From: Patescibacteria group bacterium
GTDB lineage: Bacteria > Patescibacteriota > Patescibacteriia > Patescibacteriales > JAQTRU01
Length of the DNA stretch: 55,872 bases
Direction of reading: 5' to 3'
Assembly (NCBI GenBank): GCA_028711415.1
Contig: JAQTSG010000001.1
Coordinates: 1 to 55,872 of the forward strand
Notes under the pieces: model-generated
Told to the model about the DNA's origin: nothing
The model's input: only the letters and a program-made list of their open reading frames with translations
Databases searched by the model: none
Shown here: in pieces, positions 1-55,872 of the stretch
Layout of the letters: each line of letters begins with the position of its first letter
Numbering within the stretch: position 1 is the first letter of the stretch
Position numbers and translations under genes: made by a program

Positions 1-2
1 AA

Positions 3-401
3 ATGAAAGCGAGTGAAGACATAGAAAATTTAAAAGACATTGAACGAGACAGAAAAAATTTAATATTTATAGGCAAAATTATTGAAAGATTCTATCTTGA
101 TGAACTGCCGCAACTTTTAAATGTTTTGGTTGGCGATTTAAGTTTAGTCGGTCCCAGGCCGGTTAACCCGAAAATCTATCAGGATATTTTAGCTAGAGGG
201 ATAGAAACCAAATCTTTCATTAGAGCCGGCTTAACTGGACCTTATCAGTCCCATAAAGGCGAGGCGGGTGTTAATCAGGATAAATTAGACAGAGAATATA
301 TTAATTTTTTCTTAAATAACCCGGGCTGGAAAATAGTTATGCTTGACATAAAAATAATTTTACGCACCTTTCTAATAATTTTTCGGGCCCAGGGAATTTA
401 A
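3..401 (+). CDS. Bacterial sugar transferase (polyprenyl-phosphate hexose-1-phosphate transferase family), C-terminal part; true N-terminus probably upstream of window
   Basis: ORF reaches the window edge; [21 protein letters not shown] motif is typical of the Bac_transf family. Confidence 0.8.
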
Positions 402-415
402 TTATCTTTGTAAAG

Positions 416-1657
416 ATGAAAAAGATAATCATTATATTTTTTTTATTTTTTAGCTGTTCCTTCTTAGCGGCGATTTTTCCTACTTCAGTCCGGGCGCAGG
501 GTCTTGGGGAGAAATTAGCCGGCCGGATTTTACTTAATGTGGAAGGCAAGGGCGAAGCCTGGTATGTCTATCCGGAAGACAATAAAAGATATTATCTGGG
601 TCGGCCAACGGACGCTTTTGCTGTTATGCGGGAATTGGGGCTGGGCATTTCCGAACTGGACTTTCAAAAAATCGCCCAGGCCGATATGCCCGTCGCCGGT
701 GATTTAGTCCTTGCTAAAAGATTGTCGGGAAGAATAATTTTACAGGCAGAAAGGAACGGCGAGGCCTGGTATATAAATCCTCTTAATTTAAAAAAATACT
801 ATCTTGGCCGGCCGGCGGACGCTTTCCGGATTATGAGAGATTTGTCTTTAGGCATCAGCCGAGAAGATTTAGCCGGGGTTCATAAATCAAGCTATAATGA
901 ATCTTTTAACGGATACAGTAAATACGAGCATAAAAAAATAATTTCTACTTTAGGTGGGGACTTTGCCGTTGATGTAGTGGAAATAGATTTAGCTGACCCT
1001 AATTTAGAAATTATTACTGATACGGCAGACGACGACGATTGTGAGAGCAATTGCCAAGCAAAATCTTTAGCTAAATTTGTTATAGCTAATAACGGTTTTG
1101 CCGGGATTAACGCTACTTATTTTTGCTCTGACAACGGTTGCGGGGCCGCTTATTACTATTTTTTCCCGGTTTTTAATTCCCGCTCAGGCAAACTGATAAA
1201 CGAGGACCAGCTAAAATATTGGACGACCGGGCCGATTATGGCCTTTGACGCTAACAACAAATTTTATTATTTTAAAGACAGCCGGGAATTCGGCGGGGTG
1301 GACATTTTTGAAAAAAAATACGGGGTAAAATTGCAGGCGGCAATCGGCAATAAACCGAGATTAATTGAAAATGGCTTAAATTTATTGATAGATTGGGAAG
1401 TAGATGAAAAACAATTAAAAACCAAAGCTTTGCGCAACGCCTTGGCCTATAAAGGCGGGAAAATATATCTGGTTGTCGCTCGGCAGGCAACCTTGCCGGA
1501 GTTGGCGCAAATTATGGAGGCGATGGAAGTGGAGTACGCTTTGAATTTAGACGGCGGCAATTCATCGGCTTTATTTTATAACGATGAATATATGATTGGC
1601 CCCGGGCGGGATATTCCTAATGCCATTATTTTTAAAGAAAAATTAAAATATTATTAA
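416..1657 (+). CDS. Secreted phosphodiester glycosidase-family (NAGPA/DUF2233-like) protein with two N-terminal ~50-aa repeats
   Basis: N-terminal signal peptide; C-terminal ALNLDGGNSSALF and RNALAYKGGKIYLVVA motifs; duplicated GRILL..GEAWY..YYLGRP.DAF module. Confidence 0.65.
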   Translation: MKKIIIIFFLFFSCSFLAAIFPTSVRAQGLGEKLAGRILLNVEGKGEAWYVYPEDNKRYYLGRPTDAFAVMRELGLGISELDFQKIAQADMPVAGDLVLAKRLSGRIILQAERNGEAWYINPLNLKKYYLGRPADAFRIMRDLSLGISREDLAGVHKSSYNESFNGYSKYEHKKIISTLGGDFAVDVVEIDLADPNLEIITDTADDDDCESNCQAKSLAKFVIANNGFAGINATYFCSDNGCGAAYYYFFPVFNSRSGKLINEDQLKYWTTGPIMAFDANNKFYYFKDSREFGGVDIFEKKYGVKLQAAIGNKPRLIENGLNLLIDWEVDEKQLKTKALRNALAYKGGKIYLVVARQATLPELAQIMEAMEVEYALNLDGGNSSALFYNDEYMIGPGRDIPNAIIFKEKLKYY

Positions 1658-1715
1658 TTCCCTCCCGTAAAAATGACCGTCTTAAGCGAATTTTTTGGGA
1701 GGCAAAAGGAAATAT

Positions 1716-2342
1716 ATGGAAATATTTAACGGGGTGAGAAGAAATTTATTTATCGTCTTTATTTTTATCGTGATTTTGGCCGTAGGTCTAGGTCTTGGTT
1801 GGTTTTTAGGTCAAGATAGGGGCGAGGACAATCTTAGCGCCGGGCAAAATAATATTGGCACAGGCGGGGCAGCCCAAGAGGACGAAATATTAAACAAAGA
1901 GGGATTTTCCGTAATAGTGCCTAGGGGGTGGAAGGAGGCGGTTGCTCCGACCGGCGTTTCCGCTATGGTGGTAAATACCGGCGAAGAAATTACTGACCCG
2001 GCCTTGCAAAAGATAAATTTTAAAAGTTATTATTCCGTTTCTTATGATACTTTAGGAGAAAGAACCCGCGGAGAGTATGTCGCTTATATAAAAGAAGTGG
2101 TAAAACAGTTTGCGCCGACGATTATTTTTTCCGCGGAAGAGGATTTAAAAATTAATGGCCGAGATGTTTATAAACTGGAAGCGGATATAACCCAACAAGG
2201 AGCGGATTTTAAAGTTCTTATTTTTTTGATTAGCGGCAAAGGCGATGATATCTGGAATATGTCTTTTAATTCCGGTTTGGCGAACTGGGATAAAAATAAG
2301 GAGTCATTTAACAGGATAATGGAGAGTTTCACCACTAAATAA
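1716..2342 (+). CDS. Membrane-anchored hypothetical protein (possible PsbP/DcrB-like fold)
   Basis: ATG at 1716 preceded by GGAGG/AAGGA; one N-terminal TM helix; FSVIVPRGW start of the soluble domain; function tentative. Confidence 0.5.
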   Translation: MEIFNGVRRNLFIVFIFIVILAVGLGLGWFLGQDRGEDNLSAGQNNIGTGGAAQEDEILNKEGFSVIVPRGWKEAVAPTGVSAMVVNTGEEITDPALQKINFKSYYSVSYDTLGERTRGEYVAYIKEVVKQFAPTIIFSAEEDLKINGRDVYKLEADITQQGADFKVLIFLISGKGDDIWNMSFNSGLANWDKNKESFNRIMESFTTK

Positions 2343-2349
2343 TTTTATT

Positions 2350-2616
2350 ATGTTGGTTGAATTTAAGAGAAAATTAGAAAACGGCAAAATTTTGTATTTA
2401 AGGATTAAAGCCAATCCAGGAATGGCCAAAACCGAGATTAAGCAAGTAATGGCGGACGGAACAATAAAAATAAATATCGCGGCGCCGGCGGAAAAAGGCA
2501 AAGCGAACCAAGCGCTCTTAAGTTTTTTAGTTAAAGAATTCGGCGTGAGCAAGGAAGGAATAAGCATAATAAGCGGAGCGGGAGAAAAATTAAAATTAGT
2601 TAAAATAATAAAATAA
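2350..2616 (+). CDS. DUF167 (YggU-like) family protein
   Basis: 88 aa; APAEKGKANQALLSFLVKEFGVSK and GEKLKLVKI motifs are characteristic of UPF0235/DUF167. Confidence 0.75.
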   Translation: MLVEFKRKLENGKILYLRIKANPGMAKTEIKQVMADGTIKINIAAPAEKGKANQALLSFLVKEFGVSKEGISIISGAGEKLKLVKIIK

Positions 2617-2639
2617 GTTGATGAAATAAATTTAAAAAT

Positions 2640-3278
2640 ATGAATTTAGAAAAACAAAGAAAAGAAAATTATTTTACCTTAAGAAATATTAACCCCGTGG
2701 TTAGATTTTTAACGATTTCCGATATTTTAATCTTGAGCGGATTTGGTTTAATCGCTCCGATTTTCGCGGTTTTTATCGTAGATATAATAAAAGGCGGTAA
2801 TTTGGAAGTGGTCGGGATTGCTTCGGCGGTCTATTTGCTAACCAGAAGTTTAATTCAGATTCCGGCGGCGGCCATGGTTGATAAGATAAGAGGAGAGAAA
2901 GACGACTTTTGGGCTTTACTAATCGGTTCTTTGGTGTTCAGTTTTGTGCCGCTGGCTTATCTTTTTGTTTCCACGCCGCTAGAATTATATTTTGTCCAAT
3001 TTATTTATGGTTTAGCTTCGGCTTTTACCTACCCTTCCTGGCTGGCTATTTTTACCCGCCATATAGACAAAGAGCACGAGGGGGTAGAATGGGGGATTTA
3101 CCAGACATTAGTTGATTTAGGCGGGGCGGCTTCAGCTTCTTTGGGCGGGTTTTTAGCTTATCAGTTCGGCTTTAATCTTTTATTTATTTTGGTAAGTCTT
3201 ATTTCTTTTATCGGTTCTTTTTTCCTGCTGGGTATTTATAGAAAAATGAGAGTTGGTTATATTATTTCAAAAAGATAG
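2640..3278 (+). CDS. Six-TM MFS-like half-size membrane protein
   Basis: 212 aa, ~6 hydrophobic helices; MVDKIRGEKD resembles MFS motif A between TM2 and TM3. Confidence 0.55.
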   Translation: MNLEKQRKENYFTLRNINPVVRFLTISDILILSGFGLIAPIFAVFIVDIIKGGNLEVVGIASAVYLLTRSLIQIPAAAMVDKIRGEKDDFWALLIGSLVFSFVPLAYLFVSTPLELYFVQFIYGLASAFTYPSWLAIFTRHIDKEHEGVEWGIYQTLVDLGGAASASLGGFLAYQFGFNLLFILVSLISFIGSFFLLGIYRKMRVGYIISKR

Positions 3279-3279
3279 T

Positions 3280-3990
3280 ATGGAGAAGATGGAAAATAAA
3301 AATATCCCCAAACATGTGGGAATTATTATGGATGGCAACCGGCGCTGGGCGCGGGAAAGGAACCTCTCAACTTTAGACGGTCATCTGGCCGGTTATGAAA
3401 AGATGCGGCAGGCGCCGGAGTGGTTTTTTTCAAGGGGGGTAGAAATCCTTTCCGTTTTCGCTTTTTCCGCGGAAAATTGGAATCGCGGCCAGGAAGAAGT
3501 TAATTATTTGATGAAACTGATAAAAAAAGCCGTTAATGAAGAGATAGAAGAAATAAATAAAAAAGGCCATAAAATTTTAATTAGCGGCCGGGTTGACGAA
3601 CTGCCCGGCGATCTGCCCGAAAGTTGCCAGGAAGCGATAAATAAAACTAAAAACAATACCAAGGGAATTTTAAATATCTGCCTGAATTACGGCGGACGGG
3701 CGGAAATCGCGGACGCGGTCAAAAAGATGATAAAAAATAAAATAGAGGCGGAGCAGGTGCACGAGGGTTTAATAAAAAAATATTTATATAATAGCGAATT
3801 GCCTGACCCTGACATAATCGTGCGGACTTCGGGAGAAGAGCGCCTTTCCAGTTTCCAGCTTTGGCAGAGCGCTTACAGTGAATTATTTTTTATGGAAAAA
3901 TACTGGCCGGAATTTGAAGAAAAAGATGTAGATTTAATTATAGAGGAATACGCTGGCCGGAAGAGGAGATTTGGGGGAGACGGAGAGTAA
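3280..3990 (+). CDS. uppS: Undecaprenyl (isoprenyl) diphosphate synthase
   Basis: HVGIIMDGNRRWA and FSAENWNR motifs; ATG at 3280 chosen over the upstream TTG that overlaps the previous gene. Confidence 0.9.
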   Translation: MEKMENKNIPKHVGIIMDGNRRWARERNLSTLDGHLAGYEKMRQAPEWFFSRGVEILSVFAFSAENWNRGQEEVNYLMKLIKKAVNEEIEEINKKGHKILISGRVDELPGDLPESCQEAINKTKNNTKGILNICLNYGGRAEIADAVKKMIKNKIEAEQVHEGLIKKYLYNSELPDPDIIVRTSGEERLSSFQLWQSAYSELFFMEKYWPEFEEKDVDLIIEEYAGRKRRFGGDGE

Positions 3991-4022
3991 AAATATAAAA
4001 TATAAAAAATAAAAGATAAAAA

Positions 4023-4051
4023 ATGCGCGGGGCTGTCTCCGCGCATTTTTT
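4023..4051 (+). terminator. Intrinsic terminator after uppS
   Basis: ATGCGCGG / CCGCGCAT stem followed by a T-run. Confidence 0.8.
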
Positions 4052-4100
4052 GTAGTGTTATGGGTTTGAAAATTATGTCTTTTTTTGCTAAGGTTAAGCT

Positions 4101-5345
4101 ATGGTAAACTCTAGTAAAAATACGCCCCTGGCTGATAGAATCAGGCCGGAAAAATTAGAGGATTTTTTAGGCCAGGACGAAATCGTGGGCAAAGGCAAGA
4201 TGCTTAGGCAGGCCATAGAATCTGACCGGCTGCCTTCAATAATTCTTTGGGGGCCGCCCGGGAGCGGTAAAACCACCCTGGCTTTTATTATCGCCAAGCA
4301 AACCAAGTCGGAATTCGTCCGGTTTAGCGCGGTGACAAGTGGAGTTAAAGAATTAAAAGAAGTGGTAAAGCGGGCGGAGGAAAGCAAGCGGCTGGGCCGG
4401 AATACTATTTTATTTATTGACGAAATTCATCGCTGGAATAAAGCCCAGCAGGACGCTTTATTGCCCCACATAGAAAGAGGCACCGTGATTTTAATCGGCG
4501 CCACGACCGAGAACCCGAGTTTTGAAGTGCGCGGGGCTTTGCTTTCCCGCTGCCGGGTTTTTGTTTTAAAGCAACTGGGGAAAGAGCAGATTATGGATAT
4601 TGTTTTAAGGGCGCTAAAAGATAAGGAAAACGGTTTAGGAAATCTAAAGGTTAAAATGGATAAAAAGGTAGTAGATGTTTTGGCCGGGATGAGTAACGGC
4701 GATGCCCGGGTAGCTTTGAATGTTTTGGAATATGCCACCTCACCCCTAACCCCTCTCCTAGACAGGAAAGGGGAAAAGAAAGAGAAATTAGTAACTTTAG
4801 AGATAATTAAGGAGGCGTTTCAGAAGTCGCATTTGTTTTACGATAAAGACGGAGAAGAGCATTACAATATTATTTCGGCTTTGCATAAATCTATGCGGGG
4901 CTCTGACCCGGACGCGGCTCTCTATTGGCTGGCCAGGATGCTTGAAGCCGGGGAAGACCCTTTGTACGTGGCGCGGCGTTTAGTGCGGTTTGCCTCGGAA
5001 GATATCGGCCTGGCTAATTCTAGGGCTTTAGAGCAGGCCGTAGCGGCCTACAATGCCTGCCATTTTATCGGGATGCCGGAATGTAACGTAATACTGGCCC
5101 AGGCCGTGGTTTATATGGCTAAATGCGAGAAATCCAATGATTTATATGTAGCTTATGGTAAAGCTGCTAAGGACGTTGAGGAACTCGGTAATCTGCCCGT
5201 GCCGCTTCATATCAGGAACGCGGAGACTGATTTAATGAAGAATTTAGGTTATGGCAAAGGGTATAAGTATTCGCCGAATTACGATTATAAAGAGAAACAA
5301 GATTATCTGCCAAAAGAACTAAAAGGAAGGAAATATTTGAAATAA
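4101..5345 (+). CDS. rarA: Replication-associated recombination protein A (AAA+ ATPase)
   Basis: GPPGSGKTT Walker [10 protein letters not shown] Walker B, C-terminal [24 protein letters not shown] MgsA domain. Confidence 0.9.
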
Positions 5346-5368
5346 TCTGTCTAAATCCTTATAAATCT

Positions 5369-5779
5369 ATGCAAAAAATGAAGGATTATGAGGGCAAATA
5401 TTTGGATATAACAGGAAAGATTATTAATGCGGCGATGGAGGTCCATAAAGTTCTTGGCGCTGGCTATCAGGAAATTATTTATCATAAAGCAATGATTATA
5501 GCTTTATCTGAAAGAGGATTAAGTTGTGAAAGTGAAAGAGAATTTTATATATTTTTTAAAAATAGAAATATTGGGGAATATAAGTTAGATTTGGTTGTGG
5601 AGGGGAAGGTTATTGTAGAATTAAAAGCCGTTATTGGTGAAATGCCGGAAGTGTTTAAAGCCCAGATAATATCATATTTGAAAGCAAGCGGGCTAGAGGT
5701 GGGATTGTTAATAAATTTTGGCAATGAAAGTTTGGATGTACGCCGGTTAGTGCGGTATAAAGATTATTTAAAGCATTGA
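5369..5779 (+). CDS. GxxExxY protein (PD-(D/E)XK nuclease superfamily)
   Basis: 136 aa; GAGYQEIIY matches the GxxExxY signature; D..VE.K core (LDLVVEGKVIVELK). Confidence 0.75.
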   Translation: MQKMKDYEGKYLDITGKIINAAMEVHKVLGAGYQEIIYHKAMIIALSERGLSCESEREFYIFFKNRNIGEYKLDLVVEGKVIVELKAVIGEMPEVFKAQIISYLKASGLEVGLLINFGNESLDVRRLVRYKDYLKH

Positions 5780-5805
5780 TTTATACAGATTTAAACAGAA
5801 AGATT

Positions 5806-6666
5806 ATGGATTTAAGCATTATTATTGTTTCCTGGAACATAAAAGAAAAGTTAAGACAAAATTTATTGGCTCTGGAGAAAAGCCAGGGTGATTTGGAATA
5901 CGAAATTTTTGTGGTGGACAATAATTCAGCTGACGGCTCGGCCGAGATGGTTGCTAAAGAATTTCCGGAAGTGAAGCTACTCGCCAATAGCGATAATTTG
6001 GGTTTTGCTAAAGCTAATAATCAAGCCATAAAGCAGGCAAGCGGCGATTTTATTTTACTTCTTAATCCGGATATGCGCGTTTTTCCTGACACGTTAAAAA
6101 ATATGCTGGAGTGGATGCGAGAAAATAGAGAGGCGGCGGTAGCGGGCTGCCAATTAGTTAATGAAAAAGGCGAGACCATAAAGCAGGCGCGTCGGTTTCC
6201 AAGATTTTGGGACCAGTTGATGGTTGCCTTAAAACTGCCGCATATTTTCCCGAGTGTCCTAAATAAGTATTTGCAGGTTGATTTTGATTACAAAAAATCC
6301 GCGCCAGTAGATTCTATCCGCGGTTCTTTTTTTATGATAAGAAGGGAAACCATTGAAAAAGCGGGGATGCTTGATGAAAGATATTTTATTTGGTTTGAAG
6401 AAGTTGATTATTGCCAAAGGGTAAAAAAAGCCGGCGGAGAGGTGTGGTACACGCCGGCGGCGAAATGTTTAGATTATGTCGGCCAGAGTTTTAATCAGCT
6501 GCCGCGGGGCAGGACGCAGAAATATTTTCGCGATTCAATGCTCACTTATTTTAAAAAATGGCAGCCGATTTGGCAATACTGGATTTTGAAACTGGCCTGG
6601 ATTCCGGGGATGTTTATGGCCTGGCTGGGTGATAGAATAAGGGTCAAGAAGAGAATAAGAACTTAG
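5806..6666 (+). CDS. Family 2 glycosyltransferase
   Basis: MDLSIIIVSWN start, VVDNNSADGS, LLLNPDM (DxD-like) motifs; ATG 5806 preferred over TTG 5776. Confidence 0.85.
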   Translation: MDLSIIIVSWNIKEKLRQNLLALEKSQGDLEYEIFVVDNNSADGSAEMVAKEFPEVKLLANSDNLGFAKANNQAIKQASGDFILLLNPDMRVFPDTLKNMLEWMRENREAAVAGCQLVNEKGETIKQARRFPRFWDQLMVALKLPHIFPSVLNKYLQVDFDYKKSAPVDSIRGSFFMIRRETIEKAGMLDERYFIWFEEVDYCQRVKKAGGEVWYTPAAKCLDYVGQSFNQLPRGRTQKYFRDSMLTYFKKWQPIWQYWILKLAWIPGMFMAWLGDRIRVKKRIRT

Positions 6667-6686
6667 TATCTCGTAGCCTTTTAAAA

Positions 6687-7070
6687 CTATTTAACCTCGC
6701 AAACTTTCCAGTTATCATCAACCCATAATCCTATTGCCTGGACTTTAAAACCCCACGATTTAACCGTTTTAACAGCCGATCGTATTTGCTTTAACTGGGT
6801 TTTCTCTTCTGTCGGGTTGCCGGCGCAATCATAATGCCCAACAACGGCAATCAGCCCGGAATTATGCTTATTCACGGAAATTTCAAGCCGTTTTTTTATT
6901 GAGGCCAATACTGGCTGGTTTTTGCCTTCGGCTAATATTTTGTTCGGGCCCGGTTCGGTGATTACATCCGCATAATCCACTCCGTATTTATTTTTTAACC
7001 ATTCAATTATCGGTATCTGAACTCTTCCGTCCATACAGTTAATGGCCGTGGCAAATTTTTTGCTGCTCAT
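6687..7070 (-). CDS. Small protein with beta-carbonic-anhydrase-like CxDxR / HxxC motifs
   Basis: 127 aa; NCMDGRV and VGHYDCAG resemble the two zinc-ligand motifs of beta-CA, but the protein is about half the usual length. Confidence 0.45.
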   Translation of the reverse strand: MSSKKFATAINCMDGRVQIPIIEWLKNKYGVDYADVITEPGPNKILAEGKNQPVLASIKKRLEISVNKHNSGLIAVVGHYDCAGNPTEEKTQLKQIRSAVKTVKSWGFKVQAIGLWVDDNWKVCEVK

Positions 7071-7113
7071 ATTTTATTATTAAAATTTTTCTAAAATTTT
7101 TTATTAAAATATA

Positions 7114-7142
7114 TTGACAGTTGAATTTTTTAATGATAATAT
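7114..7142 (+). promoter_or_regulatory. Sigma70-like promoter TTGACA-17-TAATAT
   Basis: Direct read: TTGACA 7114-7119, TAATAT 7137-7142. Confidence 0.6.
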
Positions 7143-7169
7143 AAAATTATAATATAAAAATGTTAGTTG

Positions 7170-7213
7170 AAAACCGTCTCCCGAGGGAATTCCCGGGGAA
7201 ACAGTTTTTTTTT
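7170..7213 (+). terminator. Imperfect GC-containing hairpin plus T9 run (intrinsic terminator) ~25 nt downstream of the 7114 promoter
   Basis: AAAACCGTCTCCCGAGGG AATT CCCGGGGAAACAGTTTTTTTTT. Confidence 0.6.
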
Positions 7214-7346
7214 AAAAAAGTTGTTCTTTCCAATAGTCAATAGCAGGGATGAGAAACGAATTACTTTGAGGATATAAAACAATAAGATAAAATTCAAAAA
7301 TCGTGTAAGTTAAACTTCAAGGCATGAAAGGAGCATTGGCAGCGAC

Positions 7347-7661
7347 ATGAATTTAAAACGCCTTTGGTCAGCTTTTACCTTTATTTATTTATGCTTTAGC
7401 GCTCTGTTCAGCGAAGAACCGCATAAAGAGATGGGTTTGAGTCCTGAACGCGCTAAAGAAATGTGTGACAAATCAACAGGCTATTTAGTTTCCTCTGGAA
7501 TTTTTGTGGTTTTTGCCGGTTTTATATGCTCGGTTCTAAAAATTCCCGGCATTTTCATCTTTCTGCTGGTAGTCGGATGGATTTTATTCGTTTCGGCTAT
7601 TTACTTTTTTGACGGCAAAATATTTTCTCCGTCTTTGAAAAAAGAGAAAGTCGAAGAATAA
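7347..7661 (+). CDS. Hypothetical small membrane protein
   Basis: 104 aa, 3 hydrophobic segments; AAGGAG 13 nt upstream. Confidence 0.5.
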   Translation: MNLKRLWSAFTFIYLCFSALFSEEPHKEMGLSPERAKEMCDKSTGYLVSSGIFVVFAGFICSVLKIPGIFIFLLVVGWILFVSAIYFFDGKIFSPSLKKEKVEE

Positions 7662-7691
7662 AAGAGCGCAAACAATCAGACCTCGTCTTCC

Positions 7692-7728
7692 GCCGCAGTC
7701 TTTACCTTTGGGCTGCGGCTATTTATTT
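7692..7728. terminator. Hairpin between convergent genes
   Basis: GCCGCAG / CTGCGGC stem followed by a T-rich tract. Confidence 0.55.
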
Positions 7729-8645
7729 ACAAAAAATTCAACTAAGACAAAAATTACCCAGAAGATAAAGAGAAGCTTACTTTCCTTTTTTGAAAGATTT
7801 CTGCCGGTGCGCATAAAATAAAAAAGGAGAAAAGAAGCGATAACCATAAACGTTCCGGTGATATAAATGATTTTCTGCGGGAAGAAAAACGGGCTAATTA
7901 TAGCTAAGAGGCCGACTACAATCGTGGCATCGGCCAGGGCAGTCCCTAAAATATCTCCGATGGCCAAAGAATCATCTTTTTTCTTTACTGATTTTAAAGA
8001 AAATAGCAATTCCGGCATAGTTGTGCCCAGTCCGACAATTAGCATGCCGATTAAAATCGGCGATATTCCTATGGCCGACGCTAAGTCTGTAGCCGAGGTA
8101 ACGGTAAAGTGCGAGCCGATTAATAGAGCTGCCATGCTCAAAATTAGAAACAGGAAATTTTTTCCGCGATTGCCTTCTTGGCCGCCAACTACTCTACAGG
8201 TGTTGTTTTTAAACACGAAATAATAAAAAATGAGGCCGGCAATAATAAGAGCCGCTCCTTCCGGACGGGAATAATGGCCGTTTATCCCTAAAGTTAGAGG
8301 GATGAGAAATAAAAACGGGTAAATAACGTTATTTTTTAATATTTTGCTTTCAATTTTAATGCTTTTCCCCGCGAAAAAGATAATGATGGCGAAAACCAAA
8401 GTAAGGTCCGCCACATTAGAGCCGAACAGAGTGCCCAGCCCGAACGCCGGAATTCCCTTCAGGGCGGAGTTGATGGAGATAAAAGCTTCCGGTAGAATTG
8501 AGATTACGGCGACAATCATAAAACCGACAATATATTTTGATAAGCAAAAATTCTCGGCGAGCCGGACAGAATATTTTGTCGCCAGAGTGGCGCTTTTGAC
8601 GACCAGTAATAATGAGACGACGAAGATGAATAAATTTTCAAACAT
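7719..8645 (-). CDS. Sodium/calcium exchanger (CaCA family) membrane protein
   Basis: Two alpha-repeat-like motifs (ILPEAFISINS..GSNVADLTLV and TTMPELLFSLKS..GTALADATIV), ~10 TM helices. Confidence 0.8.
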   Translation of the reverse strand: MFENLFIFVVSLLLVVKSATLATKYSVRLAENFCLSKYIVGFMIVAVISILPEAFISINSALKGIPAFGLGTLFGSNVADLTLVFAIIIFFAGKSIKIESKILKNNVIYPFLFLIPLTLGINGHYSRPEGAALIIAGLIFYYFVFKNNTCRVVGGQEGNRGKNFLFLILSMAALLIGSHFTVTSATDLASAIGISPILIGMLIVGLGTTMPELLFSLKSVKKKDDSLAIGDILGTALADATIVVGLLAIISPFFFPQKIIYITGTFMVIASFLLFYFMRTGRNLSKKESKLLFIFWVIFVLVEFFVNK

Positions 8646-8761
8646 AAAAAGTTAACGGTGTTATTATTTAACGCTTTTTACTAATATTTCAGCATAACGT
8701 ATCGCGATATCCGAAGTTATGTAGCAATTTTGGTGGAGCGAAGCGGAACCGTATATGCCGT

Positions 8762-8787
8762 GTTATACGATGGCCACTTTAATTTTT
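8762..8787. repeat. Left arm of a 26-bp perfect inverted repeat
   Basis: GTTATACGATGGCCACTTTAATTTTT is the exact reverse complement of 9056-9081. Confidence 0.95.
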
Positions 8788-9044
8788 TATTTCAGTAATT
8801 TCTGTCTTATAATAATTGAAACGCTGATTAATATTATTCCTAATATAATTGGAAATATGAAAAAATTGAAAAGTTGATATGGGCCACCGCCAAAATTGCT
8901 ATATGGTGCCGGACCATTTATGATCCAGATGTAACGTTCATAATTTCCGTGTATCCACCAATAAAAGAAAATCGGACTTAATAATGAGAGGCACCCCATC
9001 CCTAACAACAACGAACTAGATAAATCGAGTAGAAATTTTTTCAT
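8787..9044 (-). CDS. Hypothetical 85-aa two-TM protein bracketed by the inverted repeat
   Basis: ORF with two hydrophobic helices; no SD. Confidence 0.5.
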   Translation of the reverse strand: MKKFLLDLSSSLLLGMGCLSLLSPIFFYWWIHGNYERYIWIINGPAPYSNFGGGPYQLFNFFIFPIILGIILISVSIIIRQKLLK

Positions 9045-9055
9045 ATTTTTGCGTT

Positions 9056-9081
9056 AAAAATTAAAGTGGCCATCGTATAAC
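9056..9081. repeat. Right arm of the 26-bp perfect inverted repeat
   Basis: AAAAATTAAAGTGGCCATCGTATAAC. Confidence 0.95.
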
Positions 9082-9167
9082 GTTTAGGAATATCCGAAGC
9101 TCTTTTTGCCTTCGGCGATAAGAGTTTTGGATATTCCGTGTTAGGCGATGTTTTTAAAGTTAAAAAA

Positions 9168-9935
9168 TTAGCGTCTAAAAATTTCTACCACCGAATCATG
9201 TAAATTTTTATTAGTGGCAATTATTGACGTGGTATCTTTTGCTACTTCGTTTCCATTGATATCTGTAACTTTGCCACCAGCTTCTTCAACTATGATTTTT
9301 AAAGCGGCAAAATCCCATATTTTTGTTTCCGCCTCAATCATAATATCAATTTTCCCTTGGGCTAATAAGTGATAGCACCAAAAATCGCCAATTCCTCTAT
9401 GTCCGCTAGTTTGTTTAGAAAGCTCTAATAGTGAATTAAGGTGGCCATGCTTATGAAAATATTTTATACCACCGAAACAAAAATATGAATCTGCTAAATT
9501 TTGAATGTTTGAAACATTGATACGCTTTTCCTGAAAAAATGCTCCTCTGCCCTTTTCGGCGAAAATCATTTCATTCATCGCGGGTGCGTTAGAAACACCT
9601 AAAATAATCTCTCCGTCCTCTAATAAAGCAATTTGTGTAGCGAAGAGGGGTATTTTCCGTGTGTAGTTTTTTGTTCCATCAATTGGGTCAATAATCCATT
9701 GATACCCTGAATTAACATTGTCATTTCCCGATTCTTCGCCGAAAAAGGCATGGTCAGGAAAAGAGTTTTTGATTGTTTCTATGATAACTTTCTCAGCTTG
9801 TGTATCCGCAATAGTGATAGGCGATCGGTCAGACTTTTTTTGCCACGTCAAATCATCGGAATAATATTTCATGATAATTTCTTCCGCATTTTTTGCCGCT
9901 TTAATTGCAACTAATAAAAATTTACTTTTATCCAT
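9168..9935 (-). CDS. Inositol monophosphatase family protein (SuhB/HisN-like)
   Basis: FGEESG, WIIDPIDGTKNY and WDFAA motifs. Confidence 0.85.
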   Translation of the reverse strand: MDKSKFLLVAIKAAKNAEEIIMKYYSDDLTWQKKSDRSPITIADTQAEKVIIETIKNSFPDHAFFGEESGNDNVNSGYQWIIDPIDGTKNYTRKIPLFATQIALLEDGEIILGVSNAPAMNEMIFAEKGRGAFFQEKRINVSNIQNLADSYFCFGGIKYFHKHGHLNSLLELSKQTSGHRGIGDFWCYHLLAQGKIDIMIEAETKIWDFAALKIIVEEAGGKVTDINGNEVAKDTTSIIATNKNLHDSVVEIFRR

Positions 9936-9997
9936 CGAAGTGTTTTATTTTTTCTTTAAAATAAGGTAAAATATTTATATAAATATTATAGAATTAA

Positions 9998-11119
9998 ATG
10001 AGGTATATGTCAAAGAAAGTTGCCATAGTAATTAGCCCGAATTGGCGGGATTACGCGGAAAAATATCTAGCGGATTGTCTGGAAAGCTTAAGGAAGCAGA
10101 ATTGGGCTGGCGAGTCCAAGATTTTTTTGATTGATAATGAAACCGGCGAGGAAAGTTTTGGTTTATTAAAAAAAATTGTAGAGACGCAAAATCCCCCTGC
10201 CCCCCTCCTGTCTGCGCAGGCAGGTTATCAAGGGGGGGATGTTGAGATTATCAGGAATAAAAATAATGACGGGTTTGCCAAAGGCAATAACGGGGCGATA
10301 GAACTGGCTTTGGAGCAAGGTTTTGATTATGTCGTTTTATTTAACATGGACGCGATAGTTGAAAAAAACTGCGTGAGTGAATTGGTAAAAACCGCGGAAA
10401 GCGATGAAAGAATCGGAGCGGTGCAGGCGCGGCTGATGCTTTGGCCGGAGAAAGAAAAGATAAATAGTTTGGGGAATGCTACGCATTTTCTCGGTTTCGG
10501 CTATTGTATAGGTTATGGGGGAAAAATTGAAAATTTAAAATTGAAAATTGAAAATTCAATCTGCTATCCTTCGGGGGCGGCGGTGCTTTTTAAAGCTGAA
10601 ATTCTAAAGAAAGTTGGGTTATTTGACGAAGAATTCTGGATGTATAACGAAGACCAGGATTTGGGCTGGCGGATCTGGCTGGCTGGTTATAAATGCGTTT
10701 TGGCGCCCGAGGCCGTGGTTTACCACAAATACGAATTTGCCAAGTCTATCAGACAATATTATTGGATGGACAGAAACCGAATCTTGGCAATTTTGAAAAA
10801 TTATCGGCTGCCCACTTTGGTTTTAATTTTTCCGGCATTTTTGGTTATGGAGTTTGGCTTATTATTATTTTCAATAAAGACCGGTTGGTTCAAGGAGAAA
10901 TTGAAAATTTATAAATATTTTTTAACTCCGAAAAATTGGGCGTATATTTTAAAAGTGAGGCGAAAAACGCAAAGCTTGCGTAAGGTTAAAGACAGGGATA
11001 TAGTAAAGATGTTTACGGGGAAAATATGGTATCAGGAGATAGGGGATTGGAAGTTAAAATTAGTTAACCCAGTGTTTCAAGCTTATTGGTGGGCGATGAG
11101 GAAGATAATCTTTTGGTAA
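9998..11119 (+). CDS. Family 2 glycosyltransferase (rhamnosyltransferase-like) carrying two repeat-derived in-frame segments
   Basis: IDNETGE, NNDGFAKGNN, EDQDLGWR motifs; the start may be 10007 instead. Confidence 0.8.
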   Translation: MRYMSKKVAIVISPNWRDYAEKYLADCLESLRKQNWAGESKIFLIDNETGEESFGLLKKIVETQNPPAPLLSAQAGYQGGDVEIIRNKNNDGFAKGNNGAIELALEQGFDYVVLFNMDAIVEKNCVSELVKTAESDERIGAVQARLMLWPEKEKINSLGNATHFLGFGYCIGYGGKIENLKLKIENSICYPSGAAVLFKAEILKKVGLFDEEFWMYNEDQDLGWRIWLAGYKCVLAPEAVVYHKYEFAKSIRQYYWMDRNRILAILKNYRLPTLVLIFPAFLVMEFGLLLFSIKTGWFKEKLKIYKYFLTPKNWAYILKVRRKTQSLRKVKDRDIVKMFTGKIWYQEIGDWKLKLVNPVFQAYWWAMRKIIFW

Positions 11120-11207
11120 ATTTTCAATTAACAATTATCAATTTTCAAACAATTTTCAATGATTAAATTTTTAATTCTAAACGTACGGAATTGAAAATTA
11201 AAAATTG
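11119..11207. repeat. AT-rich heptamer-word inverted repeat (AAATTGA/TCAATTT word)
   Basis: TTTTCAATT...TTCAAACAATTTTCAAT ... GAATTGAAAATTAAAAATTG. Confidence 0.8.
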
Positions 11208-11212
11208 CCTTC

Positions 11213-12013
11213 ATGGATATAAGCATCATAATTTTAAACTATAAAAGCCGGGGGCTTACTTTAAACTGCGTTAAATCAATTAAGGAGGCGGATTTTAGCA
11301 ATTTAAGATATGAAATAATCGTCGTGGATAATAATTCTGATGATGGTATTGGTGAAATTTTGGCCTGGCAGTATCCGGAGATTAAATTTATTCAGAACAA
11401 GAAAAATTTAGGTATGGGCGCGGGTAATAATGTCGGCCTAAAAAAATCGGAAGGAAAATATATGGTGGTAATGAACCCAGACACGATAGCTTTTCCGGAT
11501 ACTTTCAGGAAGATGCATGAGTTTATGGAAGCTAACTCCGAAGTCGGCCTGGCCGGCCCGAAGCAGTTTTATCCGGACCGGTCTGTTCAAAATTCCTGCT
11601 ATCGGTGGTATAATTTACTTACACCGGTTTACCGACGCACGCCCTTAGGAAAGTTTAAGTTCGCGCGAAGAGATGTGGCCAGATTTTTAATGAAAGATTT
11701 TGATCACAATGAAAAGAGGGAAGTGGATTGGCTTTTGGGCTCATTTTTATTCTGCCGCCGGGCTTGCCTTGACCAGATTGGACTTTTTGACGAAAGGTTT
11801 TTTATGTATTTTGAAGATACTGATCTTTGCCGTCGGGCTTCAAGCCGGGGCTGGAAAGTGGTGTACTATCCGGAAAGCCAGATTATTCATAATCACAAAA
11901 GGGAAAGCGCGGAAACGCTCTGGTATAAATTTCTCTGGAATAAGACAAGCCGGACGCATATCATTTCCTGGCTGAAGTATTTGAAGAAATGGAGGAACGC
12001 GCATAACGCATAA
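11213..12013 (+). CDS. Family 2 glycosyltransferase
   Basis: MDISIIILNYK, VVDNNSDDG, VMNPDT, YFEDTDLC motifs; the stop codon lies inside the first GCATAAC repeats. Confidence 0.85.
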   Translation: MDISIIILNYKSRGLTLNCVKSIKEADFSNLRYEIIVVDNNSDDGIGEILAWQYPEIKFIQNKKNLGMGAGNNVGLKKSEGKYMVVMNPDTIAFPDTFRKMHEFMEANSEVGLAGPKQFYPDRSVQNSCYRWYNLLTPVYRRTPLGKFKFARRDVARFLMKDFDHNEKREVDWLLGSFLFCRRACLDQIGLFDERFFMYFEDTDLCRRASSRGWKVVYYPESQIIHNHKRESAETLWYKFLWNKTSRTHIISWLKYLKKWRNAHNA

Positions 12014-12128
12014 CGCATAACGCATAACGCATAACGCATAACGCATAACGCATAACGCATAACGCATAACGCATAACGCATAACGCATAACGCATAACGC
12101 ATAACGCATAACGCATAACGCATAACGC
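12001..12128 (+). repeat. Tandem heptanucleotide microsatellite (GCATAAC) x18
   Basis: Counted directly: 18 perfect units 12001-12126 plus a partial unit. Confidence 0.95.
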
Positions 12129-12202
12129 TCTTCTTCCTTAAAAGGTTTTTGAAAAAATAATTTTCTAATACCTATCATCTAACACCTAACATCTAAAAAA
12201 TT

Positions 12203-13066
12203 ATGCAAAAAATAAAAAAAGCCATTGTAGCGGTGGCTGGTTCAGGGACGCGTCTCCTGCCCGCCACTAAAACCATGCCTAAGGAAATGCTGCCGATTGT
12301 GGATAAACCAATTGTCCAGCTTGTGGTTGAGGAATTAGTGGCCGGTGGAATTGAGGATATAATTTTAATAACGAAATGGGATAAAAAACCTTTGGAAGAC
12401 CATTTTGACCATAGTTGGGCGCTTGAGCAGGATTTGGAGAAGTCGGGCAAAACTAAACTTTTAAAAGAGATTGTGAGACTGTCAGAAATGGCGAATTTTA
12501 TTTATGTTCGCCAAAAAGGTCCGTACGGAAATGGTACGCCGGTTTTGTCCGCCGCCAGTTTGGTGGATGATGAGCCGTTTATGTATGTCTGGGGAGATGA
12601 TTTGGTTGACGCAAAAGTGTCATTTACCAAGCAGATGATAAAAGATTATGAAAAAAGCGGGCACTTAATGATTGGCGTGCAGGAAGTGCCAAGAGAGGAA
12701 GTGTCCCGCTATGGCATTGTTAAATTAAAAGGTAAAACCATGCAGATAGAAGATATTATTGAAAAGCCGTCGGTTGAGGAAGCGCCCTCGCGGTTGGCTG
12801 ATTTCGGCCGCATGATTTTAGACCAGGATATAATAGACATTTTGCGAAAGACCCCGCTGGGCAAAGGCAATGAGCTTTGGATCGTTGACGCGATAAGGAA
12901 GTACGTAAAGGCGGGCGGGAAATTTTACGCTAAAAAAATCATGGACGGGGAGTGGCTTACTACCGGAGACCCGTTAAATTATTTCAAAGCGAATTTAAGA
13001 TATGGCCTGAAAGACAAAGAAATCGGGAAAGACTTAAAAGAATACATAAGAGGGCTGAAACTATAA
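12203..13066 (+). CDS. galU: UTP-glucose-1-phosphate uridylyltransferase
   Basis: AVAGSGTRLLPATKTMPKEMLPIVDKP N-terminal signature. Confidence 0.9.
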   Translation: MQKIKKAIVAVAGSGTRLLPATKTMPKEMLPIVDKPIVQLVVEELVAGGIEDIILITKWDKKPLEDHFDHSWALEQDLEKSGKTKLLKEIVRLSEMANFIYVRQKGPYGNGTPVLSAASLVDDEPFMYVWGDDLVDAKVSFTKQMIKDYEKSGHLMIGVQEVPREEVSRYGIVKLKGKTMQIEDIIEKPSVEEAPSRLADFGRMILDQDIIDILRKTPLGKGNELWIVDAIRKYVKAGGKFYAKKIMDGEWLTTGDPLNYFKANLRYGLKDKEIGKDLKEYIRGLKL

Positions 13067-13140
13067 TTTATATCGCATATCACCAATCGCATAATCATAA
13101 CAAAAAAGGCGTCCCAAAAGGATGCTCTTTTTTAATTTAA

Positions 13141-13262
13141 AATTTCTAATTTTAAATTTTCAAACAATTTTCAATTTTTTAATTTTCAAAACTTGGGGAA
13201 ATTTAAAAATTAGAAATTGAGTCATTAAAAATTGTTTAGAAATTGAAAATTGTAAATTAGAA
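13141..13262. repeat. AT-rich heptamer-word inverted repeat (AAATTGA word)
   Basis: Left arm ...TTTTCAAACAATTTTCAAT..., right arm ...ATTGTTTAGAAATTGAAAATTG... Confidence 0.8.
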
Positions 13263-13281
13263 GTTATTTGCCATATGGCGA

Positions 13282-14718
13282 TTATTGTATCTCCAGTTTA
13301 TATAGTCCTTCCTGGTTTCCGATTTTGGCGCCGAAATAGAGGATTTCTCCTTCCGGGTCAAGGGAGAGGGAATAAATTTTTTCCACTTTTATCAGTTCGG
13401 TTGTATTTCTTTTTTCCCTCTCATCAAGCTCAATCATATTGATAGTTTTGTCCGTAGAATAAATTACATAATTTTTACTGGGATGCCAGAGCACATCAGC
13501 AATCGTTTCGCTGATTCTGGTTAGGATTTTTTTATTGGCTTTACCCAAGAGAGAAGCGCTTGAGTCCATATCAAGAAGCCAGATTTCAAAGTCATTGGCG
13601 TAAAGGAGCTTGTTGTCGTCAAGCCACTCGGAATATTTTAAATTATTTACGATTTCTTTTATGGGGTTGATGAGGGCGAAAGGGTCAATTAAATAAAGAA
13701 GCTCGTGGTCGCTGTCATAGAGATTAATAAGGTTATGGCCGGGATTTATCAGGCGGTAGGCGGCGGAGAAAGGAAGGTTTATTTCTTTTGTCACTTCCTT
13801 ATTTTTTAAAGAAATTCCTTTTAATTTTAAAGTTCGGTTTATTCCGGAAATGGAGAAAATATAATCATTCTTTACCAGATAATCATAATAATCTTCCCCC
13901 TCGGCCAGAATTTTTCTGATTTTAGTGTTTAAATCAAGGTAGCCGATGGAGTTGGCGGATTGATAGTAAATAGTATTGCTATCCGCCCCCCATTTAAAAT
14001 TATTTACCTGTTTGCCGAGAAGATCATTTAAGTAAATTGTTTTGTCTCCATTTTTTAAATCAAAAATAACTCTTCCGGCAATAATTTTGGCGCTGTCCGG
14101 CGACCAGATAATCGGCGAGGTTGGTTCAAATCTTACTTTGAGGGAAGAGAGATCAACAAAGGAGAGAATATTGCCGCCGGTTTCCGCGATAGAAATTTTT
14201 TTCTCATTGAGAATGAAAAAGTATCTTTTGTTCGGCGATTGTTCGACCCTTCTTAGGGGCAGGCGGGAAAAGTTATCTTCTTCCGGAATAAGGTTAGCTA
14301 TTTGCAGAGGCAGGTCTTTTTTAAATAAATAAACGTCTTCGGCGTAAGTCGCCTGGCCCGGCTCAACCGTCAATTTTTTCTCCCACGGCCAGTAGCCGGG
14401 AAGTTCCAGTCTTATATTATATTCCCCAGGCAGGAAATTTTTTATTTTAGCCGGTGTTTTTATGTAGCTTTGCTCTTTGTTGAAAAATTTTTTAAAAAAT
14501 AATTGGCTGGGTTTGTTATCTATAAAAATTTTCGCGCCGCGCGGAGAAGTATCAAAAATAAACATTCCGGTTTTCTGCAGGGAATTGCTAAAACTAGGCG
14601 GCCAGCCTAATTTTATTTTGTAGCCGGACGCGTAAAGGATAAGCCAGGGGGTAGCGACAAAAAAGATGATAACAAAAAAAAGAAAAAGAATTCGACGTAT
14701 TCTAAGAGTCATAAGCAT
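13282..14718 (-). CDS. Membrane-anchored PEGA-domain / beta-propeller-like protein
   Basis: N-terminal TM; PEGA-like TSPRGAKIFIDNKP...LPGEYNIRLELPGYWPWEKKLTVEPGQ; the remainder is repeat-like beta-rich sequence. Confidence 0.65.
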   Translation of the reverse strand: MLMTLRIRRILFLFFVIIFFVATPWLILYASGYKIKLGWPPSFSNSLQKTGMFIFDTSPRGAKIFIDNKPSQLFFKKFFNKEQSYIKTPAKIKNFLPGEYNIRLELPGYWPWEKKLTVEPGQATYAEDVYLFKKDLPLQIANLIPEEDNFSRLPLRRVEQSPNKRYFFILNEKKISIAETGGNILSFVDLSSLKVRFEPTSPIIWSPDSAKIIAGRVIFDLKNGDKTIYLNDLLGKQVNNFKWGADSNTIYYQSANSIGYLDLNTKIRKILAEGEDYYDYLVKNDYIFSISGINRTLKLKGISLKNKEVTKEINLPFSAAYRLINPGHNLINLYDSDHELLYLIDPFALINPIKEIVNNLKYSEWLDDNKLLYANDFEIWLLDMDSSASLLGKANKKILTRISETIADVLWHPSKNYVIYSTDKTINMIELDEREKRNTTELIKVEKIYSLSLDPEGEILYFGAKIGNQEGLYKLEIQ

Positions 14719-14724
14719 TTTAAA

Positions 14725-14910
14725 CTCTAAATCCTAATATCTAAATTCTAAACAAATCCAAAATTCTCACCGCCTCGGCGGGATCCCGCCCCCCTATAAA
14801 TTTTATAGTAATGTGGCGGGAAAATTACCAAATTTTCAAAAAAATTTTTGGATTTTTGTCATTTGAGAATTTGATATTGTTTAGGATTTAGGATTTAGGG
14901 CTTAGGATTT
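14725..14910. repeat. Long imperfect inverted repeat (AAATCCT word) enclosing a GC-rich double hairpin
   Basis: Left arm CTCTAAATCCTAATATCTAAATTCTAAACAAATCCAAAATTCTC; right arm GAGAATTTGATATTGTTTAGGATTTAGGATTTAGGGCTTAGGATTT. Confidence 0.85.
14768..14825 (+). repeat. CACCGC-hairpin element, copy a
   Basis: CACCGCCTCGGCGGGATCCCGCC-N22-GTGGCGGGAAAAT. Confidence 0.85.
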
Positions 14911-16180
14911 ACAAATTGAGGGTTCCAATTCTTTTAATATCGGCACCAAGGGCGCGCAGCCGTCCGTCAATATCTTCATAGCCCCGGTCTATCTGGTAAA
15001 TGTTGTCAATTTCCGTCTGGCCGGAAGCGATCAAAGCGGCGATTAAGATGCCGATGCCGGCCCGCAAATCCGGGCTGGTAAGTTTTTTCCCGAAAAGTCT
15101 GGCCGGGCCGTTAACAACCACGCGGTGCGGGTCGCACATCATAATATCAGCGCCCATCTGCGTAAGGTTATCAACGTAAAGGAGGCGGCGGTCATAAATC
15201 GTTTCATGGATCAGGCAGGAACCGGCCGCTTGCGTCATAAGAACCGTATAAGGCGGCTGCAGGTCGGTCGGGAAACCGGGGTATTCATGAGTTTTAATGC
15301 TATAAGGTTTTATTTTCTTAGCTTCTTTAATTTTCAAAAAGTCTTTGCCAATCTCAAAAGGCACGCCGATTTTATCAAAAATAGAAAGAAGCGCCCGCAC
15401 ATGTTCCGGTTCGCAATCGGTAATGGTAATATTGGATTTAGTGGCCGCGGCCATGATAGCAAAAGAGCCGGTTTCAATGCGGTCTGGGATTATTTTAAAA
15501 TCGCCGGCGCTGATTTTTTCCACTCCTTCTACGGTAATAGTCGGCGTGCCCGCGCCTTTAATTTTTGCTCCTTGTCCATTCAGGTAATCAGCCAGCGCCT
15601 TAATTTCCGGTTCCATAGCGCAGTTTTTTAAGACCGTGGTGCCTTGAGCTAAAACCGCTGTCATCATTAGACTTTCCGTGGCCGTCACGCTTATAATCGG
15701 AAAGAAAGAATTACAACCCTTTAATTTTTTCGCTTTCAGGTGATAATAATTGTCGCTTACTTCAATTTCAGCGCCTAAACATTTAAAGCCGTCCAAAAAC
15801 AAATCAATCGGCCGGCCGCCGGCGCCGATAACGCAGCCGCCGGGATGGGGAAACCTTACCTCGCCGAACCTGGCTAAAATCGGGCCGACAAACATTATTG
15901 AAGCCCTGAATTTATTGGCAAATTCCGGGTTAAGCTCAAATTTGTTAATATTGGCAGTAGAAATTTCCAGACGGTCTCCCTGCCAGTCTGTTTCCGCGCC
16001 CAGGTCAAGAAGAAGATGCAGGGCTTTATCTATATCCTCAATCTTAGGCAGGTTGGAGATGGAGATTTTTTCCCTGGAAAGAATGGCCGCGGGAATAATC
16101 TTCAGAGCGGCATTTTTAGCTCCTTTTACCCTTATGGCTCCGGCTAATTTTTTTCTTCCTTCAATTATGAATTTTGACAT
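14909..16180 (-). CDS. murA: UDP-N-acetylglucosamine 1-carboxyvinyltransferase
   Basis: 423 aa; KNAALKI, active-site loop HPGGCVIGAGGRPID, C-terminal YEDIDGRLRALGA. Confidence 0.95.
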   Translation of the reverse strand: MSKFIIEGRKKLAGAIRVKGAKNAALKIIPAAILSREKISISNLPKIEDIDKALHLLLDLGAETDWQGDRLEISTANINKFELNPEFANKFRASIMFVGPILARFGEVRFPHPGGCVIGAGGRPIDLFLDGFKCLGAEIEVSDNYYHLKAKKLKGCNSFFPIISVTATESLMMTAVLAQGTTVLKNCAMEPEIKALADYLNGQGAKIKGAGTPTITVEGVEKISAGDFKIIPDRIETGSFAIMAAATKSNITITDCEPEHVRALLSIFDKIGVPFEIGKDFLKIKEAKKIKPYSIKTHEYPGFPTDLQPPYTVLMTQAAGSCLIHETIYDRRLLYVDNLTQMGADIMMCDPHRVVVNGPARLFGKKLTSPDLRAGIGILIAALIASGQTEIDNIYQIDRGYEDIDGRLRALGADIKRIGTLNL

Positions 16181-16192
16181 ATTTTAAAAATA

Positions 16193-16246
16193 TCACCGCT
16201 TCAGCGGGATCCCGCCTTCATAAGTTTAATATAGTGGCGGGAAAAT
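16193..16246 (+). repeat. CACCGC-hairpin element, copy b
   Basis: TCACCGCTTCAGCGGGATCCCGCC-N18-GTGGCGGGAAAAT. Confidence 0.85.
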
Positions 16247-16397
16247 AATAAAATAACAAAAAATTATGTTTATATCATAGCTCATATTTAATAAAATTTC
16301 AACTTGTTGTCAATTTTGTTCGTTGGGAGTAAAATATAGAAGAATTATTAATATAGATAATTTGTAAATTTGTGATGAATTTGTAATTTGTAATGTT

Positions 16398-17249
16398 ATG
16401 TTTATAGATACTCATGCCCATGTTAATTTTAGCGCTTTTAGCCAAGATGCCGATGAGGTAATCCGCCGCTCTTTGGCTGGCGATACCTGGATGATTTTGG
16501 CCGGGTCGGAGTATAAAACTTCAAGGAAGGGTCTGGACTATGCTAATAAATATGAAAAAGGAGTTTATGCCGCGGTCGGTTTGCATCCGATTCACCTTGA
16601 TGATCTGATGGTTGAGAATGACGATGAAAATGGAGAATACAGCTTTCGGGCAAAAGCCGAGGAATTTAATTATGACAATTATGAAAAATTGGCTAAATTT
16701 GAAAAAGTGGTGGCGATCGGCGAAATCGGTCTGGATTATTACCATATAAATTTAGCCGGTGATGTTTCCGCCATAAAGAAAAAGCAGCGGGAGATTTTTA
16801 AAGAGCAGCTGGTCCTTGCCCAAAATCTCGGTTTGCCGGTTATTATTCATTGCCGCCAGGCCCATGACGATATGCTTTCCGTTTTATCCGATTTTAAAAA
16901 GGAACATAAGGATATGGTTCCGTCCGGCCGGCCTTGGGGAGTAATGCATTGTTTTTCCGGGGACGAAGACCTGGCCTGGAAATATTTTTCTCTCGGCCTG
17001 ATTATTTCTTTTACCGGCTTAATAACTTTTAGCAAGCGTTGGGATGATTTAATCCGAAAAATGCCGCCGGAAAAATTTATGATAGAAACCGATTGCCCTT
17101 ATATGACCCCGGAGCCCTACCGCGGGAAGCGCAATGAGCCGCTTTTGGTTAAATATGTAGCGGGCAGGATCGGAGAGATAAGAAATATAAGTTCGGAGCG
17201 GGTAGGGGAAATTACGACGGAAAACGCGAGAGAATTTTTTAATATCTGA
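16398..17249 (+). CDS. TatD family metal-dependent hydrolase
   Basis: FIDTHAHVNF start, GEIGLDYY, VIIHCR, ETDCPYMTP motifs. Confidence 0.9.
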   Translation: MFIDTHAHVNFSAFSQDADEVIRRSLAGDTWMILAGSEYKTSRKGLDYANKYEKGVYAAVGLHPIHLDDLMVENDDENGEYSFRAKAEEFNYDNYEKLAKFEKVVAIGEIGLDYYHINLAGDVSAIKKKQREIFKEQLVLAQNLGLPVIIHCRQAHDDMLSVLSDFKKEHKDMVPSGRPWGVMHCFSGDEDLAWKYFSLGLIISFTGLITFSKRWDDLIRKMPPEKFMIETDCPYMTPEPYRGKRNEPLLVKYVAGRIGEIRNISSERVGEITTENAREFFNI

Positions 17250-17284
17250 TTAGCAATATGAATTATTTGTTATAGATTCGTTTT

Positions 17285-17380
17285 ATTACAAATCTACAAA
17301 TTATTTCACAAATTCACAAATACCGAGTAGATTCTTTTTGCTAGAATTTGTATATTTGTAATAGATTTGTAATTTGTAAT
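17285..17380. repeat. AT-rich heptamer-word inverted repeat (TTTGTAA word)
   Basis: ATTACAAATCTACAAATTATTTCACAAATTCACAAATA ... AATTTGTATATTTGTAATAGATTTGTAATTTGTAAT. Confidence 0.85.
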
Positions 17381-17382
17381 CA

Positions 17383-17568
17383 TTGTGGATATCTGATGTT
17401 GACTTAAAAAATTTTGTTTGTTAAGATATGATTGATTCTGGAAGAAATCGTATAAATTAAATAAAAACAGTTTTTTGTTTCCTTGTCATACCTCTTAGCC
17501 GGATTATGTCCGGAATAACTAGGGGGTTAATTTTTGTTTTTAAGAAAAATATTTTTTTGTGGGTGGGG
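17383..17568 (+). repeat. Direct repeat copy 1 (atp promoter + leader)
   Basis: Near-identical to 17987-18175, offset 604 bp. Confidence 0.9.
17399..17427 (+). promoter_or_regulatory. Promoter TTGACT-17-TAAGAT (atp P1)
   Basis: Direct read inside repeat copy 1. Confidence 0.65.
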
Positions 17569-17701
17569 GGATGGTTATAAAGCATTAACCCCGTCAGAAA
17601 TTTCTTAATTAGTTAGCTAGAAAAAATAATAAAATAATTAATTCTATAATTCTCGATTTTTTAAAAATAATCGAAAATTAAGAATTGAAAATTAATTTAA
17701 T

Positions 17702-17929
17702 ATGGACGCAGAAACTTTGAGACATTTATCCGCCGCGGTTGCCATCGGTCTCGGTGCCATCGGCCCCGGTATCGGAGAAGGTAATGTGGCTAGCCGGGCC
17801 TTAGAAGCTATTGGTCGCAATCCGGAAGCGGCTAGTAAAATTACGCCCGTGACATTCATTACTATGGCTATTATTGAATCGGTTGCTATTTATGCCTTAG
17901 TCGTTGCTTTGATTATTCTTTTTTCTTAG
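17702..17929 (+). CDS. atpE: F0F1 ATP synthase subunit c, paralogue 1
   Basis: 75 aa hairpin protein; GRNPEA loop, ion-binding Glu in AIIESVAIY. Confidence 0.9.
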   Translation: MDAETLRHLSAAVAIGLGAIGPGIGEGNVASRALEAIGRNPEAASKITPVTFITMAIIESVAIYALVVALIILFS

Positions 17930-17986
17930 AAGATAGAGTTATAAAGGGATTTTTGGCCGGTAAAATATCCGTAGTTTGTAGCCCAG

Positions 17987-18175
17987 TTGTGGATATCTGA
18001 TGTTGACTTAAAAAATTTTGTTTGTTAAGATATGATTGATTCTGGAAGAAATCGTATAAATTAAATAAAAACAGTTTTTTGTTTCCTTGTCATACCTCTT
18101 AGCCGGATTATGTCCGGGATAATTAGGGGGTTAATTTTTGTTTTTAAAAAAAAGAAATATTTTTTGTGGGTGGGG
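17987..18175 (+). repeat. Direct repeat copy 2 (atp promoter + leader)
   Basis: Near-identical to 17383-17568. Confidence 0.9.
18003..18031 (+). promoter_or_regulatory. Promoter TTGACT-17-TAAGAT (atp P2)
   Basis: Direct read inside repeat copy 2. Confidence 0.65.
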
Positions 18176-18208
18176 TATAGTATAAATTGTAAGGCGGAGA
18201 GAAAGAAT

Positions 18209-18526
18209 ATGAAAGAAGATTTTTTAGACAAATATAAAAATATAAGGCAATTATCCTGGGCTCTGGCTTTTTATAGCAGCACCTCTATTTTTGGTCCCCT
18301 TTTGATAATCGGCGGAGCCGGCTGGTATCTGGACAGGGTTCTTGGCACTCGCCCCTGGCTTTTAGCTATAAGTATTTTTATCGCCTTTATCGTTACGAAT
18401 ATTTTACTTTTTAAAAAAGTGGTTGCTTTGACTAGATGGATCAGTCGCCAGAAAGAATTAAGGAAGAAAGATGAGGCGGGCAAAACGGTTGGGCTAGGAG
18501 AAGAAAATGCTAAAGATATTTTTTAG
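18209..18526 (+). CDS. AtpZ/AtpI family protein
   Basis: IIGGAGWYLDRVLGTRPW motif, two TM helices; ATG 18209 preceded by GGAGAG; the upstream part of the ORF lies in the duplicated leader. Confidence 0.7.
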   Translation: MKEDFLDKYKNIRQLSWALAFYSSTSIFGPLLIIGGAGWYLDRVLGTRPWLLAISIFIAFIVTNILLFKKVVALTRWISRQKELRKKDEAGKTVGLGEENAKDIF

Positions 18527-18534
18527 TTAAACAT

Positions 18535-19293
18535 ATGGAATTAAGCGTAAGTTTAGCACCGGACATTTTATTTTTTATCGGCGGTTTTCCCGTAACCAAT
18601 ACTTTTTTTTGGTCTCTATTCATCAGTTTATTTTTGATTATTCTCATCCTTTTTGTCCGGTCCAGGTTAAAATTAATCCCAGGGGGGTTGCAGAATATTG
18701 TTGAGCTTCTTTTGGAGGGCGGTTATTCTTTTGTTAAATCCATTGCCGGCACGGAAAAGAAAGCGAAGCGGCTTTTCCCTTTGGTTTTTACCATGTTTGT
18801 TTTTATTTTAGTGGCTAATTTAGCTACTTATATTCCCGGCCAATCCGCCGTAACTTTGCATAAAGAAGAAGGAGTGGTTTCGGTTTTTCGGGCGGTGATA
18901 GCCGATTATGGCATGGTGTTTGTCATGACCCTCATTACCTTTTTGATTACGCAGATTGTTATGATAGCAGCTAACGGTCCTTTCGGCTATTTAGGCAAGT
19001 TTATTAATTTTAAAGGCCCCATGCAATTTTTTCTAGGGCTGATGGACTTAGTCGGAGAGTTGGCAAAAGTAATTTCTTTGTCCTTCCGTTTATTTGGCAA
19101 TATTTTCGCCGGGGAGATTTTAGGGGCGGTAATGCTGTTTTTGGCTCCATTTTTTGTCCCTTTGCCCTTTATGTTTTTGGGGCTGGTGACGGCTGTCGTC
19201 CAGGCTTTCGTTTTTGCCGTTTTAACTTTAGTATTTATAACTATGGCTTCGGAAATTCCGGAAAGTGAGGTAAGCAAAAGTGAGCCAGTTTAA
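18535..19293 (+). CDS. atpB: F0F1 ATP synthase subunit a
   Basis: SLSFRLFGNIFAGE motif with the essential Arg. Confidence 0.9.
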   Translation: MELSVSLAPDILFFIGGFPVTNTFFWSLFISLFLIILILFVRSRLKLIPGGLQNIVELLLEGGYSFVKSIAGTEKKAKRLFPLVFTMFVFILVANLATYIPGQSAVTLHKEEGVVSVFRAVIADYGMVFVMTLITFLITQIVMIAANGPFGYLGKFINFKGPMQFFLGLMDLVGELAKVISLSFRLFGNIFAGEILGAVMLFLAPFFVPLPFMFLGLVTAVVQAFVFAVLTLVFITMASEIPESEVSKSEPV

Positions 19294-19310
19294 AAAATTT
19301 TAAAATAATA

Positions 19311-19357
19311 TCCGCCAGAGGCGGACCCGCAATATAAAAATTTATGTGGCGGGAAAT
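19311..19357 (+). repeat. CACCGC-hairpin element, copy c (variant)
   Basis: TCCGCCAGAGGCGGACCCGC-N16-GTGGCGGGAAAT. Confidence 0.7.
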
Positions 19358-19372
19358 AATAAATTAAATTTT

Positions 19373-19600
19373 ATGGAAACAGAAGCTATAAAAGCCCTTG
19401 CCGCCGGTATTGCCATGGGATTTGGGGCTATCGGTCCGGCTGTGGGAGAAGGTTATGTGGCGGGTAGAGCCCTGGAAGCCATTGGTCGCAACCCGGAGGC
19501 GGCTGACAAAATTACACCTCTGATGTTCGTAACTATGGCTATTTGCGAATCTACCGGTATTTATTCCCTGGTAATCGCCCTGATTGTCATTTTTGGTTAG
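19373..19600 (+). CDS. atpE: F0F1 ATP synthase subunit c, paralogue 2
   Basis: 75 aa from ATG 19373; GRNPEA loop; AICESTGIYSLVIAL. Confidence 0.9.
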   Translation: METEAIKALAAGIAMGFGAIGPAVGEGYVAGRALEAIGRNPEAADKITPLMFVTMAICESTGIYSLVIALIVIFG

Positions 19601-19666
19601 AAAATAGAGCCCGTCCCGCTTTTTCAAAAAAATGGCGGGATGCCCTTATTTTTTAATTTTTTCCAT

Positions 19667-20161
19667 ATGAAGCTATTAGAAGCTTTAGGCCTGGATTTAA
19701 GAATTTTGATTGCCCAATTAATTAATTTCGCGATCTTGGTTTTGGTTTTGTGGAAATTCGGCTATAAGCCGATCCTAAAATTTTTGAATGACCGCAAGGA
19801 AAAAATAGAAAAAGGCGTGGAAGATGCCAGACGGGCTTCGGAAAAACTGGAGGAAATGGAGCAGAGAGAAGCCGAGCTGGTCAAAGCGGCAAAAAAGGAA
19901 GCAGCCAAGATTTTAGAAGAAGCCAAAAAACAGGGCGAAATTAACCGCCAGAAAACTGTTGACAAGGCCAAGGAAGAAATCGGCCAGATTATTAATCAGG
20001 AAAAAGCTAAAATGGAAGCGGAAAAAGGGGAAACTTTAAGAGAGATAAAAAGGGAAGTGGGTGATTTGATTGTTTCTTCTTTGGAGAAGATTTTAGGGGA
20101 AAAGATGACTGACAAGAAAGACGAAGAGCTTATAAAAAAAATTGTAAAGAATTTAAAATAA
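19667..20161 (+). CDS. atpF: F0F1 ATP synthase subunit b
   Basis: N-terminal TM, then a long charged helix; position in operon; 19640 is an alternative start. Confidence 0.85.
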   Translation: MKLLEALGLDLRILIAQLINFAILVLVLWKFGYKPILKFLNDRKEKIEKGVEDARRASEKLEEMEQREAELVKAAKKEAAKILEEAKKQGEINRQKTVDKAKEEIGQIINQEKAKMEAEKGETLREIKREVGDLIVSSLEKILGEKMTDKKDEELIKKIVKNLK

Positions 20162-20166
20162 TATGA

Positions 20167-20196
20167 ACCCCGTTAGAAATCAATTTCTAACGGGGT
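20167..20196. repeat. Perfect 14-bp-arm palindrome ACCCCGTTAGAAAT / ATTTCTAACGGGGT
   Basis: Direct read between atpF and atpH; a third half-site lies at 20212-20225. Confidence 0.9.
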
Positions 20197-20225
20197 AAGC
20201 AGATAATAATTAAATTTCTAACGGG

Positions 20226-20627
20226 ATGAAAATTACCGCTAAACAATACGCCAAGGCCTTGTTTGAATCAGTAAGCGCCGCCCCTAGCGACAAAGTTGGG
20301 GAAGTGGTGAAGAATTTTTGCCGGGCGCTTAAGGCTAATAACCAAACCTCCCAACTCGGGAAAATTATCGGGCAATTTGAGCAGATTTGGGATAAAAAAA
20401 ATAATATAGTCAAGGCGGAAATTATAAGCGCTTTAAAACTAAACTCGGAAACGGAAAAAATTATTGAGCAGTATCTAAAAAAAACCGTCGGGGCTAAAGA
20501 AATAGAATTAAGCCGGAAGGTTGATAAAAACATCTTGGGTGGGGTAATTATTAAATATGGAGATAGAATTTTAGACGAGAGCCTAAGGACGAGATTAGCC
20601 GAATTTTCACAGACGTTAAAGGGATAA
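20226..20627 (+). CDS. atpH: F0F1 ATP synthase subunit delta (short form)
   Basis: ITAKQYAKALFE start, operon position, 133 aa. Confidence 0.7.
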   Translation: MKITAKQYAKALFESVSAAPSDKVGEVVKNFCRALKANNQTSQLGKIIGQFEQIWDKKNNIVKAEIISALKLNSETEKIIEQYLKKTVGAKEIELSRKVDKNILGGVIIKYGDRILDESLRTRLAEFSQTLKG

Positions 20628-20831
20628 CAGCGGGATTCTTGGGATTTTTAAGATTCTTAGGACTCTTTTGGAAAATACTTTTAACTTCATCTATATGAAC
20701 CCCGTTAGAAATTTGGCTGGGAATAATAATAAGATTTCTAACAAGGTGAACGCCATTATAAATTTGAGTAGCCAGAAAAAATGAATAATTTTTAGCAAGA
20801 AGAAGATATTTAAAAATAATTAAAATATTAT

Positions 20832-22409
20832 ATGGAAAAAGAAAACAAAAAAATTTCTAACGGGGTGAACAATACTAAAGACTTTATTGTTGAGCAAATA
20901 AAAGAGCAGATAAGCGGATTTAAAGCGGAGGCGGAAGAAAAAACTTTCGGCCAGGTAACTGAAGTCGGCGACGGCATTGCCCGGGTTTCCGGCCTGTCCG
21001 ACGCTATGATGTCGGAAATGCTTGAATTTAAAACAGCCAGCGGGCCGGCTTATGGCGTAGTCCTTAACCTGGAAGAAGACAGCGTGGGCGCTATTATTTT
21101 GGGCGACGCTTCTTCAATTAAGGAAGGCGACGAGGTAATCGCTTTAAAGAGGATTTTGGAGGTTCCGGTCGGGGATGAACTGGTCGGCCGGGTAGTTAAT
21201 CCCCTAGGGAAGGCTTTAGACGGAAAAGGGGATTTAAAGACGAAAAAGTCCTATCCGATTGAAAAAATCGCTCCCGGAGTAATCGCCCGCGAATCAGTCA
21301 ACCAGCCGGTCCAGACCGGGATTAAGGCCGTTGATGCCATGATTCCAATCGGTCGGGGCCAAAGAGAACTGATAATCGGCGACCGCCAGATTGGTAAAAC
21401 CGCGATTGCCATTGACGCGATTATCAACCAGAAGGGTCAGCATATGAAATGCATTTACGTGGCGATCGGGCAGAAAGAGTCAAAAGTCGCTTCTATCGTA
21501 GCGCGCCTGGAGAAATTCGGCGCCATGAAATACACGACCGTGGTGATGGCCGGCGCTTCTGATCCGGCTCCGCTTCTTTATATCGCCCCTTACGCCGGTT
21601 GCGCTATGGCTGAATATTTTTTGGACAAAGGCGAAGATGTCTTAATAATTTATGATGATTTGTCAAAACACGCGGTGTCTTACCGCGAGGTTTCTTTGTT
21701 ACTTCGCCGGCCGCCGGGACGCGAAGCTTTTCCGGGAGACGTTTTTTATCTCCATTCCCGTTTGTTGGAAAGGGCTTGCAAATTAAATAAAGATTACGGC
21801 GGCGGCTCCATTACGGCTTTACCTTTAATTGAAACTCAGGCCGGAGACGTTTCCGCTTATATTCCAACCAATGTCATTTCCATAACTGACGGCCAAATTT
21901 ATCTGGAATCAGACCTTTTTTACAAAGGCAACCGCCCGGCTATAAATGCCGGTTTGTCCGTTTCCCGCGTCGGTAACAAAGCGCAAATCAAGGCTATGAA
22001 AAAAGTCGCTGGCCGGATGCGGTTAGAGGCGGCCCAATACAGGGAACTTGAAGCTTTTGCCCAGTTCGGCTCGGATCTAGACAAAGAAACGAAAGAAAAA
22101 CTGGAAAGGGGCCGGCGTATGATTGAAGTCTTAAAGCAGGACCAATACGTGCCGATGCCGGTAGGTCAGCAGGTAGTTATTTTCTTTGCTTTGATTTCCG
22201 GATTTTTAGATAATGTGCCGGTAGAAAAGGTCAAAGATTTTGAAGCTGGTCTCCTGGAGTATGTCCAGGACGTGAATTCTGATTTAGTAAAAGAAATAGA
22301 AAAAACCGGAGAATTAACTGAAAGCGAAGAAAAAAAGCTGGAAAAAACTATTAAAGATTATAAAGATACGCTGGATTATTTAGAGAGTGATAAAGTTAAA
22401 AGTTCATAA
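20832..22409 (+). CDS. atpA: F0F1 ATP synthase subunit alpha
   Basis: GDRQIGKT Walker A, ~15-aa N-terminal extension containing a repeat half-site. Confidence 0.95.
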
Positions 22410-22464
22410 AGTTATAAAGTTAAATACTTTAAGACTTTTTACTTTTAACTTTATAAACTAAGAG

Positions 22465-23439
22465 ATGGCTAAGACAAAAGAAATCCAAAGAAGAATAAAA
22501 TCCATAGGCAACACGAAAAAAATTACGCGGGCTATGGAAATGGTGGCGGCTTCAAAGATGAAAAAGGCGGTGGAGTCGGTTTTGCGCACCCGGACTTATG
22601 CTAATTTAAGCTGGACTACGATTTTAAATCTTTCCGCCGCGGTTGATTCCGGCAGAAATCTTCATCCGCTTCTTTCGGCCAGGAAAGAAATAAAAAAAGT
22701 GGGAATAATTTTATTTTCTTCAAACCGCGGCCTTTGTGGCGGGTTTAACGCCGCGATTGTCAATAAAGCGGTTGATTCAGCAAAAAAGCACGAGAAAAAC
22801 GAGAAGGGAGATAAAATAGAAAATGAATTTATTATAGTCGGGAAAAAAGGCCGGTCGGTTTATTCCCGTTTTGGCTATAAAATCTCGGCGGCTTTTGAAA
22901 AGCAGGATACTTGCACCGAGGTTAGGGAAGTAAGCTCACTGGCTCGTTTAATAATTGATGATTTTTTAGCCGGCAAATGCGATAAAATAATGGTGGCTTA
23001 TTCGGACTTCGTGAGCGCTACCCGGCAAGTGCCCCGGGTTAAGCAGCTTCTTCCTATAGACATATCGGCTCATGAAGAGTTTTTGGGCGTAGTCGGGGAA
23101 GATAGCCGGGTTGGGGCGGATAGGCAATATCTTAAAGGCAAAGAAGATAAATATTTACATGATGAGAAAAAAAATAAATATATTTTTACCTATGAGCCAG
23201 GTCCGGAAGAAGTTTTAAATGAGATGCTGCCTAGAGTTTTGGAAATCCAGCTTTTTCAGGCTTTGTTGGAGTCCAACGCTTCCGAGCACAGCGCCCGCAT
23301 GGCGGCTATGCATCAGGCCACGGACGCGGCCGGGGATTTAGTTGATGAGCTTACCTTATTTTACAATAAAGCCAGGCAGGCCGCGATTACCTCGGAGATA
23401 GCGGAAATATCGGCGGGAGCAAATGCGTTGAAAGGTTAA
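22465..23439 (+). CDS. atpG: F0F1 ATP synthase subunit gamma
   Basis: IKSIGNTKKITRAMEMVAASKM start, C-terminal ITSEIAEISAGANAL. Confidence 0.9.
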   Translation: MAKTKEIQRRIKSIGNTKKITRAMEMVAASKMKKAVESVLRTRTYANLSWTTILNLSAAVDSGRNLHPLLSARKEIKKVGIILFSSNRGLCGGFNAAIVNKAVDSAKKHEKNEKGDKIENEFIIVGKKGRSVYSRFGYKISAAFEKQDTCTEVREVSSLARLIIDDFLAGKCDKIMVAYSDFVSATRQVPRVKQLLPIDISAHEEFLGVVGEDSRVGADRQYLKGKEDKYLHDEKKNKYIFTYEPGPEEVLNEMLPRVLEIQLFQALLESNASEHSARMAAMHQATDAAGDLVDELTLFYNKARQAAITSEIAEISAGANALKG

Positions 23440-23572
23440 AATAAAAAATAATAAAATAAAAAAATAATATAAAAATTAAAATAATTTAAGTATTCTTCCT
23501 GACTTTAGTCAGAGTTAAGAAGATGAATTAAAACATTTTAACTCCCACTAAATTGGGGTAGAAATAGAGAAT

Positions 23573-23606
23573 AAAAAAAGCCACCCCTGAAGTTGATTGG
23601 GGTGGC
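23573..23606 (-). terminator. Intrinsic terminator of the antisense orphan gene
   Basis: On the minus strand GCCACCCC-N11-GGGGTGGC followed by T7. Confidence 0.75.
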
Positions 23607-23639
23607 GCGAATGAAGGAAGCGGAGAGTTGTTTATTCAC

Positions 23640-23933
23640 TTAAAATGAATGAAGCTCTGCCTGATGGATTTTTTCCGGATATTTCTCGGCCTCTGCGGGG
23701 AGGTTAATATCAGCAAATCCGAGGATTTCCGCGGCTCGTTGAAAAGTACGAAGGATGTTTGCGTCAATGCGCGCTCGGTCGAAGTGAATTACCCCTGGGT
23801 TTCCCATGGTTGTTTCTATAAACCAGCAGATAAGAGCATCTCTTCGATTTTTTTCTTCCGATTTCCGGATAATTTTCACAATATCATCAACAATTTTGAT
23901 GAACTTTGGGTCTTCAAATTGGTTACCCGACAT
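23640..23933 (-). CDS. Orphan 97-aa protein encoded antisense inside the atp operon
   Basis: ATG 23933 preceded by AAGGAGAG 9 nt upstream; own promoter and terminator; no family recognised. Confidence 0.6.
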   Translation of the reverse strand: MSGNQFEDPKFIKIVDDIVKIIRKSEEKNRRDALICWFIETTMGNPGVIHFDRARIDANILRTFQRAAEILGFADINLPAEAEKYPEKIHQAELHSF

Positions 23934-24013
23934 GGTGGCACTCTCCTTTTCTAAGAAATGAACAAAGATATTATTGTTATCATGAATAAAAAATAGTTTA
24001 TTATTAATAAGAA

Positions 24014-24042
24014 AATATATCATAAGATTAATAATTTGTCAA
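24014..24042 (-). promoter_or_regulatory. Promoter TTGACA-17-TATATT on the minus strand
   Basis: Reverse complement of 24014-24042. Confidence 0.6.
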
Positions 24043-24062
24043 TTCTTAAAAATTAAAGATAA

Positions 24063-25517
<1,455 letters not shown>

Positions 25518-25525
25518 TTAGTCAA

Positions 25526-25610
25526 CTAGTTAAAAGTTTGTAAAGTTTATAAAGTTGAAAGTCCTCCTATTCGGACTTTATAACTTTTAACTTTATGACT
25601 TTATAACTAG
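25526..25610. repeat. AT-rich heptamer-word inverted repeat (AAGTTAT/ATAACTT word)
   Basis: CTAGTTAAAAGTTTGTAAAGTTTATAAAGTTGAAAGTCC ... GGACTTTATAACTTTTAACTTTATGACTTTATAACTAG. Confidence 0.85.
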
Positions 25611-25620
25611 CTGTTGAACT

Positions 25621-26058
25621 ATGTTTGAAAGCGATAAGACAATTAAATTTGAAGTGGTAACGCCGGAAAGGGTGGTTTTAAAAGAAAATATTCATCAGGT
25701 GACGGTACCGACTCGGTCCGGGGAAATCACGGTCCTGCCTAACCATACGCCCTTAATCTCGATTTTAAAGCCGGGCGTAATTGAGTTAAAGAAAGAAAAC
25801 GGCGAAGTGGAAATCATGTCTGTCTCCGGCGGGTTTATTGAGGTCTTAAAAAATAAGGTGGTAATTTTAGCGGATACGGCCGAACGAGCCGAGGAGCTTG
25901 ACTTGAAGAGAGCCGAGGAAGCGAGAATAAGAGCGGAGAAGATAAAAGAGGAAACCAGACATGAAGACGCGGAAAGCTTTGCCGCGATTACCGCTCAACT
26001 GGAGAAGGAATTAGCCAGAACCAAGGCGGTGAGGAGATGGAAGAATTTAAAAAGATAA
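25621..26058 (+). CDS. atpC: F0F1 ATP synthase subunit epsilon
   Basis: FEVVTPERVV start, C-terminal helical hairpin, operon position. Confidence 0.85.
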   Translation: MFESDKTIKFEVVTPERVVLKENIHQVTVPTRSGEITVLPNHTPLISILKPGVIELKKENGEVEIMSVSGGFIEVLKNKVVILADTAERAEELDLKRAEEARIRAEKIKEETRHEDAESFAAITAQLEKELARTKAVRRWKNLKR

Positions 26059-26091
26059 GAGGTTGTTATATTTATTAAAACCGGATATTTA

Positions 26092-26181
26092 GTTCCCCTC
26101 CTTAATTGAGGAGGGGACAGGGGTGGTGGGGCTGGTGATAAAATCAGACCACCCCCAACCCCTCCTTGTCTAAGGAGGGGA
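26092..26181. repeat. GC-rich composite element, copy A (module order permuted)
   Basis: CCCCTCCTTAATTGAGGAGGGG, CAGGGGTGGTGG ... ACCACCCCC, CCCCTCCTTGTCTAAGGAGGGG. Confidence 0.85.
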
Positions 26182-26230
26182 GTATATTCATATTCGCCTT
26201 GAATAGTTAGTTATTATTTGGTAATAAAAA

Positions 26231-26252
26231 ACGGGGGAAAGCCCGTTTTTTG
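26231..26252 (+). terminator. Weak intrinsic terminator after the atp operon
   Basis: ACGGG GGAAAG CCCGT followed by T6. Confidence 0.5.
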
Positions 26253-26278
26253 GTTAGTCTGGCTGTCTTTTATAACTC

Positions 26279-26306
26279 TTGACAAGTTTTTTAAAAGTGT
26301 TAAAAT
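26279..26306 (+). promoter_or_regulatory. groESL promoter TTGACA-16-TAAAAT
   Basis: Direct read. Confidence 0.7.
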
Positions 26307-26317
26307 AGCTATAAGAT

Positions 26318-26344
26318 TTAGCACTCTAAGGTCCTAAGTGCTAA
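26318..26344 (+). promoter_or_regulatory. CIRCE operator (HrcA binding site)
   Basis: TTAGCACTC-N9-AAGTGCTAA versus consensus TTAGCACTC-N9-GAGTGCTAA; located just downstream of the promoter. Confidence 0.85.
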
Positions 26345-26397
26345 TAATTAGCAAGCTAATAATTTATACGTCATAACCATATTTATAACCTTTAGCG

Positions 26398-26447
26398 CCT
26401 GTCTGCGCAGGCAGGTTATGCGATATGCGTTATGCGATATGCGTTAT
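26398..26447 (+). repeat. CCTGTCTGCGCAGGCAGG palindrome followed by (GTTATGCGATATGC)x2.3, abutting the groES ATG
   Basis: Direct read; the first 22 nt are identical to 10207-10228. Confidence 0.9.
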
Positions 26448-26732
26448 ATGATAAAACCAATTCATGACAATGTGGTCATTAAACCGATCGCGGAAAATGA
26501 AACGACTAAATCCGGCATAGTTTTACCCGATACGGTAGACAAAGAAAAGCCGGAAAAAGGCGAAGTTTTGGCTATTGGCGAAGGCAAACTCTTAGATAAC
26601 GGCCAAAGGGCGCCGATGTCTGTTAAAGTCGGAGATAAAGTTATGTTTAAAAAATATTCTCCAGACGAAATAAAAGTTGACGGCCAAAATTATTTAGTAA
26701 TTTCTGAAGGTGATATTATAGCGATTATTTAA
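26448..26732 (+). CDS. groES: Co-chaperonin GroES
   Basis: MIKPIHDNVVIKP start; the upstream MRYALC residues are translated repeat. Confidence 0.9.
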   Translation: MIKPIHDNVVIKPIAENETTKSGIVLPDTVDKEKPEKGEVLAIGEGKLLDNGQRAPMSVKVGDKVMFKKYSPDEIKVDGQNYLVISEGDIIAII

Positions 26733-26770
26733 AATTAATATAAATAAATTTTTCGCATCCCGCGTTTCTC

Positions 26771-28448
<1,678 letters not shown>

Positions 28449-28518
28449 TTAAAATAATATCACCGCCGAGGCGGGACAAGTAAAAATAAAATAACAAAAT
28501 AATAAAATAAAAAGAAGA

Positions 28519-28550
28519 AGAGGGTGGAGAAATTATCCACCCTCTTTATT
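28519..28550 (+). terminator. Intrinsic terminator after groEL
   Basis: GAGGGTGGA-N7-TCCACCCTC followed by a T-rich tract. Confidence 0.75.
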
Positions 28551-28608
28551 ATTGGCTTTTTTTGTGGTAAAATAGTAGCAGAAGATATTAACAATTAACC
28601 CCAAACTT

Positions 28609-31068
28609 ATGTCAAAACTAAAAATTTTTTTAAGGTTAGCAACTATTTTCAGCCTTGCTTTAACCTTAAATCTGGGTACAGCCCTGGCACAGGAAGAACC
28701 AACAACCTCGGTCGGAGATGAATCCGCGATCACGGCCGAAGAAGAGTCGGCAACTGTAGCTGAAGAGATATTTACCGCGGAGCCGGAAACGCTGGCAGTG
28801 GAATCAGCCGCGGCAACCGAGGACAACGATTTAAGCGCGGAAGTTTTAGGGGTGGACGAGCCGAAATTACTTCCCAGTTCCCCTTTTTATTTCTTTAAAG
28901 AAATCGGGCGGACTATGAGTAATACTTTTACTTTCTCGGCGGAAAAGAAAGCGGAAAAGAGATTGGAGCAGGCGGCCGAGCGTTTAGCCGAAGCTAAAGT
29001 CATGCTTTCCGAAACTAGTTCAGGAGACAGCGGCAAAAACAAAAAAGTTGTTAATGCTTTGATAAAATACCAGCAAGATATGGAAAAAGCGGAAGTAAAT
29101 TTAGCTAAGATAAATAAAGATTCAGATGCTTATAATAATTTACTGGATAAAGCCGTGGATAAATATTCGGCTTTCGCTAAGGTGATGGCCGTGGATGAAG
29201 ATTTGGCTCTGGATATTGATAGGGATATCGCGAAGGAAATATACAAAAGCAAGGAAGGCGTTTTAAATAATCTTGCCGGCCTGATAGAAAAATTGCCTGA
29301 TCCGGCTAAATTAGAAGAAGTTTTACAAAATCAGCCGGGTTCGGATTTTAAAGAATTCAGAAATTTAGAAGTTTTGGGCGAACTGGCAGATAAGCTTCCG
29401 GAAAAGGCGGCGCAGGCGGTAAAAGAAGCCCAGGAGAAAATAAGAGCGAAGATGGAAGAAAAATTAGCGGCAGCGACCGAAGGTAAAACCGGAGAGGATT
29501 TTGCCAATTACGTTATAACTTTGAAAGGCAATCAGGCCGAGCATATGGCTATTTTAGATGAACTGGCTAAGAGCGAAGATTTGCCGGACGAAGTGGTAGA
29601 TGGATTCAGGAAAGCCAAGGACGCGGCCGCTATAAATTTTTCTAAAAAAATGATAAATCATCCGGCCGCAGACCAGATGATGGAGGAAATCTCTTCCGGG
29701 GATATTGATAAGCTGCGGGTTTTGGAAGATTTAGCTGACGCTTTGCCGGATTATAGCGAAGTTAAAGATGAGTTAGAAAAAGCGCGGCAGAAAGGCATTG
29801 ACCGGGCCGTTCTAAAAATGAGCCAGATAGAATCGGTTGATGATAAAATAAATTTTTTAATCAGGGACGGAGTGCCGGACGCGAAAAGTTTTGTTATTTT
29901 AGATGAGCTTCAGGCCAAGTTTACTCCGGAGCAGCAGGAACAAGCGAAAGCCGTAAGGAATAAAGCTTTCCAGATTTTTTCCGATATTGTGGATGACGCG
30001 GAAAATAGCGATAAACTCCTAGAAAGACTGGCAGGCGATAATCCCGATGATGTGGGGTTAATTGCGGCTATCAGGCAGAATCTGCCCGTGGCGATAGCTC
30101 CGAAATTTGACACTTTAGTTAAAAAACAATTGGAAAAGGTGGAAGAGCGTTTGCTTAAAGAAGAAAACCTTGAAAAATTAATTGATTTAAGGGCAAAAAT
30201 GGATGCTTCGCCGGAAGCCCAAGATTTGATAAACAGGGTAAGGCCGCAGTTAATGGAAAAAATAAATGAAAATCAGGTAGACAGGATTTCTCGAGCTTTT
30301 GAGAACGCGGCGGACCCGAGCCGGGTGGTGGAAATTGCCAATAAATATAACGAGCTTTTAGAAAAATATCCGGCCGTAGCCGAAATTTTAAAGAAAGTTA
30401 ATCCTGGTTTGGTGAAAAATTTAATTGAAGTCCAGACGAAGAAGATTGAGGAGCAGATTGCCGAAATCACCGATCCGGAAGAAATGCAAGCAACTTTAGA
30501 AAAATTAGAAGCTTCTGGCATGGAAAAATTTAAAGACCAAATTGGGGCAGCCGCTAAAGAAAGAATAACTAATAAAATTATCAACCAGCAAAAAGAAGTG
30601 GAGAAGAATAAATTCATAGAGCAGATAAAGCAGGAAGCCGGAGGAGAAATCAATCAGCGAGAAATGGAAAGGATATTTGAAGGCAGCATTGGCGATTTAA
30701 TTGAATCATCAGCCGGCCGGCCGAATGCGGAAATAAAACAGGAAGCGGGAAAAGTGATAAGAGAGAGAGTGGAAGCAATTATCCGGGAGCAAAAGACGCA
30801 GGCGGAAATACAAAGACAAACCGAAGCAGGTTCATCTGGCGGAGGGCAGACTGGCGGAGGAATGGGAATTGAAGGAGAATATAATCTGCCGACCAAAGAA
30901 ATAAACGCGCCGCTTCCCTTAAAAGAGATAAATCGGATAAGAGAAGAAGCGGAAGAGGCAGCGGAACAAAAAGCCAGACAGGAAGCGACCAGCCAGATAC
31001 AAACCGGACCAACGCCAGAGCAAATCCAACAAATCCAGCAGGCGCCTATTCAGCCGATGCCAAGATAA
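28609..31068 (+). CDS. Large secreted helical, acidic protein with DUF5667-like N-terminal domain
   Basis: Signal peptide; LLPSSPFYFFKEIGR motif; 819 aa, Glu/Lys-rich, C-terminal Gln/Pro-rich tail. Confidence 0.65.
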   Translation: MSKLKIFLRLATIFSLALTLNLGTALAQEEPTTSVGDESAITAEEESATVAEEIFTAEPETLAVESAAATEDNDLSAEVLGVDEPKLLPSSPFYFFKEIGRTMSNTFTFSAEKKAEKRLEQAAERLAEAKVMLSETSSGDSGKNKKVVNALIKYQQDMEKAEVNLAKINKDSDAYNNLLDKAVDKYSAFAKVMAVDEDLALDIDRDIAKEIYKSKEGVLNNLAGLIEKLPDPAKLEEVLQNQPGSDFKEFRNLEVLGELADKLPEKAAQAVKEAQEKIRAKMEEKLAAATEGKTGEDFANYVITLKGNQAEHMAILDELAKSEDLPDEVVDGFRKAKDAAAINFSKKMINHPAADQMMEEISSGDIDKLRVLEDLADALPDYSEVKDELEKARQKGIDRAVLKMSQIESVDDKINFLIRDGVPDAKSFVILDELQAKFTPEQQEQAKAVRNKAFQIFSDIVDDAENSDKLLERLAGDNPDDVGLIAAIRQNLPVAIAPKFDTLVKKQLEKVEERLLKEENLEKLIDLRAKMDASPEAQDLINRVRPQLMEKINENQVDRISRAFENAADPSRVVEIANKYNELLEKYPAVAEILKKVNPGLVKNLIEVQTKKIEEQIAEITDPEEMQATLEKLEASGMEKFKDQIGAAAKERITNKIINQQKEVEKNKFIEQIKQEAGGEINQREMERIFEGSIGDLIESSAGRPNAEIKQEAGKVIRERVEAIIREQKTQAEIQRQTEAGSSGGGQTGGGMGIEGEYNLPTKEINAPLPLKEINRIREEAEEAAEQKARQEATSQIQTGPTPEQIQQIQQAPIQPMPR

Positions 31069-31076
31069 AATAAAAA

Positions 31077-31106
31077 CCCCGCTCTTTAGACAAGAGCGGG
31101 GTTTTT
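31077..31106. terminator. Strong bidirectional terminator between convergent genes
   Basis: CCCCGCTCTT TAGA CAAGAGCGGGG flanked by A-run and T-run. Confidence 0.85.
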
Positions 31107-31123
31107 GAAAAGGTGAAGTTTAT

Positions 31124-31993
31124 TTAAGTTAGTCTGGATAAATTAGAAAAGCAGGAAAAGTAAATATAGGAGAGGAAAAAGAGGAGCAAGATGGAGCCAG
31201 TTAAGTTTAAATATTTAATTAAACCCAGTAAGTTATACTGTATAAAAAAGTTGTTCAATTGGCTTTGAACGGTATTTTCCGAATAATCCGTCTTATAATA
31301 ATTATCGGCTTTAAGGAAAGAAGAAGAAAAAGTTAATTCATTGCTTACCGAATGAGTTAAAAATTTTTCCCGGGGCAGGGAATTTAAAGACGAAGGAAGA
31401 GAGAAAGGAGAACTTATGTTATAGTCGGTAAAATAATTTCCTAATTCTTCTCCGGCGACCCGCGGTTGAGCCACGCCCAGGGGTGGCGTGCCGAAAATTT
31501 GCACGACCAAAGTTGTGTTTTGGCCGTCAAAGTTGCCTTGACTTACCGCTACCCCGATTTCCTGGTAATAGGAATTTAAGATATTTTTTTTGTGGGTGGG
31601 TGAAGCGAGCCAGGCATCAAGCACGCCTTCGCTCGTAATAAAGTCAATCGCTAGATTTTCTCCGACATAAGAATACTCATAGCCAGTTTCTCTCACCCAG
31701 TCGGAAAATTTTCTTCCGCCGATGTTATGCTGGAACTGGTTGCTTTCTAAAATGGCTTGAGATTTTTCCGCTGCCGCTTGCGCCAGGATTTGATTAGCAT
31801 TTAAGACATTAAGATCATTTTCCATTCTTTCCTTATTTGTAAGCTCAATTATTTTCTCCGGAGTTATAGAAGAAAGATAAGCGGTTTTTGGCCACAAAAA
31901 AATCCCTAAAAGAATTACCAATAGAGATCCTAAATATTTAAAATAATAGATTTTTGCCCAATAAAATAAAGGGCCTTTGTTTTTAGCTAGCAT
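31124..31993 (-). CDS. CAP (SCP/PR1-like, YkwD-type) domain protein
   Basis: N-terminal TM; NKERMENDL..., GENLA, WLASPTHKKNIL motifs. Confidence 0.75.
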   Translation of the reverse strand: MLAKNKGPLFYWAKIYYFKYLGSLLVILLGIFLWPKTAYLSSITPEKIIELTNKERMENDLNVLNANQILAQAAAEKSQAILESNQFQHNIGGRKFSDWVRETGYEYSYVGENLAIDFITSEGVLDAWLASPTHKKNILNSYYQEIGVAVSQGNFDGQNTTLVVQIFGTPPLGVAQPRVAGEELGNYFTDYNISSPFSLPSSLNSLPREKFLTHSVSNELTFSSSFLKADNYYKTDYSENTVQSQLNNFFIQYNLLGLIKYLNLTGSILLLFFLSYIYFSCFSNLSRLT

Positions 31994-32165
31994 TTTTTAT
32001 TTTTATCTTTATTTTTGTTTTTGTCAACCCCAATCAAACCTTTTTAAGCTTATAATACTATTATAGCACAGATAGCAAAAAAAAGCAAGCAAGACGCAAA
32101 TACAAACAATGAGCAGCAAAGATAGTTAATTCCATTAAAAATAGTTCACCCGGGCATTTAAATTC

Positions 32166-32273
32166 AGTTTAAAGTTTGTAAAGTTATAAAGTTTATAAGG
32201 TTGGAGGTTTATAAAGTTATTAGAAAATTGTTTCCCCCGACTTTATAACTTTATAAACTTTTTACTTTTAACT
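32166..32273. repeat. AT-rich heptamer-word inverted repeat (AAGTTAT word)
   Basis: AGTTTAAAGTTTGTAAAGTTATAAAGTTTATAAGG... / GACTTTATAACTTTATAAACTTTTTACTTTTAACT. Confidence 0.85.
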
Positions 32274-32319
32274 AAATTATTTTCTTGCCCTTCTTTAATT
32301 CCTGTATTATAATATTTCT

Positions 32320-32949
32320 ATGTCTTTGACTGATGATTTAATTGAAATCGGGTATTTAAAAACTCCGGCCATAGTTGAGGCCTTTCGAAAAATTAAACGG
32401 AGAAATTTTTTAGTTTCTAAAGATAAAGAAAAGGCGGAAATTAACGCTCCGGTAGCAATCGGTTTTGGTCAGACTATTTCCCAGCCCGCTACGGTAGCGT
32501 TTATGTTTGAGCTACTTTCGCCAAAGCGAGGTGAAAAAATTCTTGATGTGGGCAGCGGCTCGGGCTGGACTTGCGGCCTGCTAGCCCAAATCGTCGGCGA
32601 GAAAGGAAAAGTTTACGGGGTGGAAAGAATAAAGCGACTGAAAGAGATGGCGGAAAGTAATTTAGATAAATACGATTTCATAAAAAAGGGCATTGTACAA
32701 ATATTTTATTCAGATGGAACAAGGGGTTTGCCAACCTTTTCTCCTTTTGATAGGATTATCGTAGCGGCCGCGGCCGAAGAAATTCCGGAAGCATTACTCA
32801 AGCAATTAAAAATTGGCGGCCGGTTAGTTATTCCGGTCGGCAAGCAATTTGAAGCGCAGGAGATGGTAGTGGTTGATAAGGTAGGTGAAAATAATTTTAA
32901 GAAAAAAATATTTCCGGGGTTTATTTTCGTGCCTCTAATAAAAGATTAA
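32320..32949 (+). CDS. pcm: Protein-L-isoaspartate O-methyltransferase
   Basis: QTISQPATVAFMFELL and LDVGSGSGW motifs. Confidence 0.85.
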   Translation: MSLTDDLIEIGYLKTPAIVEAFRKIKRRNFLVSKDKEKAEINAPVAIGFGQTISQPATVAFMFELLSPKRGEKILDVGSGSGWTCGLLAQIVGEKGKVYGVERIKRLKEMAESNLDKYDFIKKGIVQIFYSDGTRGLPTFSPFDRIIVAAAAEEIPEALLKQLKIGGRLVIPVGKQFEAQEMVVVDKVGENNFKKKIFPGFIFVPLIKD

Positions 32950-33122
32950 AAAACGATTATGAACCCCGTTAGAAATCTTGCCAGAAATAAACGGGTAAAA
33001 AATATTAGCCAGAGACTCCATGCTAGAGGCAGACAGGGATCAACCTCCCCGGCCTCGCCAACCCCGCCTTGGCGGGAGGGGCGGACTGGAGAAAATATTA
33101 AAAAATAAATTAGTATATTATT

Positions 33123-34196
33123 ATGGAGAAAAAAAGTAATATAATTTCTGACGGGATGAAATTAATTATTTTTGCCGGCGGCATCGGTACGCGCCTTTGG
33201 CCCTTGTCGCGGCAGAATTCCCCAAAACAATTTGATAAATTTTTCTCCGGCAAGTCGACTCTGGAGTTAGCCGTGGCTCGGGTAGCGCCGGTTTTTGGCT
33301 TGCCTAATATTTTTATCCAGACCGTAGAAAAATATAAGGACATTGTTAAACAGCAGATTCCCGGCTTGCCGGAGGGTAATATTATAATTGAGCCGGCGCG
33401 CCGGAATTTAGGTCCGGCCGTCTGCTTGGCTATGATGGAAATGGAGAAGCGCGGATTTTCCGGCGCGGTAGCAATTCTCTGGTCTGACCAGCTGATTGAA
33501 AAGGAGAAAGATTTTACTAGCAAGTTGGAACTTGGGGAAAAGTTGATAAAGGAGAATCCTGGCCGACTTATATTTTTAGCGGAGAAGCCCCGCTTTGCCA
33601 ATAATAATTTGGGCTGGATGAAAATCGGAGAGAAAGCGGGAGAAATTGAAGGGACTGACTTTTTCCGATTTGCCGGCTGGAAATACCGGCCGGAAATCGG
33701 GGAATGCAACCGGATGTATGAGTCCGGCGAGTATTTTTGGAATCCCGGCTATTTTATAACCTCGGTTGAATTTTTGCTTGAGCAGTACAAGAATTTGTCG
33801 CCGCAGATATACGAGAACGTGAAAAAAGAAACTTATGAGCAAGCCGAGGCGATTCATTTTGACGAAGCGATTTTAGAGAAGGTTGATCTGTCAAAGGCCG
33901 TAATTTTAAAAACTGACATGGGCTGGAGCGATCCCGGAACTTTGTATGCTCTGAAAGAAGCGCTGGAAAAGAGCAGCGAGGCCAATGTAATTCAGGGTGA
34001 GGTAACGACTCTTAACGTCCGTGATAGCTTATTGTATAATTTAGAGAAAGATAAAATAGTAGCTGTCTTGGGAATGGAGGGGGTTATAGTTGTCAATATG
34101 CCGGACGCTTTAATTATTGTTCCTAAAGATGAGGTGGTAAACATTACGAAGTTAATTGACAAAATGAAAGGGGAGGGTTTGGAAAAATATTTATAG
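33123..34196 (+). CDS. Mannose-1-phosphate guanylyltransferase-type nucleotidyltransferase
   Basis: IFAGGIGTRLWPLSR N-terminal signature; WSDPG motif. Confidence 0.8.
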   Translation: MEKKSNIISDGMKLIIFAGGIGTRLWPLSRQNSPKQFDKFFSGKSTLELAVARVAPVFGLPNIFIQTVEKYKDIVKQQIPGLPEGNIIIEPARRNLGPAVCLAMMEMEKRGFSGAVAILWSDQLIEKEKDFTSKLELGEKLIKENPGRLIFLAEKPRFANNNLGWMKIGEKAGEIEGTDFFRFAGWKYRPEIGECNRMYESGEYFWNPGYFITSVEFLLEQYKNLSPQIYENVKKETYEQAEAIHFDEAILEKVDLSKAVILKTDMGWSDPGTLYALKEALEKSSEANVIQGEVTTLNVRDSLLYNLEKDKIVAVLGMEGVIVVNMPDALIIVPKDEVVNITKLIDKMKGEGLEKYL

Positions 34197-34216
34197 ATTA
34201 GATTATTTAATAATCA

Positions 34217-34322
34217 AACCACCCCTAGCCCCTCCTTATCTAAGGAGGGGGAAATATAACAAAACATTTTTTCTAGTTCCCCTCCTCGGTTGAGGAGGGG
34301 GCAGGGGTGGTGGGTGGGTGGT
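34217..34322 (+). repeat. GC-rich composite element, copy B
   Basis: ACCACCCCT, CCCCTCCTTATCTAAGGAGGGG, spacer, CCCCTCCTCGGTTGAGGAGGGG, CAGGGGTGGTGG. Confidence 0.9.
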
Positions 34323-34336
34323 AAATTTTCATAATC

Positions 34337-34687
34337 ATGCGGGCTGTCCATAATCTAACAATTCAAAAAAAGACAAGACAGTATTTACGGAATAATGCTA
34401 CTAAAGCGGAAAAGATATTCTGGCAGGAATTAAGAAATAACAAAATAGGTGTTAAATTCAGAAGGCAGCATGGAATTAAGGGATATGTTGTTGATTTTTA
34501 CTGCCCAAAATTGAAATTAATAATAGAATTAGACGGGGTAGTTCATGATTTTAGAAAACAACGAGAAAGAGATTATTTAAAAGAAAAGGAATTAGAAAAA
34601 TTGAATTTTAAAGTCATAAGATATAATAATTTTGATATTATGGAAAATATCGGCGAAGTAATGAAAGATTTAAGAAAATATTTATAA
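34337..34687 (+). CDS. DUF559 endonuclease-domain protein (Vsr-like fold)
   Basis: KFRRQHGIKGYVVDFYCPKLKLIIELDG motif. Confidence 0.8.
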   Translation: MRAVHNLTIQKKTRQYLRNNATKAEKIFWQELRNNKIGVKFRRQHGIKGYVVDFYCPKLKLIIELDGVVHDFRKQRERDYLKEKELEKLNFKVIRYNNFDIMENIGEVMKDLRKYL

Positions 34688-34690
34688 CAT

Positions 34691-35743
34691 ATGAGACTTA
34701 TAAAAAGTACAATCATTTTAATTATTATTTTGCTTGTTTCAGGCGGCACTTTTTACTGGCGGGGAATAAATTCAGTCGCGGATAAAAACGGGCAAGATGT
34801 CCAATTTTTAATTTCTTCAGGCGAAAGCGTTAAGCAGATAGGAAAAAATTTAACTGAAGCAAAACTGGTTAAGTCGGAATTTTATTTTAAGGCTTATGTC
34901 TGGAAAAATGAACTGGAAGCGAAATTTCAGGCCGGCGAGTATGTTTTAAATCCGAGTTTTTCTATTAAGAAAATCGTTAAAATCTTAACCGGCGGAGAGG
35001 CCCAAAGCAAGGAAAGAACCATAAAAATTATTGAGGGCTGGAATATTCGGGAAATTTCGCAGTATTTTGAAAAAGAAGGAATGTTTCAGTCTGAAGAATT
35101 ATTAGAGCTAGTTGGTTTTCCCCAAGTTGATTACCGGACCAATAAGGAAATGCCTAACCCTAAAAATTATGCTTCCCAATTTGATTTTTTAGCGGACAAG
35201 CCGGCTTATTATGGCCTGGAAGGTTATTTATTTCCGGATACTTACCGGATTTTTAAAGACGCGACTTTGGACGACATAGTTTTAAAGATGCTTGATAATT
35301 TTGATAAAAAATTAACGCCGGAAATGCGCGCCGAAATTGCCAGACAGGGTAAAACAATTTATGAAATTATTACGATGGCGTCTTTAGTGGAAAAAGAGGT
35401 GCGCGCGGAAGACGATATGAAAATAGTTTCCGGGATTTTCTGGGACAGGATAAAAAATAAGCAGGCGCTTGAATCCTGCGCCACTTTAGCTTATGTTTTA
35501 GCCGTTAATAAGCCGCAATATACGGCGGAAGACACTAAAATTGATTCGCCCTACAATACTTACCAGAACAGGGGACTACCGCCCGGCCCGATTTCTAATC
35601 CGGGATTAAAAGCGATTAAAGCCGCGATTTATCCTACTTACACCGATTATAATTATTTCTTAAGCCGGCCAGATACGGGCGAAACGGTTTTTGCCAAGAC
35701 CTATGAAGAGCATGTAAGAAATAAGGCGAAATATTTAAAATAA
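34691..35743 (+). CDS. mltG: Endolytic murein transglycosylase MltG (YceG-like)
   Basis: N-terminal TM; ASLVEKE and YNTYQNRGLPPGPISNPG motifs. Confidence 0.9.
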   Translation: MRLIKSTIILIIILLVSGGTFYWRGINSVADKNGQDVQFLISSGESVKQIGKNLTEAKLVKSEFYFKAYVWKNELEAKFQAGEYVLNPSFSIKKIVKILTGGEAQSKERTIKIIEGWNIREISQYFEKEGMFQSEELLELVGFPQVDYRTNKEMPNPKNYASQFDFLADKPAYYGLEGYLFPDTYRIFKDATLDDIVLKMLDNFDKKLTPEMRAEIARQGKTIYEIITMASLVEKEVRAEDDMKIVSGIFWDRIKNKQALESCATLAYVLAVNKPQYTAEDTKIDSPYNTYQNRGLPPGPISNPGLKAIKAAIYPTYTDYNYFLSRPDTGETVFAKTYEEHVRNKAKYLK

Positions 35744-35752
35744 AGCAAAAAA

Positions 35753-35781
35753 CAGCCCCGAGTGCTCGGGACTGTTTTTTT
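35753..35781 (+). terminator. Intrinsic terminator after mltG
   Basis: CAGCCCCGAG TG CTCGGGACTG followed by T7. Confidence 0.8.
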
Positions 35782-35797
35782 GTTTGGCCATGAGTCC

Positions 35798-35825
35798 TTG
35801 ACAAGCTTTTTTAATATGTTAATAT
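35798..35825 (+). promoter_or_regulatory. Promoter TTGACA-16-TAATAT upstream of the Rrf2/Fe-S cluster
   Basis: Direct read. Confidence 0.65.
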
Positions 35826-35910
35826 ATAAATACCTACTAAAATAGTGTGTATTAGATACCTCGCCCTAATCCCCCCAACCCCCTTTATCAGGGGGGGGGC
35901 AAAAAAATGT

Positions 35911-36315
35911 ATGAATTTTTCTACCAGGACAACTTACGGGCTTCGGGCCATGATTAGATTGGCGGGGCGCAAAGGCCCGGAATCTCTGTCTCTTCCCAAT
36001 ATCGCCAAAGCGGAAAATATTTCTTTGGGCTATTTGGAAAGATTATTTTCTGATTTGAAAAAAGGCGGTTTAGTTCAATCGGGCAAGGGCGTCAAGGGCG
36101 GCTATAAACTAGCAAAGCCAGCTGAAAGAATAGAGGTTTATGAAATAGTTAAATCTTTGGAGGGCAAGATGTCTCCATTCCATTGTCTGGACGAAGGTGG
36201 TAAAATTTATTGTAAGGTCAGCTGCCGATGCGGAGCGACCAAAGTTTTAATTAAAGTTCAAGAGGCCGTTAAAAAGACTTTGAAAGGAATAAAATTGAGC
36301 GACTTAGTCGCATAA
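35911..36315 (+). CDS. Rrf2 family transcriptional regulator (IscR-like)
   Basis: MNFSTRTTYGLRAMIRLA wHTH start; C-terminal Cys cluster HCLDEGGKIYCKVSCRCG; ATG 35911 preferred over the repeat-encoded extension. Confidence 0.85.
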   Translation: MNFSTRTTYGLRAMIRLAGRKGPESLSLPNIAKAENISLGYLERLFSDLKKGGLVQSGKGVKGGYKLAKPAERIEVYEIVKSLEGKMSPFHCLDEGGKIYCKVSCRCGATKVLIKVQEAVKKTLKGIKLSDLVA

Positions 36316-36334
36316 CGCATAACGAGAAGGTCTT

Positions 36335-37168
36335 ATGAGAAATAAAATCCCCTCAACCCCCTTTATCCCATTGACTCCAGCCGGCTGGCGGATTTGGCGG
36401 ATAAGCAAGGGGGAGCAAAGAAATATTTATTTATTGTTATTTTTTATATTCTATTTTTTATTTTTTAATTTTGCCCCGGTCTCGGCCGGCGGTTTGCCGG
36501 ATTTTGACGGTGATGGCGTTTCGGATAAAGATGAAACAGAGATTTATAAAACCAATATAAAACTGGCTGATACGGACGGAGACGGTTATACGGATTGGGT
36601 AGAATTAAATACAGGATACTCGCCGCTTAATCCGAAGAGGGTGAAACTAGAAGACAATGATTATGACGGCGATGGCCTGTCTGACAGAATGGAATTAAAT
36701 TTTCATACGGATTTAACTAATCCGGACACAGACGCTGACGGCCACTCGGACGGAGAAGAAATAAAGGACGGTTATAATCCACTTCTTGGCGAAGAGGCAA
36801 AATTAGAAAAACGGATAGAAGTTAATACCAAAGTGCAGGTTTTAAGTTATTTCTTGGGTGGTGTTCGTTTGGGCAGTTTTTCGGTTTCCACCGGCAAAGC
36901 GAGCATGCCGACGCCAAAAGGCCATTTTAAAATTTATAATAAGTTTCCCAAGGCCTGGTCAAGCTATGGCTTATGGATGCCGTATTGGCTGGGGATGCAA
37001 TTTGGGCGGTTCGGGATTCATGAACTACCGGTCTGGCCAAGCGGCTATAAAGAAGGGGAAGATCATTTAGGCACGCCGGTTTCGCATGGCTGTATCCGTT
37101 TAGGGACAGGCCCGGCCAAGCTTATTTATGACTGGACGCCGGTCGGGACCCCGGTATTTATTTACTAA
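36335..37168 (+). CDS. L,D-transpeptidase (YkuD domain) with N-terminal DxDxDG calcium-binding-type repeats
   Basis: SHGCIRL catalytic motif; DTDGDGYTD, DYDGDGLSD, DTDADGHSD repeats; exact start uncertain. Confidence 0.85.
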   Translation: MRNKIPSTPFIPLTPAGWRIWRISKGEQRNIYLLLFFIFYFLFFNFAPVSAGGLPDFDGDGVSDKDETEIYKTNIKLADTDGDGYTDWVELNTGYSPLNPKRVKLEDNDYDGDGLSDRMELNFHTDLTNPDTDADGHSDGEEIKDGYNPLLGEEAKLEKRIEVNTKVQVLSYFLGGVRLGSFSVSTGKASMPTPKGHFKIYNKFPKAWSSYGLWMPYWLGMQFGRFGIHELPVWPSGYKEGEDHLGTPVSHGCIRLGTGPAKLIYDWTPVGTPVFIY

Positions 37169-37215
37169 TTTCGCATAACGCGTAACGCACAATGCATAAC
37201 ATGGTGCATAAAAAT

Positions 37216-37584
37216 ATGTCTTATTCCAAGAAAGTTTTAGAGCATTTTAAAAATCCCCATAACCAGGGCGTGATTAAGAATGCGGACGCGATCGGCAAGG
37301 TCGGAAATCCTACTTGCGGAGACGTCATGAAAATTTACATAAAAGTCAAAGATAATAAGATAAAAGATATAAAATTTGAGACTCTCGGTTGTGCCGCGGC
37401 CATTGCGGTGTCTTCGGCCCTGACCGATATGGTAAAGGGCAAAACCATAGAAGAAGCTCTAAAAGTAACAAAAGATAAAATTGTAAAAGATTTAGGCGGC
37501 CTGCCTCCGGTAAAAGTCCATTGTTCAATGCTCGGAGTTGAGGCCTTGCACGAAGCGATAAAGAATTACGAATCCAGTAATTAG
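37216..37584 (+). CDS. iscU: Fe-S cluster scaffold protein IscU/NifU N-terminal type
   Basis: GNPTCGDVM, LGCAAAIA, VHCS cysteine motifs. Confidence 0.9.
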   Translation: MSYSKKVLEHFKNPHNQGVIKNADAIGKVGNPTCGDVMKIYIKVKDNKIKDIKFETLGCAAAIAVSSALTDMVKGKTIEEALKVTKDKIVKDLGGLPPVKVHCSMLGVEALHEAIKNYESSN

Positions 37585-37652
37585 TAATTGGAAATTTGTA
37601 ATTTGGAAATTGTTTAAAAATTTAAAATTTAAAATTTAAAATTAATAAGAAT

Positions 37653-38219
37653 ATGGCAGAAGTAAAAATTTTAATGAGGGGCTATACTTCGGCTGAAGAA
37701 GTGGAGGTAGCCGGAGAAGAAAGAACCTGCCCGACTATTAGTTTAGTGAGGGACGGAGGGAAAACCATAATTGTTGACCCGGGAGTTTTAAGAAACCCGG
37801 ATGACCTAAGGGAAAAATTAAGGGAAGACGGCTTAACGACGGATGATATAGATTTTATTTTTTTAACCCATTCCCATCTTGACCATTACCGCAATACCGG
37901 TATGTTCGCCAAGGCAAAAGTTATAGAATATTTCGGGATTTGGGACGGGAATAAATGCGATGATTGGCAGGAACAGTTTAGCGAAGATATCAAAATTATA
38001 AAAACGCCCGGGCATGATTCCAGTTCTTTGACTCTTTTGGTGGAGACGGCTAAGGGAACAGTAGCGGTTTGCGGGGACGTTTTTTGGAAAGAAAATTATC
38101 CGGAAAACGACCCTTACGCTTCGGATCCGGCTAAACTAGCCGAGAGCCGGAAAAAAGTTTTAGAATCTGCTGATTTTGTCATTCCCGGGCACGGAAGTAT
38201 GTTTAAAACTAAAAAGTAA
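37653..38219 (+). CDS. MBL-fold metallo-hydrolase
   Basis: LTHSHLDH (HxHxDH) motif, TPGHD, IPGHG. Confidence 0.8.
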   Translation: MAEVKILMRGYTSAEEVEVAGEERTCPTISLVRDGGKTIIVDPGVLRNPDDLREKLREDGLTTDDIDFIFLTHSHLDHYRNTGMFAKAKVIEYFGIWDGNKCDDWQEQFSEDIKIIKTPGHDSSSLTLLVETAKGTVAVCGDVFWKENYPENDPYASDPAKLAESRKKVLESADFVIPGHGSMFKTKK

Positions 38220-38264
38220 TACCTGCCTGCCGGCAGGCAGGAAATAATAAAATAATATAAAAAT

Positions 38265-38537
38265 ATGAAAAAAGTTAAAAATTTAGAGGATAAACCCTCC
38301 TCTGCTAAAGCTACGGAGGACAAGATTAAAAAAGTTATAGAGAAAGTCCGGCCAAGTTTACAAGCCGACGGCGGCGATATTAGGTTTGTCGGCTGGTATC
38401 CGGAAACCGGAATCGTTCAGGTGAGTTTAGTCGGCCACTGCGCGCATTGCCCGATGTCGCAGATGACTTTAAAGCAGGGAATCGAGGCGGAAATTAAGAA
38501 GGTGGTACCCGAGGTTAAAGAAGTGATAAACACTTAA
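38265..38537 (+). CDS. NifU C-terminal (Nfu-type) domain protein
   Basis: VRPSLQADGGDI and GHCAHCPMSQMTLK (CxxC) motifs. Confidence 0.85.
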   Translation: MKKVKNLEDKPSSAKATEDKIKKVIEKVRPSLQADGGDIRFVGWYPETGIVQVSLVGHCAHCPMSQMTLKQGIEAEIKKVVPEVKEVINT

Positions 38538-38634
38538 TTTTCAATTATCAATTTTTAAACAATTTTCAATGTATTAATTTCCAAACTACGAACTTTGTTG
38601 TTCATTGAAAATTAGAAATTGAAAATTGTAAATT
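38537..38634. repeat. AT-rich heptamer-word inverted repeat (AAATTGA word)
   Basis: TTTTCAATTATCAATTTTTAAACAATTTTCAATG ... CATTGAAAATTAGAAATTGAAAATTGTAAATT. Confidence 0.85.
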
Positions 38635-38635
38635 T

Positions 38636-39928
38636 ATGAAAATATATTTTGACCACAGCGCTACCACGCCAATAGACAAAAAAGTGCTAAAAGAAATGAC
38701 GCCGTATTTTGGCGAGAAGTTCGGCAATCCTTCGTCAATCCATAGTTTTGGCCAGGCGGCCGTAGCCGGGGTTGATAAAGCCAGGGAACAAGTAGCTAAG
38801 TTTTTAAATTGCGAGCCGGGAGAAGTTATCTTCACTTCCGGAGCGACTGAGTCTGATAATCTGGCTTTGCGGGGCGTTATTGGCGCCATAAAAAGACAGG
38901 GCATAGCCAAGCCGCATGTCATCACGACTTTAATTGAACATGATGCTGTGCTTGCCCCCTGCTTAGAGATGGAAAGAGAAGGAGTGGAAATTACTTTTTT
39001 ACCGGTTAAACCCAATGGGGTAGTGGATTTAGAAAAATTAAAGAAAGCTATAAAAGAAAATACGGTCTTGGTTTCCGTAATGTACGTTAACAGCGAAGTC
39101 GGCAGTATCCAACCGATCAGGGAAATCGGAAAAATTATAGAAAAGATAAATAAAGATAAGTTGAATGAATGGAAAAAGGCAAGAACCAAAGACCGGGGAG
39201 AGAAACCCCGACCGATTTATTTTCACACGGACGCGACCCAGGCCCTGAATTTCCTGCCTGCCGATACGAAATATCTGCATGTTGATCTATTAAGTTTGTC
39301 CGGGCATAAAATTTACGGGCCAAAAGGCATAGGGGCGCTCTATGTTAAAAATGGCGTTCCGCTTAAGGCAATCCAGCTAGGCGGGCATCATGAGAAAAAT
39401 CTCCGTAGTGGCACGTTAAATGTTCCCGGAATAGTTGGGTTAGGCGCGGCAGTAAGTCTGCTAGACAAAAAAACAAGAAAACCCCACTACGCCGAGGCTT
39501 CGAGGGGCAAGCAAGAAAACAAAAAAACATGGGAAGGTACGAATAAGAAAATTGCTCGGTTAAGGGACATGTTGGTTGATGGGGTTATGAAGAATATCCC
39601 AGACGTTATCCTGAATACTGACCGGGAGAATTCTACTCCGGCGCACGCCCATTTTTCCTTTTTAGGCGTGGAAGGGGAGTCAATTTTAATCGCCCTTGAT
39701 TTAGAAGGAATTGCGGTTTCTACGGGTTCGGCCTGCGCTTCCGGTTCGCTTAAAGCTTCGCATGTTTTAATCGCCATGGGCATAAAAAAGGAAATTGCTC
39801 ATAATTCCATCCGTTTCAGCTTAGGCAATAATAATACGGAAGCGGAAATAAAAAGAGTGATAAAGGTTTTGCCGCCGATTATAAAGAAGTTAAGAGGCAT
39901 GAATCCGGACTACGGTCAAGAAAACTAA
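38636..39928 (+). CDS. Cysteine desulfurase (NifS/IscS class) with two low-complexity insertions
   Basis: SGHKIYGPKG PLP-lysine motif; STGSACASG active-site Cys loop. Confidence 0.9.
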   Translation: MKIYFDHSATTPIDKKVLKEMTPYFGEKFGNPSSIHSFGQAAVAGVDKAREQVAKFLNCEPGEVIFTSGATESDNLALRGVIGAIKRQGIAKPHVITTLIEHDAVLAPCLEMEREGVEITFLPVKPNGVVDLEKLKKAIKENTVLVSVMYVNSEVGSIQPIREIGKIIEKINKDKLNEWKKARTKDRGEKPRPIYFHTDATQALNFLPADTKYLHVDLLSLSGHKIYGPKGIGALYVKNGVPLKAIQLGGHHEKNLRSGTLNVPGIVGLGAAVSLLDKKTRKPHYAEASRGKQENKKTWEGTNKKIARLRDMLVDGVMKNIPDVILNTDRENSTPAHAHFSFLGVEGESILIALDLEGIAVSTGSACASGSLKASHVLIAMGIKKEIAHNSIRFSLGNNNTEAEIKRVIKVLPPIIKKLRGMNPDYGQEN

Positions 39929-39952
39929 AAAGCAAAAAAGCAAGAAAACAAA

Positions 39953-39986
39953 GGGGTTCGACCCCCAAGCTTGGGGGTCGAACCCC
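39953..39986. repeat. Palindrome GGGGTTCGACCCCC-AAGCTT-GGGGGTCGAACCCC (probable terminator)
   Basis: Direct read; a second copy lies inside miaA at 49117-49149. Confidence 0.9.
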
Positions 39987-40026
39987 TATTATATATTTTG
40001 CTAAAATAAGCTATATTTTTTAACGC

Positions 40027-40055
40027 TTGACTTTTTTTAAAAAAACTGCTAAAAT
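40027..40055 (+). promoter_or_regulatory. Promoter TTGACT-17-TAAAAT
   Basis: Direct read, followed by the small hairpin TTCTCTTA AAA TAAGAGAA. Confidence 0.65.
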
Positions 40056-40123
40056 ATTTTATTCTCTTAAAATAAGAGAAACTTTGCCTCAAGAAGAGGT
40101 GATAATTCACAAAATGGAGGGTG

Positions 40124-41017
40124 ATGACGATGGACACATCGATCACGCCAAATGCGAGTTCTGCACGGGGGCCCATAACGCCCATAACTCCGGAACAACA
40201 GCTTCGAATTATGGAAATGGCAGCAGATGCGGCCAGGGCAGCAGTGAGAGAAGCTCTCGCCGACGTTTCAATACCTAAAGATGTAGCTCAGGTAGAAATT
40301 ATCGAAGCAGGAAAAAGGTGGGTGCACGGTGTGCAAGAAGCGGTAGAAAGAAGGGTGTACAGAATGGCTGCCGAAGGTGTGTTAGGTTGTAGATTAAGAT
40401 TATTTTATCCCCCTTTTAATGGGGGAGGCGAGCACTTTGATAATTCTTATTTTCGAGAGAGACTTGCATACTGGACGGGATTCTGGAAAAACCTCGGTAT
40501 CGCCGATCCTGACTTTGAGGGTATCCGACCTTTCGATGATTATCCCGGTTACTGGAACTGCATTATGGCGGGGAATGAACAAATCACTGCACAATGGATG
40601 TTTGAAAAATGTTGCGAGTTATTTCCTTGTAAGGAGGAAGGAGACTGTATTATTTCTAAAAGCGGACCGCGTGATGATATTAGGGGCTTAGGGTTTATCA
40701 GGGCTTATCCCGTTTGGTTTCTCAATTCGCAGGAAGCAGATCCGCCATTGAGGGGATTGTCGAGGTTTGAAAATCTTAAAGGCTGGGTGGTTGGGATTAA
40801 TCTTATTGAGAGACTGATGTTGGAAATTGATTATTTTAAACGTACCGGTCTTCACCTCGATCAAGAAACTGAAACCGTATGTCCAGGGTGGCATCATGGT
40901 TACCACACACCTATAGTCAAATTCCGAAATGGGGTAATAGTTATAACGGGGGGATATGGTGCTCCTGAAAGTGCTGTTAGGGAGGCATTCTTCGATTATT
41001 ATGTGAGTTCACATTAA
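40124..41017 (+). CDS. Orphan ~297-aa protein, no recognisable family
   Basis: GGAGGG at 40116; candidate starts GTG 40121, ATG 40124, ATG 40130; Trp/Cys/His-rich (CPGWHHGYH). Confidence 0.6.
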   Translation: MTMDTSITPNASSARGPITPITPEQQLRIMEMAADAARAAVREALADVSIPKDVAQVEIIEAGKRWVHGVQEAVERRVYRMAAEGVLGCRLRLFYPPFNGGGEHFDNSYFRERLAYWTGFWKNLGIADPDFEGIRPFDDYPGYWNCIMAGNEQITAQWMFEKCCELFPCKEEGDCIISKSGPRDDIRGLGFIRAYPVWFLNSQEADPPLRGLSRFENLKGWVVGINLIERLMLEIDYFKRTGLHLDQETETVCPGWHHGYHTPIVKFRNGVIVITGGYGAPESAVREAFFDYYVSSH

Positions 41018-41036
41018 AGCACATTGTACATTCAAA

Positions 41037-41068
41037 AGAGCGGGTAGATGTTTTACCCGCTCTTTTTT
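41037..41068 (+). terminator. Intrinsic terminator after the orphan gene
   Basis: AGAGCGGGTA-N7-TACCCGCTCT followed by T6. Confidence 0.85.
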
Positions 41069-41112
41069 CTTGCCCAAGATTCCATATTAAAAAATAATAT
41101 AAAAAAATAAGT

Positions 41113-41159
41113 AAAAACCCCGAAGATGAAATTAATCATCTCGGGGTTTTTATTTTTTT
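41113..41159. terminator. Bidirectional terminator
   Basis: CCCCGAAGATGA-N6-TCATCTCGGGG flanked by A-run and T-run. Confidence 0.8.
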
Positions 41160-41160
41160 G

Positions 41161-41643
41161 TCAGAGTTTGAAATATTCCGCGATCTCGTTCCAGGATTTG
41201 ACGATTTTGGCTCGTTTGGCGACTTCGGGATATTCTAACATTTTTTCCGAAATAGGATTAAAAGCTATTAGCTCAATTCCTTCCGGAAAAAATTTTAGGG
41301 TTTTTGGGCTGTCATCAATCATATAAGTGAATCCTAGCCCATTGGCAATCGACCCTTTTTCTTCACCCTTCTCGCAGATAAATACATTACTCCAAAGCAT
41401 GCCGGTTCTTTGCAGTATTTGGTTTCTTTCAAGCCAGATCCCGGCGGCGAACGCTTGCCGGGAGGGAAACTGCGTAGAGAGAATAAAGATGTTTTCCGCG
41501 CCAAAACGTTTTACCATCTTTATTAAGACTTCAACAGCCCCTTCCGTTACTGGGAAAGAGGGGTAGTTTTCCCGGATATAATCCTTGCCCTCCCTATCCC
41601 GCCAAGCTAAAACATGGCCAATATCCACGCCAATTCTCGCCAT
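41161..41643 (-). CDS. HAD-superfamily, 5'(3')-deoxyribonucleotidase (NT5C)-like protein with atypical motif I
   Basis: RIGVDIGHVLA (DxG instead of DxD), FILST, MIDDSPK; AAGGAG 7 nt upstream of the ATG. Confidence 0.5.
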   Translation of the reverse strand: MARIGVDIGHVLAWRDREGKDYIRENYPSFPVTEGAVEVLIKMVKRFGAENIFILSTQFPSRQAFAAGIWLERNQILQRTGMLWSNVFICEKGEEKGSIANGLGFTYMIDDSPKTLKFFPEGIELIAFNPISEKMLEYPEVAKRAKIVKSWNEIAEYFKL

Positions 41644-41670
41644 TTCTTTTCTCCTTGAGTTTTAAGGTGC

Positions 41671-41756
41671 AAAAAATCCGCAATAATCTAAAGTGATAGG
41701 TTGCGGATTGTCAATGATCTGGGGAAAAGATAGTTTAATCTTTTGGATTCAGCCAT
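41671..41756 (-). promoter_or_regulatory. Candidate leader ORF (22 codons, 41756-41688) overlapping a terminator-like hairpin (41709-41675 plus T-run)
   Basis: GGAG-5nt-ATG; MAESKRLNYLFPRSLTIRNLSL; AATCCGCAA-N17-TTGCGGATT followed by TTTT. Confidence 0.3.
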
Positions 41757-41794
41757 CTTTTCTCCAGAACAAAGGTATATTTAGTTTTCATTTT

Positions 41795-41823
41795 ATAGTA
41801 GCATACTTATAATATTTTGTCAA
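41795..41823 (-). promoter_or_regulatory. Promoter TTGACA-17-TACTAT on the minus strand
   Basis: Reverse complement of 41795-41823. Confidence 0.6.
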
Positions 41824-41940
41824 TAGATAAAAAATTGGCTAAAAATAAATAAAATTTATCAATTTTAATCTCCGAATATGCTTCATGAAGGGTCTAAAGT
41901 TCCGGAATTTTATAATTAGGCCCTCTTTTTCACGAAATTA

Positions 41941-41969
41941 TTGACAAGAGTTTTTTATCGTGTTAGTAT
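41941..41969 (+). promoter_or_regulatory. Promoter TTGACA-17-TAGTAT
   Basis: Direct read. Confidence 0.65.
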
Positions 41970-41986
41970 ACTAATGTAATAAAAAA

Positions 41987-42028
41987 TAAAACCCCCGAAA
42001 CAATTTTGCTTCAGGGATTTTATTTTTT
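41987..42028 (+). terminator. Terminator-like hairpin ~15 nt after the predicted TSS
   Basis: AAAACCCCCGAA-N10-TTCAGGGATTTT followed by ATTTTTT. Confidence 0.5.
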
Positions 42029-42121
42029 GCCATTTAATTTTTTTCGCTCATTGGAAAAAATATTATTTTTCGTTTTAGAGCCTAGACAATATCAAAAAAA
42101 ACAACAAAGGGGAGGAGAAGG

Positions 42122-42292
42122 ATGTCTGACGCAACAAGTTCGGAAACCCGTTTGAGTTTTTTTGAAAGGGAAAGAGACAGATACAGGCGGTTAAAAGAAG
42201 AAATGGCTGCTTTGTTAAGGGACTTGCAAAAGAGAAGGGGTCTCGTCTCAGCAGAAGTCCCAGCAGAAGTCAGAGAAACCGGCGATAAATAA
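42122..42292 (+). CDS. Unlisted small ORF, 56 aa, charged/helical
   Basis: GGGGAGGAGAAGG immediately upstream of ATG 42122; MSDATSSETRLSFFERERDRYRRLKEEMAALLRDLQKRRGLVSAEVPAEVRETGDK; terminator follows; below the ORF-track length cutoff. Confidence 0.45.
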   Translation: MSDATSSETRLSFFERERDRYRRLKEEMAALLRDLQKRRGLVSAEVPAEVRETGDK

Positions 42293-42312
42293 TCGTCGAA
42301 AAGAATAAAAAT

Positions 42313-42346
42313 AACCGCCAAGGCGCTTAAGCCAAGGCGGTTTTTT
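42313..42346. terminator. Bidirectional terminator
   Basis: AACCGCCAAGGC GCTTAA GCCAAGGCGGTT followed by T6. Confidence 0.7.
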
Positions 42347-42358
42347 CTTTGTTTTAAT

Positions 42359-44341
42359 TTATTTTGAGTATTTGAAAATATAAATTTCTCCATCTCCGAT
42401 TTCGGTCCAGGAATCTGCTTCTAATTTAGCTTCAGCCAGAATTTTTGGGAAAGCCCACCAATATTTATTTAAGACAAAATAGCTTTGGCTGACGCCGGCA
42501 AAGTCCATGGCCGCGGCCATTGTATCATGGCCTGGTTTTTTATAAACCATATCCAGATAATATTGGTAAAGCTGACCACCGGTGGGGATGGGATAAAAAT
42601 AGACATTATCTGAATCCCCCTCGCCCTCTTTATCAGGGGGGTAATAATGGCTAAAGCCGAATTCGCGCAGGGCGGCGGCGCTTACCTGCTGGTTAGCCAG
42701 CGCGATATAATCGCCTCCAGCATCGTTTTCTATCCAATGAACCGCCTCTATATCATTTTGCCCCGTAGAATAACCATGAGAATTAAAATAGCGGTCAAAA
42801 CGAGGATAAGAGAGATAAAGAGAAGAGGTAATTAAAATGGCGGTAAAGATGAGAAAAGGTATTTTTAGGCTTTTCTTCCGCTCTAAGATTTTTTCAAGCA
42901 GGCCGTAAAGAGGAATAATAACAAAGGGAAGAAGAAAGATGACAATCAGGGAAAGAATTCTTTCCGAGTAATCGCCTCTTTCATAAGAGATTAAAAAATT
43001 AAAAGGAAGTTTATTGGTTAAGACATAAGCGATTATTAAAGAAGCCGCGATAATCAAATTGGGAAAGTAAATTTTACAATTTTGACGGTGGCGGTAAGCG
43101 ATGAATAAACCGATCAGGATAAGAACGGCGATTAAAGTTCTTAAATTGAAGGCGTAAAGATAAATAAAATTCAGGATAAAATTTTCCTTTCCGGGAATAG
43201 TAATTTTTTCTAAAATATCAGGGCTGATTGCGGCTTCAGCCGGATCGGCAACTCCGTTATTTTTATTAACGAAATAAAAAGCCAAAGGCAAAGAAATGCT
43301 GGAAAAAATAAAAATTAAGAGATAAAAATATTTTTTTAATTTATCTTGATTACTGTGGTAAGCGGTTAAAGCCAAAGCAAAAAAAAGCGCGGGTAAACCG
43401 GCTAAAGGATGGCAAGCTAATCCGGCTAAAGCAAAAATATAAACAATAGCCAATTCTTTTTGGGAGGAGCAGGTAAGTCCGTAAAGGATGGTAAGAAAGA
43501 GAAAAAGATAAGCTAAATTTTGCGGAGTGGTGATAATAAAAATGGAAAAAGGCAGGATTAAAATGGCGAGGGGCAATAAAAGATTAACTTTTTCCTGACT
43601 GAAACATTTTTTTAAGAACTGGAAAATGGCGCCGGGGAGAAATAAGGCCGCCAAAGCCGGCACTAGCAATTTATCAAGACAAACAATCGACAAAGTAGTA
43701 ATTTTATGTAAAATGACAATTAAGCCGTATTGGCCAAGATAATAAAAGGGCTTAGGATAAACCGCGCCGGTTTTATCGATTAATTCGGCCGTGGCCTGAT
43801 GAATAAAAGGGTCAAAGCCATAACCGATTTTATAGATAATTACGGCCGCGGAGAAAGAAAGAAAATAATGCAAACTGATAAGGGCAAGAAAAATTTTTCT
43901 TTGCGGTTGAGAAAAGGCGATGGTAAAAATAAGAATAAGAGTGGCAAGGCCGTAGAAAGCGAAAAAATAAGGTGAAACTACTTCCCATGGGGAAATCAGA
44001 GCCCCGCTGGTCCTGGCTTTAAATAGAGTATAAGCGGTTAAGCAAAAAAGGAGACCATAGAAAAAAAGAGAAACCACCGCCAAAGCGGGGCGGGCAAAAA
44101 ATAAATAGTTATTTTTTTTCTGCTCCGCTTTCGGGTATCTTGTTTCATGGCTGTAGCCATGGCTTTTGTTTTTTAATTTATAGAGGATAAAAGTAAAACA
44201 AAGGCCGGACAGAACAAGGCTGGCAGCCGCGCCAAGATTGTCTAGGCGGTAAAAGCGATAGATAGCCGCTCCGAAAAAAGAAATCAGGCCGACTAGGACA
44301 GCTAAAAAATATAAGTAATTTTTCCCGAAATATTTTTCCAT
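42359..44341 (-). CDS. Large polytopic membrane protein with C-terminal extracytoplasmic domain (possible GT-C-like)
   Basis: 660 aa, >12 predicted TM helices; no confident family assignment. Confidence 0.65.
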   Translation of the reverse strand: MEKYFGKNYLYFLAVLVGLISFFGAAIYRFYRLDNLGAAASLVLSGLCFTFILYKLKNKSHGYSHETRYPKAEQKKNNYLFFARPALAVVSLFFYGLLFCLTAYTLFKARTSGALISPWEVVSPYFFAFYGLATLILIFTIAFSQPQRKIFLALISLHYFLSFSAAVIIYKIGYGFDPFIHQATAELIDKTGAVYPKPFYYLGQYGLIVILHKITTLSIVCLDKLLVPALAALFLPGAIFQFLKKCFSQEKVNLLLPLAILILPFSIFIITTPQNLAYLFLFLTILYGLTCSSQKELAIVYIFALAGLACHPLAGLPALFFALALTAYHSNQDKLKKYFYLLIFIFSSISLPLAFYFVNKNNGVADPAEAAISPDILEKITIPGKENFILNFIYLYAFNLRTLIAVLILIGLFIAYRHRQNCKIYFPNLIIAASLIIAYVLTNKLPFNFLISYERGDYSERILSLIVIFLLPFVIIPLYGLLEKILERKKSLKIPFLIFTAILITSSLYLSYPRFDRYFNSHGYSTGQNDIEAVHWIENDAGGDYIALANQQVSAAALREFGFSHYYPPDKEGEGDSDNVYFYPIPTGGQLYQYYLDMVYKKPGHDTMAAAMDFAGVSQSYFVLNKYWWAFPKILAEAKLEADSWTEIGDGEIYIFKYSK

Positions 44342-44457
44342 TGTTTAATAATATTATCGGCTGGCGGTTCGGAATGGCAATTTTTAAATAGGTCTACTTC
44401 TATCATAGCAAATTTCAAATTTCCTTGCCATTATTGATATTTTTTGCTAAGATAAGG

Positions 44458-44542
44458 GCACAAAACGAACACAAAAGCACAAAAACACTAAAACACTCTG
44501 TTTCTGTGTTTTGAGGCCGAAGGCCGTGTGTTTTTGTGTTTT
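44458..44542. repeat. Heptamer-word inverted repeat (CACAAAA word) with central GGCCGAAGGCC hairpin
   Basis: GCACAAAACGAACACAAAAGCACAAAAACACTAAAACAC ... GTGTTTTGAGGCCGAAGGCCGTGTGTTTTTGTGTTTT. Confidence 0.85.
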
Positions 44543-44574
44543 CTATTTAAGATGTCCTTAGTTTAAAAGTTAAT

Positions 44575-46404
44575 ATGGAAATTGCACAAAAAATCAAGAT
44601 TTGGCTCAAAGGTCAATGGCCCCTGTTGGCGGTTATTTTTGTGTCTGTCTGTTTTTTCTTTGGCGCTTCCAGCTATAACTATTTAACCCAGGCAGGCGGG
44701 TTTACTAAATGGGCTTCGCCGGACGAGACGGCTAACTATACTTTTTCTAAACTTTACGGCCAGACCGGAGAAATGGCCATATTTGAAGAGTATAATTTAG
44801 TAGGTGAAGATATAATCCATCCCAGAAGTTTTGGGAGTATTGACGGCAATCTTAAGCCCGTTAGTTTTTTAGGGATTATTCTAATTTATGGTTGGTTGGT
44901 AGGCCTAACGACTTATAAGATATTGCCGTTTTTAACTCCGGCCTTAGCCGCTTTAGGAATTATATTTTTCTATCTTTTTATAAAAAAAATTTTTGGGCCG
45001 CGCAACGGCCTGATTTCGACGTTTCTTTTAGCATCTTTTCCGCCTTATCTTTACTACTCGGCCAGGAGTATGTTTCATAATGTTTTATTTGTCGCTCTTT
45101 TGATTTTTGGTTTGTATTTTGGCTTGCTTATGGCCGGGAAAAAATACGAGTGGAAGAATTTGGATTTAGCCAATTGGCTTTTTGCCGCTTTATCCGGATT
45201 TTTTTTCGGCTTGGCCATTATAACGAGGACTTCGGAATTGCTCTGGCTAGCTCCGGCGCTTCTTATTCTTTGGCTTTTTAATTTAAGAAAAATCGGTTTT
45301 ACGAAATTAGTAATTTTTTTATCATCTTTGTTTCTGGCAATTTTACCCGTCCTGTATTGGAACCAAATTTTATACGGCTCGCCTTTATCCGGCGGCTATC
45401 CGGAGATGAACCAGTCGGTTGAAACTTTAGTTGAGTCAAGCGGCGATTTAATAAAATCAACCGCGGCCGGTAATTTAACCTATAGCCGCGAGATGCTTAA
45501 TAAAATAAAAGGGACGATTTTTTATTTCGGCTTTGCCCCGAAGCAGTCAGTGAGGATGTTTTATTATTATTTCACTGATATGTTCCCCTGGCTTTTTTGG
45601 CCGGCGGTTTTCGGCGGCCTTTTGTTTCTTCAGAGGGTCCTTAAATGGAGAAAAAAACATCTGGTCTATTTAATAGTTTACGGATTTATTTCTACTATTT
45701 TGCTTTTTTACTATGGCAGCTGGCTGTTTCATGATAATCCTGACCCGAGAAGTTTTACGATCGGCAATTCTTATACTCGTTATTGGCTGCCGATTTATCT
45801 TGGCGCCCTGCCTTTTACCAGTTTATTTATAATAAAGCTCACCAGGGCGATGTTTCCTCGTTTAGCGAAAATCGCGCCCGAGGAAGCGGAAGGAAAAGTT
45901 TTAGTAAAGAAGGCGATTTTTCCCATGGCGGGCAACTTTATAAAAAAGGAGTTTAAGCGCCTAAAAAGAACTTTCTTTATAAGCTGCAGCCGGGCCGTGC
46001 TTCTTATTTTAATTTATTTTATTTCCATTTCTTTTGTCTTGTTCGGTTCGGAAGAAGGCCTGATTTATTCTATAGAGAACCAGAAAAAATCAAGGTATGA
46101 ACTGGAGAAGATTTTAGAGTTAACCGAGTCTGACGCTGTTATTATTACCCGCTATCACGATAAAGTTTTTTTCCCGGAAAGGAAAGTGATTGTCGGCTTA
46201 TTTGAAGATGATAAGATGAACGTCCGCTACGCAAAGTTAATAAATTATCTGCCGGTTTATTATTATAATTTTACTTTGCCGGAGAAGGATTTTAATTATT
46301 TGAATGGCGAGAAACTGAAAGCGGCGGGCTTACAAATAGCGCCGGTTGAAAAGATTACTGGAGATTTTAGTTTGTACAAGCTGGTAAAGAATCAGGAATT
46401 ATGA
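44575..46404 (+). CDS. GT-C fold glycosyltransferase (family 39 / ArnT-PMT-like)
   Basis: 609 aa polytopic; SPDETANY acidic motif in the first extracytoplasmic loop. Confidence 0.6.
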   Translation: MEIAQKIKIWLKGQWPLLAVIFVSVCFFFGASSYNYLTQAGGFTKWASPDETANYTFSKLYGQTGEMAIFEEYNLVGEDIIHPRSFGSIDGNLKPVSFLGIILIYGWLVGLTTYKILPFLTPALAALGIIFFYLFIKKIFGPRNGLISTFLLASFPPYLYYSARSMFHNVLFVALLIFGLYFGLLMAGKKYEWKNLDLANWLFAALSGFFFGLAIITRTSELLWLAPALLILWLFNLRKIGFTKLVIFLSSLFLAILPVLYWNQILYGSPLSGGYPEMNQSVETLVESSGDLIKSTAAGNLTYSREMLNKIKGTIFYFGFAPKQSVRMFYYYFTDMFPWLFWPAVFGGLLFLQRVLKWRKKHLVYLIVYGFISTILLFYYGSWLFHDNPDPRSFTIGNSYTRYWLPIYLGALPFTSLFIIKLTRAMFPRLAKIAPEEAEGKVLVKKAIFPMAGNFIKKEFKRLKRTFFISCSRAVLLILIYFISISFVLFGSEEGLIYSIENQKKSRYELEKILELTESDAVIITRYHDKVFFPERKVIVGLFEDDKMNVRYAKLINYLPVYYYNFTLPEKDFNYLNGEKLKAAGLQIAPVEKITGDFSLYKLVKNQEL

Positions 46405-46428
46405 ATTAAGATTTAAGATTTAAGATTT

Positions 46429-47820
46429 ATGAAATATAAGAAGACATATTACATAATCACCATCGGCTGCCAGATGAACAAGTCAGATAGTGAGAGAGTG
46501 GCGGCTTACTTAGAAAAGCATGGATACAGTTTAGCCAAGAGCGAAACTAAGGCGGATTTAATCGTGTTAACGACCTGCGGGGTCAGGCAGGCGGCCGAAG
46601 ACCGAGTTTATGGTTTGGTAGGAAAAATCAAGAAAAAAAATCCGAAGGGGAAATTAATTTTGACCGGCTGTTTAAGCGAACGGGAAGATGTTCGCCAGAG
46701 GTTAGGGGATAAAGTGGATCTGTGGCTACCAATATCACAAATTTTAAATTTTAAATTTCAAATTTTAAAGAAAGCCCGAAACCCGAAACCCGAAACCCGA
46801 AACTGCGATTATCTAGGGATAAAACCTAAATATAGTTCTAAATTTTCCGCTTTTGTGCCGATTGGCAACGGCTGTAATAATTTTTGCGCTTATTGCGTCG
46901 TGCCTTATGCTAGGGGGCGGGAAGTTTACCGGTCGGCCGAGGAGATTTTAGCCGAGGTGAGAGATCTAGTGGCGAGAGGTTATAAAGAAATTGTGTTGAT
47001 TGCGCAGAACGTTAACAGTTATAAAGTCAAAAGTCAAAAGTCAAAAGTCAAAAGAATTAATTTTTCTAGATTATTAAGGATGATAAGTGGTATTTCTGGG
47101 GATTTCTGGATAAGATTCGCCACCAGCCATCCGAAGGATATGAGCGATGAATTGATAAAGACCATTGCCGAATGCGATAAGGTTTGTAAACATATTCATT
47201 TGCCCGTGCAGGCCGGAGATGACGAAGTGCTTAAAAAAATGAATAGAGGATATACGAGGGAAGATTATATAAAATTGGTAAAGAAGATAAGAAATAGTTT
47301 GGAAATCCTAAATCCTAAATCCGAAATCCTAAACAAATTCAAAATTCAAAATTCAAAACCGGAGAGATTTAATCCTGTTTCGATAACAACTGATGTAATT
47401 GTCGGGTTTCCGGGCGAGACGAAAAAACAGTTTGCTAATACTGTAAAATTATTTAAAGAAGTAAAGTTTGATATGGCTTATATTGCCCGCTATAGCGGGA
47501 GGCCGGGAACAGCCGCTTATAAACTAAAAGATGATGTTTCGCTTGCTGAAAAAAAGAGAAGAGAAGAGGAATTAATAAAAATTTTACGTCGGACCGCGCT
47601 GGAAAATAATAAAAAGTATTTGGGGAAAACGGTGGAGGTGTTGGTTGTTGGGAAAAGCAGGAAGGGGGAGTGGTATGGATATACGGAGACGAATAAGAAT
47701 ACGGGAATTAAGATTTATGATTTAAGAATTAAGAATATTATTGGGAAGTTTGTAAAAGTTAAAATAATTAAAGCGAGAGATTTTGGGTTGGAAGGAGTGT
47801 ATACGAAAGAAACGAAATAA
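46429..47820 (+). CDS. miaB: tRNA methylthiotransferase MiaB (radical SAM) with three repeat-derived insertions
   Basis: GCQMNKSDSE, TTCGV, TGC N-domain cysteines; GCNNFCAYCVVPYARGRE radical-SAM motif; C-terminal TRAM. Confidence 0.9.
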   Translation: MKYKKTYYIITIGCQMNKSDSERVAAYLEKHGYSLAKSETKADLIVLTTCGVRQAAEDRVYGLVGKIKKKNPKGKLILTGCLSEREDVRQRLGDKVDLWLPISQILNFKFQILKKARNPKPETRNCDYLGIKPKYSSKFSAFVPIGNGCNNFCAYCVVPYARGREVYRSAEEILAEVRDLVARGYKEIVLIAQNVNSYKVKSQKSKVKRINFSRLLRMISGISGDFWIRFATSHPKDMSDELIKTIAECDKVCKHIHLPVQAGDDEVLKKMNRGYTREDYIKLVKKIRNSLEILNPKSEILNKFKIQNSKPERFNPVSITTDVIVGFPGETKKQFANTVKLFKEVKFDMAYIARYSGRPGTAAYKLKDDVSLAEKKRREEELIKILRRTALENNKKYLGKTVEVLVVGKSRKGEWYGYTETNKNTGIKIYDLRIKNIIGKFVKVKIIKARDFGLEGVYTKETK

Positions 47821-48006
47821 AACGAAAAAGACGAACTCAATTCTGTGGATAGCCGTTTAAATCCCCGGCCAGCTCCGCTAGCGGGGCAGGCTGTTTAAAT
47901 CTATGCTTTTATTTTTTGCCTTGATTTATATAGATTTAAACTGATTTGTGTCAAAAAGAAAACCCCGGAGGTGAAGTCCGAGGTTTGGAAAAATGATTGG
48001 CTGAAC

Positions 48007-48447
48007 TTATAGTATTATAGGACCATAATAAATTGTAGCCAGATTCAGGATGATAGCTAAAATTGCAATCACGGTCCTTACGACTTTATTTTGGTCGAAC
48101 TTTCCACATAGCTCCCGGAATGCGGCGTCTAATCTAGCCGCCTCATCTATAACCACAGCCGCACATACAAACGTAAGAGTCGCATTAAACATAATAGTTA
48201 TCATACTCGTCGCACCCAGAGTGGCAGTTATAAATACAAGTCCGCCCAAACCCAAAGCCATAACTGGGTATTTGCCTATACGAAATAGTACCGGCGTTAC
48301 AGCCGCGGTTGCCATCGCGACCGCAAGCATAATTGCCAATCTTTGGCCGTTATCTCCCGTCCCTTTAGTGAGGGTAGAGATTCCGACAGTAAGGGCAATA
48401 ACTGTTATTACAGCAACAGCATGACTGCAAAGTAATAACTTTTTCAT
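48007..48447 (-). CDS. Orphan 146-aa four-TM membrane protein
   Basis: AGGAGG 5 nt upstream of the ATG; Ala/Thr/Val-rich helices; minus-strand hairpin terminator near 47964-47990. Confidence 0.6.
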   Translation of the reverse strand: MKKLLLCSHAVAVITVIALTVGISTLTKGTGDNGQRLAIMLAVAMATAAVTPVLFRIGKYPVMALGLGGLVFITATLGATSMITIMFNATLTFVCAAVVIDEAARLDAAFRELCGKFDQNKVVRTVIAILAIILNLATIYYGPIIL

Positions 48448-48543
48448 TTCAGCCTCCTAAAAACTGAAGAGTTGAAAGTATAGTGGGAATGCCAAACTAT
48501 GAAAGATCAAATTGATAGATAACCATATCATAAAATAATTATT

Positions 48544-49518
48544 ATGTCAATATCCAATCACCGCCTTAATTATTATGGCGGGACAGGCAAAATTATTGTA
48601 ATTTTAGGACCGACATCTTCTGGCAAAACCAAGCTGGGGGTTGATTTAGCGTCTAAATTTAACGGGGAAGTTATTAGCGCGGATTCAAGGCAGGTTTATA
48701 AGGGAATGGATGTGGGAACCGGCAAAGACCTGGATGAATATAAAATAAAAGATAAAAAATCAAAAATAAAAAATATTGAATATCATCTGATTGACGTGGT
48801 TAATCCTAACACCAGATTTAGTTTGGCTAAATATCAGAAACTGGCGTTTGGGGCGATAGAGGATATTTTAAAACGAGAAAAGACGCCGATTATAGTGGGC
48901 GGAACCGGGCTTTATTTGCAGGCCGTGGTGGATAATTATAATTTAAGCGGGGTTAGGCCGGATAAGAAGCTACGGGAAGAATTAGAGAAAAAAACGGTTG
49001 AAGATTTATTTTTGGCGCTTAAAAAAATAAATTCTAAATTTGCTGAGCGATTGAACGATAGTGAGAAAAAAAACAAGAGAAGGTTAATTCGTTATCTTGA
49101 GATAATGCAGAGCGAAGGGGTTCGACCCCCTATAGGGGGTCGAACCCCCAAAGCTGGCTATGACTTTCTTTTACTTGGTTTAACCTGGCCTAAGGAAGTT
49201 CTGAAAGAGAGAATTTATAAAAGATTGATAGAAAGATTAGAAAAAGAAAATATGGTTGAGGAAGTGAAAAAATTACACGAAGAAGGCGTGAGCTGGAAGC
49301 GGCTGGAAAGTTTTGGCTTGGAATATAAATATATTTCTTTATATTTGCAGGAGAAATTGGTTTATGAAGAAATGGTGGAAAAGTTATTTATCGCCACTCG
49401 GCAATTCGCCAAGAAGCAGATGACTTGGTTTAAGCGCTGGGAAAAGCAGGGGAGAAAGATTTATTGGGTTAAGGATAAAGAAGAAGCGGAAAAACTGGTA
49501 GAAAAATTTTTAAAATAA
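48544..49518 (+). CDS. miaA: tRNA dimethylallyltransferase
   Basis: GPTSSGKT P-loop, ISADSRQVYKGMDVGTGK motif. Confidence 0.9.
   Translation: MSISNHRLNYYGGTGKIIVILGPTSSGKTKLGVDLASKFNGEVISADSRQVYKGMDVGTGKDLDEYKIKDKKSKIKNIEYHLIDVVNPNTRFSLAKYQKLAFGAIEDILKREKTPIIVGGTGLYLQAVVDNYNLSGVRPDKKLREELEKKTVEDLFLALKKINSKFAERLNDSEKKNKRRLIRYLEIMQSEGVRPPIGGRTPKAGYDFLLLGLTWPKEVLKERIYKRLIERLEKENMVEEVKKLHEEGVSWKRLESFGLEYKYISLYLQEKLVYEEMVEKLFIATRQFAKKQMTWFKRWEKQGRKIYWVKDKEEAEKLVEKFLK
49117..49149. repeat. Palindrome GGGGTTCGACCCCC-TATA-GGGGGTCGAACCCCC inside the miaA reading frame
   Basis: Direct read; encodes GVRPPIGGRTP. Confidence 0.9.
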
Positions 49519-49520
49519 AG

Positions 49521-49556
49521 AAGGGTTAATGCCATAATACGACATTAACCCTTTTG
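49521..49556. terminator. Bidirectional terminator between convergent genes
   Basis: AAGGGTTAATG-N11-CATTAACCCTT. Confidence 0.75.
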
Positions 49557-49559
49557 TTT

Positions 49560-49991
49560 CTAGACAGCTACCTTTTCGGCTGTAGCTATGCTTTTCCCTC
49601 TTTCGGCTTTTTGGATTTTTATAGCTTCGATCACGGTGAGGCCAGCCTTTTCTAAATCTTCGGCTGACATTTTGGAACGACTGCCTTCAAAATTGTGTTT
49701 TGCGACTTCGGCAACGGTATCCTGGGCAATTTTACATAGGACGCAGTCATCACCGTTATGGCAGGCAAATTTTAGCGGCAAGAAAGGCAGTAGCTGGGGG
49801 ACGTGACATTTTTTGTTTGTTCCCCCGACTTTTTCCATTATTGGACAATTTTGGTTGGCGCGTTTTTGTCTTTCTGCAGTCTCGCTACATCCCGCCATTT
49901 CGTTTATGGTGCAGCTTATGGTGCCCATCCCACAATTGCCTAAAAAAAGGCAGGGCGGATTTTCCCCAACTGCTAATACGTCCTTTAACAT
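49560..49991 (-). CDS. Orphan 143-aa protein with nine cysteines
   Basis: Cys at CLFLGNC, SC, GC, NC, KCH, ACHNGDDCVLC; no family recognised. Confidence 0.55.
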   Translation of the reverse strand: MLKDVLAVGENPPCLFLGNCGMGTISCTINEMAGCSETAERQKRANQNCPIMEKVGGTNKKCHVPQLLPFLPLKFACHNGDDCVLCKIAQDTVAEVAKHNFEGSRSKMSAEDLEKAGLTVIEAIKIQKAERGKSIATAEKVAV

Positions 49992-50041
49992 TTTCCGTAT
50001 CCTTTCTTTAAGTTTTTATTGCAAAGATCGATTTTTCGCCT

Positions 50042-50076
50042 AAAAAAATATCCCGTCCACTGGACGGGATATTTTT
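50042..50076. terminator. Perfect 12-bp-arm hairpin flanked by A7 and T5
   Basis: ATATCCCGTCCA C TGGACGGGATAT. Confidence 0.8.
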
Positions 50077-50186
50077 AGAAAATAGTATTCCCACAAGGTG
50101 AGGTCACCTCGCGGAAAGGATATTTTAGATTTTTTTTATTAATATAGTTATCCACAAGGTCTGTAAATAATAGTCAAATTAATAAC

Positions 50187-50215
50187 AGTATAAGGCAGAA
50201 TTTTAAATTTGTCAA
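50187..50215 (-). promoter_or_regulatory. Promoter TTGACA-17-TATACT on the minus strand
   Basis: Reverse complement of 50187-50215. Confidence 0.65.
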
Positions 50216-50263
50216 AAATTTTTAAAATGAGGATAAAAATTTTGCCAATATTAAACAAATTTA

Positions 50264-50623
50264 TTAAACTGCCTTAGGAATTTCCGAAACGTTTTTGTCT
50301 TTTCCATGAATTTTTTCCTCTATTTCACCAAATTCTCCCATGGTTTTTAAAACCCTTTCTTTTATTCTTGCCTCTGCTTTTTTTATGATTATTATTCTTA
50401 TTTTTTCCTCCAGGGTTGTTAAAAAACCTTCTTTTGAAATGGAAGAGTCTTTAGGCAAGTGATTAAACTCGTCAATAAGAGAAGCAGTTATTTTTTCTTC
50501 GTCTATGTCTTCGGGATTATAATCTCTGTCTTTTTTGATTGATCCAAGAATGTCTGAAATTTTTTCACGAATTTCCAGATCTTCAAGATCGCCTTTTATT
50601 ACTTCGGGTTTTTCTCGGTTCAT
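50264..50623 (-). CDS. Hypothetical acidic 119-aa protein
   Basis: ORF only; Glu/Lys/Ile-rich. Confidence 0.45.
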   Translation of the reverse strand: MNREKPEVIKGDLEDLEIREKISDILGSIKKDRDYNPEDIDEEKITASLIDEFNHLPKDSSISKEGFLTTLEEKIRIIIIKKAEARIKERVLKTMGEFGEIEEKIHGKDKNVSEIPKAV

Positions 50624-50643
50624 GTTGATTTTAGTTAGATTAA

Positions 50644-50862
50644 TTAAGCCGCTAATTCTTTTTTTTCTTCGTCCGGATTTTTTTCTTCGTCCAAGCCCGC
50701 CTCTTCAAGAGCTCTTTTTAGACTTGCCCGGGCCTCTGCGCCCTGCTTTCTTAACCCGGCCTCTCTGGCCGCTGCCAATCGTCTCTCTGCGTCAGGATTT
50801 TCTTTTTTAAACTCTGGTTTAACGCCAGGGCTGCCGAAACCAAGTTGTTCAAATTTTGGCAT
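50644..50862 (-). CDS. Hypothetical 72-aa charged protein
   Basis: Start set at MPKFEQ (50862) because the 58-nt element shared with the atpD upstream region ends at the same spacing from this ATG. Confidence 0.45.
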   Translation of the reverse strand: MPKFEQLGFGSPGVKPEFKKENPDAERRLAAAREAGLRKQGAEARASLKRALEEAGLDEEKNPDEEKKELAA

Positions 50863-50877
50863 ATTTTTCAAACAAAG

Positions 50878-50935
50878 TTAAAGATAAAAAATAAAATATA
50901 AAAAATAACGTGATCTATCTTTAATTTTCTATTTT
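50878..50935 (-). repeat. 58-nt AT-rich element (inverted partner of 24063-24120)
   Basis: Reverse complement matches 24063-24120 with 2 mismatches. Confidence 0.85.
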
Positions 50936-51028
50936 CTTTCTTTATTTTTTTAAGCGGTTCCATAACAATTTTAGGATTTGTCCCGCCCGCCCCGCTCCTG
51001 CGGTGGCCTTGGCCGGATTTCGCTTCGC

Positions 51029-52537
51029 TCAACTTTTCAATAATCTTTTAAGGATATCTATAACAATTTTCGGGTTGGCCTTGCCTTTTGTGGCTGACAT
51101 AACTTGCCCGACAAAAAATTGTAGGACATTTTCCTTGCCACGTCTATACTCTCTGGCCTGCTTTTCGTTTTTCGCTATTATAGATTTTACTATCTTTTCT
51201 AACTCGGCCTCATCATCAATCTGCTCTAATCCTAAATCAGCCATAATGTTGGTGGGATCGCCGCCCTTTTTATACATTATTTCCATTATTTTTTGAGCCG
51301 CCGTGGAGTTTATTTTATCTTGGTAAATAAGAGCAACAAGTTCAGCAAAGTTTTCCGGAGTGATTTTTACCTCGGTAATGGATTTTCCGTCTTTGTTAAG
51401 ATGCTTAAATAATTCGCTAAGAAGCCAATTGCCCGTAATCTTGGCCAGCTTATTTTTTTGCCTTTCCCAATCGTCTCCGGTTGAACATATCCAGGCCCGC
51501 AGTTCGGAAATTACTTTTTCCGTGTAGTCGGCTAAGTTTTTATCGCTTACCAAAATTTCCGCCGCGGCTTCGTCAAAATTATATTCGGCTTTAAAACGTT
51601 TCTTTTTCTCCGGCGGCAATTCAATTAATCCGGCTTTTATTTCTTCCAACCATTGCCCGCCAATTTTTATGGGCGGAATATCCGGCTCCGGAAAATAGCG
51701 GTAATCGGAAGAAGTTTCTTTTATTCTTTGCCTTACAGTCTTATTTTTATTTTCGTCCCAGCCCCGCGTTTCCTGGACTAATTTTTCTCCCGTCTCCAGG
51801 GCCTTAATCTGCCTTTTTATTTCATAATCAATAGCTTTTTCAATAGCGCGGAAAGAATTTATGTTTTTTAATTCCGCTTTTGGATTTAGCTTGTATTTGC
51901 CAATCGGTTTTATCTCGCAATTACCTTCGTATTTCCATTTGCCTTTTTCCTGCACGCTCACATTAGCTTCGCAGCGCATCTCGCCTTTTTCCATATCCGC
52001 GTTGGAGATATTTAAATAGCGAAGAATCTGCTGAAAAATCTGGCAGAATTTTTTCGCCTCGGTCGCGTCTTTAATTACCGGTTCGGTTACCATTTCAATT
52101 AAAGGGGTGCCGGCGCGGTTAAAATCAAGCAGAGTATAATTTTTTTCGGTTGGGTGTGTGGACTTTCCCGTATCTTCTTCTAAATGCAGGCGGGTTATTT
52201 TTATATCCCGATCATTAACTTCAAGATGCCCGCCGTAGCAGAAAGGCAGGTCATACTGGGAAATTTGGTAACCCTTGGGCAGGTCCGGGTAAAAATAATT
52301 TTTTCGGTCAAACTTAGAAAGCGTCCTTACTTTGCAGTTTAGAGCCAAACCAGCCAAAATCGCCCATTCTATGGCCTGCTTATTAGGAGTAGGCAGAGTG
52401 CCGGGATGGCCTAAGCAAATCGGGCAAACAGTCGTATTGGGTTTTTCCCCCAAAGAGTCATTATTACAGGAGCAGAACATTTTTGACTTGGTTTTTAGCT
52501 CGGCGTGAATTTCTAAGCCGATAATTACGTCGTACAT
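51029..52537 (-). CDS. gatB: Asp-tRNA(Asn)/Glu-tRNA(Gln) amidotransferase subunit B
   Basis: IGLEIHAEL, CPICLGHPGTLP motifs; C-terminal GatB/YqeY domain. Confidence 0.95.
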   Translation of the reverse strand: MYDVIIGLEIHAELKTKSKMFCSCNNDSLGEKPNTTVCPICLGHPGTLPTPNKQAIEWAILAGLALNCKVRTLSKFDRKNYFYPDLPKGYQISQYDLPFCYGGHLEVNDRDIKITRLHLEEDTGKSTHPTEKNYTLLDFNRAGTPLIEMVTEPVIKDATEAKKFCQIFQQILRYLNISNADMEKGEMRCEANVSVQEKGKWKYEGNCEIKPIGKYKLNPKAELKNINSFRAIEKAIDYEIKRQIKALETGEKLVQETRGWDENKNKTVRQRIKETSSDYRYFPEPDIPPIKIGGQWLEEIKAGLIELPPEKKKRFKAEYNFDEAAAEILVSDKNLADYTEKVISELRAWICSTGDDWERQKNKLAKITGNWLLSELFKHLNKDGKSITEVKITPENFAELVALIYQDKINSTAAQKIMEIMYKKGGDPTNIMADLGLEQIDDEAELEKIVKSIIAKNEKQAREYRRGKENVLQFFVGQVMSATKGKANPKIVIDILKRLLKS

Positions 52538-52650
52538 ATTTAAGTAATTGGTAATTTGTAATTAGAAATTTGGATTTGGATTTCTATGTTTATTTTATCG
52601 CTAAATGGCGGAAAAAGCAACCGGCGTTTGCCTAACCAAAATAATAATCA

Positions 52651-52685
52651 AAAAGCCGCATCAAATTCATAGATGCGGCCTTTTT
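52651..52685. terminator. Bidirectional terminator
   Basis: GCCGCATC-N9-GATGCGGC flanked by A-run and T-run. Confidence 0.75.
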
Positions 52686-52884
52686 AGAGGTGGGGCCAGC
52701 CAAAATCCCAGGCCCGGCTGACCGGAGTTCTGACAACGTAAGTATAAGAAGATTTTTCCCCGCAATCAGGACAAATAGATTCAATGGTAGAAGAAATTTT
52801 ACCATCAGCATGTTCACACCTGATTTTTGCGCTGTCCATTTGCGCTGGAAACGGTTTTTGGCAAGTTTCGCAGAAGATTTTCAT
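52684..52884 (-). CDS. Orphan 66-aa zinc-ribbon protein
   Basis: CETC ... CPDC pairs; GGGAGG 5 nt upstream of the ATG. Confidence 0.55.
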   Translation of the reverse strand: MKIFCETCQKPFPAQMDSAKIRCEHADGKISSTIESICPDCGEKSSYTYVVRTPVSRAWDFGWPHL

Positions 52885-52961
52885 TGTTTCCTCCCGGTTA
52901 ATAGGGGATAAGAAAAGAACGATTTATAGCATCTTAAATCGTCCTTTTCTTTCTGTCAAGT

Positions 52962-54116
52962 CTAAAAAAGTCCGGAACTGCCAAAGCCGTTATCATTCCG
53001 GCTGGTTTGGTCGTCAATTTTTTCTTCTTTTATTTCCAGATTTGGCGCGGGCTGGATTAAAATCTGGGCGATTTTTTGCCCGGGCGCGATATTATAAATG
53101 TCCTCGCTCAAGTTTACCATATTGACTAAAATTTCGCCGCGATAGCCGGAATCAATTACGCCGGCGGTGGTATGAATGCCGGATTTAGCTATGCCGCTTT
53201 TGTCCCAGATTAAACCGGCGTAGCCAGCCGGAATGGCCATTTTAATTCCGGTACCGATAGTTATGCTGTCTCCGGGAAATAGGGAATAATAATCAGCGGA
53301 AAATAAATCAAGCCCGGCATCGCCTTTATGAGCCCTTTGCGGCAGTTTGGCGTTTGATTTTATTTTTTCTATTTTAATTACCAGACCGGCAGCGCTTTCC
53401 GTCTCAAGAGGCAGGAGAGACTTATTATTTTCATTGATCAGTTTTATTACTTCTTGCCAGACTAAATTATGGATTTCTTGGCGCGTCATAATCTGGCCGT
53501 CTCTCGTGCACTCAATTAAAGTGAAGTCAGGAAAAGTTTTGGCGATTTCCAAATAAACCTGCTCGGCCCGCTTTAAATGGTTAATGTCCGCTTCGTGAAG
53601 GTCTCTTTTTGTCCCGTTTATATAATCGCGATGGCCTTTTTGGTCAACCAATTTCTGGGCTAAGCCGGCTTCAACATGAAGAATAATATTTAAATCCGGC
53701 TTAGGAATATTAAAAATTTCGTATTCAAGCTCGTAGAGCCAGGAAAAATAATTTTTTCTTTCTAAGGGGTTAGCGATTTTTCCGCCCTGATGGCCCATAT
53801 TGGCGGTGACGTAGCGGTTAGCGATGACAATTTTACCCGCTTCCAGCCATTTTTTTATTTTAAAACTCGCGTCATAGCGGTCGCAGGCGTAAAAAATTGA
53901 AGCCCGATAAGGCCCGACTTCTTCGGCCGGCCCGTATTCTCCGTTTAAATATTTTTCTACCAAGCCGGCTGACTTTTCGCCGTACTGGGGAAAATCAACC
54001 ATCGCCACCGCCAAGCCCAAGCTTTCCAGCCGAGCCACAAGCATTTGCGTCTGGGTGGCCTTGCCCGAGCCGTCCGTGCCGTCAATGACAATAAATTTGC
54101 CTGTTTTGTTGTTCAT
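52962..54116 (-). CDS. Fusion protein: thymidylate kinase (N-terminal) + dUTP diphosphatase (C-terminal)
   Basis: N-terminal FIVIDGTDGSGKATQ P-loop and DRY motif; C-terminal GDAGLDL, GVIDSGYRGE, GQKIAQ, GFGSSG dUTPase motifs. Confidence 0.85.
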   Translation of the reverse strand: MNNKTGKFIVIDGTDGSGKATQTQMLVARLESLGLAVAMVDFPQYGEKSAGLVEKYLNGEYGPAEEVGPYRASIFYACDRYDASFKIKKWLEAGKIVIANRYVTANMGHQGGKIANPLERKNYFSWLYELEYEIFNIPKPDLNIILHVEAGLAQKLVDQKGHRDYINGTKRDLHEADINHLKRAEQVYLEIAKTFPDFTLIECTRDGQIMTRQEIHNLVWQEVIKLINENNKSLLPLETESAAGLVIKIEKIKSNAKLPQRAHKGDAGLDLFSADYYSLFPGDSITIGTGIKMAIPAGYAGLIWDKSGIAKSGIHTTAGVIDSGYRGEILVNMVNLSEDIYNIAPGQKIAQILIQPAPNLEIKEEKIDDQTSRNDNGFGSSGLF

Positions 54117-54135
54117 AATTATAATATTTAATTCA

Positions 54136-54267
54136 GACCACCCCTAGCCCCTCCTTATCTAAGGAGGGGGAAATATAATAAAACATTTTTTCTAGTTCCC
54201 CTCCTCGGTTGAGGAGGGGTCAGCTCGTCTCGCCCATAGGCGTCAGCCGAGGCGGAGGGTGGTGGGT
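54136..54267 (+). repeat. GC-rich composite element, copy C (about 85 bp nearly identical to copy B, plus a ~36-nt insertion)
   Basis: Direct read; one mismatch to 34219-34300 by eye. Confidence 0.9.
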
Positions 54268-54346
54268 GTAAGGAATGGCACTTTTACTATAATTGGAATT
54301 TTTAGACAAGAAAAGAGTGCTCCTTGCACCCCCTTGTGATTAAATA

Positions 54347-54487
54347 AAATGACAAATGTCAAAATCCAAATGACAAATCAATGACAAATGTCAAAATCCA
54401 AAAATATTTTTGACATTTGGATTTTGCCTGCCTGCCGGCAAGGCAGGGATTTTATTTGACATTTGAGCTTTGACATTTTGGTTTTTT
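54347..54487. repeat. Heptamer-word inverted repeat (TGACAAA/GTCAAAA word) with central CCTGCCTGCCGGCAAGGCAGGG palindrome
   Basis: Direct read. Confidence 0.85.
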
Positions 54488-54494
54488 AGCAGAT

Positions 54495-55130
54495 CTATCT
54501 TCCAAAAATCTTTGCTATCTGCTCTGTTACTTCCGGTATCGCCGGCATGCCGTCTATTTTTTCATAAACGCCTTTATTTTTATAATAATCAAGCAACGGT
54601 TTGGTTTCTTTGTGGTATAGTTTTAATCTTCTTTTAATTGTGGCCGGCCTGTCATCTTCCCTTATCACTAATTTTTGCCCGCACCCATCGCAAGTTTCCT
54701 CGTTTTTCGGCGGGTTGTAAATTAGATGATAAACCTTTTGGCATTTAAGGCAGGTTCTTCTCTGGCTTATCCTTTTTATGGCTTCCTCGTCGCTGATCCA
54801 GACTTCTAAAACCAGGCCTATTTCTTTTACTTTATCTAAAAATTCCGCCTGGGGCAAGTTGCGGGGAAAGCCGTCAAGCACAAAGCCGTTTTTAGCGTCT
54901 TCTTTTTCTAACCTTTGCTTAATAACCTCATTCGTTATCTCGTCCGGCACTAATTCTCCGGTCTTGACTATTTTTTCTATTTTTTTTCCCAAGGCCGTTT
55001 TTCCTTTGATATGCTCCCTAAAAATGTCACCGGTAGAGATATGAGGGACGCCGAGTTTTTGGCTTAAAATATCGGCCTGCGTGCCCTTGCCAGAACCTTG
55101 CGGGCCCATAATGATTATATTTTTTGTCAT
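54495..55130 (-). CDS. adk: Adenylate kinase (zinc-binding LID type)
   Basis: GPQGSGKGTQ P-loop; CLKC...CDGC LID. Confidence 0.95.
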   Translation of the reverse strand: MTKNIIIMGPQGSGKGTQADILSQKLGVPHISTGDIFREHIKGKTALGKKIEKIVKTGELVPDEITNEVIKQRLEKEDAKNGFVLDGFPRNLPQAEFLDKVKEIGLVLEVWISDEEAIKRISQRRTCLKCQKVYHLIYNPPKNEETCDGCGQKLVIREDDRPATIKRRLKLYHKETKPLLDYYKNKGVYEKIDGMPAIPEVTEQIAKIFGR

Positions 55131-55133
55131 AGT

Positions 55134-55685
55134 TTATTTTTTTATTAACTCATCAATCTGCCGGTACAATTCTTCCAGGGTGGAATTATTATTAATGGCC
55201 AGCTGGGCATGCTCCATTACTTTTGGGATTTCTAATTCCGCTTCCCCTTGCTCATCCTTCATAAATTCTTCGTAAGTTTTTTCCTGGTCATCCTGGTTTT
55301 CCGAGCGGGCAATGAGCCGCTGGTATCTTATTTCAGGGTCAGTTTCTATTCTGATCAGTTTAAATCCCGGCAGTTCCTGCAAATATTTTATATCATCAAG
55401 TCTTCTTACCCCGTCAATTACCAGGAGTTTTCCCGGATCGGACTTAATATCATTAGCCATTGCTTTAGCCAATAAGTCTTCACCGAATTTCTGCCTTAGA
55501 CATTCCGACATCGATTGCATATTGAAACGGTTCACTTCTAGGTGCAGTCTCTCTAAGATATCTCTAAGCATAGTGGAGAAGCGATAAGTGTTGGCGTTAT
55601 AATTATTTTTTAAATAGAGGGCGACCGTCCCTTTTCCGGCCGCTATTTTACCGGCCAGGCCGATAATTATTTTTTTGTCAGGCAT
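55134..55685 (-). CDS. P-loop nucleotide/nucleoside kinase-like protein (CoaE/dNMP kinase-like)
   Basis: IGLAGKIAAGKGT Walker A; 183 aa; specificity not assignable. Confidence 0.55.
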   Translation of the reverse strand: MPDKKIIIGLAGKIAAGKGTVALYLKNNYNANTYRFSTMLRDILERLHLEVNRFNMQSMSECLRQKFGEDLLAKAMANDIKSDPGKLLVIDGVRRLDDIKYLQELPGFKLIRIETDPEIRYQRLIARSENQDDQEKTYEEFMKDEQGEAELEIPKVMEHAQLAINNNSTLEELYRQIDELIKK

Positions 55686-55687
55686 AA

Positions 55688-55872
55688 TTAATAAATTACT
55701 TTGTATTTTACCATTATGGCGTTATCGTTTATTTTTTCCATTTCTTTAAGTTCAAGGTTAACATCAAAATCTTTATTAAAAAGAGAAAGGCCGTCGCCGA
55801 ATATCTTCGGTTCTATGGTCAAAATTATTTCAGAAATTAATTTTTTTTCTAAAAATAAAGAATTGATGAAGG
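55688..55872 (-). CDS. C-terminal fragment of a dihydrofolate reductase/RibD_C-family protein (continues beyond window)
   Basis: Manual minus-strand translation: ...LISEIILTIEPKIFGDGLSLFNKDFDVNLELKEMEKINDNAIMVKYKVIY*; not in the ORF track. Confidence 0.45.
   Translation of the reverse strand, partial: FINSLFLEKKLISEIILTIEPKIFGDGLSLFNKDFDVNLELKEMEKINDNAIMVKYKVIY

What the first reader, a model, noticed from the sequence alone, without database searches (positions are those of the whole stretch)
8762..9081. 26-bp perfect inverted repeat precisely brackets a small membrane-protein gene
GTTATACGATGGCCACTTTAATTTTT (8762-8787) is the exact reverse complement of 9056-9081. The arms touch the stop codon (8787) and end 11 nt upstream of the ATG (9044) of an 85-aa two-TM ORF on the minus strand. 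Outside the right arm there is a further hairpin (GGAATATCC...GGATATTCC, ~9087-9135). Outside it there is also a degenerate copy of the left junction (CCGTGTTAGGCGATG versus CCGTGTTATACGATGG). Three readings are possible. It could be a miniature cassette-like mobile unit. It could be a site-specific invertible segment. Or the mRNA 5' and 3' ends could pair over 26 bp, sequestering or stabilising the transcript. No recombinase is nearby.
Basis: seen in the sequence. Interest (0 to 1): 0.6.

Follow-up and report, generated by a model that had tools for sequence, protein, structure and literature searches.

The report
Portable hairpin-bracketed small membrane-protein gene
A tiny membrane-protein gene in an ultra-small (Patescibacteria-type) bacterium travels between distantly related genomes together with a perfect 26-base inverted repeat, which most likely zips the two ends of its messenger RNA together, a layout otherwise known from spacers cut out of ribosomal RNA.

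Summary
Bases 8762-8787 and 9056-9081 are perfectly complementary, unique in the 1.1-Mb genome, and enclose a real 85-aa two-helix membrane-protein gene under purifying selection.

The repeat and gene form one portable module of about 340 nt (about 8743-9086). The same arms, with the same 268-nt spacing, flank 86-89% identical proteins in three other gene neighbourhoods. Two more (76-80%) keep decayed arms. Another neighbourhood's GatA is only 60% identical to this genome's. A hot-spring contig matches the window only from 8761 to 9083, with 32 differences inside and none in the arms.

Arms change 3-6 times more slowly than third codon positions, yet decay in other lineages and are absent from 58 distant homologue loci. 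In the RNA, the whole 48-nt leader pairs with three downstream segments, and the innermost helix covers the start codon.

Best reading (about 0.5): a promoter-less gene cassette whose arms are kept for RNA end-pairing, probably RNase III processing and translation masking, as in ORF-bearing rRNA intervening sequences.

Rival (about 0.25): the arms and flanking hairpins are recombination sites. An invertible switch is not supported.

No integron integrase, target duplication, second copy or empty site was found. How the module inserts remains unknown.

The parts
9056..9081 (-). Upstream arm (in gene orientation) of the 26-nt perfect inverted repeat. It forms the 5' leader of the gene.
   Evidence: (I1). 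The same arm sits at the same distance from the ATG in L018, L021 and L115.
8762..8787 (-). Downstream arm. It touches the stop codon here and overlaps the last codons in relatives.
   Evidence: Also kept in L088, whose upstream arm has decayed.
8787..9044 (-). Gene for an 85-aa protein with two long hydrophobic helices. It belongs to an uncharacterised conserved family with the core motif YWFIHGxYERYIWIINGPxPFxxFGGGPFQL.
   Evidence: ORF; 80 homologues; alignment A2; differences by codon position 7/4/21, 11/6/32 and 13/5/30. AlphaFold pLDDT 85.8, helices 2-31 and 54-82; no Pfam or NCBIfam family.
9034..9048 (-). 5' strand of the inner 15-bp helix. It contains the start codon (9042-9044).
   Evidence: I6; in the MFE and centroid folds; present in L018-L021; 59 of 60 cells paired versus 21-35 when slid.
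8853..8867 (-). 3' strand of the inner helix, inside the coding sequence (codons about 60-64, NFFIF).
   Evidence: 0 of 15 differences in L018, L021 and L022. Third positions in block 8847-8872 are variable at 2 of 9 sites, against 49 of 76 elsewhere.
9051..9055 (-). Leader segment AACGC, which pairs with GCGUU at 8820-8824 (middle helix).
   Evidence: 18 of 20 cells paired. L021 has a G-C to A-U compensatory change.
8820..8824 (-). Coding segment that pairs with the leader AACGC.
9075..9150 (-). Upstream hairpin unit H1. In gene orientation it reads: an 11-nt partial copy of the downstream arm's end (ending ...CCTAAC), a 9-bp stem, a loop, the return stem, TAAAC, then GTTATAC, which is the start of the upstream arm.
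   Evidence: I3; -14.5 kcal/mol, z -4.2. A unit of the same build but with a different stem sequence precedes the module in L021 (z -4.6). L018 and L115 have weaker ones.
8692..8768 (-). Downstream hairpin unit H2, degenerate in this genome. It starts with the downstream arm's end (...GTATAAC), runs through box A and box A', and ends in GTTATGC, a partial copy of the upstream arm's start.
   Evidence: D2: 8694-8716 versus 9077-9099, 83%; it does not fold here (z +0.76). L018 has an 11-bp stem at the same place. Box A' is identical over 21 nt in L018 and L021.
8743..9086 (-). Extent of the portable module as defined by homology to copies in other gene neighbourhoods.
   Evidence: blastn: L018 matches window 8743-9086 (86.9%), L021 matches 8745-9083 (82.0%), L022 matches 8755-9069 (81.0%). 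Read laying: hot-spring contig matches 8761-9083.

Best explanation
The 26-nt inverted repeat and the 85-aa membrane-protein gene together form a portable, apparently promoter-less gene module of about 340 nt (8743-9086). The module has been exchanged between distantly related Patescibacteria-type hosts.

The arms are kept by selection because they pair in the transcript. The whole 48-nt leader is zipped to three downstream segments. The upstream arm pairs with the 3' end over 26 bp. AACGC pairs with GCGUU. The start-codon region pairs with codons 60-64 over 15 bp.

Inferred mechanism: the module is transcribed by read-through from the upstream host gene, here the inositol monophosphatase gene. 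The 26-bp terminal duplex is cut by the host's RNase III. This releases a discrete mRNA whose paired ends protect it. The inner helices keep the start codon masked until the structure opens.

This is the layout of ORF-bearing intervening sequences of 23S rRNA, found here between protein genes and with an unrelated cargo.

Shown: the repeat, the real gene, portability with the arms, slow evolution of the arms, conserved helices in silico, and the presence of RNase III. Inferred: read-through transcription, RNase III cleavage, translational masking, and the way the DNA inserts (unknown).
For: Portability:
- The same arms with the same 268-nt spacing sit around 86-89% identical proteins in other neighbourhoods.
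- A further, partly decayed copy is L115 (18 Watson-Crick + 3 G-U of 26).
- The L018 host's GatA is only 60% identical to this genome's, while the module is 87% identical at DNA level.
- A hot-spring contig matches only 8761-9083, with 30 substitutions and 2 indels, all between 8803 and 9029, and none in either arm.
- Exact 31-mers of the module occur in 18 further runs, from groundwater, freshwater, soil, salt-lake, hot-spring and other landfill samples.

Selection on the arms:
- 4 of 52 (L018) and 3 of 52 (L021) arm positions differ, against 21 of 85 and 32 of 85 third codon positions.

RNA structure:
- The MFE and centroid folds contain the 26-bp and 15-bp long-range helices (z -5.5).
- The RNAalifold consensus of four copies keeps three leader helices.
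- Paired cells are 27/27, 52/56, 18/20 and 59/60, against far fewer when the partner is slid by 1-3 columns. There are two compensatory double changes: U-A to C-G in the outer stem of L022, and G-C to A-U in the middle helix of L021.
- The coding strand of the inner helix is invariant, with depleted third-position variation.

Expression context:
- No promoter-like or terminator-like site lies on the gene strand between the upstream gene and the ATG.
- The gene has the same orientation as both neighbours in every arm-bearing context.
- RNase III is encoded in the genome (238 bits against a cut-off of 166).

Precedent and wider pattern:
- The Coxiella IVS is 428 nt, has a 28-bp stem of terminal inverted repeats with an ORF in the loop, and RNase III cuts in mid-stem (PMC4990558).
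- In this genome, gene-bracketing repeats scoring 20 or more occur at 15 of 1023 genes, against 1.5 in shuffled pairings. Seven of the 14 bracketed small genes I scanned are PF05635, the IVS protein family.
Against: - No RNA data of any kind exist. Transcription through the arms, RNase III cleavage and masking are all untested.
- The arms are dispensable for the gene. They are absent, scoring no better than shuffles, from 58 distant homologue loci and from 68-78% homologues. In L022, L087 and L088 one or both arms have decayed.
- Only 4-5 arm-bearing sequences are available, so covariation rests on two events, and RNAalifold picks pairs that covary.
- Wobble asymmetry does not favour the sense strand: 3 G-U against 2 A-C events.
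- The inner helix could partly be a by-product of AT-rich codons (ATGAAAAAA versus TTTTTTCAT).
- Conserved arms and sharp homology borders are equally expected for recombination ends.
- The hot-spring flanks were compared only at 85% likeness or more, so a diverged syntenic flank cannot be fully excluded for that copy.
Confidence: 0.5

Rival explanations
1. The arms and the flanking hairpin units are DNA recombination sites. On this reading the module is a gene cassette inserted by site-specific recombination between a hairpin site on a circular cassette (downstream arm, H2, upstream arm) and a resident hairpin site. This resembles integron attC x attC insertion, or Xer-driven dif modules, with the enzyme supplied in trans.
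For: - The module occurs in at least five other contexts, with borders at the arm ends.
- Every context has a hairpin unit directly upstream that ends ...(A/G)AC followed by GTTA. The stem sequences differ by context: GGAATATCC here, GGGATAAAAGG in L021, CGATAA in L018.
- The downstream unit's boxes travel with the cassette. Box A' is identical over 21 nt in L018 and L021.
- The units start with AAC-ending and finish with GTT-starting 7-mers close to the attC R''/R' consensus: GCCTAAC, GTATAAC / GTTATAC, GTTATGC, and GTTAGGC in L021.
- The outer sides carry 11-12-nt partial arm copies, as hybrid sites would.
- The arms are conserved more strongly than synonymous sites.
Against: - There is no integron integrase: the best TIGR02249 score is 80 bits against a cut-off of 265, the same level as in all 14 control genomes.
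- The genome has only one tyrosine recombinase.
- The TAAC-stem-loop-stem-ACGTTA build occurs once in the genome, and that is H1 itself, so there is no array and no spare target site.
- H2 does not fold in this genome (z +0.76).
- Spacers between the AAC/GTT boxes and the stem are asymmetric (1-2 nt against 4-5 nt), and the complementarity runs 19 bp beyond the boxes, unlike my recollection of typical attC sites (not checked against a source).
- The arm lacks the 11+6+11 palindromic build of dif sites (PMC6449649; inspection).
- No target duplication, empty site, circle or second copy was seen.
- This reading does not explain the two inner helices that involve the start codon.
Confidence: 0.25
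2. A type I toxin-like lock. The small membrane protein would be harmful when over-made. Its mRNA would be held inactive and stable by 5'-3' fold-back pairing, as in hok and other type I toxin mRNAs. Such loci often spread horizontally.
For: - The cargo is a small hydrophobic two-helix protein.
- The start codon is sequestered, and the 5' and 3' ends pair in the predicted fold.
- Translationally inert primary transcripts activated by processing are documented for type I toxins (PMC5066626 and PMC13000454, abstracts listed).
Against: - At 85 aa, with a strongly conserved soluble loop motif, the protein looks like an ordinary functional membrane protein.
- Distant homologues are single-copy genes next to DUF4153 and DUF2975 membrane-protein genes in Bacillota, and they have no such RNA lock.
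- No antisense RNA gene was found. The one antisense promoter-like match (8896-8924) is at chance level, and its first hexamer is not kept in L018.
Confidence: 0.1
3. The perfect repeat has no function of its own. It would be a relic of an old insertion event, made perfect in this lineage by templated correction between the two arms (quasipalindrome correction or gene conversion).
For: - L018, L021 and L115 share the upstream-arm state GAAAG, where the window has GATGG. GATGG is exactly the complement of the downstream arm, as templated correction would produce.
- The arms decay in L022, L087 and L088, and the gene works without them in most of the family.
Against: - The arms evolve 3-6 times more slowly than third codon positions in L018 and L021.
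- The arms are unchanged between the window and the hot-spring copy, despite 32 differences in the 268 nt between them. At that rate, about 6 changes would be expected in 52 nt.
- Two further conserved helices involve the same leader.
Confidence: 0.1
4. A site-specific invertible segment acting as a phase-variation switch.
For: The only support is the geometry: a perfect inverted repeat flanking a short segment.
Against: - There is no invertase or recombinase in the neighbourhood, and only one tyrosine recombinase genome-wide.
- The source run's contig spans 7000-9971 with no differences and no strand-changing joints.
- The segment holds a whole gene with its own leader and no promoter-like site on the gene strand upstream of the ATG, so flipping it would only silence it.
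- The gene is co-oriented with its neighbours in all arm-bearing contexts.
Confidence: 0.03

Closest known systems
ORF-bearing intervening sequences (IVS) of 23S rRNA (Coxiella burnetii, Leptospira; PMC4990558)
   Same: Both are elements of about 300-450 nt whose terminal inverted repeats form a 26-28-bp stem with a small ORF in the loop. Both are inserted inside a host transcription unit, encode no enzyme for movement, and have been suspected of being former mobile elements. In the IVS, RNase III cuts in mid-stem. In this genome the same bracket geometry surrounds seven genes of the IVS protein family PF05635.
   Different: This module lies between protein-coding genes, not in an rRNA helix. 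Its cargo is an unrelated two-helix membrane protein with no PF05635 match. Its arms are a unique complex sequence. RNase III cleavage is untested here. Two additional helices mask the start codon.
Integron gene cassettes with attC sites, including clusters of attC sites without an integrase (CALIN) (PMC4889954)
   Same: Both are promoter-less single-gene units found in different contexts. In both, the gene is followed by an imperfect hairpin of about 75 to 190 nt that begins ...AAC and ends GTT.... Here, too, the start of the cassette is complementary to the first box of its own downstream site, and hybrid-looking sites sit on both sides.
   Different: There is no integron integrase, no array, and no other site of this build in the genome. 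The box-to-stem spacing is asymmetric. The complementarity extends to 26 bp. The downstream unit does not fold in this genome.
dif (pdif) modules of Acinetobacter plasmids (PMC6449649)
   Same: Both are discrete gene modules without their own recombinase, bounded by inverted copies of a 26-28-bp sequence and found in different contexts. The mover is presumed to be a housekeeping recombinase, and a Xer-like gene exists here.
   Different: The arms here do not have the 11-6-11 build with palindromic inner halves that defines XerC/XerD sites. The module is chromosomal, in a Patescibacteria-type genome, and present as a single copy.
Bacterial MITEs
   Same: Both are short, carry no transposase gene, and have terminal inverted repeats.
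   Different: This element carries a conserved, selected protein gene. It is single-copy in the genome and has no target-site duplication. No partner transposon with matching ends was found.
Fold-back-locked mRNAs of type I toxins (hok, dinQ; PMC5066626)
   Same: Both have a small hydrophobic protein. In both, long-range pairing of the 5' leader with downstream RNA occludes translation initiation.
   Different: The protein here is larger, with a conserved loop motif. No antisense RNA is evident. Most family members lack the lock.

Membership tests
ORF-bearing rRNA intervening sequence (IVS) | Inserted in a helix of 23S (or 16S) rRNA | tested here: not met
   The module lies between an inositol monophosphatase gene (9168-9935) and a Na/Ca-exchanger gene (7719-8645). 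There is no Rfam rRNA hit in 8500-9300.
ORF-bearing rRNA intervening sequence (IVS) | Terminal inverted repeats forming a long stem (about 20-28 bp) that encloses the ORF | tested here: met
   A 26-bp perfect stem is present in the MFE and centroid folds.
ORF-bearing rRNA intervening sequence (IVS) | Excision from the precursor by RNase III | not testable with these tools
   RNase III is encoded, but no RNA data are available.
ORF-bearing rRNA intervening sequence (IVS) | ORF of the PF05635 (S23p / four-helix-bundle) family | tested here: not met
   No PF05635 hit for the 85-aa protein. The model is a two-helix hairpin.
Integron gene cassette / attC | Integron integrase (IntI) in the genome | tested here: not met
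   The best TIGR02249 score is 80 bits against a cut-off of 265, as in all control genomes. The genome is 96.9% complete.
Integron gene cassette / attC | Downstream attC hairpin with R'' (RYYYAAC) and R' (GTTRRRY) boxes, L boxes and extrahelical bases | tested here: inconclusive
   The units begin ...AAC and end GTT.... The boxes are mostly one base off consensus: GTATAAC / GTTATAC / GTTATGC. GCCTAAC (H1) and GTTAGGC (L021) fit. H1 folds (z -4.2), but H2 does not fold here (z +0.76). No attC covariance model was available.
Integron gene cassette / attC | Array of two or more cassettes or attC sites | tested here: not met
   Only H1 matches the unit pattern genome-wide, against 2 hits in the reversed-sequence control.
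MITE / TIR transposon | Terminal inverted repeats | tested here: met
MITE / TIR transposon | Target-site duplication directly flanking the repeats | tested here: not met
   The flanks are ...GCCGT on the left and GTTTAGG... on the right. No short direct repeat abuts the arms here or in L018 or L021.
MITE / TIR transposon | Multiple copies per genome and a partner transposase with matching ends | tested here: not met
   The 26-mer occurs only in this pair, even with up to 3 mismatches. The arm pattern is absent from the metagenome and viral contig collections scanned.
dif (Xer) module | Bounded by inverted 28-bp XerC/XerD sites (11 + 6 + 11, inner halves palindromic) | tested here: not met
   By inspection, the arm contains only the 6-bp palindrome TGGCCA. 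The flanking 11-mers are not mutually complementary. The definition comes from PMC6449649.
dif (Xer) module | Same module in different sequence contexts | tested here: met
Site-specific invertible switch | Adjacent invertase, and both orientations present in the population | tested here: not met
   No recombinase lies nearby. The source contig shows a single orientation with no strand-changing joints. This comes from contigs only, so rare variants would be missed.
Type I toxin-antitoxin locus | Antisense RNA gene overlapping the toxin mRNA | tested here: inconclusive
   There is one antisense promoter-like match at chance level (5 found against 3.8 expected), and it is not conserved in L018. 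No RNA data are available.

The most novel reading that the evidence does not exclude
Patescibacteria-type bacteria may exchange single genes as hairpin-bounded cassettes. These would insert next to resident hairpin sites at an AAC|GTT junction without any integron integrase, perhaps using the lone Xer-like recombinase. Once inserted, the same arms would fold the transcript into an RNase III-cuttable panhandle, so the cassette is expressed from, and cut out of, host operon RNA. That would be one element with a DNA life like an integron cassette and an RNA life like an rRNA intervening sequence. It would also link this module to the PF05635, GIY-YIG and DUF559 genes bracketed in the same way in this genome.
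Probability: 0.15. Interest if true: 0.85.

Novelty: new variant of a known kind. Interest (0 to 1): 0.55.

Why it matters
Ultra-small Patescibacteria genomes carry few recognisable mobile elements, yet their gene content is mosaic. A gene-sized unit that moves with its own RNA-folding arms would be one concrete vehicle for that exchange.

It would also take the 'ORF inside an RNase III stem' design out of ribosomal RNA and show that it can carry ordinary cargo. That bears on two old questions: where rRNA intervening sequences came from, and why the PF05635 gene family is so often bracketed by inverted repeats.

The module is small (about 340 nt) and self-contained. Arm mutations with compensatory changes, RNase III assays and reporter fusions can therefore test the idea directly.

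Tried and rejected
- Empty site in relatives: same-genus GTDB genomes are too diverged (IMPase 33-37% identical, no synteny). The closest IMPase homologues (83-85% identical) have a phosphoglucomutase gene directly downstream, with no exchanger gene and no module. No clean filled/empty pair was obtained.
- Reads: only assembler contigs were available. The source contig shows no inversion or excision. The sister sample X2 has too little depth over 8366-9184.
- Arm pattern in the JGI metagenome contigs and IMG/VR: no hits. A protein scan of the metagenome contigs found only a 57% relative. The family was not found in viral contigs.
- Bracket repeat as a family-wide feature: rejected. All 58 distant loci score at or below shuffled controls.
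- Integron membership: rejected on the integrase and on the absence of an array.
- dif-site reading of the arm: rejected on its build.
- G-U versus A-C strand asymmetry, used to tell RNA pairing from DNA pairing: uninformative (3 against 2 events).
- Function of the cargo: no Pfam or NCBIfam family. No named cluster in the protein atlas. No PDB fold match with E below 1. The 245-256-aa ORFs my script called at the family match in Sedimentibacter have no Pfam domain.
- Rfam: only chance hits to hairpin-type microRNA families.
Full report
**1.

- Bases 8762-8787 are the exact reverse complement of 9056-9081: 26 nt with 268 nt between them (I1).
- With up to three mismatches, the 26-mer occurs only at these two places in the window, with none expected in 100 shuffles.
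- It also occurs only there in the whole 1.095-Mb, 68-contig, 41% G+C genome, which is 96.9% complete.
- The enclosed ORF is 8787-9044 on the minus strand, 85 aa. The left arm shares one base with its stop codon, and the right arm ends 11 nt before its ATG.
- The outer hairpin (9087-9137) and the degenerate junction copy are also real.
- A second perfect 15-nt inverted repeat, 8853-8867 / 9034-9048, is nested inside and covers the start codon (I6).

**2. The gene is real**

- The protein has 80 homologues of 64-112 aa, at 47-89% identity.
- They share an almost invariant loop motif between two hydrophobic helices (alignment A2).
- AlphaFold gives a confident helical hairpin: pLDDT 85.8, helices 2-31 and 54-82.
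- Differences from the three closest DNA copies fall 7/4/21, 11/6/32 and 13/5/30 on codon positions 1/2/3. That is purifying selection on a protein.
- No Pfam, NCBIfam, atlas or PDB-fold assignment was obtained.
- In Bacillota the gene often follows DUF4153 and DUF2975 membrane-protein genes.
- The family is scattered over Bacillota, Actinomycetota, Patescibacteria and a few other MAGs.

**3. The repeat travels with the gene**

The closest homologues lie in different neighbourhoods.

| Copy | Protein identity | Neighbourhood | Arms |
|---|---|---|---|
| L018 / L019 / L020 | 89% | GatC, GatA, a DsbA-like gene and tRNA-Ser upstream (L020's left flank differs, see section 9); Bro-N, NUDIX and KilA-N genes downstream | Same arms, same 268-nt spacing |
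| L021 | 86% | Near RuvB and a tRNA-Leu | Same arms, same spacing |
| L022 | 80% | After a conjugation-type ATPase and a NUDIX gene | Decayed |
| L115 | 76% | Before an unrelated membrane protein | Partly decayed (18 Watson-Crick + 3 G-U of 26) |

- blastn limits the homology with the window to 8743-9086 (L018, 86.9%), 8745-9083 (L021) and 8755-9069 (L022). The L018 host's GatA is only 60% identical in protein to this genome's.
- Laying assembler contigs of four public runs on 7000-11000 showed a 1224-nt contig from a hot-spring metagenome of another study. It matches only 8761-9083, with 30 substitutions and 2 indels, all between 8803 and 9029. Neither arm has a difference. Flanks were compared only at 85% likeness or more.
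- Exact 31-mers of the module occur in 18 further runs, from groundwater, freshwater, soil, salt-lake, hot-spring and other landfill samples.

The unit that is shared between hosts is therefore the gene plus its arms, give or take about 20 nt.

**4. The arms are selected where present, but the gene does not need them**

- Arm positions differ at 4 of 52 (L018) and 3 of 52 (L021). Third codon positions differ at 21 of 85 and 32 of 85. In L022 the arms differ at 16 of 52, about the neutral rate.
- Homologues at 68-78% identity lack the bracket. L087 keeps only a recognisable upstream arm, and L088 only the downstream arm.
- In all 58 testable distant loci, the best start-to-end complementarity is no better than in shuffled controls.
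- The bracket is thus a derived feature of one clade, maintained in some lineages and lost in others.
- The window's perfection comes from the upstream arm reading GATGG where L018, L021 and L115 read GAAAG. The hot-spring copy shares the perfect state.

**5. RNA-level evidence**

- Folding 8646-9167 (minus strand) gives -127 kcal/mol (z -5.5). Both the 26-bp stem and the 15-bp inner helix appear in the MFE and centroid structures.
- The consensus fold of four copies pairs the whole leader with three downstream segments in reverse order:
  - the upstream arm with the 3' end;
  - AACGC (9051-9055) with GCGUU (8820-8824);
  - the start-codon region (9034-9048) with codons about 60-64 (8853-8867).
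- My own count gives 27/27, 52/56, 18/20 and 59/60 paired cells. Far fewer pair when the partner is slid by 1-3 columns.
- There are two compensatory double changes: U-A to C-G in the outer stem of L022, and G-C to A-U in the middle helix of L021.
- The coding strand of the inner helix is invariant. Third-position variation in its block is 2 of 9, against 49 of 76 elsewhere.
- No promoter-like or terminator-like site lies on the gene strand between the upstream gene and the ATG, and there is no Rfam family.
- The gene has the same orientation as both neighbours in every arm-bearing context.
- The genome encodes RNase III.
- Limits: few sequences, no RNA data, and uninformative wobble asymmetry.

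**6. DNA-level anatomy and the integron-like idea**

In gene orientation the layout is as follows.

- First comes an 11-nt partial copy of the downstream arm's end, then a hairpin (H1), then TAAAC.
- Then come the upstream arm, the gene and the downstream arm.
- Then come box A, a spacer and box A' (H2), then ATAC, then a partial copy of the upstream arm's start.

The two units of about 75 nt (9075-9150 and 8692-8768) are degenerate direct copies (D2).

- Units of the same build, but with other stem sequences, precede the module in L021, L018 and L115.
- The downstream boxes are conserved between contexts.
- The units start with an AAC-ending 7-mer and finish with a GTT-starting 7-mer, close to the integron attC boxes as I recall them.
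- The arrangement is what recombination between a cassette-borne site and a resident hairpin site would leave.

Against this reading:

- There is no integron integrase.
- The genome has a single Xer-like tyrosine recombinase.
- No other unit of this build exists in the genome.
- H2 does not fold here.
- The spacers are asymmetric.
- The complementarity extends far beyond the boxes.
- There is no target duplication.
- The arm also lacks the 11+6+11 build of dif sites.

I keep this as the main rival, not as the best explanation.

**7. Wider pattern in the genome**

- I scored complementarity between start and end regions for 1023 ORF-called genes.
- 15 score 20 or more, against 1.5 for shuffled pairings. 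This gene ranks fourth.
- Of the 14 bracketed small genes I scanned, seven are PF05635 (the protein family first found inside 23S rRNA intervening sequences), one is GIY-YIG, one is DUF559, one has only an N-terminal methylation motif (PF07963), and four have no Pfam family, among them small membrane proteins.
- The arm sequences differ from locus to locus.
- Earlier notes of this scan describe the PF05635 and GIY-YIG cassettes in this and other genomes. They price their mobility at 8-50% after later checks. I treated them as leads only.
- The published precedent is the Coxiella IVS: 428 nt, a 28-bp stem of terminal inverted repeats, an ORF in the loop, and RNase III cutting in mid-stem (PMC4990558).

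**8. Verdict**

- The finding is a real, non-chance structure.
- The best-supported reading is a portable gene module whose arms are kept for RNA end-pairing. RNase III processing and start-codon masking are the inferred working.
- The way the DNA inserts is unknown. A hairpin-site recombination mechanism remains possible.
- An invertible switch is not supported.
- It is not a member of any named family by the features I could test. I class it as a new variant of the inverted-repeat-bounded, IVS-like gene cassette.

**9. Side observations**

- The neighbouring IMPase gene carries a conserved 24-nt complementarity between its own 5' and 3' coding ends.
- An in-frame heptamer array lies at 10523-10556.
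- In L020, a unit of about 660 nt that includes the module is flanked by 27-nt direct repeats. In L018 its left junction is a tRNA-Ser gene.

Noticed in passing
window 9200-9223 and 9902-9925: A 24-nt, 96% inverted repeat lies inside the inositol monophosphatase gene and pairs codons 4-11 with codons about 238-245. Homologues at 83-85% identity keep 16-21 of 24 pairs. They include one synonymous U-A to C-G compensatory change (L092, L094). A long-range helix closing an ordinary mRNA may therefore also be conserved here.
   Followed up: partly
whole genome G000, e.g. C27:5662-6111, C23:26827-27292, C30:3349-3811, C59:10016-10479, C11:9916-10341, C20:31912-32359, C48:8402-8740: Gene-bracketing inverted repeats scoring 20 or more surround 15 of 1023 genes, against 1.5 expected. 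The genes are mostly small: seven PF05635 (23S IVS protein) genes, one GIY-YIG, one DUF559 and several small membrane orphans. Arm sequences differ between loci, and some are AT-rich heptamer arrays.
   Followed up: partly
window 10523-10556: An in-frame tandem heptamer array (GAAAATT units, read as ...ENLKLKIEN...) lies inside a GT2 glycosyltransferase gene. It draws contig depths of about 770-5,500 and many loose ends in all four metagenome runs, so the repeat word is extremely common in these communities.
   Followed up: partly
L018:2803-3492 and L020:1-870: In the closest relatives, the module sits in a unit of about 660 nt with its own outer inverted repeat (L018 2842-2862 / 3424-3444). 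In L020 this unit is flanked by 27-nt direct repeats (GTTCCAACATCGTCCCACCCTCYCCGC). In L018 the left junction is instead the 3' end of tRNA-Ser(GGA). Bro-N, NUDIX and KilA-N genes follow. This looks like the edge of an integrative island with two different left junctions.
   Followed up: partly
L070:2435-3205, L079:2447-3217, L076:2148-2885: In three loci (two labelled Sedimentibacter, one an unclassified Firmicutes MAG), my ORF script extended the frame of the family match to 245-256 aa, which would be longer or fused forms. They have no Pfam domain. The boundaries were not examined further.
   Followed up: no
window 9168-9935 versus L092-L096: The closest IMPase homologues (83-85% identical) are followed within 20 nt by a phosphoglucomutase/phosphomannomutase gene. 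In this genome that position is taken by the module and a Na/Ca-exchanger gene, so the region downstream of IMPase has been rearranged.
   Followed up: partly
window 11893-12126 and 26778-26799: A long tandem array of the heptamer CGCATAA, with an inverted copy 14.7 kb away, appeared in the repeat scan. Earlier notes of this scan already describe it.
   Followed up: no

What the first reader, a model, noticed from the sequence alone, without database searches (positions are those of the whole stretch)
12001..12128. 18-copy GCATAAC heptanucleotide microsatellite; the same heptamer abuts start codons of groES, groEL, ldt and iscU
A perfect (GCATAAC)x18 tract begins inside the last codons and stop of a GT2 gene and lies 75 nt upstream of galU. 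Short tracts of the same word occur at four other places. They are in reverse orientation at 26415-26447 (touching the groES ATG) and 26771-26799 (5 nt before the groEL ATG). They are in forward orientation at 36310-24 (overlapping the rrf2 stop, before ldt) and 37173-37200 (before iscU). Seven is not a multiple of three. Copy-number slippage would therefore change promoter-to-gene spacing or UTR structure without altering the upstream protein, which is a classic phase-variation layout. The recurrent placement at translation starts of SD-less genes hints instead at a protein- or RNA-binding array.
Basis: seen in the sequence. Interest (0 to 1): 0.6.

Follow-up and report, generated by a model that had tools for sequence, protein, structure and literature searches.

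The report
Hyper-expanded heptamer microsatellite at gene boundary
The 18-copy GCATAAC tract is the longest copy of a 7-base repeat family scattered through an ultra-small (Falkowbacteria-like) bacterial genome; its copy number differs between sister species and it supplies stop or start codons to neighbouring genes, and nothing shows it to be a purpose-built genetic switch.

Summary

It is not a local oddity. The genome (1.1 Mb) holds about 47 GCATAAC arrays within a large excess of period-7 tandem repeats. No MutS, MutL or Rho was found.

Copy number differs at orthologous sites in congeners:
- GT2-galU: 18 / 2 / 3 / 0
- rrf2-ldt: 2 / 6 / 1 / 0
- a third site: 9 / 14

The arrays are polar. 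With GCATAAC on the coding strand (TAA in all three frames) they touch or supply the upstream gene's stop (26/26). In reverse (GUUAUGC: AUG in all frames, no stops) they touch or supply the downstream start (7/8). The same strand and position rule is published for the Xanthomonas and Nostoc heptamer repeats (PMC4692102).

The x18 tract ends 20 nt upstream of a predicted galU promoter that is conserved in the 2-copy relative. Its RNA is unstructured. Family members also sit in ribosomal, chaperonin and Fe-S operons.

Verdict: a new member of a known kind, the dispersed heptameric SSR. This scan had already noted the genome's heptamer repeats.

The parts
12000..12128 (+). (GCATAAC)x18.4 perfect heptanucleotide array. 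This is the longest member of the genome's GCATAAC family. Units 1-2 encode the last GT2 residues (AHNA) and its TAA stop.
11213..12013 (+). GT2 glycosyltransferase gene whose C-terminal tail and stop codon are array sequence.
   Evidence: PF00535/PF13641. In one search the tail after KW(R/G) differs in every relative.
12149..12178 (+). Predicted sigma-70-type galU promoter, TTGAAA-18-TATCAT, 20 nt downstream of the array.
   Evidence: 10/12 matches. It is conserved in G002, and the -35 is conserved in G003.
12164..12196 (+). Second heptamer array of another family (CTAACAC type, 4.6 copies), directly before the galU ATG. It is conserved in G002 and G003.
12203..13066 (+). galU-like nucleotidyl transferase gene downstream of the array.
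   Evidence: PF00483
26415..26447 (-). Reverse-orientation array (GTTATGC/GATATGC alternating, 4.4 units) abutting the groES ATG. It replaces the GGAGG-containing leader seen in G002.
26770..26799 (-). Reverse-orientation array (4.3 units) 5 nt before the groEL ATG. Relatives carry other heptamer families in this spacer.
36309..36324 (+). Forward array x2.3 containing the rrf2 stop (GTC GCA TAA). Relatives have x6.3 (G003), x1 (G001) and none (G002, G004).
37172..37200 (+). Degenerate forward array (4 units with substitutions) 3 nt after the ldt stop. A similarly degenerate copy is in G003. G001 and G002 have a GC-rich hairpin here instead.

Best explanation
The tract is a simple-sequence repeat: the most expanded locus of a dispersed GCATAAC heptamer family in a Falkowbacteria-like (Patescibacteria) genome that is saturated with period-7 tandem arrays.

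Shown:
- Family membership.
- Copy-number change at orthologous loci between congeners.
- A strict orientation rule relative to gene ends.
- No mismatch-repair genes were found.

Inferred:
- Length changes arise by replication slippage of 7-nt units. The perfect purity of the long arrays points to recent expansion. The published idea is that 7 nt matches the DNA segment held in the polymerase active site (Mrazek 2007, cited in PMC4692102).
- Where arrays survive is set by what the unit encodes. On the coding strand GCATAAC puts TAA in all three frames every 21 nt. It is therefore harmless only at or after a gene's 3' end, where it can replace the native stop and last codons. In reverse it reads GUU-AUG-C, has no stop in any frame and offers AUG in all frames. 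It can therefore sit on a gene's 5' end and even provide the start codon.
- The x18 tract lies between the GT2 stop and the galU promoter, where extra length costs nothing. It is probably near-neutral junk or selfish sequence, not a regulatory device.
For: Repeat excess:
- TRF score >=50 finds 102 period-7, 79 period-14 and 42 period-8 arrays, against 0 for periods 3-6 and 0 period-7 arrays in a local shuffle.
- There are 144 perfect period-7 runs, against 18 for period 6 and 4 for period 9.
- There are 47 GCATAAC arrays genome-wide.

Orthologous copy numbers, G000/G002/G003:
- GT2-galU 18.4 / 2 / 3, with 0 in G004.
- rrf2-ldt 2.3 / 0 / 6.3, with 1 in G001.
- C24 site 9.3 / 14.3 (G002; G003 not compared); C55 4.3 / 3.7 (G003); C23 2.7 / 3.6 (G003). 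Two sites have an array in a relative only.
- The G001-lineage metagenome contigs have 3-6 reverse units at the galU ATG.

Other points:
- No MutS_V or MutL domain was found in a 97%-complete genome.
- Polarity: 30 of 34 arrays have the 5' edge nearer a gene end (p=6e-6). Within 25 nt: sense-stop 26/26, antisense-start 7/8, sense-start 7/24, antisense-stop 1/10.
- The start ATG lies inside the last array unit for RuvC (MREIILGIDPG), a sugar transferase and FolD.
- Forward arrays inside ORFs carry GCATATC or GCAAAAC exactly where TAA would be in frame.
- The tract's RNA is unstructured (z=+0.99).
- The same strand and position rule and the same inter-species length variation are published for GGGAATC and GGGGAYT repeats.
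Against: - Within-population length heterogeneity, the direct sign of active slippage, could not be examined.
- Local seeding plus slippage does not explain why one heptamer occupies about 47 loci. The contexts GCA-TAA-C and GTT-ATG-C should occur by chance at only a few gene ends.
- It also does not explain why the same site carries unrelated heptamer families in sister species: the CCA-enzyme loop has GCATAAC, CAGATTT or AAACTAA, and the groES-groEL spacer and C44 16111 behave likewise.
- The selection argument for polarity is an inference. The Xanthomonas unit GGGAATC shows the same polarity without containing a stop triplet.
- My gene calls are ORF-based. ORF starts run into reverse arrays by construction. 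The true start was checked against relatives' sequences only for groES, groEL and galU, and by eye against typical N-termini for RuvC, FolD and L6.
Confidence: 0.62

Rival explanations
1. Arrays are deposited or spread by an active process and are only secondarily resized by slippage. Candidates are a mobile heptamer-armed element, ectopic template switching between arrays, or an unknown templated repeat synthesis at gene ends. On this view the x18 tract is a one-armed, over-grown copy.
For: - One unit occurs at about 47 loci.
- Unrelated heptamer families occupy the same site in sister species.
- Some copies form sense + loop + antisense hairpins: the CCA-enzyme insertion and C1 11696/11788.
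- A PF05635 gene flanked by inverted heptamer arms is present in G000 but absent at the G003 orthologous site.
- The family is patchy among relatives: 10 of 61 genomes including G000, and absent from congener G001.
- The polarity holds regardless of unit sequence (PMC4692102).
Against: - Array flanks share no conserved sequence, target duplication or terminal repeat.
- Most GCATAAC arrays are single direct arrays.
- A Cloacimonadota genome with at least 30 GCATAAC loci has no PF05635 gene.
- None was found in viral contigs.
- At rrf2-ldt a single GCATAAC containing the native stop exists in G001, which is compatible with local seeding.
Confidence: 0.2
2. Phase-variable contingency switch. Slippage of the tract tunes or switches expression of galU and/or the GT2 operon, and so varies the cell-surface glycan.
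For: - The tract lies between a glycosyltransferase gene and galU.
- Other long or positioned arrays lie at sugar genes: an NTP transferase, a GDP-mannose-dehydratase-like epimerase, a Bac_transf gene, Wzy_C and GT4.
- Copy number is labile.
- Heptanucleotide promoter SSRs do tune hmw1A/hmw2A in H. influenzae (PMC8262952, PMC12721329).
Against: - The tract lies upstream of the predicted -35, not between promoter elements or in the ORF.
- The same promoter and leader are kept with 2 copies in G002.
- Beyond about 4 copies the promoter-proximal sequence no longer changes.
- The RNA is unstructured and no Rho was found.
- The family is equally present in rpsM-rpsK, rplF, groESL, iscU, ruvC and folD contexts.
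Confidence: 0.1
3. Binding-site array or translation leader. The repeated heptamer recruits a protein, an RNA or the ribosome at SD-less starts.
For: - Reverse arrays replace the GGAGG leader of groES and abut or provide start codons.
- The junction GTTATGmGAATAT-ATG recurs at G000 groEL and at G001 galU.
Against: - Three quarters of the arrays are in the other orientation, at stops and not at starts.
- Copy number ranges from 2 to 18 with no preferred value.
- Relatives use unrelated heptamers or ordinary SD leaders at the same genes.
- Reverse arrays add out-of-frame AUGs.
- No candidate binder was identified.
Confidence: 0.06
4. Assembly artefact: the tract or its length is created by the assembler.
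For: - A 129-nt perfect repeat is close to the read and k-mer length.
- In other MAGs, arrays of 131-143 nt end contigs.
Against: - The same array sits at the same junction in independently assembled congeners.
- No G000 contig ends in a heptamer array.
- Only the exact count of 18 is in doubt.
Confidence: 0.02

Closest known systems
Dispersed heptameric SSR families GGGAATC (Xanthomonas) and GGGGA(T/C)T (Nostoc PCC 7120), Rehm et al. 2015, PMC4692102
   Same: - One 7-nt unit occurs at many intergenic loci, mostly between co-directional genes.
- The typical size is about 4 units, with rare long perfect arrays (14 units in Xcc).
- Some copies form inverted pairs.
- Length varies extensively between close relatives.
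- The strand rule is the same: on the coding strand within 50 bp of, or overlapping, the stop; on the non-coding strand within 50 bp upstream of the ORF.
   Different: - The unit here is A/T-rich with a single G, so no G-quadruplex can form.
- The unit carries TAA on one strand and ATG on the other, and demonstrably supplies stop and start codons.
- The host is a 1.1-Mb Patescibacteria genome in which no MutS or MutL was found.
- Many different heptamer families coexist, and they also invade ORFs in frame.
STRR (short tandemly repeated repetitive) heptanucleotides of heterocystous cyanobacteria (Calothrix/Anabaena; cited in PMC4692102, otherwise from my own knowledge)
   Same: Several distinct 7-nt tandem repeat families are dispersed in intergenic DNA, and their function is unknown.
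   Different: The sequences and the phylum differ. A gene-end codon-donation rule is not part of the STRR description as far as I know.
Heptanucleotide promoter/5'UTR SSR of Haemophilus influenzae hmw1A/hmw2A (PMC8262952, PMC12721329)
   Same: A 7-nt unit upstream of a gene, with copy number that varies by slippage.
   Different: - There the repeat lies within the transcribed or promoter region and is shown to grade expression.
- Here the tract lies upstream of the predicted promoter.
- Here it belongs to a genome-wide family that is not restricted to surface genes.
- No expression effect has been shown here.
Rickettsia palindromic elements inserted in frame into protein genes (from my own knowledge, Ogata et al. 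2000)
   Same: Repeat sequence is tolerated inside conserved ORFs as extra loop residues (CCA-adding enzyme, 3-methyladenine glycosylase, GT4).
   Different: Those are 100-150-bp palindromic mobile elements of fixed sequence. Here the inserts are short arrays of 7-nt units, with a point variant that removes the in-frame stop.

Membership tests
Simple sequence repeat (microsatellite) evolving by slippage | Head-to-tail perfect copies of a short unit | tested here: met
   18.4 copies with 100% matches
Simple sequence repeat (microsatellite) evolving by slippage | Copy number differs at the orthologous locus between related genomes while the flanks are conserved | tested here: met
   18 / 2 / 3 / 0 at GT2-galU; 2.3 / 6.3 / 1 / 0 at rrf2-ldt; 9.3 / 14.3 at C24
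Simple sequence repeat (microsatellite) evolving by slippage | Length heterogeneity among reads of one population | not testable with these tools
No exact-flank contig was found in the metagenome collection.
Dispersed heptameric SSR family (Xanthomonas/Nostoc type, PMC4692102) | The same 7-nt unit occurs at many, mostly intergenic, loci of one genome | tested here: met
   47 arrays, the second most common heptamer family. The reversed-pattern control gave 0.
Dispersed heptameric SSR family (Xanthomonas/Nostoc type, PMC4692102) | Strand rule: on the coding strand next to the stop, on the non-coding strand next to the start | tested here: met
   26/26 and 7/8 within 25 nt; the opposite combinations give 7/24 and 1/10
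Dispersed heptameric SSR family (Xanthomonas/Nostoc type, PMC4692102) | G-rich unit able to form G-quadruplexes | tested here: not met
   The unit GCATAAC has one G. The RNA fold is unstructured. It therefore works like that class but is not the G4 subclass.
Phase-variable contingency locus | The repeat lies inside the ORF, between -35 and -10, or in the 5'UTR, so that unit changes switch or grade expression | tested here: not met
   The tract follows the GT2 stop and ends 20 nt upstream of the predicted -35. The promoter itself is only a consensus match.
Phase-variable contingency locus | Restricted to surface or host-interaction genes | tested here: inconclusive
   GT2/galU and several sugar genes carry arrays, but so do rpsM-rpsK, rplF, groESL, iscU, ruvC, folD and the cca gene.
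MITE/REP-like mobile element | Conserved ends, inverted repeats or a hairpin, and a target-site duplication | tested here: not met
   The flanks of 39 arrays share no conserved sequence. The tract has no hairpin. Only 2-3 loci form inverted pairs.

The most novel reading that the evidence does not exclude
Heptamer arrays in this and other bacteria are not just slipped microsatellites. They are laid down by an unrecognised polar process that acts at gene termini. The array's purine/A-rich strand always runs 5'->3' away from the nearest gene end. The same tolerant site is refilled with unrelated heptamers in sister species. One unit (GCATAAC) has become a dispersed family independently in Patescibacteria, Cloacimonadota and Chloroflexota. 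The arrays routinely rewrite the stop codons, start codons and terminal residues of essential genes.
Probability: 0.15. Interest if true: 0.8.

Novelty: new member of a known kind. Interest (0 to 1): 0.45.

Why it matters
The tract shows that the dispersed heptameric repeats known from Xanthomonas and cyanobacteria also dominate the intergenic DNA of an ultra-small CPR genome in which no mismatch-repair genes were found.

It also gives a concrete, testable reason for their puzzling strand rule: the triplets the unit carries (TAA on one strand, ATG on the other) decide where each orientation can survive. In practice, gene callers will mis-place starts and stops at such arrays, for example by adding N-terminal extensions such as MRYALC. 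Copy number at such loci could also serve as a fine-scale strain marker for uncultured Patescibacteria.

The unexplained parts remain an open mechanistic question about how bacterial genomes generate repeats. Those parts are one unit at dozens of loci, different units at the same site in sister species, and the polarity.

Tried and rejected
- The exact GalU protein was not on record elsewhere.
- An IUPAC pattern of the array's 3' flank found nothing in metagenome contigs.
- (GCATAAC)x4 was not found in viral contigs.
- Rho-utilisation-site idea (C>G, unstructured RNA after stops): rejected. No Rho was found, and most arrays are 14-35 nt and lie inside operons such as rpsM-rpsK.
- Terminator or hairpin role for the x18 tract: rejected (fold z=+0.99).
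- Polar decay (old units degenerating on the 3' side): rejected. In-phase similarity of the 3' flank equals the null, 1.8-2.1 against 1.82.
- Long arrays breaking the G000 assembly: none of 136 contig ends is an array.
- PF05635 (23S rRNA IVS protein) cassettes as the source of this family: only a loose neighbourhood in G000, and the Cloacimonadota genome with the family has no PF05635.
- Mis-binned CPR contigs as the cause of the cross-phylum hits: rejected by GC content (0.47 and 0.53 against 0.39).
- Cross-phylum sharing of the unit as proof of horizontal spread: not accepted. With about 1,170 heptamer classes, several families per repeat-rich genome and 185,000 genomes searched, chance convergence is plausible.
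- Polarity in the mixed-phylum loci was weaker (44 against 29, p=0.1), using crude length-only gene calls.

Full report
**Observation.** The window holds a perfect heptanucleotide array at 12000-12128: period 7, 18.4 copies, 100% matches. The 14-mer GCATAACGCATAAC occurs 20 times in the window and never in 100 dinucleotide-preserving shuffles. The upstream ORF is a family-2 glycosyltransferase and the downstream one a GalU-type nucleotidyl transferase. The GT2 frame reads ...K W R N A H N A TAA, so its last four residues and its stop (12011-12013) are array sequence. The galU ATG (12203) lies 74 nt after the array.

- A reverse array (GTTATGC/GATATGC alternating) ends on the base before the groES ATG.
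- A reverse array lies 5 nt before the groEL ATG.
- A forward x2.3 array holds the rrf2 stop.
- A degenerate forward array starts 3 nt after the ldt (YkuD) stop.

Two details need correcting. ldt has an AGAAGG Shine-Dalgarno-like motif. iscU most likely starts at 37216, 15 nt after the tract.

**Genome context.** The window is contig C9 of a 1.095-Mb, 68-contig, 41% GC genome. Records with the closest loci are named Candidatus Falkowbacteria / Patescibacteria. Tandem repeats of period 7 (and 14, and to a lesser degree 8) are hugely over-represented. At TRF score >=50 there are 102 period-7, 79 period-14 and 42 period-8 arrays. There are none for periods 3-6, and no period-7 arrays in a composition-preserving local shuffle. 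Perfect period-7 runs number 144, against 18 for period 6 and 4 for period 9. There are 108 different heptamer units; GCATAAC (canonical AACGCAT) is the second most common. A tolerant scan finds 47 GCATAAC arrays; the next longest have 9.3, 8.3 and 7.3 copies. Earlier agents of this scan had already described the general heptamer phenomenon in this genome. This report concerns the GCATAAC family.

- GT2-galU: G000 has 18 units. G002 has 2 with the same flanks, the same downstream promoter-like sequence and the same CTAACAC array. G003 has 3 (GCATAAC TCATAAC TCATAAC). G004 has none. G001 has a different spacer with a reverse GCATAAC-type array abutting the galU ATG.
- Metagenome contigs of the G001 lineage carry 3-6 reverse units at that ATG.
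- rrf2-ldt: the series is 2.3 (G000), 6.3 (G003), 1 (G001) and 0 (G002, G004).
- Starting from arrays in G002 and G003, further pairs are 9.3 against 14.3, 4.3 against 3.7 and 2.7 against 3.6. Some sites have an array only in the relative. One site has another heptamer family in G000.

The ldt-iscU array is degenerate in both G000 and G003, so it is old. The long arrays are perfect, so they expanded recently. No MutS or MutL domain was found in the 97%-complete genome.

**Position rule.** With ORF-based gene calls, 30 of 34 intergenic arrays have the 5' edge of the GCATAAC strand closer to a gene end than the 3' edge (p=6e-6; medians -3 and 74.5 nt). Counts of arrays whose edge lies within 25 nt of a gene end:

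| Orientation and gene end | Arrays within 25 nt |
|---|---|
| Forward, upstream stop | 26 of 26 |
| Reverse, downstream start | 7 of 8 |
| Forward, downstream start | 7 of 24 |
| Reverse, upstream stop | 1 of 10 |

The unit explains much of this. CGC-ATA-ACG-CAT-AAC-GCA-TAA places TAA in every frame within 21 nt. The complement, GTT-ATG-CGT-TAT-GCG-TTA-TGC, has no stop and has ATG in every frame.
- In 18 of the 34 cases the ORF abutting the array's 5' edge overlaps the array; for forward arrays this means the upstream ORF's stop lies inside the array.
- For RuvC (MREIILGIDPG), a Bac_transf sugar transferase and FolD (MSYAKIIDG), the plausible start ATG is an array unit.
- Forward arrays that lie inside ORFs carry GCATATC or GCAAAAC exactly where TAA would fall in frame, giving RITHNA(Y/K)RITHN peptides. 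The ORFs are a 3-methyladenine glycosylase, a GT4 and a CCA-adding enzyme.
- All period-7 arrays of the genome, oriented A-rich strand up, show the same polarity (79 against 41, p=7e-4).

The same rule is published for GGGAATC in Xanthomonas and GGGGAYT in Nostoc: coding strand near or overlapping the stop, non-coding strand just upstream of the ORF. That paper also reports length variation between close relatives and a polymerase-footprint hypothesis for the 7-nt preference (PMC4692102).

**Function of the x18 tract.**
- The only good promoter match near galU (TTGAAA-18-TATCAT, 12149-12178) starts 20 nt after the tract and is conserved in the 2-copy relative. Slippage therefore would not alter -35/-10 spacing or a 5'UTR made from it. 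Beyond about 4 units the promoter-proximal DNA no longer changes.
- The RNA is unstructured (z=+0.99) and no Rho was found. A terminator or rut role is unlikely.
- Family members flank glycan genes: GT2, GalU, an NTP transferase, a GDP-mannose-dehydratase-type epimerase, Bac_transf, Wzy_C and GT4.
- They equally flank rpsM-rpsK, rplF, groES/groEL (downstream of a CIRCE operator), iscU, ruvC, folD, ftsW/murG and a SpoU methylase.

This is not the profile of a contingency-locus system or of a dedicated binding array. I therefore read the tract as a near-neutral, hyper-expanded SSR in one of the few places where a compact genome tolerates extra DNA.

**What slippage does not explain.**
- One unit at about 47 loci cannot come from local seeds alone.
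- The same site carries unrelated heptamers in sister species. The loop after RDFTINAMA in the CCA-adding enzyme has a GCATAAC sense-loop-antisense hairpin in G000, CAGATTT x4 in G001 and AAACTAA x3 in G003. The groES-groEL spacer holds a different heptamer family or hairpin in G000, in G002/G003, and in G001/G004.
- Among 61 genomes of the order (G000 included), (GCATAAC)x3 occurs in 10, patchily; the reversed-sequence control gives 0.
- GCATAAC is also a dispersed family (dozens of loci) in a Cloacimonadota MAG and a Roseiflexaceae MAG. Their loci have their own GC content (0.47 and 0.53), so they are not mis-binned CPR DNA.
- With about 1,170 heptamer classes and 185,000 genomes searched, convergence by chance is plausible, so I do not take this as proof of transfer.
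- The PF05635 gene cassettes with heptamer arms noted by an earlier agent exist: there are 15 copies in G000, and one is absent from G003's orthologous site. They are only loosely near GCATAAC arrays, and the Cloacimonadota genome has none.

An active deposition or spreading process therefore stays open as a rival for the origin of arrays (about 0.2).

**Limits.**
- Gene calls are my own ORF and codon-score calls.
- The number 18 is an assembly value. In other MAGs such arrays end contigs at 131-143 nt, though none does in G000.
- No expression or population data were available.

**Verdict.** The phase-variation and binding-array readings are not supported by the layout. The tract is a new member (Patescibacteria, non-G4, stop/start-donating) of the known class of dispersed heptameric SSRs.

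Noticed in passing
window 26318-26344: CIRCE-type operator (TTAGCACTC-N9-AAGTGCTAA) upstream of groES, conserved in all four relatives. The reverse GCATAAC array and a GC-rich palindrome lie between it and the groES ATG.
   Followed up: partly
window 26397-26415; also L002 (G003 galU upstream) and L127 (G001 rrf2-ldt spacer): Short GC-rich palindromes (GCCTGTCTGCGCAGGCAGG type) are inserted next to or inside heptamer arrays at different spacers in different congeners. They look like a second, independent small insertion element.
   Followed up: no
G000:C38:5269-5342 (L228); L230, L232: The same loop of the CCA-adding enzyme (after RDFTINAMA) carries three unrelated heptamer arrays in three congeners: a GCATAAC hairpin, CAGATTT x4 and AAACTAA x3.
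   Followed up: partly
G000:C23:26800-27300 (L225): A PF05635 (23S rRNA intervening-sequence protein) gene is flanked by inverted AATTTTC-type heptamer arms and is absent from the orthologous G003 site. G000 has 15 PF05635 genes in 1.1 Mb.
   Followed up: partly
G000:C44:9023-9835 (L226): An AT-rich 270-aa ORF without a Pfam match sits in G000 exactly where G002 and G003 have a 5-6-unit GCATAAC array.
   Followed up: no
L120, L121 (G003, G002 groES-groEL spacer): This spacer is a hairpin with heptamer arms (AATAATG/AAAATGA and their complements), with GGAGGAAC in the loop.
   Followed up: no
window 22386-22452, 25533-25608, 32166-32273: Period-8 arrays (AGTTATAA) are paired with their reverse complement a few bases away, forming long AT-rich hairpins at gene boundaries.
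   Followed up: no
window 46739-47358 and 47705-47736: miaB carries several in-frame heptamer arrays (AAATTTT, GAAACCC, AAAGTCA, AAATCCT, AAATTCA, GAATTAA). The AAATTTT array has a C variant where TAA would be in frame. This was already covered by an earlier report.
   Followed up: partly
whole genome G000: No MutS_V, MutL (DNA_mis_repair) or Rho RNA-binding domain was found in a 97%-complete assembly.
   Followed up: partly

What the first reader, a model, noticed from the sequence alone, without database searches (positions are those of the whole stretch)
14725..14910. Operon boundaries carry long imperfect inverted repeats built from tandem heptamer words; the word differs by locus but an AAACAA(T) core recurs in many of them
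Many operon-boundary intergenic regions (the nine catalogued here, plus weaker cases at 22.4, 37.6 and 52.6 kb) contain two arms of 7-nt-periodic AT-rich repeats that can pair. The word differs by locus. AAATTGA occurs at 11119-11207, 13141-13262 and 38537-38634. TTTGTAA occurs at 16361-16397, 17285-17380, 37582-37650 and 52538-52600. AAGTTAT occurs at 22388-22460, 25526-25610 and 32166-32273. AAATCCT occurs at 14725-14910, CACAAAA at 44458-44542 and TGACAAA at 54347-54487. Many arms share the layout (word A)n-AAACAA(T)-(word B)n, for example CTAAACAAATCC, TTCAAACAATTTTC and CCTAAACAAATTC. The loops often hold GC-rich mini-hairpins. Arms run into coding ends: the atpA C-terminal DKVKSS and the murA stop. 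Both arms at one locus use the same word, which argues for local generation or co-evolution rather than spread of one fixed mobile sequence. I do not recognise this as a described repeat class.
Basis: seen in the sequence. Interest (0 to 1): 0.7.

Follow-up and report, generated by a model that had tools for sequence, protein, structure and literature searches.

The report
Heptamer-armed palindromic insertion elements
The AT-rich hairpins between genes in this Patescibacteria contig are gene-less miniature copies of a widely dispersed cassette whose arms are tandem 7-base repeats and whose full-length form carries a small "23S rRNA intervening-sequence" protein gene, which ties them to two old puzzles: cyanobacterial heptamer repeats and rRNA intervening sequences.

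Summary
Intergenic DNA has a strong 7-nt periodicity (z=12), with 34 heptamer arrays against about 3.5 in shuffles. Most arrays sit as inverted pairs, including the focal locus (45-nt arms at 14718-14762 / 14870-14914).

- The hairpins are not operon-boundary terminators. Several lie inside the atp and nifU/iscS operons, some lie in divergent regions, and the genome has ordinary GC-stem/U-tract terminators elsewhere.
- They were not generated locally. Copies share irregular units such as AAACAAT. One 20-mer arm recurs in more than 120 metagenome contigs, usually as the same palindrome and often reaching from a stop codon to the next start codon.
- Orientation relative to transcription is random (32 sense, 31 antisense).
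- G·U and A·C arm mismatches are balanced (81 vs 76), so the symmetry is maintained at DNA level.

Full-length versions carry a PF05635/TIGR02436 gene (S23p, Avd-like) between the same arms. Inverted heptamer arrays were evident around all 10 independently sampled CPR genes and 4 of 5 cyanobacterial plasmid genes. By alignment score 9 of 15 flanks reached at least 40, against 32 of 1035 control genes.

Closest known kinds are cyanobacterial STRR repeats and the Coxiella-type 23S IVS. The mobility mechanism is unknown. Rating: new variant of a known kind, interest about 0.7.

The parts
14718..14914 (.). Focal palindrome between murA (14909-16180, -) and the PEGA/beta-propeller gene (13282-14718, -). 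The arms are (TAAATCC/TAAATTC)n-TAAACAAAT-(CCAAAAT). The loop holds GC-rich hairpins (14768-14826).
   Evidence: I2: 45-nt arms, 73% complementary. MFE z=-6.4. Family relatives in L127 and L028. The arm is about 86% identical to the miaB in-frame array.
38534..38636 (.). Family-A mini element that fills the nifU stop to iscS start spacer. Layout: (AATTTTC)n-AAACAAT-TTTCAAT ... CATTG(AAAATTN)n.
   Evidence: The ortholog in L203 is 90% identical and differs in length by one 7-nt unit. L082 has a PF05635 cassette with CGCATAA arms at the same junction.
11119..11210 (.). Family-A element between two GT2 genes. The 5' arm is strong and the 3' arm is short.
   Evidence: It shares 30 of 31 nt with 38542-38571. 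The hairpin is weak (z=-1.7).
13129..13266 (.). Family-A palindrome in a convergent spacer, next to a canonical terminator at 13108-13133.
   Evidence: I1: 53-nt arms, 75% complementary.
22386..22462 (.). AAAGTTAT-family hairpin between atpA and atpG. The 5' arm encodes the atpA C-terminus and its stop codon.
   Evidence: The orthologous spacer is 1-6 nt in most relatives. The same word flanks a PF05635 gene in L213.
25520..25620 (.). AAAGTTAT-family hairpin between atpD and atpC.
   Evidence: MFE z=-6.7. It is absent from L001, L004, L005, L008 and other relatives, and is replaced by hairpins built from other words in L002 and L003.
32164..32275 (.). AAAGTTAT-family hairpin in a divergent spacer.
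   Evidence: I10: 27-nt arms, 89% complementary.
17283..17382 (.). ACAAAT/TTTGTAA hairpin downstream of tatD.
   Evidence: I11.
16355..16397 (+). One-sided TTTGTAA array that abuts the tatD start codon.
   Evidence: Together with 17283-17382 it brackets tatD (flank score 48).
37576..37650 (+). Arrays (GTAATTN)n followed by GGAAATTGTTTAAAAATT(TAAAATT)n, running from the nifU_N stop to the next start codon.
   Evidence: The 3' half is nearly identical in the ortholog L203.
24046..24126 (.). A-rich heptamer hairpin upstream of atpD.
   Evidence: I4, I9. It is 90% identical over 91 nt to 50860-50950.
50858..50952 (.). Second copy of the A-rich hairpin, downstream of gatB.
44455..44545 (.). CACAAAA-word hairpin inserted between the conserved promoter region and the start codon of the PMT_2 gene.
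   Evidence: The roughly 100-nt block is absent from the syntenic L082 spacer, whose flanks are conserved.
54345..54490 (.). TGACAAA/AAAATCC hairpin downstream of adk, with a GC hairpin in the loop.
   Evidence: I12. The orthologous junction in L082 has a hairpin of different words with co-varying arms.
52538..52600 (-). One-sided GTAATTN / GGATTT array that abuts the gatB start codon.
12000..12128 (+). Perfect (CGCATAA)x18.4 array that overlaps the stop codon of a GT2 gene. This is the word that forms the arms of L082-type PF05635 cassettes.
26417..26447 (+). (TTATGCG/ATATGCG) array that ends at the groES start codon.
26771..26799 (+). (GTTATGC) array that ends 3 nt before the groEL start codon.
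36309..36324 (+). (CGCATAA)x2.3 between the rrf2 and ykuD genes.
37172..37200 (+). (CGCATAA)-type array upstream of nifU_N.
46389..46429 (+). (GAATTAA/GATTTAA) array that spans the C-terminus and stop of the PMT_2 gene and runs to the miaB start codon.
46739..46803 (+). In-frame arrays (AAATTTT)x4.4 and (GAAACCC)x4.1 inside miaB.
   Evidence: The ortholog in L082 has GAAATCC in every unit.
47023..47054 (+). In-frame perfect (AAAGTCA)x4.6 inside miaB, a 7-aa insertion relative to the closest orthologs.
47303..47358 (+). In-frame (TAAATCC)n-TAAACAAAT-(TCAAAAT)n inside miaB. TAA is changed to GAA at every third unit.
47708..47736 (+). In-frame (GAATTAA/GATTTAA) array inside miaB. TAA is changed to TAT where it would fall in frame.
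10523..10556 (+). In-frame (AAAATTG)x4.9 inside a GT2 gene. G is changed to T or C at each position where TGA would fall in frame.

Best explanation
The hairpins are ORF-less miniature members of a class of palindromic insertion cassettes whose two arms are tandem heptanucleotide arrays in inverted orientation.

What the cassette looks like:
- Full-length members carry, between the same arms, a single gene of about 115 aa of the PF05635/TIGR02436 family. This is the four-helix-bundle '23S rRNA intervening-sequence protein' (S23p), a homologue of the DGR accessory protein Avd.
- Each genome holds several word families, for example AATTTTC, AAAGTTAT, TAAATCC and CGCATAA.

Shown here:
- The families are dispersed within and between genomes.
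- Copies sit in the very short stop-to-start spacers of compact operons, in either orientation.
- They are gained and lost between relatives.
- Arms change length in 7-nt steps.
- Single arms survive inside reading frames when in-frame stops are patched.

Inferred:
- The arms are the cis-acting ends of a DNA-level copying process. Arm plus gene is the unit of inheritance.
- S23p may be the arm-binding factor.
- When transcribed, the 30-50-bp A/U-rich stem would be an RNase III substrate, as shown for 23S IVSs. That would make insertions inside operons and rRNA tolerable, and would incidentally split polycistronic mRNAs.

The enzyme that moves the elements is unknown.
For: 1. Periodicity and pairing.
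2. Dispersal.
   - Three window loci share about 50 nt, including the irregular AAACAAT unit.
   - 24048-24137 matches 50860-50950 at 90%.
Of these, 93 of 128 have heptamer units upstream, and 66 of 128 have an inverted arm within 170 nt, against 3 in shuffles.
   - Two near-identical copies, loop included, flank nusB in L125.
3. Insertion behaviour.
   - Ancestral atp spacers are 0-10 nt.
   - A roughly 100-nt hairpin is present in the window and absent from L082 in a conserved 5'UTR.
   - In 42 co-directional cases the element starts within -10 to +15 nt of the upstream stop in 29, and ends that close to the next start in 23.
4. DNA-level symmetry.
   - Orientation is 32 sense against 31 antisense.
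   - Sense-strand G·U against A·C mismatches are 81 against 76 and 10 against 9 in the window.
5. Link to PF05635.
   - It is the most recurrent protein in the 120 contigs and lies inside a family-A palindrome in all 9 family-A homologues (8 with both flanks readable).
   - Pfam and NCBIfam membership are confirmed.
   - Flanking inverted arrays are evident by eye around independently sampled genes L082, L028, L204, L205, L211, L213 (two genes), L215, L218 and L219 and around Nostoc, Calothrix and Anabaena plasmid genes. By score, 9 of these 15 reach 40 or more and three (L028, L222, L225) fall near the control median of 18.
   - A flank score of 40 or more occurs in 9 of 15 such genes against 32 of 1035 controls.
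   - Words track the protein lineage.
   - All 21 ORF-bearing cassettes are co-directional with their neighbours.
6. Slippage: there are 7-nt unit indels between L125 copies and between the window and L203.
7. Precedent: the Coxiella 23S IVS has a 28-bp terminal stem, tandem GACAGAT heptamers of variable number, an S23p ORF and RNase III excision (PMC4990558).
8. Conservation: the nifU|iscS element is 90% identical to its ortholog, while the surrounding 2 kb is 79.6% identical.
Against: - No transposase, recombinase or reverse transcriptase was found in the window or among recurrent proteins of the 120 contigs.
- PF05635 has no known catalytic activity.
- Target-site duplications could not be defined because the ends are AT-rich repeats.
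- The window itself contains no PF05635 gene. The link for the focal AAATCCT family therefore rests on shared architecture and the AAACAA unit, not on a cassette with that exact word.
- Nine of the PF05635 cases were ascertained through the arm sequence.
- The control set was drawn from array-rich contigs and itself contains PF05635 genes.
- The taxonomy of the metagenome contigs was not verified.
- The higher conservation of the element relative to its flanks could reflect host function rather than mobility.
- No expression data exist, so the RNase III step is untested.
Confidence: 0.55

Rival explanations
1. Purely local origin. Heptamer arrays arise at each spacer by replication slippage in a 7-nt register, and intrastrand template switching copies one arm into the other. 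Nothing moves between loci.
For: - Unit-number differences of exactly 7 nt occur between copies and between orthologs.
- There is a perfect (CGCATAA)x18 array.
- All units changed in concert from GAAACCC to GAAATCC in miaB orthologs.
- Heptamer SSR excess is known in many bacteria and is attributed to slippage (PMC4679880, PMC4692102).
- G·U/A·C symmetry fits a DNA-level process.
Against: - Shared irregular units and loops occur between loci.
- The same 20-mer and the same architecture occur in more than 120 contigs.
- A composite array is shared between a hairpin arm and a coding insert.
- A clean insertion of about 100 nt exists relative to L082, with no seed in the empty site.
- The association with one protein family is not predicted by this model.
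Confidence: 0.08
2. Host-selected RNA elements. The hairpins exist because they act on mRNA, for example as terminators or insulators, 3' stabilisers, RNase III processing sites, or devices that juxtapose a stop codon and the next start codon for translational coupling in a genome that largely lacks Shine-Dalgarno sequences.
For: - Elements run from the stop codon to the next start codon.
- The genome is SD-poor.
- The same two atp junctions carry hairpins of genome-specific words in several relatives.
- An orthologous element is more conserved than its flanks.
- STRR hairpins between hupS and hupL have been proposed to act this way (PMC2670836).
Against: - There is no G·U over A·C excess on the transcribed strand (81 vs 76).
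- There is no orientation bias (32 vs 31).
- Elements also occur in divergent and convergent spacers.
- Most relatives have 0-10-nt atp spacers with no hairpin.
- Canonical terminators are a different structure, and there is no U-tract.
- Sequence is conserved across genomes, not just structure.
Confidence: 0.12
3. Classical MITE or REPIN families mobilised in trans by an IS transposase or a RAYT encoded elsewhere. On this view the PF05635 gene is merely a frequent passenger, or it is independently attracted to the arrays.
For: - The elements have terminal inverted repeats, small size, no coding capacity, many dispersed copies, random orientation and intergenic location.
- REPIN doublets have a similar hairpin layout (PMC3116915).
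Against: - No transposase or RAYT appears among recurrent proteins in 715 kb of element-bearing contigs or in the window.
- The arms are tandem arrays of variable unit number rather than a fixed TIR.
- There is no GTAG-type REP head.
- PF05635 genes from divergent lineages and two phyla each have their own arm word. That fits co-inheritance better than a passenger role.
Confidence: 0.13
4. Non-mobile protein-binding arrays. The heptamer words are operator-like or nucleoid-organising sites for a host DNA- or RNA-binding protein (possibly S23p, a cold-shock-domain protein or another), kept at gene junctions for regulation.
For: - The sequence is strongly conserved across genomes.
- The vocabulary of words is limited and shared among relatives.
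- Arrays end immediately upstream of start codons.
- CspB binds about 7 nt per monomer (discussed in PMC4679880).
Against: - Presence or absence differs at orthologous junctions, and words differ between close relatives.
- Arrays occur inside reading frames.
- Near-identical whole copies, including loops, exist.
- No regulon logic is apparent in the flanking genes.
Confidence: 0.1

Closest known systems
STRR (short tandemly repeated repetitive) heptanucleotide sequences of heterocystous cyanobacteria (Mazel et al. 1990, from my own knowledge; described in PMC2670836 and PMC4692102)
   Same: - Tandem 7-nt units.
- Several word families per genome, dispersed mainly in non-coding DNA.
- Arrays on opposite strands form hairpins between co-transcribed genes (hupS-hupL).
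- Function is unknown.
- Here, cyanobacterial PF05635 genes proved to be flanked by such arrays: GGGAACA, GGGTGTA and AGGTGAC.
   Different: - The phylum is Patescibacteria.
- Words are AT-rich.
- Arrays are almost always paired into palindromes that fill stop-to-start spacers.
- Conserved irregular units define families.
- To my knowledge and in the searched library, the link of STRR to PF05635 cassettes is not described.
23S rRNA intervening sequences carrying an S23p ORF (Coxiella, Leptospira; PMC4990558)
   Same: - Terminal inverted repeats form a long stem.
- Tandem heptameric repeats of strain-variable number lie inside the 5' end.
- A PF05635 ORF sits in the loop.
- The element is regarded as selfish, with an unknown mobility mechanism.
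   Different: - The elements sit at protein-gene junctions and in 5'UTRs rather than in 23S helices 25 or 45.
- The window copies lack the ORF.
- Arms are made wholly of heptamer arrays.
- RNase III excision is not tested here.
REP/REPIN elements and bacterial MITEs (PMC3116915, PMC3184786)
   Same: - Short dispersed extragenic palindromes in many copies, in either orientation.
- Often located within operons.
- Each genome has its own families.
- A longer gene-bearing form is flanked by the same repeats, as a RAYT is flanked by REPs.
   Different: - There is no RAYT or IS transposase; the associated gene is a four-helix-bundle protein.
- Arms are tandem arrays of variable unit number.
- There is no GTAG head.
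- No target-site duplication could be defined.
Intergenic TAACTGA heptamer direct repeats of marine Beggiatoaceae (PMC4679880), GGGAATC repeats of Xanthomonas (PMC4692102), and the general heptamer SSR excess (Mrazek 2007, as cited in those two papers)
   Same: - Heptamer arrays end just upstream of start codons.
- Occasional arrays lie in ORFs.
- Phyletic distribution is patchy, suggesting horizontal spread.
- Length varies between relatives.
   Different: - Those are mostly one word per genome and direct arrays.
- Here there are many words, inverted pairing and a protein-gene association.

Membership tests
STRR heptanucleotide repeats | Tandem repeats with a 7-nt unit | tested here: met
   Some families are partly 8-9 nt.
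STRR heptanucleotide repeats | Several distinct words, each dispersed at many mostly non-coding loci | tested here: met
   There are at least 6 word families in 56 kb.
STRR heptanucleotide repeats | Occurrence in (heterocystous) cyanobacteria, as originally defined | tested here: not met
   The window is Patescibacteria, near Ca. Falkowbacteria.
23S rRNA IVS / S23p element | Complementary termini forming a long stem | tested here: met
23S rRNA IVS / S23p element | PF05635 (S23p) ORF in the loop | tested here: not met
   The window has no PF05635 gene. The feature is met only by full-length relatives with the same arms.
23S rRNA IVS / S23p element | Insertion in 23S rRNA helix 25 or 45 | tested here: not met
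   There is no rRNA in the window. The elements lie between protein-coding genes.
23S rRNA IVS / S23p element | Excision from the transcript by RNase III | not testable with these tools
   This needs RNA end-mapping. Stems of 30-50 bp would qualify as substrates by inference only.
MITE | Terminal inverted repeats, small size, non-coding, multicopy | tested here: met
MITE | Target-site duplication | tested here: inconclusive
   The ends are AT-rich repeats that abut TAA and ATG, and no consistent duplication could be read.
MITE | Autonomous partner with the same ends that encodes a transposase | tested here: not met
   The longer form encodes PF05635, not a transposase. No transposase appears among recurrent proteins.
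REP/REPIN-RAYT | GC-rich 20-40-nt palindrome with a conserved GTAG head, plus a RAYT flanked by REPs | tested here: not met
   The arms are AT-rich heptamer arrays. No Y1 transposase is present in the window.
Intrinsic (rho-independent) terminator | Short GC-rich stem followed by a U-tract | tested here: not met
   Canonical terminators exist elsewhere at 31069, 41035, 41110, 49520, 52912 and 4025.

The most novel reading that the evidence does not exclude
PF05635/TIGR02436 genes bounded by inverted heptanucleotide arrays, together with their far more numerous ORF-less derivatives, form one previously unrecognised class of mobile cassette spanning several phyla.

This class would unify three phenomena treated separately until now: 23S rRNA intervening sequences, cyanobacterial STRR repeats, and the Patescibacteria junction hairpins.

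In the strongest version, the pentameric Avd-like protein recognises its cognate 7-nt word, one unit per subunit, and promotes copying of the cassette. The transcribed stem is removed by RNase III, so insertions in operons and rRNA are harmless.
Probability: 0.3. Interest if true: 0.85.

Novelty: new variant of a known kind. Interest (0 to 1): 0.7.

Why it matters
Heptamer tandem repeats have been known since 1990 (STRR) and are the most over-represented long SSR class in bacteria. 23S IVSs and their S23p ORF have been known since the early 1990s. Neither has an accepted origin or function.

The data give a concrete, testable link:
- The same small protein family sits between inverted heptamer arrays in Patescibacteria, in Nostocales plasmids and, by published description, in the Coxiella IVS.
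- The arm word tracks the protein lineage.

If this holds, three things follow:
- It explains why heptamers specifically recur.
- It assigns a candidate role to a very large 'hypothetical' family related to DGR Avd.
- It identifies a major source of intergenic and in-frame insertions in the streamlined genomes of the Candidate Phyla Radiation.

There is also a practical consequence. These elements fragment CPR assemblies, mislead start- and stop-codon calling, and create low-complexity peptide inserts in conserved enzymes such as MiaB.

Tried and rejected
- **Rfam** at gathering threshold on the whole window gave no hits. There are no tRNAs.
- **Terminator reading:** the consensus scan does not call the hairpins, apart from one partial hit at 25558. 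Real terminators look different.
- **RNA-level selection:** plus- versus minus-strand MFE showed no consistent bias. G·U versus A·C counts were balanced in the window and in 51 metagenome elements.
- **AAACAA(T) as a universal core:** WAAACAAWT is not enriched window-wide (13 found, 10.4 expected). It is a family-specific unit.
- **Strain-level variation:** The look-up of encoding contigs for atpC returned only an identical 1.1-kb contig. L082 and L083 are 99.99% identical with no indels. No population-level copy-number data were therefore obtained.
- **Search for a mobilising enzyme:** Pfam on all window ORFs and clustering of 594 proteins from 120 contigs found no transposase, RAYT or RT.
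- **Target-site duplication:** inspection of element ends was inconclusive.
- **Literature:** searches for any description in the CPR found none. The Mrazek 2007 paper is not held.
- **GC-rich loop motif:** the GGGATCCCGCC motif is not enriched.
- **One failed call:** a Pfam call failed on a bad coordinate for L195 and was repeated without it.
Full report
**1. Organism and setting**

The window is a 55.9-kb contig of a Patescibacteria (CPR) genome.
- Its AtpD is 82-83% identical to Ca. Falkowbacteria MAGs.
- Its MiaB is annotated as coming from a 'Patescibacteria group bacterium'.
- It carries housekeeping genes: glycosyltransferases, murA, tatD, the atp operon, groES/EL, a nifU/iscS cluster, miaB, miaA, gatB, tmk and adk.
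- Almost no gene has a Shine-Dalgarno sequence.
- Rfam and tRNA scans found nothing.

**2.

Periodicity:
- Intergenic DNA shows self-similarity peaks at lags 7, 14, 21 and 28 that coding DNA lacks.
- Lag-7 matches exceed dinucleotide shuffles by 12 standard deviations.
- A simple run detector finds 34 heptamer arrays, against 5-15 at other lags and 3.45 in shuffles.

Pairing:
- Most intergenic arrays are paired with an inverted copy of the same word within 10-110 nt.
- The focal locus has 45-nt arms at 14718-14762 and 14870-14914. Its spacer MFE z-score is -6.4.

Qualifications:
- Four of the listed loci are essentially one-sided arrays.
- Two word families are partly 8-9-nt periodic.

**3. 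They are not operon-boundary terminators**

- Hairpins sit between atpA|atpG, atpD|atpC and nifU|iscS. They also occur in divergent and convergent spacers.
- At convergent gene ends the genome has textbook terminators, with a GC-rich stem flanked by A- and U-tracts. The heptamer hairpins are long, A/T-rich and lack a U-tract.
- In most relatives the orthologous atp spacers are -1 to 10 nt. The hairpins are therefore additions, not an ancestral part of operon architecture.

**4. They are dispersed families, not local products**

Within the window:
- Loci 11119, 13129 and 38536 share about 50 nt, including the irregular unit in ...AATTTTC-AAACAAT-TTTCAAT....
- 24048-24137 and 50860-50950 are 90% identical across arms and loop.
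- The composite (TAAATCC)n-TAAACAAAT-(TCAAAAT)n of the focal arm recurs in frame inside miaB.

In the metagenome collection:
- 93 of 128 sites have heptamer units immediately upstream.
- 66 of 128 have an inverted arm within 170 nt, against 3 after shuffling.
- Many loops hold GC-rich mini-hairpins, as in the window.

The focal AAATCCT family also recurs, in L127 and L028.

Relatives share the vocabulary:
- AAAATTG occurs in L003 and L016.
- CGCATAA occurs in L003.
- AAATCCT occurs in L028.
- TTTGTAA occurs in L002.

**5. Insertion-like behaviour**

- Compared with the syntenic relative L082, the PMT_2 5'UTR of the window has an extra hairpin of about 100 nt between conserved flanks.
- The Tmk|Adk junction has a hairpin in both genomes, but with different words and mutually complementary arms.
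- The nifU|iscS junction holds a mini hairpin in the window and a gene-bearing cassette in L082.
- Among 42 co-directional metagenome cases, the element begins within -10 to +15 nt of the upstream stop in 29. It ends that close to the next start in 23. This is what insertion into very short spacers would produce.
- In L125 two copies that are identical through core and loop flank nusB. They differ only in the number and variants of outer heptamer units.

**6. The symmetry is maintained at DNA level**

- ORF-less elements are oriented at random relative to transcription, 32 sense against 31 antisense.
- On the transcribed strand, G·U-compatible mismatches do not outnumber A·C mismatches. The counts are 81 vs 76 in the metagenome set and 10 vs 9 in the window.
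- A hairpin maintained for an RNA function would be expected to tolerate G·U preferentially. This does not exclude RNA-level consequences, but it argues that RNA pairing is not what keeps the arms alike.

**7. Arrays inside genes**

miaB carries four insert regions encoded by heptamer arrays.
- Orthologs have variable heptamer-like peptides at the same loops.
- In each array whose word contains a stop triplet, the unit that would put it in frame carries the only substitution. Examples are TAA to GAA, TAA to CAA, TAA to TAT, and TGA to TTA or TCA in the GT2 gene.
- These are therefore intergenic-type words patched for translation.
- The miaB array is GAAACCC in the window and GAAATCC in every unit in L082. 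This is concerted turnover.
- In the metagenome set the stop-free strand of the arm is the one found in ORFs, 18 cases against 4.

**8. The protein link**

Discovery:
- Clustering all proteins of the 120 contigs, the most recurrent family is a protein of about 115 aa.
- All 9 family-A homologues lie inside a family-A palindrome, directly after the 5' arm and before the 3' arm; one of them runs off its contig, so both flanks are readable in 8.
- It is PF05635, the '23S rRNA intervening sequence protein', and TIGR02436, the 'four helix bundle protein'. It scores above both curated cut-offs and has weak similarity to DGR Avd.
- The nearest solved structure is XCC0516, PDB 2GSC.

Independent samples, not ascertained through arms, in which flanking inverted heptamer arrays are visible on inspection (L028, and the plasmid genes L222 and L225 below, are not supported by the alignment score):
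- L082, by synteny: CGCATAA arms.
- L028, from the atpD set: GTTCACA arms.
- L204, L205, L211, L213 (two genes), L215, L218 and L219, by protein homology.
- One of these, the second gene in L213, uses AAAGTTN. That is the word of the window's atp-spacer hairpins.

Cyanobacterial plasmids:
- A tblastn of the CPR protein against 72,556 plasmids hit only cyanobacteria: Nostoc, Calothrix, Trichormus/Anabaena, Scytonema, Aulosira and others.
- Of five loci inspected, four have clear flanking heptamer arrays: (GGGAACA)n/(TGTTCCC)n, (GGGTGTA)n/(TACACCC)n, (AGGTGAC)n/(GTCACCT)n, and a one-sided (CTCTGCC)n. The fifth (L222) has a clear upstream (AGGAGTC)n array and only a weak downstream arm.

Statistics and further pattern:
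- A flank inverted-complement score of 40 or more occurs in 9 of 15 PF05635 genes. It occurs in 32 of 1035 other genes from array-rich contigs, and several of those controls are themselves PF05635 genes.
- Protein lineages at least 65% identical share a word family. Divergent lineages use different words.
- All 21 ORF-bearing cassettes are co-directional with their neighbours, unlike the ORF-less minis.
- They sit at many different junctions, including gatC|gatA, radA|glycosylase, nifU|iscS and epimerase|ABC. This implies mobility over evolutionary time.

**9. Comparison with what is known**

- Heptamer SSR excess, and STRR hairpins between co-transcribed cyanobacterial genes, are described. 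Their proposed roles are unproven.
- The Coxiella 23S IVS is described as a selfish element with four features: a 28-bp terminal stem, tandem GACAGAT heptamers whose number varies among strains, an S23p ORF, and RNase III excision. An old proposal is that the ORF serves mobility.
- I found no paper that describes these elements in the CPR, or that links STRR-type arrays in general to PF05635 cassettes. The library is incomplete, so prior description cannot be excluded.

**10. Conservation and slippage**

- L203 is an ortholog of window 37315-39273, 79.6% identical overall.
- Its nifU|iscS hairpin is 90% identical, and the only length difference is one 7-nt unit.
- The 3' half of the other junction array is almost invariant.
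- The arms are therefore under sequence constraint, or are being homogenised. Unit number changes by slippage.

**11. Verdict**

The window's hairpins are best read as ORF-less members of heptamer-armed palindromic cassettes related to S23p-bearing IVS elements and STRR.

Shown:
- periodicity
- pairing
- dispersal
- junction preference
- gain and loss between relatives
- DNA-level symmetry
- association with PF05635
- 7-nt slippage

Inferred:
- that the arms are the cis elements of a copying process
- that S23p binds them
- that RNase III removes the transcribed stem

Unknown: the enzyme of mobility. No PF05635 gene lies in this window, so the link for the focal word family rests on architecture rather than on a cassette with that exact word.

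Noticed in passing
window 12000-12128: A perfect (CGCATAA)x18.4 array with no mismatch. It overlaps the last 14 nt of a GT2 glycosyltransferase ORF and lies upstream of a promoter-like site (12149-12178) for an NTP-transferase gene in a polysaccharide cluster. The length and perfection suggest very recent expansion and possible phase-variable spacing.
   Followed up: partly
window 17383-17568 and 17987-18175; atpE copies at 17702-17929 and 19346-19600: A 189-nt segment is duplicated at 95.8% identity on either side of an extra ATP synthase c-subunit gene. The operon therefore has two atpE copies, about 76% identical at nucleotide level, with the AtpI-like and atpB genes between them.
   Followed up: partly
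window 34197-34304, 54118-54223 and 26090-26180: A second, GC-rich dispersed repeat built from nested hairpins (CCCCTCCTTATCTAAGGAGGGG inside ACCACCCC...GGGGTGGT). Two copies are 93.5% identical over 108 nt. It is distinct from the heptamer elements.
   Followed up: partly
window 14768-14826 and 16195-16245: A conserved GC-rich two-hairpin motif, CACCGCYTCRGCGGGATCCCGCC...GTGGCGGGAAAAT. It lies upstream of both murA and the next gene on the minus strand. One copy sits in the loop of the focal palindrome. Its core 13-mer also occurs in L082 and L083. There is no Rfam match.
   Followed up: partly
window 8762-9081: A small ORF encoding an 85-aa predicted membrane protein (8787-9044, minus strand, no Pfam hit) is bracketed by a perfect 26-nt inverted repeat (TTATACGATGGCCACTTTAATTTTT / its complement).
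   Followed up: partly
window 23640-24023 (-): An unannotated 127-aa ORF on the opposite strand is inserted between atpG and atpD. It is flanked by an A-rich array (23438-23481) and the A-rich hairpin (24046-24126).
   Followed up: no
window-wide (58 start codons): Only about 6 of 58 genes have an SD-like motif. Leaders are A/T-rich, so translation initiation in this organism probably does not rely on SD pairing.
   Followed up: partly
window ~26315-26345: A canonical CIRCE operator (TTAGCACTC-N9-AAGTGCTAA) lies upstream of groES, between the GC-rich repeat and the TTATGCG array.
   Followed up: no
window 39952-39987, 49117-49148, 50044-50076, 20167-20196: Perfect or near-perfect palindromes of 30-36 nt, for example GGGGTTCGACCCCCAAGCTTGGGGGTCGAACCCC. 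They are unrelated to the heptamer families. Some look like bidirectional terminators.
   Followed up: no
L224 (Anabaena sp. 90 plasmid pANA02, NC_019429.1 44265-44633): A four-helix-bundle (PF05635-type) gene flanked by (AGGTGAC)n/(GTCACCT)n arrays is inserted between cas6 and cas4 of a CRISPR-Cas locus.
   Followed up: no
protein table: Many contigs carrying CPR PF05635 genes are only 0.5-2 kb long, and the window's own atpC region was assembled elsewhere as a 1.1-kb contig that ends in the hairpin (L081). This suggests these repeats routinely break short-read assemblies.
   Followed up: no

What the first reader, a model, noticed from the sequence alone, without database searches (positions are those of the whole stretch)
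17383..19600. Tandem duplication of the atp promoter/leader creates a second, separately driven c-subunit gene
Segments 17383-17568 and 17987-18175 are near-identical direct repeats (offset 604 bp, only a few mismatches or indels). Each carries a TTGACT-17-TAAGAT promoter plus ~150 nt of leader. Copy 1 is followed only by atpE-1 (17702-17929). Copy 2 is followed by atpZ-atpB-atpE-2-atpF-H-A-G...D-C. The two 75-aa c subunits are clearly diverged paralogues, while the promoter/leader copies are almost identical. This suggests homogenisation of, or selection on, the leader rather than a recent whole-unit copy. Possible roles are a mixed or switchable c-ring, or boosting subunit c from its own transcription unit.
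Basis: partly seen in the sequence, partly recalled or inferred. Interest (0 to 1): 0.6.

Follow-up and report, generated by a model that had tools for sequence, protein, structure and literature searches.

The report
Extra rotor-subunit gene behind copied atp promoter
A tiny uncultured (Patescibacteria) bacterium carries a second, diverged gene for the ATP synthase rotor subunit c just upstream of its ATP synthase operon, and a recent copy-paste event gave it the operon's own promoter; this is a tidy case of a known kind of gene duplication, not a new system.

Summary
A 188-nt direct repeat (17383-17570 and 17987-18175, offset 604) is 98% identical over its aligned columns, and its first 131 nt are identical. 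It occurs only twice in the 1.1-Mb genome. Each copy has a conserved TTGACT-17-TAAGAT promoter with a TG extension and a terminator-like hairpin. Copy 1 drives only atpE1. Copy 2 drives atpZ-atpB-atpE2-atpF-H-A-G-D-C.

atpE2 is the orthologue of the single c gene of sister species. atpE1 is old (58% of synonymous sites differ from atpE2) but functional: a sister organism's contig (L032) has the same atpE1-leader-atpZ-atpB layout, with dN/dS 0.17. In L032 the two leaders are diverged and a fragment of atpZ lies before atpE1. So atpE1 is the relic of a partial duplication, or acquisition, of leader-atpZ-atpB-atpE.

c2 has the full two-carboxylate Na+ motif. c1 has Val in place of the water-holding Thr and resembles H+-type rings more. 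A mixed or alternative rotor is plausible but untested.

Duplicated c and Fo genes are already known in other bacteria.

The parts
17383..17570 (+). Promoter/leader copy 1. Against orthologous leaders the homology runs on to about 17583.
   Evidence: Direct repeat. 85% identical to the single leader of G001 and 84% to leader 2 of L032.
17399..17427 (+). Promoter 1: TTGACT, 17 nt, TAAGAT, with TG before the -10 hexamer. The inferred transcription start is near 17434.
   Evidence: Scan. Both hexamers and the TTGTGGATATCTG box upstream are conserved in G001, G002, G003, L032 and L118, and partly in G004.
17490..17541 (+). Terminator-like hairpin (17490-17527) followed by a T-rich run, inside leader 1.
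   Evidence: Local fold -18.5 kcal/mol, z -2.07. Across 7 leaders 86.7% of cells pair and 2 pairs change on both sides. The consensus terminator scan did not flag it.
17622..17701 (+). Relic of the atpB-atpE intergenic spacer. It now serves as the AU-rich translation initiation region of atpE1, and no Shine-Dalgarno sequence is visible.
   Evidence: blastn homology to the atpB-atpE spacers of G003 and G004 starts 75-80 nt before the start codon. In L032 the same 19-nt hairpin lies before atpE1 and after atpB.
17702..17929 (+). atpE1: extra c subunit, 75 aa. Its ion site reads E26, E59, S60, V61, Y64, so Val replaces the Thr67 of the Na+ motif.
   Evidence: PF00137 at 64 bits. 87% identical orthologue in L032 with dN/dS 0.17. 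Best single-hairpin match among solved structures is 2wie at 63 bits, against 48 bits for 3zk1.
17930..17986 (+). Spacer. The first ~9 nt are homologous to the start of the atpE-atpF spacer. The last ~30 nt are a diverged copy of the heptamer-rich flank that precedes the leader in relatives.
   Evidence: blastn and alignments. No terminator was found here.
17987..18175 (+). Promoter/leader copy 2, the resident operon leader. Promoter at 18003-18031 and hairpin at 18094-18131.
   Evidence: It is the positional orthologue of the single leader of G001, G002, G003 and L118.
18209..18526 (+). atpZ (AtpI-like small membrane protein).
   Evidence: PF09527 at 27.2 bits, just over the cut-off. Orthologues in all relatives.
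18535..19293 (+). atpB (subunit a).
   Evidence: PF00119, E 9e-38.
19373..19600 (+). atpE2: resident c subunit, 75 aa. It has the full two-carboxylate Na+ motif: E26, E59, S60, T61, Y64.
   Evidence: PF00137 at 65 bits. 89% identical to the single c of G001. Best single-hairpin match among solved structures is 3zk1, the Fusobacterium nucleatum c-ring, at 63 bits.
19667..26058 (+). Rest of the operon: atpF 19667-20161, atpH 20226-20627, atpA 20832-22409, atpG 22465-23439, atpD 24135-25517, atpC 25621-26058. An unrelated minus-strand ORF lies at 23640-24023.
   Evidence: ORF list. Pfam matches for F, H, G and C.

Best explanation
The region is a real tandem structure: [promoter/leader 1 - atpE1] followed by [promoter/leader 2 - atpZ-atpB-atpE2-atpF-H-A-G-D-C].

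Shown:
- atpE2 is the resident orthologue.
- atpE1 is an older paralogue that is also present in a sister organism (L032) and is under purifying selection.
- atpE1 is still flanked by the atpB-atpE spacer upstream and by the start of the atpE-atpF spacer downstream.
- L032 keeps a stop-containing atpZ fragment behind its first leader.

Inferred history: a copy of leader-atpZ-atpB-atpE was placed upstream of the operon. This happened either by tandem duplication or by recombination with DNA of a related lineage. An internal deletion then removed atpZ-atpB, and the remaining c gene diverged at its ion-binding site. Later, in this genome's lineage only, non-reciprocal recombination (gene conversion) overwrote leader 1 with the resident leader 2. 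This produced about 190 nt of near-identity with a sharp 5' boundary at 17383.

Inferred consequence: atpE1 is now transcribed from the same extended -10 promoter, through the same terminator-like leader hairpin, as the operon. c1 is therefore made together with c2 and the rest of the enzyme, and promoter 1 probably also reads through into the operon.

Inferred function: c1 is a working c subunit whose site lacks the water-holding Thr (Val here, Ile in L032). This predicts weaker Na+ preference than c2. c1 would either mix with c2 in one ring or form its own rings on the same stator, and so tune the coupling ion rather than merely raise c dosage.
For: Repeat and uniqueness. Promoters: with conservation across relatives.

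Orthology of c2: 89% amino-acid identity to the only c gene of G001, in the same operon position.

One leader and one c gene were found in G001, G002, G003, G004, in L118, and in four independent G001-type contigs.

L032 has atpE1-like (87% aa), then promoter/leader, then atpZ-atpB.

Selection and age:
- atpE1, G000 versus L032: dN 0.069, dS 0.41.
- atpB, same pair: dN 0.074, dS 0.54.
- atpE1 versus atpE2: pS 0.58, dN 0.24.
- Leaders: 98% identity within G000 against 83-87% between orthologues.

L032 leader 1 matches the G000-type leaders only over ~30-45 nt around the G-run/T-run. It is 84% identical to the leader of L124 and 76% to that of G004.

The atpZ fragment L032:150-249 is 70% identical to atpZ and translates with one stop. 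Spacer homologies.

Ion sites: c2 aligns without gaps to 3zk1 with E, E-S-T, Y. c1 scores higher against the H+-type Spirulina c15 (2wie, 63 bits) than against 3zk1 (48 bits). In the F. nucleatum ring Thr67 holds the water that is the fifth Na+ ligand, and selectivity depends on the polar make-up of the site (PMC3692424).
Against: - No reads could be laid on the repeat, and 131 identical bases are longer than typical assembly k-mers.
- There are no transcription or protein data, so promoter use, read-through and c1 incorporation are all inferred.
- Only two genomes carry atpE1, so the direction of leader replacement rests on one comparison. Leader 1 may have been replaced in L032 as well as, or instead of, in G000.
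- The origin of atpE1 is unresolved. The tree puts the c1 clade outside the native family clade, AU tests do not reject an in-lineage origin (p 0.31 and 0.21), and synonymous distances are lowest to genus members.
- The Thr-to-Val argument for ion preference is by analogy with solved rings, not a measurement.
Confidence: 0.7

Rival explanations
1. Assembly artefact: the metagenome assembler joined two strains or species at shared leader sequence, and no real genome has two leaders flanking atpE1.
For: The genome is a 68-contig MAG. The identical block of 131 nt exceeds common k-mer sizes. No read check was possible. Two Logan contigs of one sample (L032, L124) both break at the same promoter k-mer, which shows that this sequence confuses assemblers.
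Against: All four repeat junctions are unique sequence. The only alternative path through them is a 604-bp circle. L032, from a different sample and assembler, independently shows atpE1 directly upstream of a promoter/leader-atpZ-atpB. atpE1 and atpB show similar synonymous divergence between G000 and L032, as expected for linked genes. Only two copies are present in the genome.
Confidence: 0.05
2. Recent whole-unit copy: leader plus c gene were duplicated together recently, and atpE1 then diverged very fast under positive selection. No conversion is needed.
For: The leaders are nearly identical. The c1 clade sits on a long stem in the tree (0.24).
Against: 58% of synonymous sites differ between atpE1 and atpE2, more than between orthologues of sister species (31-40%). 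atpE1 predates the G000-L032 split, whereas the leader identity (98%) postdates it, because orthologous leaders are 83-87% identical. L032 has diverged leaders.
Confidence: 0.04
3. Xenologous origin: the atpE1 unit was not duplicated in place. It came by lateral transfer and homologous recombination from a neighbouring genus (L124/G004-like). Only afterwards was its leader converted in G000.
For: L032 leader 1 is 84% identical to the leader of L124, an organism from the same sample, and 76% to G004. It matches its own genus type only in the G-run/T-run. The atpZ fragment reads LGKY as in G004 and L124, not LDKY as in the G000/G001/L032 group. The c1 clade is a weak sister (84/81) of the L124 c subunit and lies outside the native family clade. 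c1 keeps ancestral residues (MDAET, GPGIGEG) that c2 and G001 have changed.
Against: Synonymous differences of atpE1 are lowest to genus members G001 and G002 (0.46-0.57) and near saturation to L124 and G004 (0.65-0.73). AU tests do not reject an in-family or in-lineage origin (p 0.31, 0.21). The alignment has only 75 columns. L032 leader 1 could itself be a later replacement.
Confidence: 0.35
4. Dosage only: atpE1 simply adds c-subunit supply for a many-membered ring, and its sequence differences are neutral.
For: c is needed in 8-17 or more copies per enzyme. atpE1 shares promoter, leader and an AU-rich initiation region with the operon. In Acetobacterium woodii two of the three c genes encode the same protein (my own knowledge; 4bem appears).
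Against: c1 differs from c2 at 26-27 of 75 residues. The differences include site residues that are shared by both c1 orthologues and by none of the native family sequences: N28, I58, V/I61. dN/dS 0.17 shows that this particular sequence is conserved. Sister species manage with one c gene.
Confidence: 0.2
5. atpE1 is a decaying relic with no function. The copied leader is an accident that will be lost.
For: It is missing in most relatives. Its neighbour atpZ is a pseudogene fragment in L032.
Against: The 75-codon frame is intact in two lineages, with dN/dS 0.17, the same as atpB. All core c features are kept: the glycine motif, the RNP loop and the helix-2 Glu. The promoter is intact.
Confidence: 0.06

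Closest known systems
Acetobacterium woodii Na+ F1Fo ATP synthase with several c genes (atpE1, atpE2, atpE3) and a hetero-oligomeric c-ring (PDB 4bem)
   Same: More than one c-subunit gene serves a single F-type operon in an anaerobe with a Na+-type site. 4bem chains are the top matches among solved structures for both c1 and c2. It is the precedent that different c proteins can share one ring.
   Different: In A. woodii the odd subunit is a fused double hairpin (182 aa) that lacks one carboxylate, and the genes lie side by side inside the operon. Here both proteins are 75-aa single hairpins that each keep both Glu residues. The extra gene lies upstream of atpZ behind its own copy of the promoter. 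Ring composition is unknown.
Two-carboxylate Na+ c-ring of Fusobacterium nucleatum (3zk1; PMC3692424)
   Same: c2 has Glu at the Gln32 position plus E-S-T-x-x-Y, and it aligns without gaps. c1 keeps both Glu, Ser and Tyr.
   Different: c1 has Val (Ile in L032) instead of Thr67, the residue that holds the Na+-coordinating water. Overall it scores higher against H+-type rings.
Catalogued duplications of F0 genes in bacteria (Koumandou and Kossida 2014, PMC4154653): species-specific c duplication in Alkaliphilus metalliredigens, and an ectopic full F0 set in Desulfococcus oleovorans
   Same: Extra copies of c, or of a-c-b, beside one F1, with an origin (duplication or transfer) that is often unclear.
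   Different: Those cases were not described with a duplicated, homogenised promoter/leader or with a remodelled ion site. None is from Patescibacteria.
Concerted evolution by gene conversion between bacterial paralogous segments (for example tufA/tufB and rRNA operons; my own knowledge)
   Same: Copies within the genome are more alike than orthologues are (98% against 83-87%). The tract boundary is sharp and the flanks are diverged.
   Different: Here the converted tract is a non-coding promoter/leader of about 190 nt, while the adjacent coding paralogues stay 70% identical.
N-ATPase (laterally transferred Na+ F-type operon; PMC2881411)
   Same: A second, Na+-related set of rotor genes in one genome.
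   Different: The N-ATPase is a complete separate operon with its own F1 and the atpQ/atpR genes. Here only a c gene is extra, so this is not a member.

Membership tests
F-type ATP synthase subunit c (PF00137) | Profile match over the curated cut-off | tested here: met
   c1 scores 64 bits and c2 65.1 bits against a cut-off of 24.
F-type ATP synthase subunit c (PF00137) | Single helical hairpin with a glycine-rich helix 1, a polar R-N-P loop and an ion-binding carboxylate in helix 2 | tested here: met
   The c1 sequence reads GLGAIGPGIGEG ... GRNPEA ... IIESVAIY. It aligns end to end with solved c subunits.
F-type ATP synthase subunit c (PF00137) | Assembly into the rotor ring of an F1Fo complex | not testable with these tools
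   This needs membrane proteomics or native MS. The gene lies beside the only atp operon in the genome.
Na+-binding c subunit, two-carboxylate type (F. nucleatum) | Glu at position 32, then Glu65, Ser66, Thr67 and Tyr70 (F. nucleatum numbering) | tested here: met
   This row is for c2. All five residues are present in a gap-free alignment to 3zk1. The motif is defined in PMC3692424.
Na+-binding c subunit, two-carboxylate type (F. nucleatum) | Thr67, which holds the Na+-coordinating water | tested here: not met
   This row is for c1. It has Val61 at this position, and the L032 orthologue has Ile. c1 is therefore not filed as a full member.
Na+-binding c subunit, two-carboxylate type (F. nucleatum) | Na+-dependent activity, or Na+ protection from DCCD | not testable with these tools
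   This is a biochemical assay.
Hetero-oligomeric F-type c-ring (A. woodii type) | A fused double-hairpin c subunit that lacks one carboxylate, alongside single-hairpin c subunits | tested here: not met
   Both c1 and c2 are 75-aa single hairpins with the helix-2 Glu.
Hetero-oligomeric F-type c-ring (A. woodii type) | Two or more different c proteins in one ring | not testable with these tools
   No protein data are available.
Gene conversion / concerted evolution of a duplicated segment | Paralogous copies within a genome are more similar than orthologous copies between sister genomes | tested here: met
   98% within G000 against 83-87% to G001 and L032 leader 2. The positional counterpart in L032 (leader 1) is unalignable except for ~30-45 nt.
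Gene conversion / concerted evolution of a duplicated segment | Flanking paralogous sequence is much more diverged, with an abrupt tract boundary | tested here: met
   The ~40 nt upstream of both copies align at roughly 60-70% with indels, then identity jumps to 100% at 17383/17987. atpE1 and atpE2 have pS 0.58.
Known cis-regulatory RNA (riboswitch or leader families of Rfam) | Match to a curated covariance model | tested here: not met
   No Rfam hit lies in 17383-18208 at E up to 1. The whole-leader fold is no better than shuffles, with z 0.05 and 0.40.
Intrinsic terminator / attenuator in a 5' leader | G+C-containing stem-loop directly followed by a U-run, conserved in relatives | tested here: inconclusive
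   The hairpin plus T-run is present in both copies and in relatives. 86.7% of cells pair, 6 of 500 shuffles reach this, and only 2 pairs change on both sides. The consensus scan does not flag it. Termination itself is untested.
N-ATPase | A separate complete operon with its own beta-epsilon-first order, atpQ/atpR, and no delta | tested here: not met
   The genome has only one atp operon, with canonical order and a delta subunit, and only c is extra.

The most novel reading that the evidence does not exclude
c1 and c2 are made together from identical promoters and co-assemble into one F-type ring built of two different single-hairpin subunits. One has a full Na+ site and the other a more H+-leaning site. 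This would give a promiscuous or tunable Na+/H+ rotor. It would be the minimal form of a wider habit in this Patescibacteria order of carrying alternative membrane (Fo) parts for a single F1. G018 and G188 carry complete tandem H+-type and Na+-type Fo modules.
Probability: 0.2. Interest if true: 0.7.

Novelty: new variant of a known kind. Interest (0 to 1): 0.42.

Why it matters
Extra c-subunit genes are rare in F-type ATP synthases. The one well-studied case, A. woodii, changed how rotor stoichiometry and ion coupling are understood. Here a reduced-genome, probably fermentative bacterium keeps a second c subunit under purifying selection, with the Na+-site Thr replaced. That is worth a biochemical look at coupling-ion choice in CPR bacteria, whose energy metabolism is largely unknown.

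The locus is also a clean natural example of gene conversion acting on a promoter/leader and thereby rewiring the regulation of a paralogue. A sister genome preserves the state in which the two leaders differ.

It is not a new kind of system, and nothing here has been shown experimentally.

Tried and rejected
- **Rfam:** nothing in the leaders at E up to 1, so I dropped a known riboswitch, including the Na+ and Li+ classes I had in mind.
- **Whole-leader structure:** the fold is no better than shuffles. Only the local hairpin stands out, and its covariation support is weak.
- **TTGTGGATATCTG box upstream of -35:** it is not a genome-wide motif. There are 21 hits with up to 2 mismatches against 15 for the control pattern, and only the two leaders match exactly.
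- **More atpE1-type genes:**
  - The 5.8-billion-protein search gave one relative above 80% identity, P0002.
  - The metagenome scan gave nothing above 64%.
  - Exact look-ups of c2 and atpZ found nothing.
  - Close atpB relatives all had a single leader.
- **Origin of atpE1:** the tree, AU tests and synonymous distances disagree or are inconclusive.
- **Small leader ORF:** an ORF (TTG, then MFL[KR]K..IFFCGWG) follows the hairpin. Indels between copies are multiples of three, but its start codon is lost in G003 (read by eye). I did not adopt it.
- **Mobile promoter cassette:** rejected, because the genome holds only two copies.
Full report
**1. Observation**

The window comes from a 1.095-Mb, 68-contig genome with 97% of marker genes. 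Database names for close homologues place it in Patescibacteria.

- The repeat finder reports a 188-nt direct repeat, 17383-17570 and 17987-18174, with start-to-start spacing 604.
- A gapped alignment gives 98% identity over aligned columns. Bases 1-131 are identical. The three substitutions and two short indels (in A/T runs) all fall in the last 57 nt.
- The element occurs exactly twice in the genome, with E 9e-95 and 6e-84.
- Each copy holds TTGACT-17-TAAGAT preceded by TG.
- Pfam confirms the genes: atpE1 17702-17929, atpZ 18209-18526, atpB 18535-19293, atpE2 19373-19600, then atpF, atpH, atpA, atpG, atpD and atpC.

**2. Which c gene is the resident one**

Three other species of the same genus (G001-G003) and one of a sister genus (G004) each have one leader and one c gene, in the order leader-atpZ-atpB-atpE. 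Four independent G001-type contigs from other samples, and a further relative (L118), show the same arrangement.

c2 is 89% identical to the G001 protein. c1 is only 64-74% identical to any of them. So atpE2 is the orthologue and atpE1 is the extra gene. The leader is the native atp leader of the genus:

| Comparison with the G000 leader copies | Identity |
|---|---|
| G001 | 85-87% |
| G003 | 80-84% |
| G004 | promoter and hairpin/T-run still recognisable |

**3. An independent second case**

The only close relative of c1 among 5.8 billion proteins is P0002, at 87% identity. It lies on a 2065-bp contig (L032) from another sample and assembler. That contig reads leader-like sequence, atpE1-like gene, promoter/leader, atpZ, atpB.

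L032, G000 and G001 form a tight trio, with atpB 86-88% identical in DNA.

| Gene, G000 vs L032 | dN | dS |
|---|---|---|
| atpE1 | 0.069 | 0.41 |
| atpB | 0.074 | 0.54 |

The ratio for atpE1 is 0.17. The extra gene has therefore been inherited with the operon since these lineages split and is under purifying selection. This also argues strongly against an assembly artefact.

**4. How the unit arose**

- In G000, the 80 nt before atpE1 (17622-17701) are homologous to the atpB-atpE spacer of relatives. About 9 nt after its stop codon are homologous to the atpE-atpF spacer.
- In L032, a 19-nt hairpin is identical before atpE1 and after atpB.
- In L032, positions 150-249, right behind the first leader, are 70% identical to atpZ codons 6-39. 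They translate with one internal stop.

The unit is therefore what remains of a copy of leader-atpZ-atpB-atpE after deletion of most of atpZ and all of atpB.

**5. Why the leaders are identical here**

atpE1 and atpE2 differ at 58% of synonymous sites, more than orthologues of the trio (31-40%). Orthologous leaders of the trio differ by 13-17%. A leader pair as old as the c pair should therefore be at least that diverged, yet it differs by 2%.

In L032 the two leaders share only about 30-45 nt around the G-run and T-run. Upstream of both G000 copies, roughly 40 nt still align but only at about 60-70% with indels. Identity then jumps to 100% at 17383/17987. Copies within the genome that are more alike than orthologues, with a sharp boundary and old flanks, are the signature of gene conversion. 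Both G000 copies are of the resident genus type, so leader 2 was the donor.

Selection alone would not produce 131 identical bases.

**6. Where atpE1 came from is open**

Evidence for an outside origin:
- L032 leader 1 is 84% identical to the leader of L124. L124 is an organism of a neighbouring lineage from the same sample, and its c subunit (P0010) sits in a normal operon. L032 leader 1 is also 76% identical to that of G004.
- The atpZ fragment has the LGKY signature of those lineages.
- In a 64-sequence tree the c1 pair (99/97) lies outside the native family clade, as a weak sister (84/81) of P0010.

Evidence against:
- Synonymous differences are lowest to genus members (0.46-0.57) and 0.65-0.73 to L124 and G004.
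- AU tests do not reject an in-family origin (p 0.31) or an in-lineage origin (p 0.21).

I put lateral acquisition at about one third and an old in-genus duplication with losses at about two thirds of the remainder. The data, with 75 columns, cannot decide.

**7. The leader**

There is no Rfam match, and the leader as a whole folds no better than shuffles. One local element stands out. It is a bulged hairpin (17490-17527 and 18094-18131; -18.5 and -16.4 kcal/mol) whose 3' arm is an invariant G-run, followed by a T-run and then an A-run.

Across seven leaders 86.7% of cells pair, and two pairs change on both sides. The controls are only modestly exceeded. It looks like an intrinsic terminator or attenuator between promoter and first gene, conserved at family level, but this is not proven.

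No terminator was found after atpE1. Promoter 1 therefore probably also reads into the operon.

**8. The proteins**

c2 aligns without gaps to the F. nucleatum ring (3zk1, 63 bits) and carries Glu at the Gln32 position plus E-S-T-x-x-Y. This is the two-carboxylate Na+ motif of PMC3692424.

c1 keeps both Glu residues, Ser and Tyr, but has Val (Ile in L032) instead of the Thr that holds the Na+-coordinating water. It also has Ile for Cys/Ala next to the Glu, and Asn two residues after the first Glu. All these changes are shared by the two c1 orthologues and by none of the native sequences. c1 scores 63 bits against the H+-type Spirulina c15 ring and 48 against 3zk1.

The cited paper explains that selectivity depends on the polar make-up of the site, and that two-carboxylate sites occur in both Na+ and H+ enzymes. 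From this I infer a weaker Na+ preference for c1. This is an inference, not a result.

Because both genes now share promoter and leader, co-expression (a mixed ring, or two ring populations) is more likely in this genome than a transcriptional switch. A pure dosage role is less likely given the conserved, specific substitutions.

**9. Context and novelty**

Among 201 genomes of the order, 184 have PF00137 matches. Eleven have more than one match. Some of these are fused double-hairpin subunits.

Two genomes from different families, G018 and G188, have complete tandem Fo modules of H+ type and Na+ type in front of one F1. An extra lone c gene behind a duplicated promoter was seen only in G000 and L032.

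Duplicated c genes and duplicated F0 sets have been catalogued in other phyla (PMC4154653), and A. woodii has a hetero-oligomeric ring (4bem). This is therefore a new variant of a known kind. It is of moderate interest, mainly as a lead for coupling-ion biochemistry in CPR bacteria and as a clear example of promoter conversion.

My alignments agree with it.

Noticed in passing
L113 (G018:C11:15500-22000, minus strand) and L127 (G188:C39:10000-17500, minus strand): Two genomes of other families in the same order carry complete tandem Fo modules in front of a single F1. G018 reads tatD, atpZ'-atpB'-atpE'(H+ type, AEAIAIY, no helix-1 Glu)-atpF', then atpZ-atpB-atpE(Na+ type, E...ESTAIY)-atpF-atpH. 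G188 has the Na+-type module first, then atpB'-atpE'(H+ type)-atpF'-atpH. This could mean alternative membrane motors for one catalytic head. I found no description of it.
   Followed up: partly
window 20226-20627: The delta subunit (atpH) is only 133 aa and matches only positions 62-172 of the OSCP profile, so the N-terminal domain is missing. A 2026 preprint (10.64898/2026.10.01.756066) links short delta subunits in CPR bacteria with predicted large c-rings.
   Followed up: no
window 23640-24023 (minus strand): An ORF on the opposite strand lies between atpG and atpD and has no Pfam match.
   Followed up: no
L114 1427-1984 and L120-L122 (G001-type contigs): In the G001 lineage the gap between tatD and the atp leader holds a 185-aa membrane-protein-like ORF with no Pfam family recorded in the contig listing, instead of atpE1. 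L118 has a ~200-nt insert between leader and atpZ, and G002 has a ~120-nt hairpin insert inside the leader. The tatD-atp gap looks like a hotspot for insertions.
   Followed up: no
window 17284-17363 and 17955-17986: A heptamer-rich inverted repeat (ACAAAT-type words) precedes leader 1, as it does the single leader of L118 and G003. A diverged ~30-nt piece of it precedes leader 2, so it was part of the original duplicated unit.
   Followed up: partly
window 17533-17610 and 18137-18185: A short ORF starts at a TTG 7 nt after the G-run of the hairpin (MFL[KR]K..IFFCGWG...). Length differences among G000 copy 1, copy 2, G001, L032 and L118 are multiples of three, but the start is TTA in G003. It could be a leader peptide or mere nucleotide conservation of the T/A runs.
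   Followed up: partly
L032:1-30 and L124:1-30: Two Logan contigs from the same run (SRR22388067), from two different organisms, begin at the same ~30-nt -10/start region of the atp promoter. The assembler evidently breaks at this conserved sequence, which limits what short contigs can show upstream of it.
   Followed up: no
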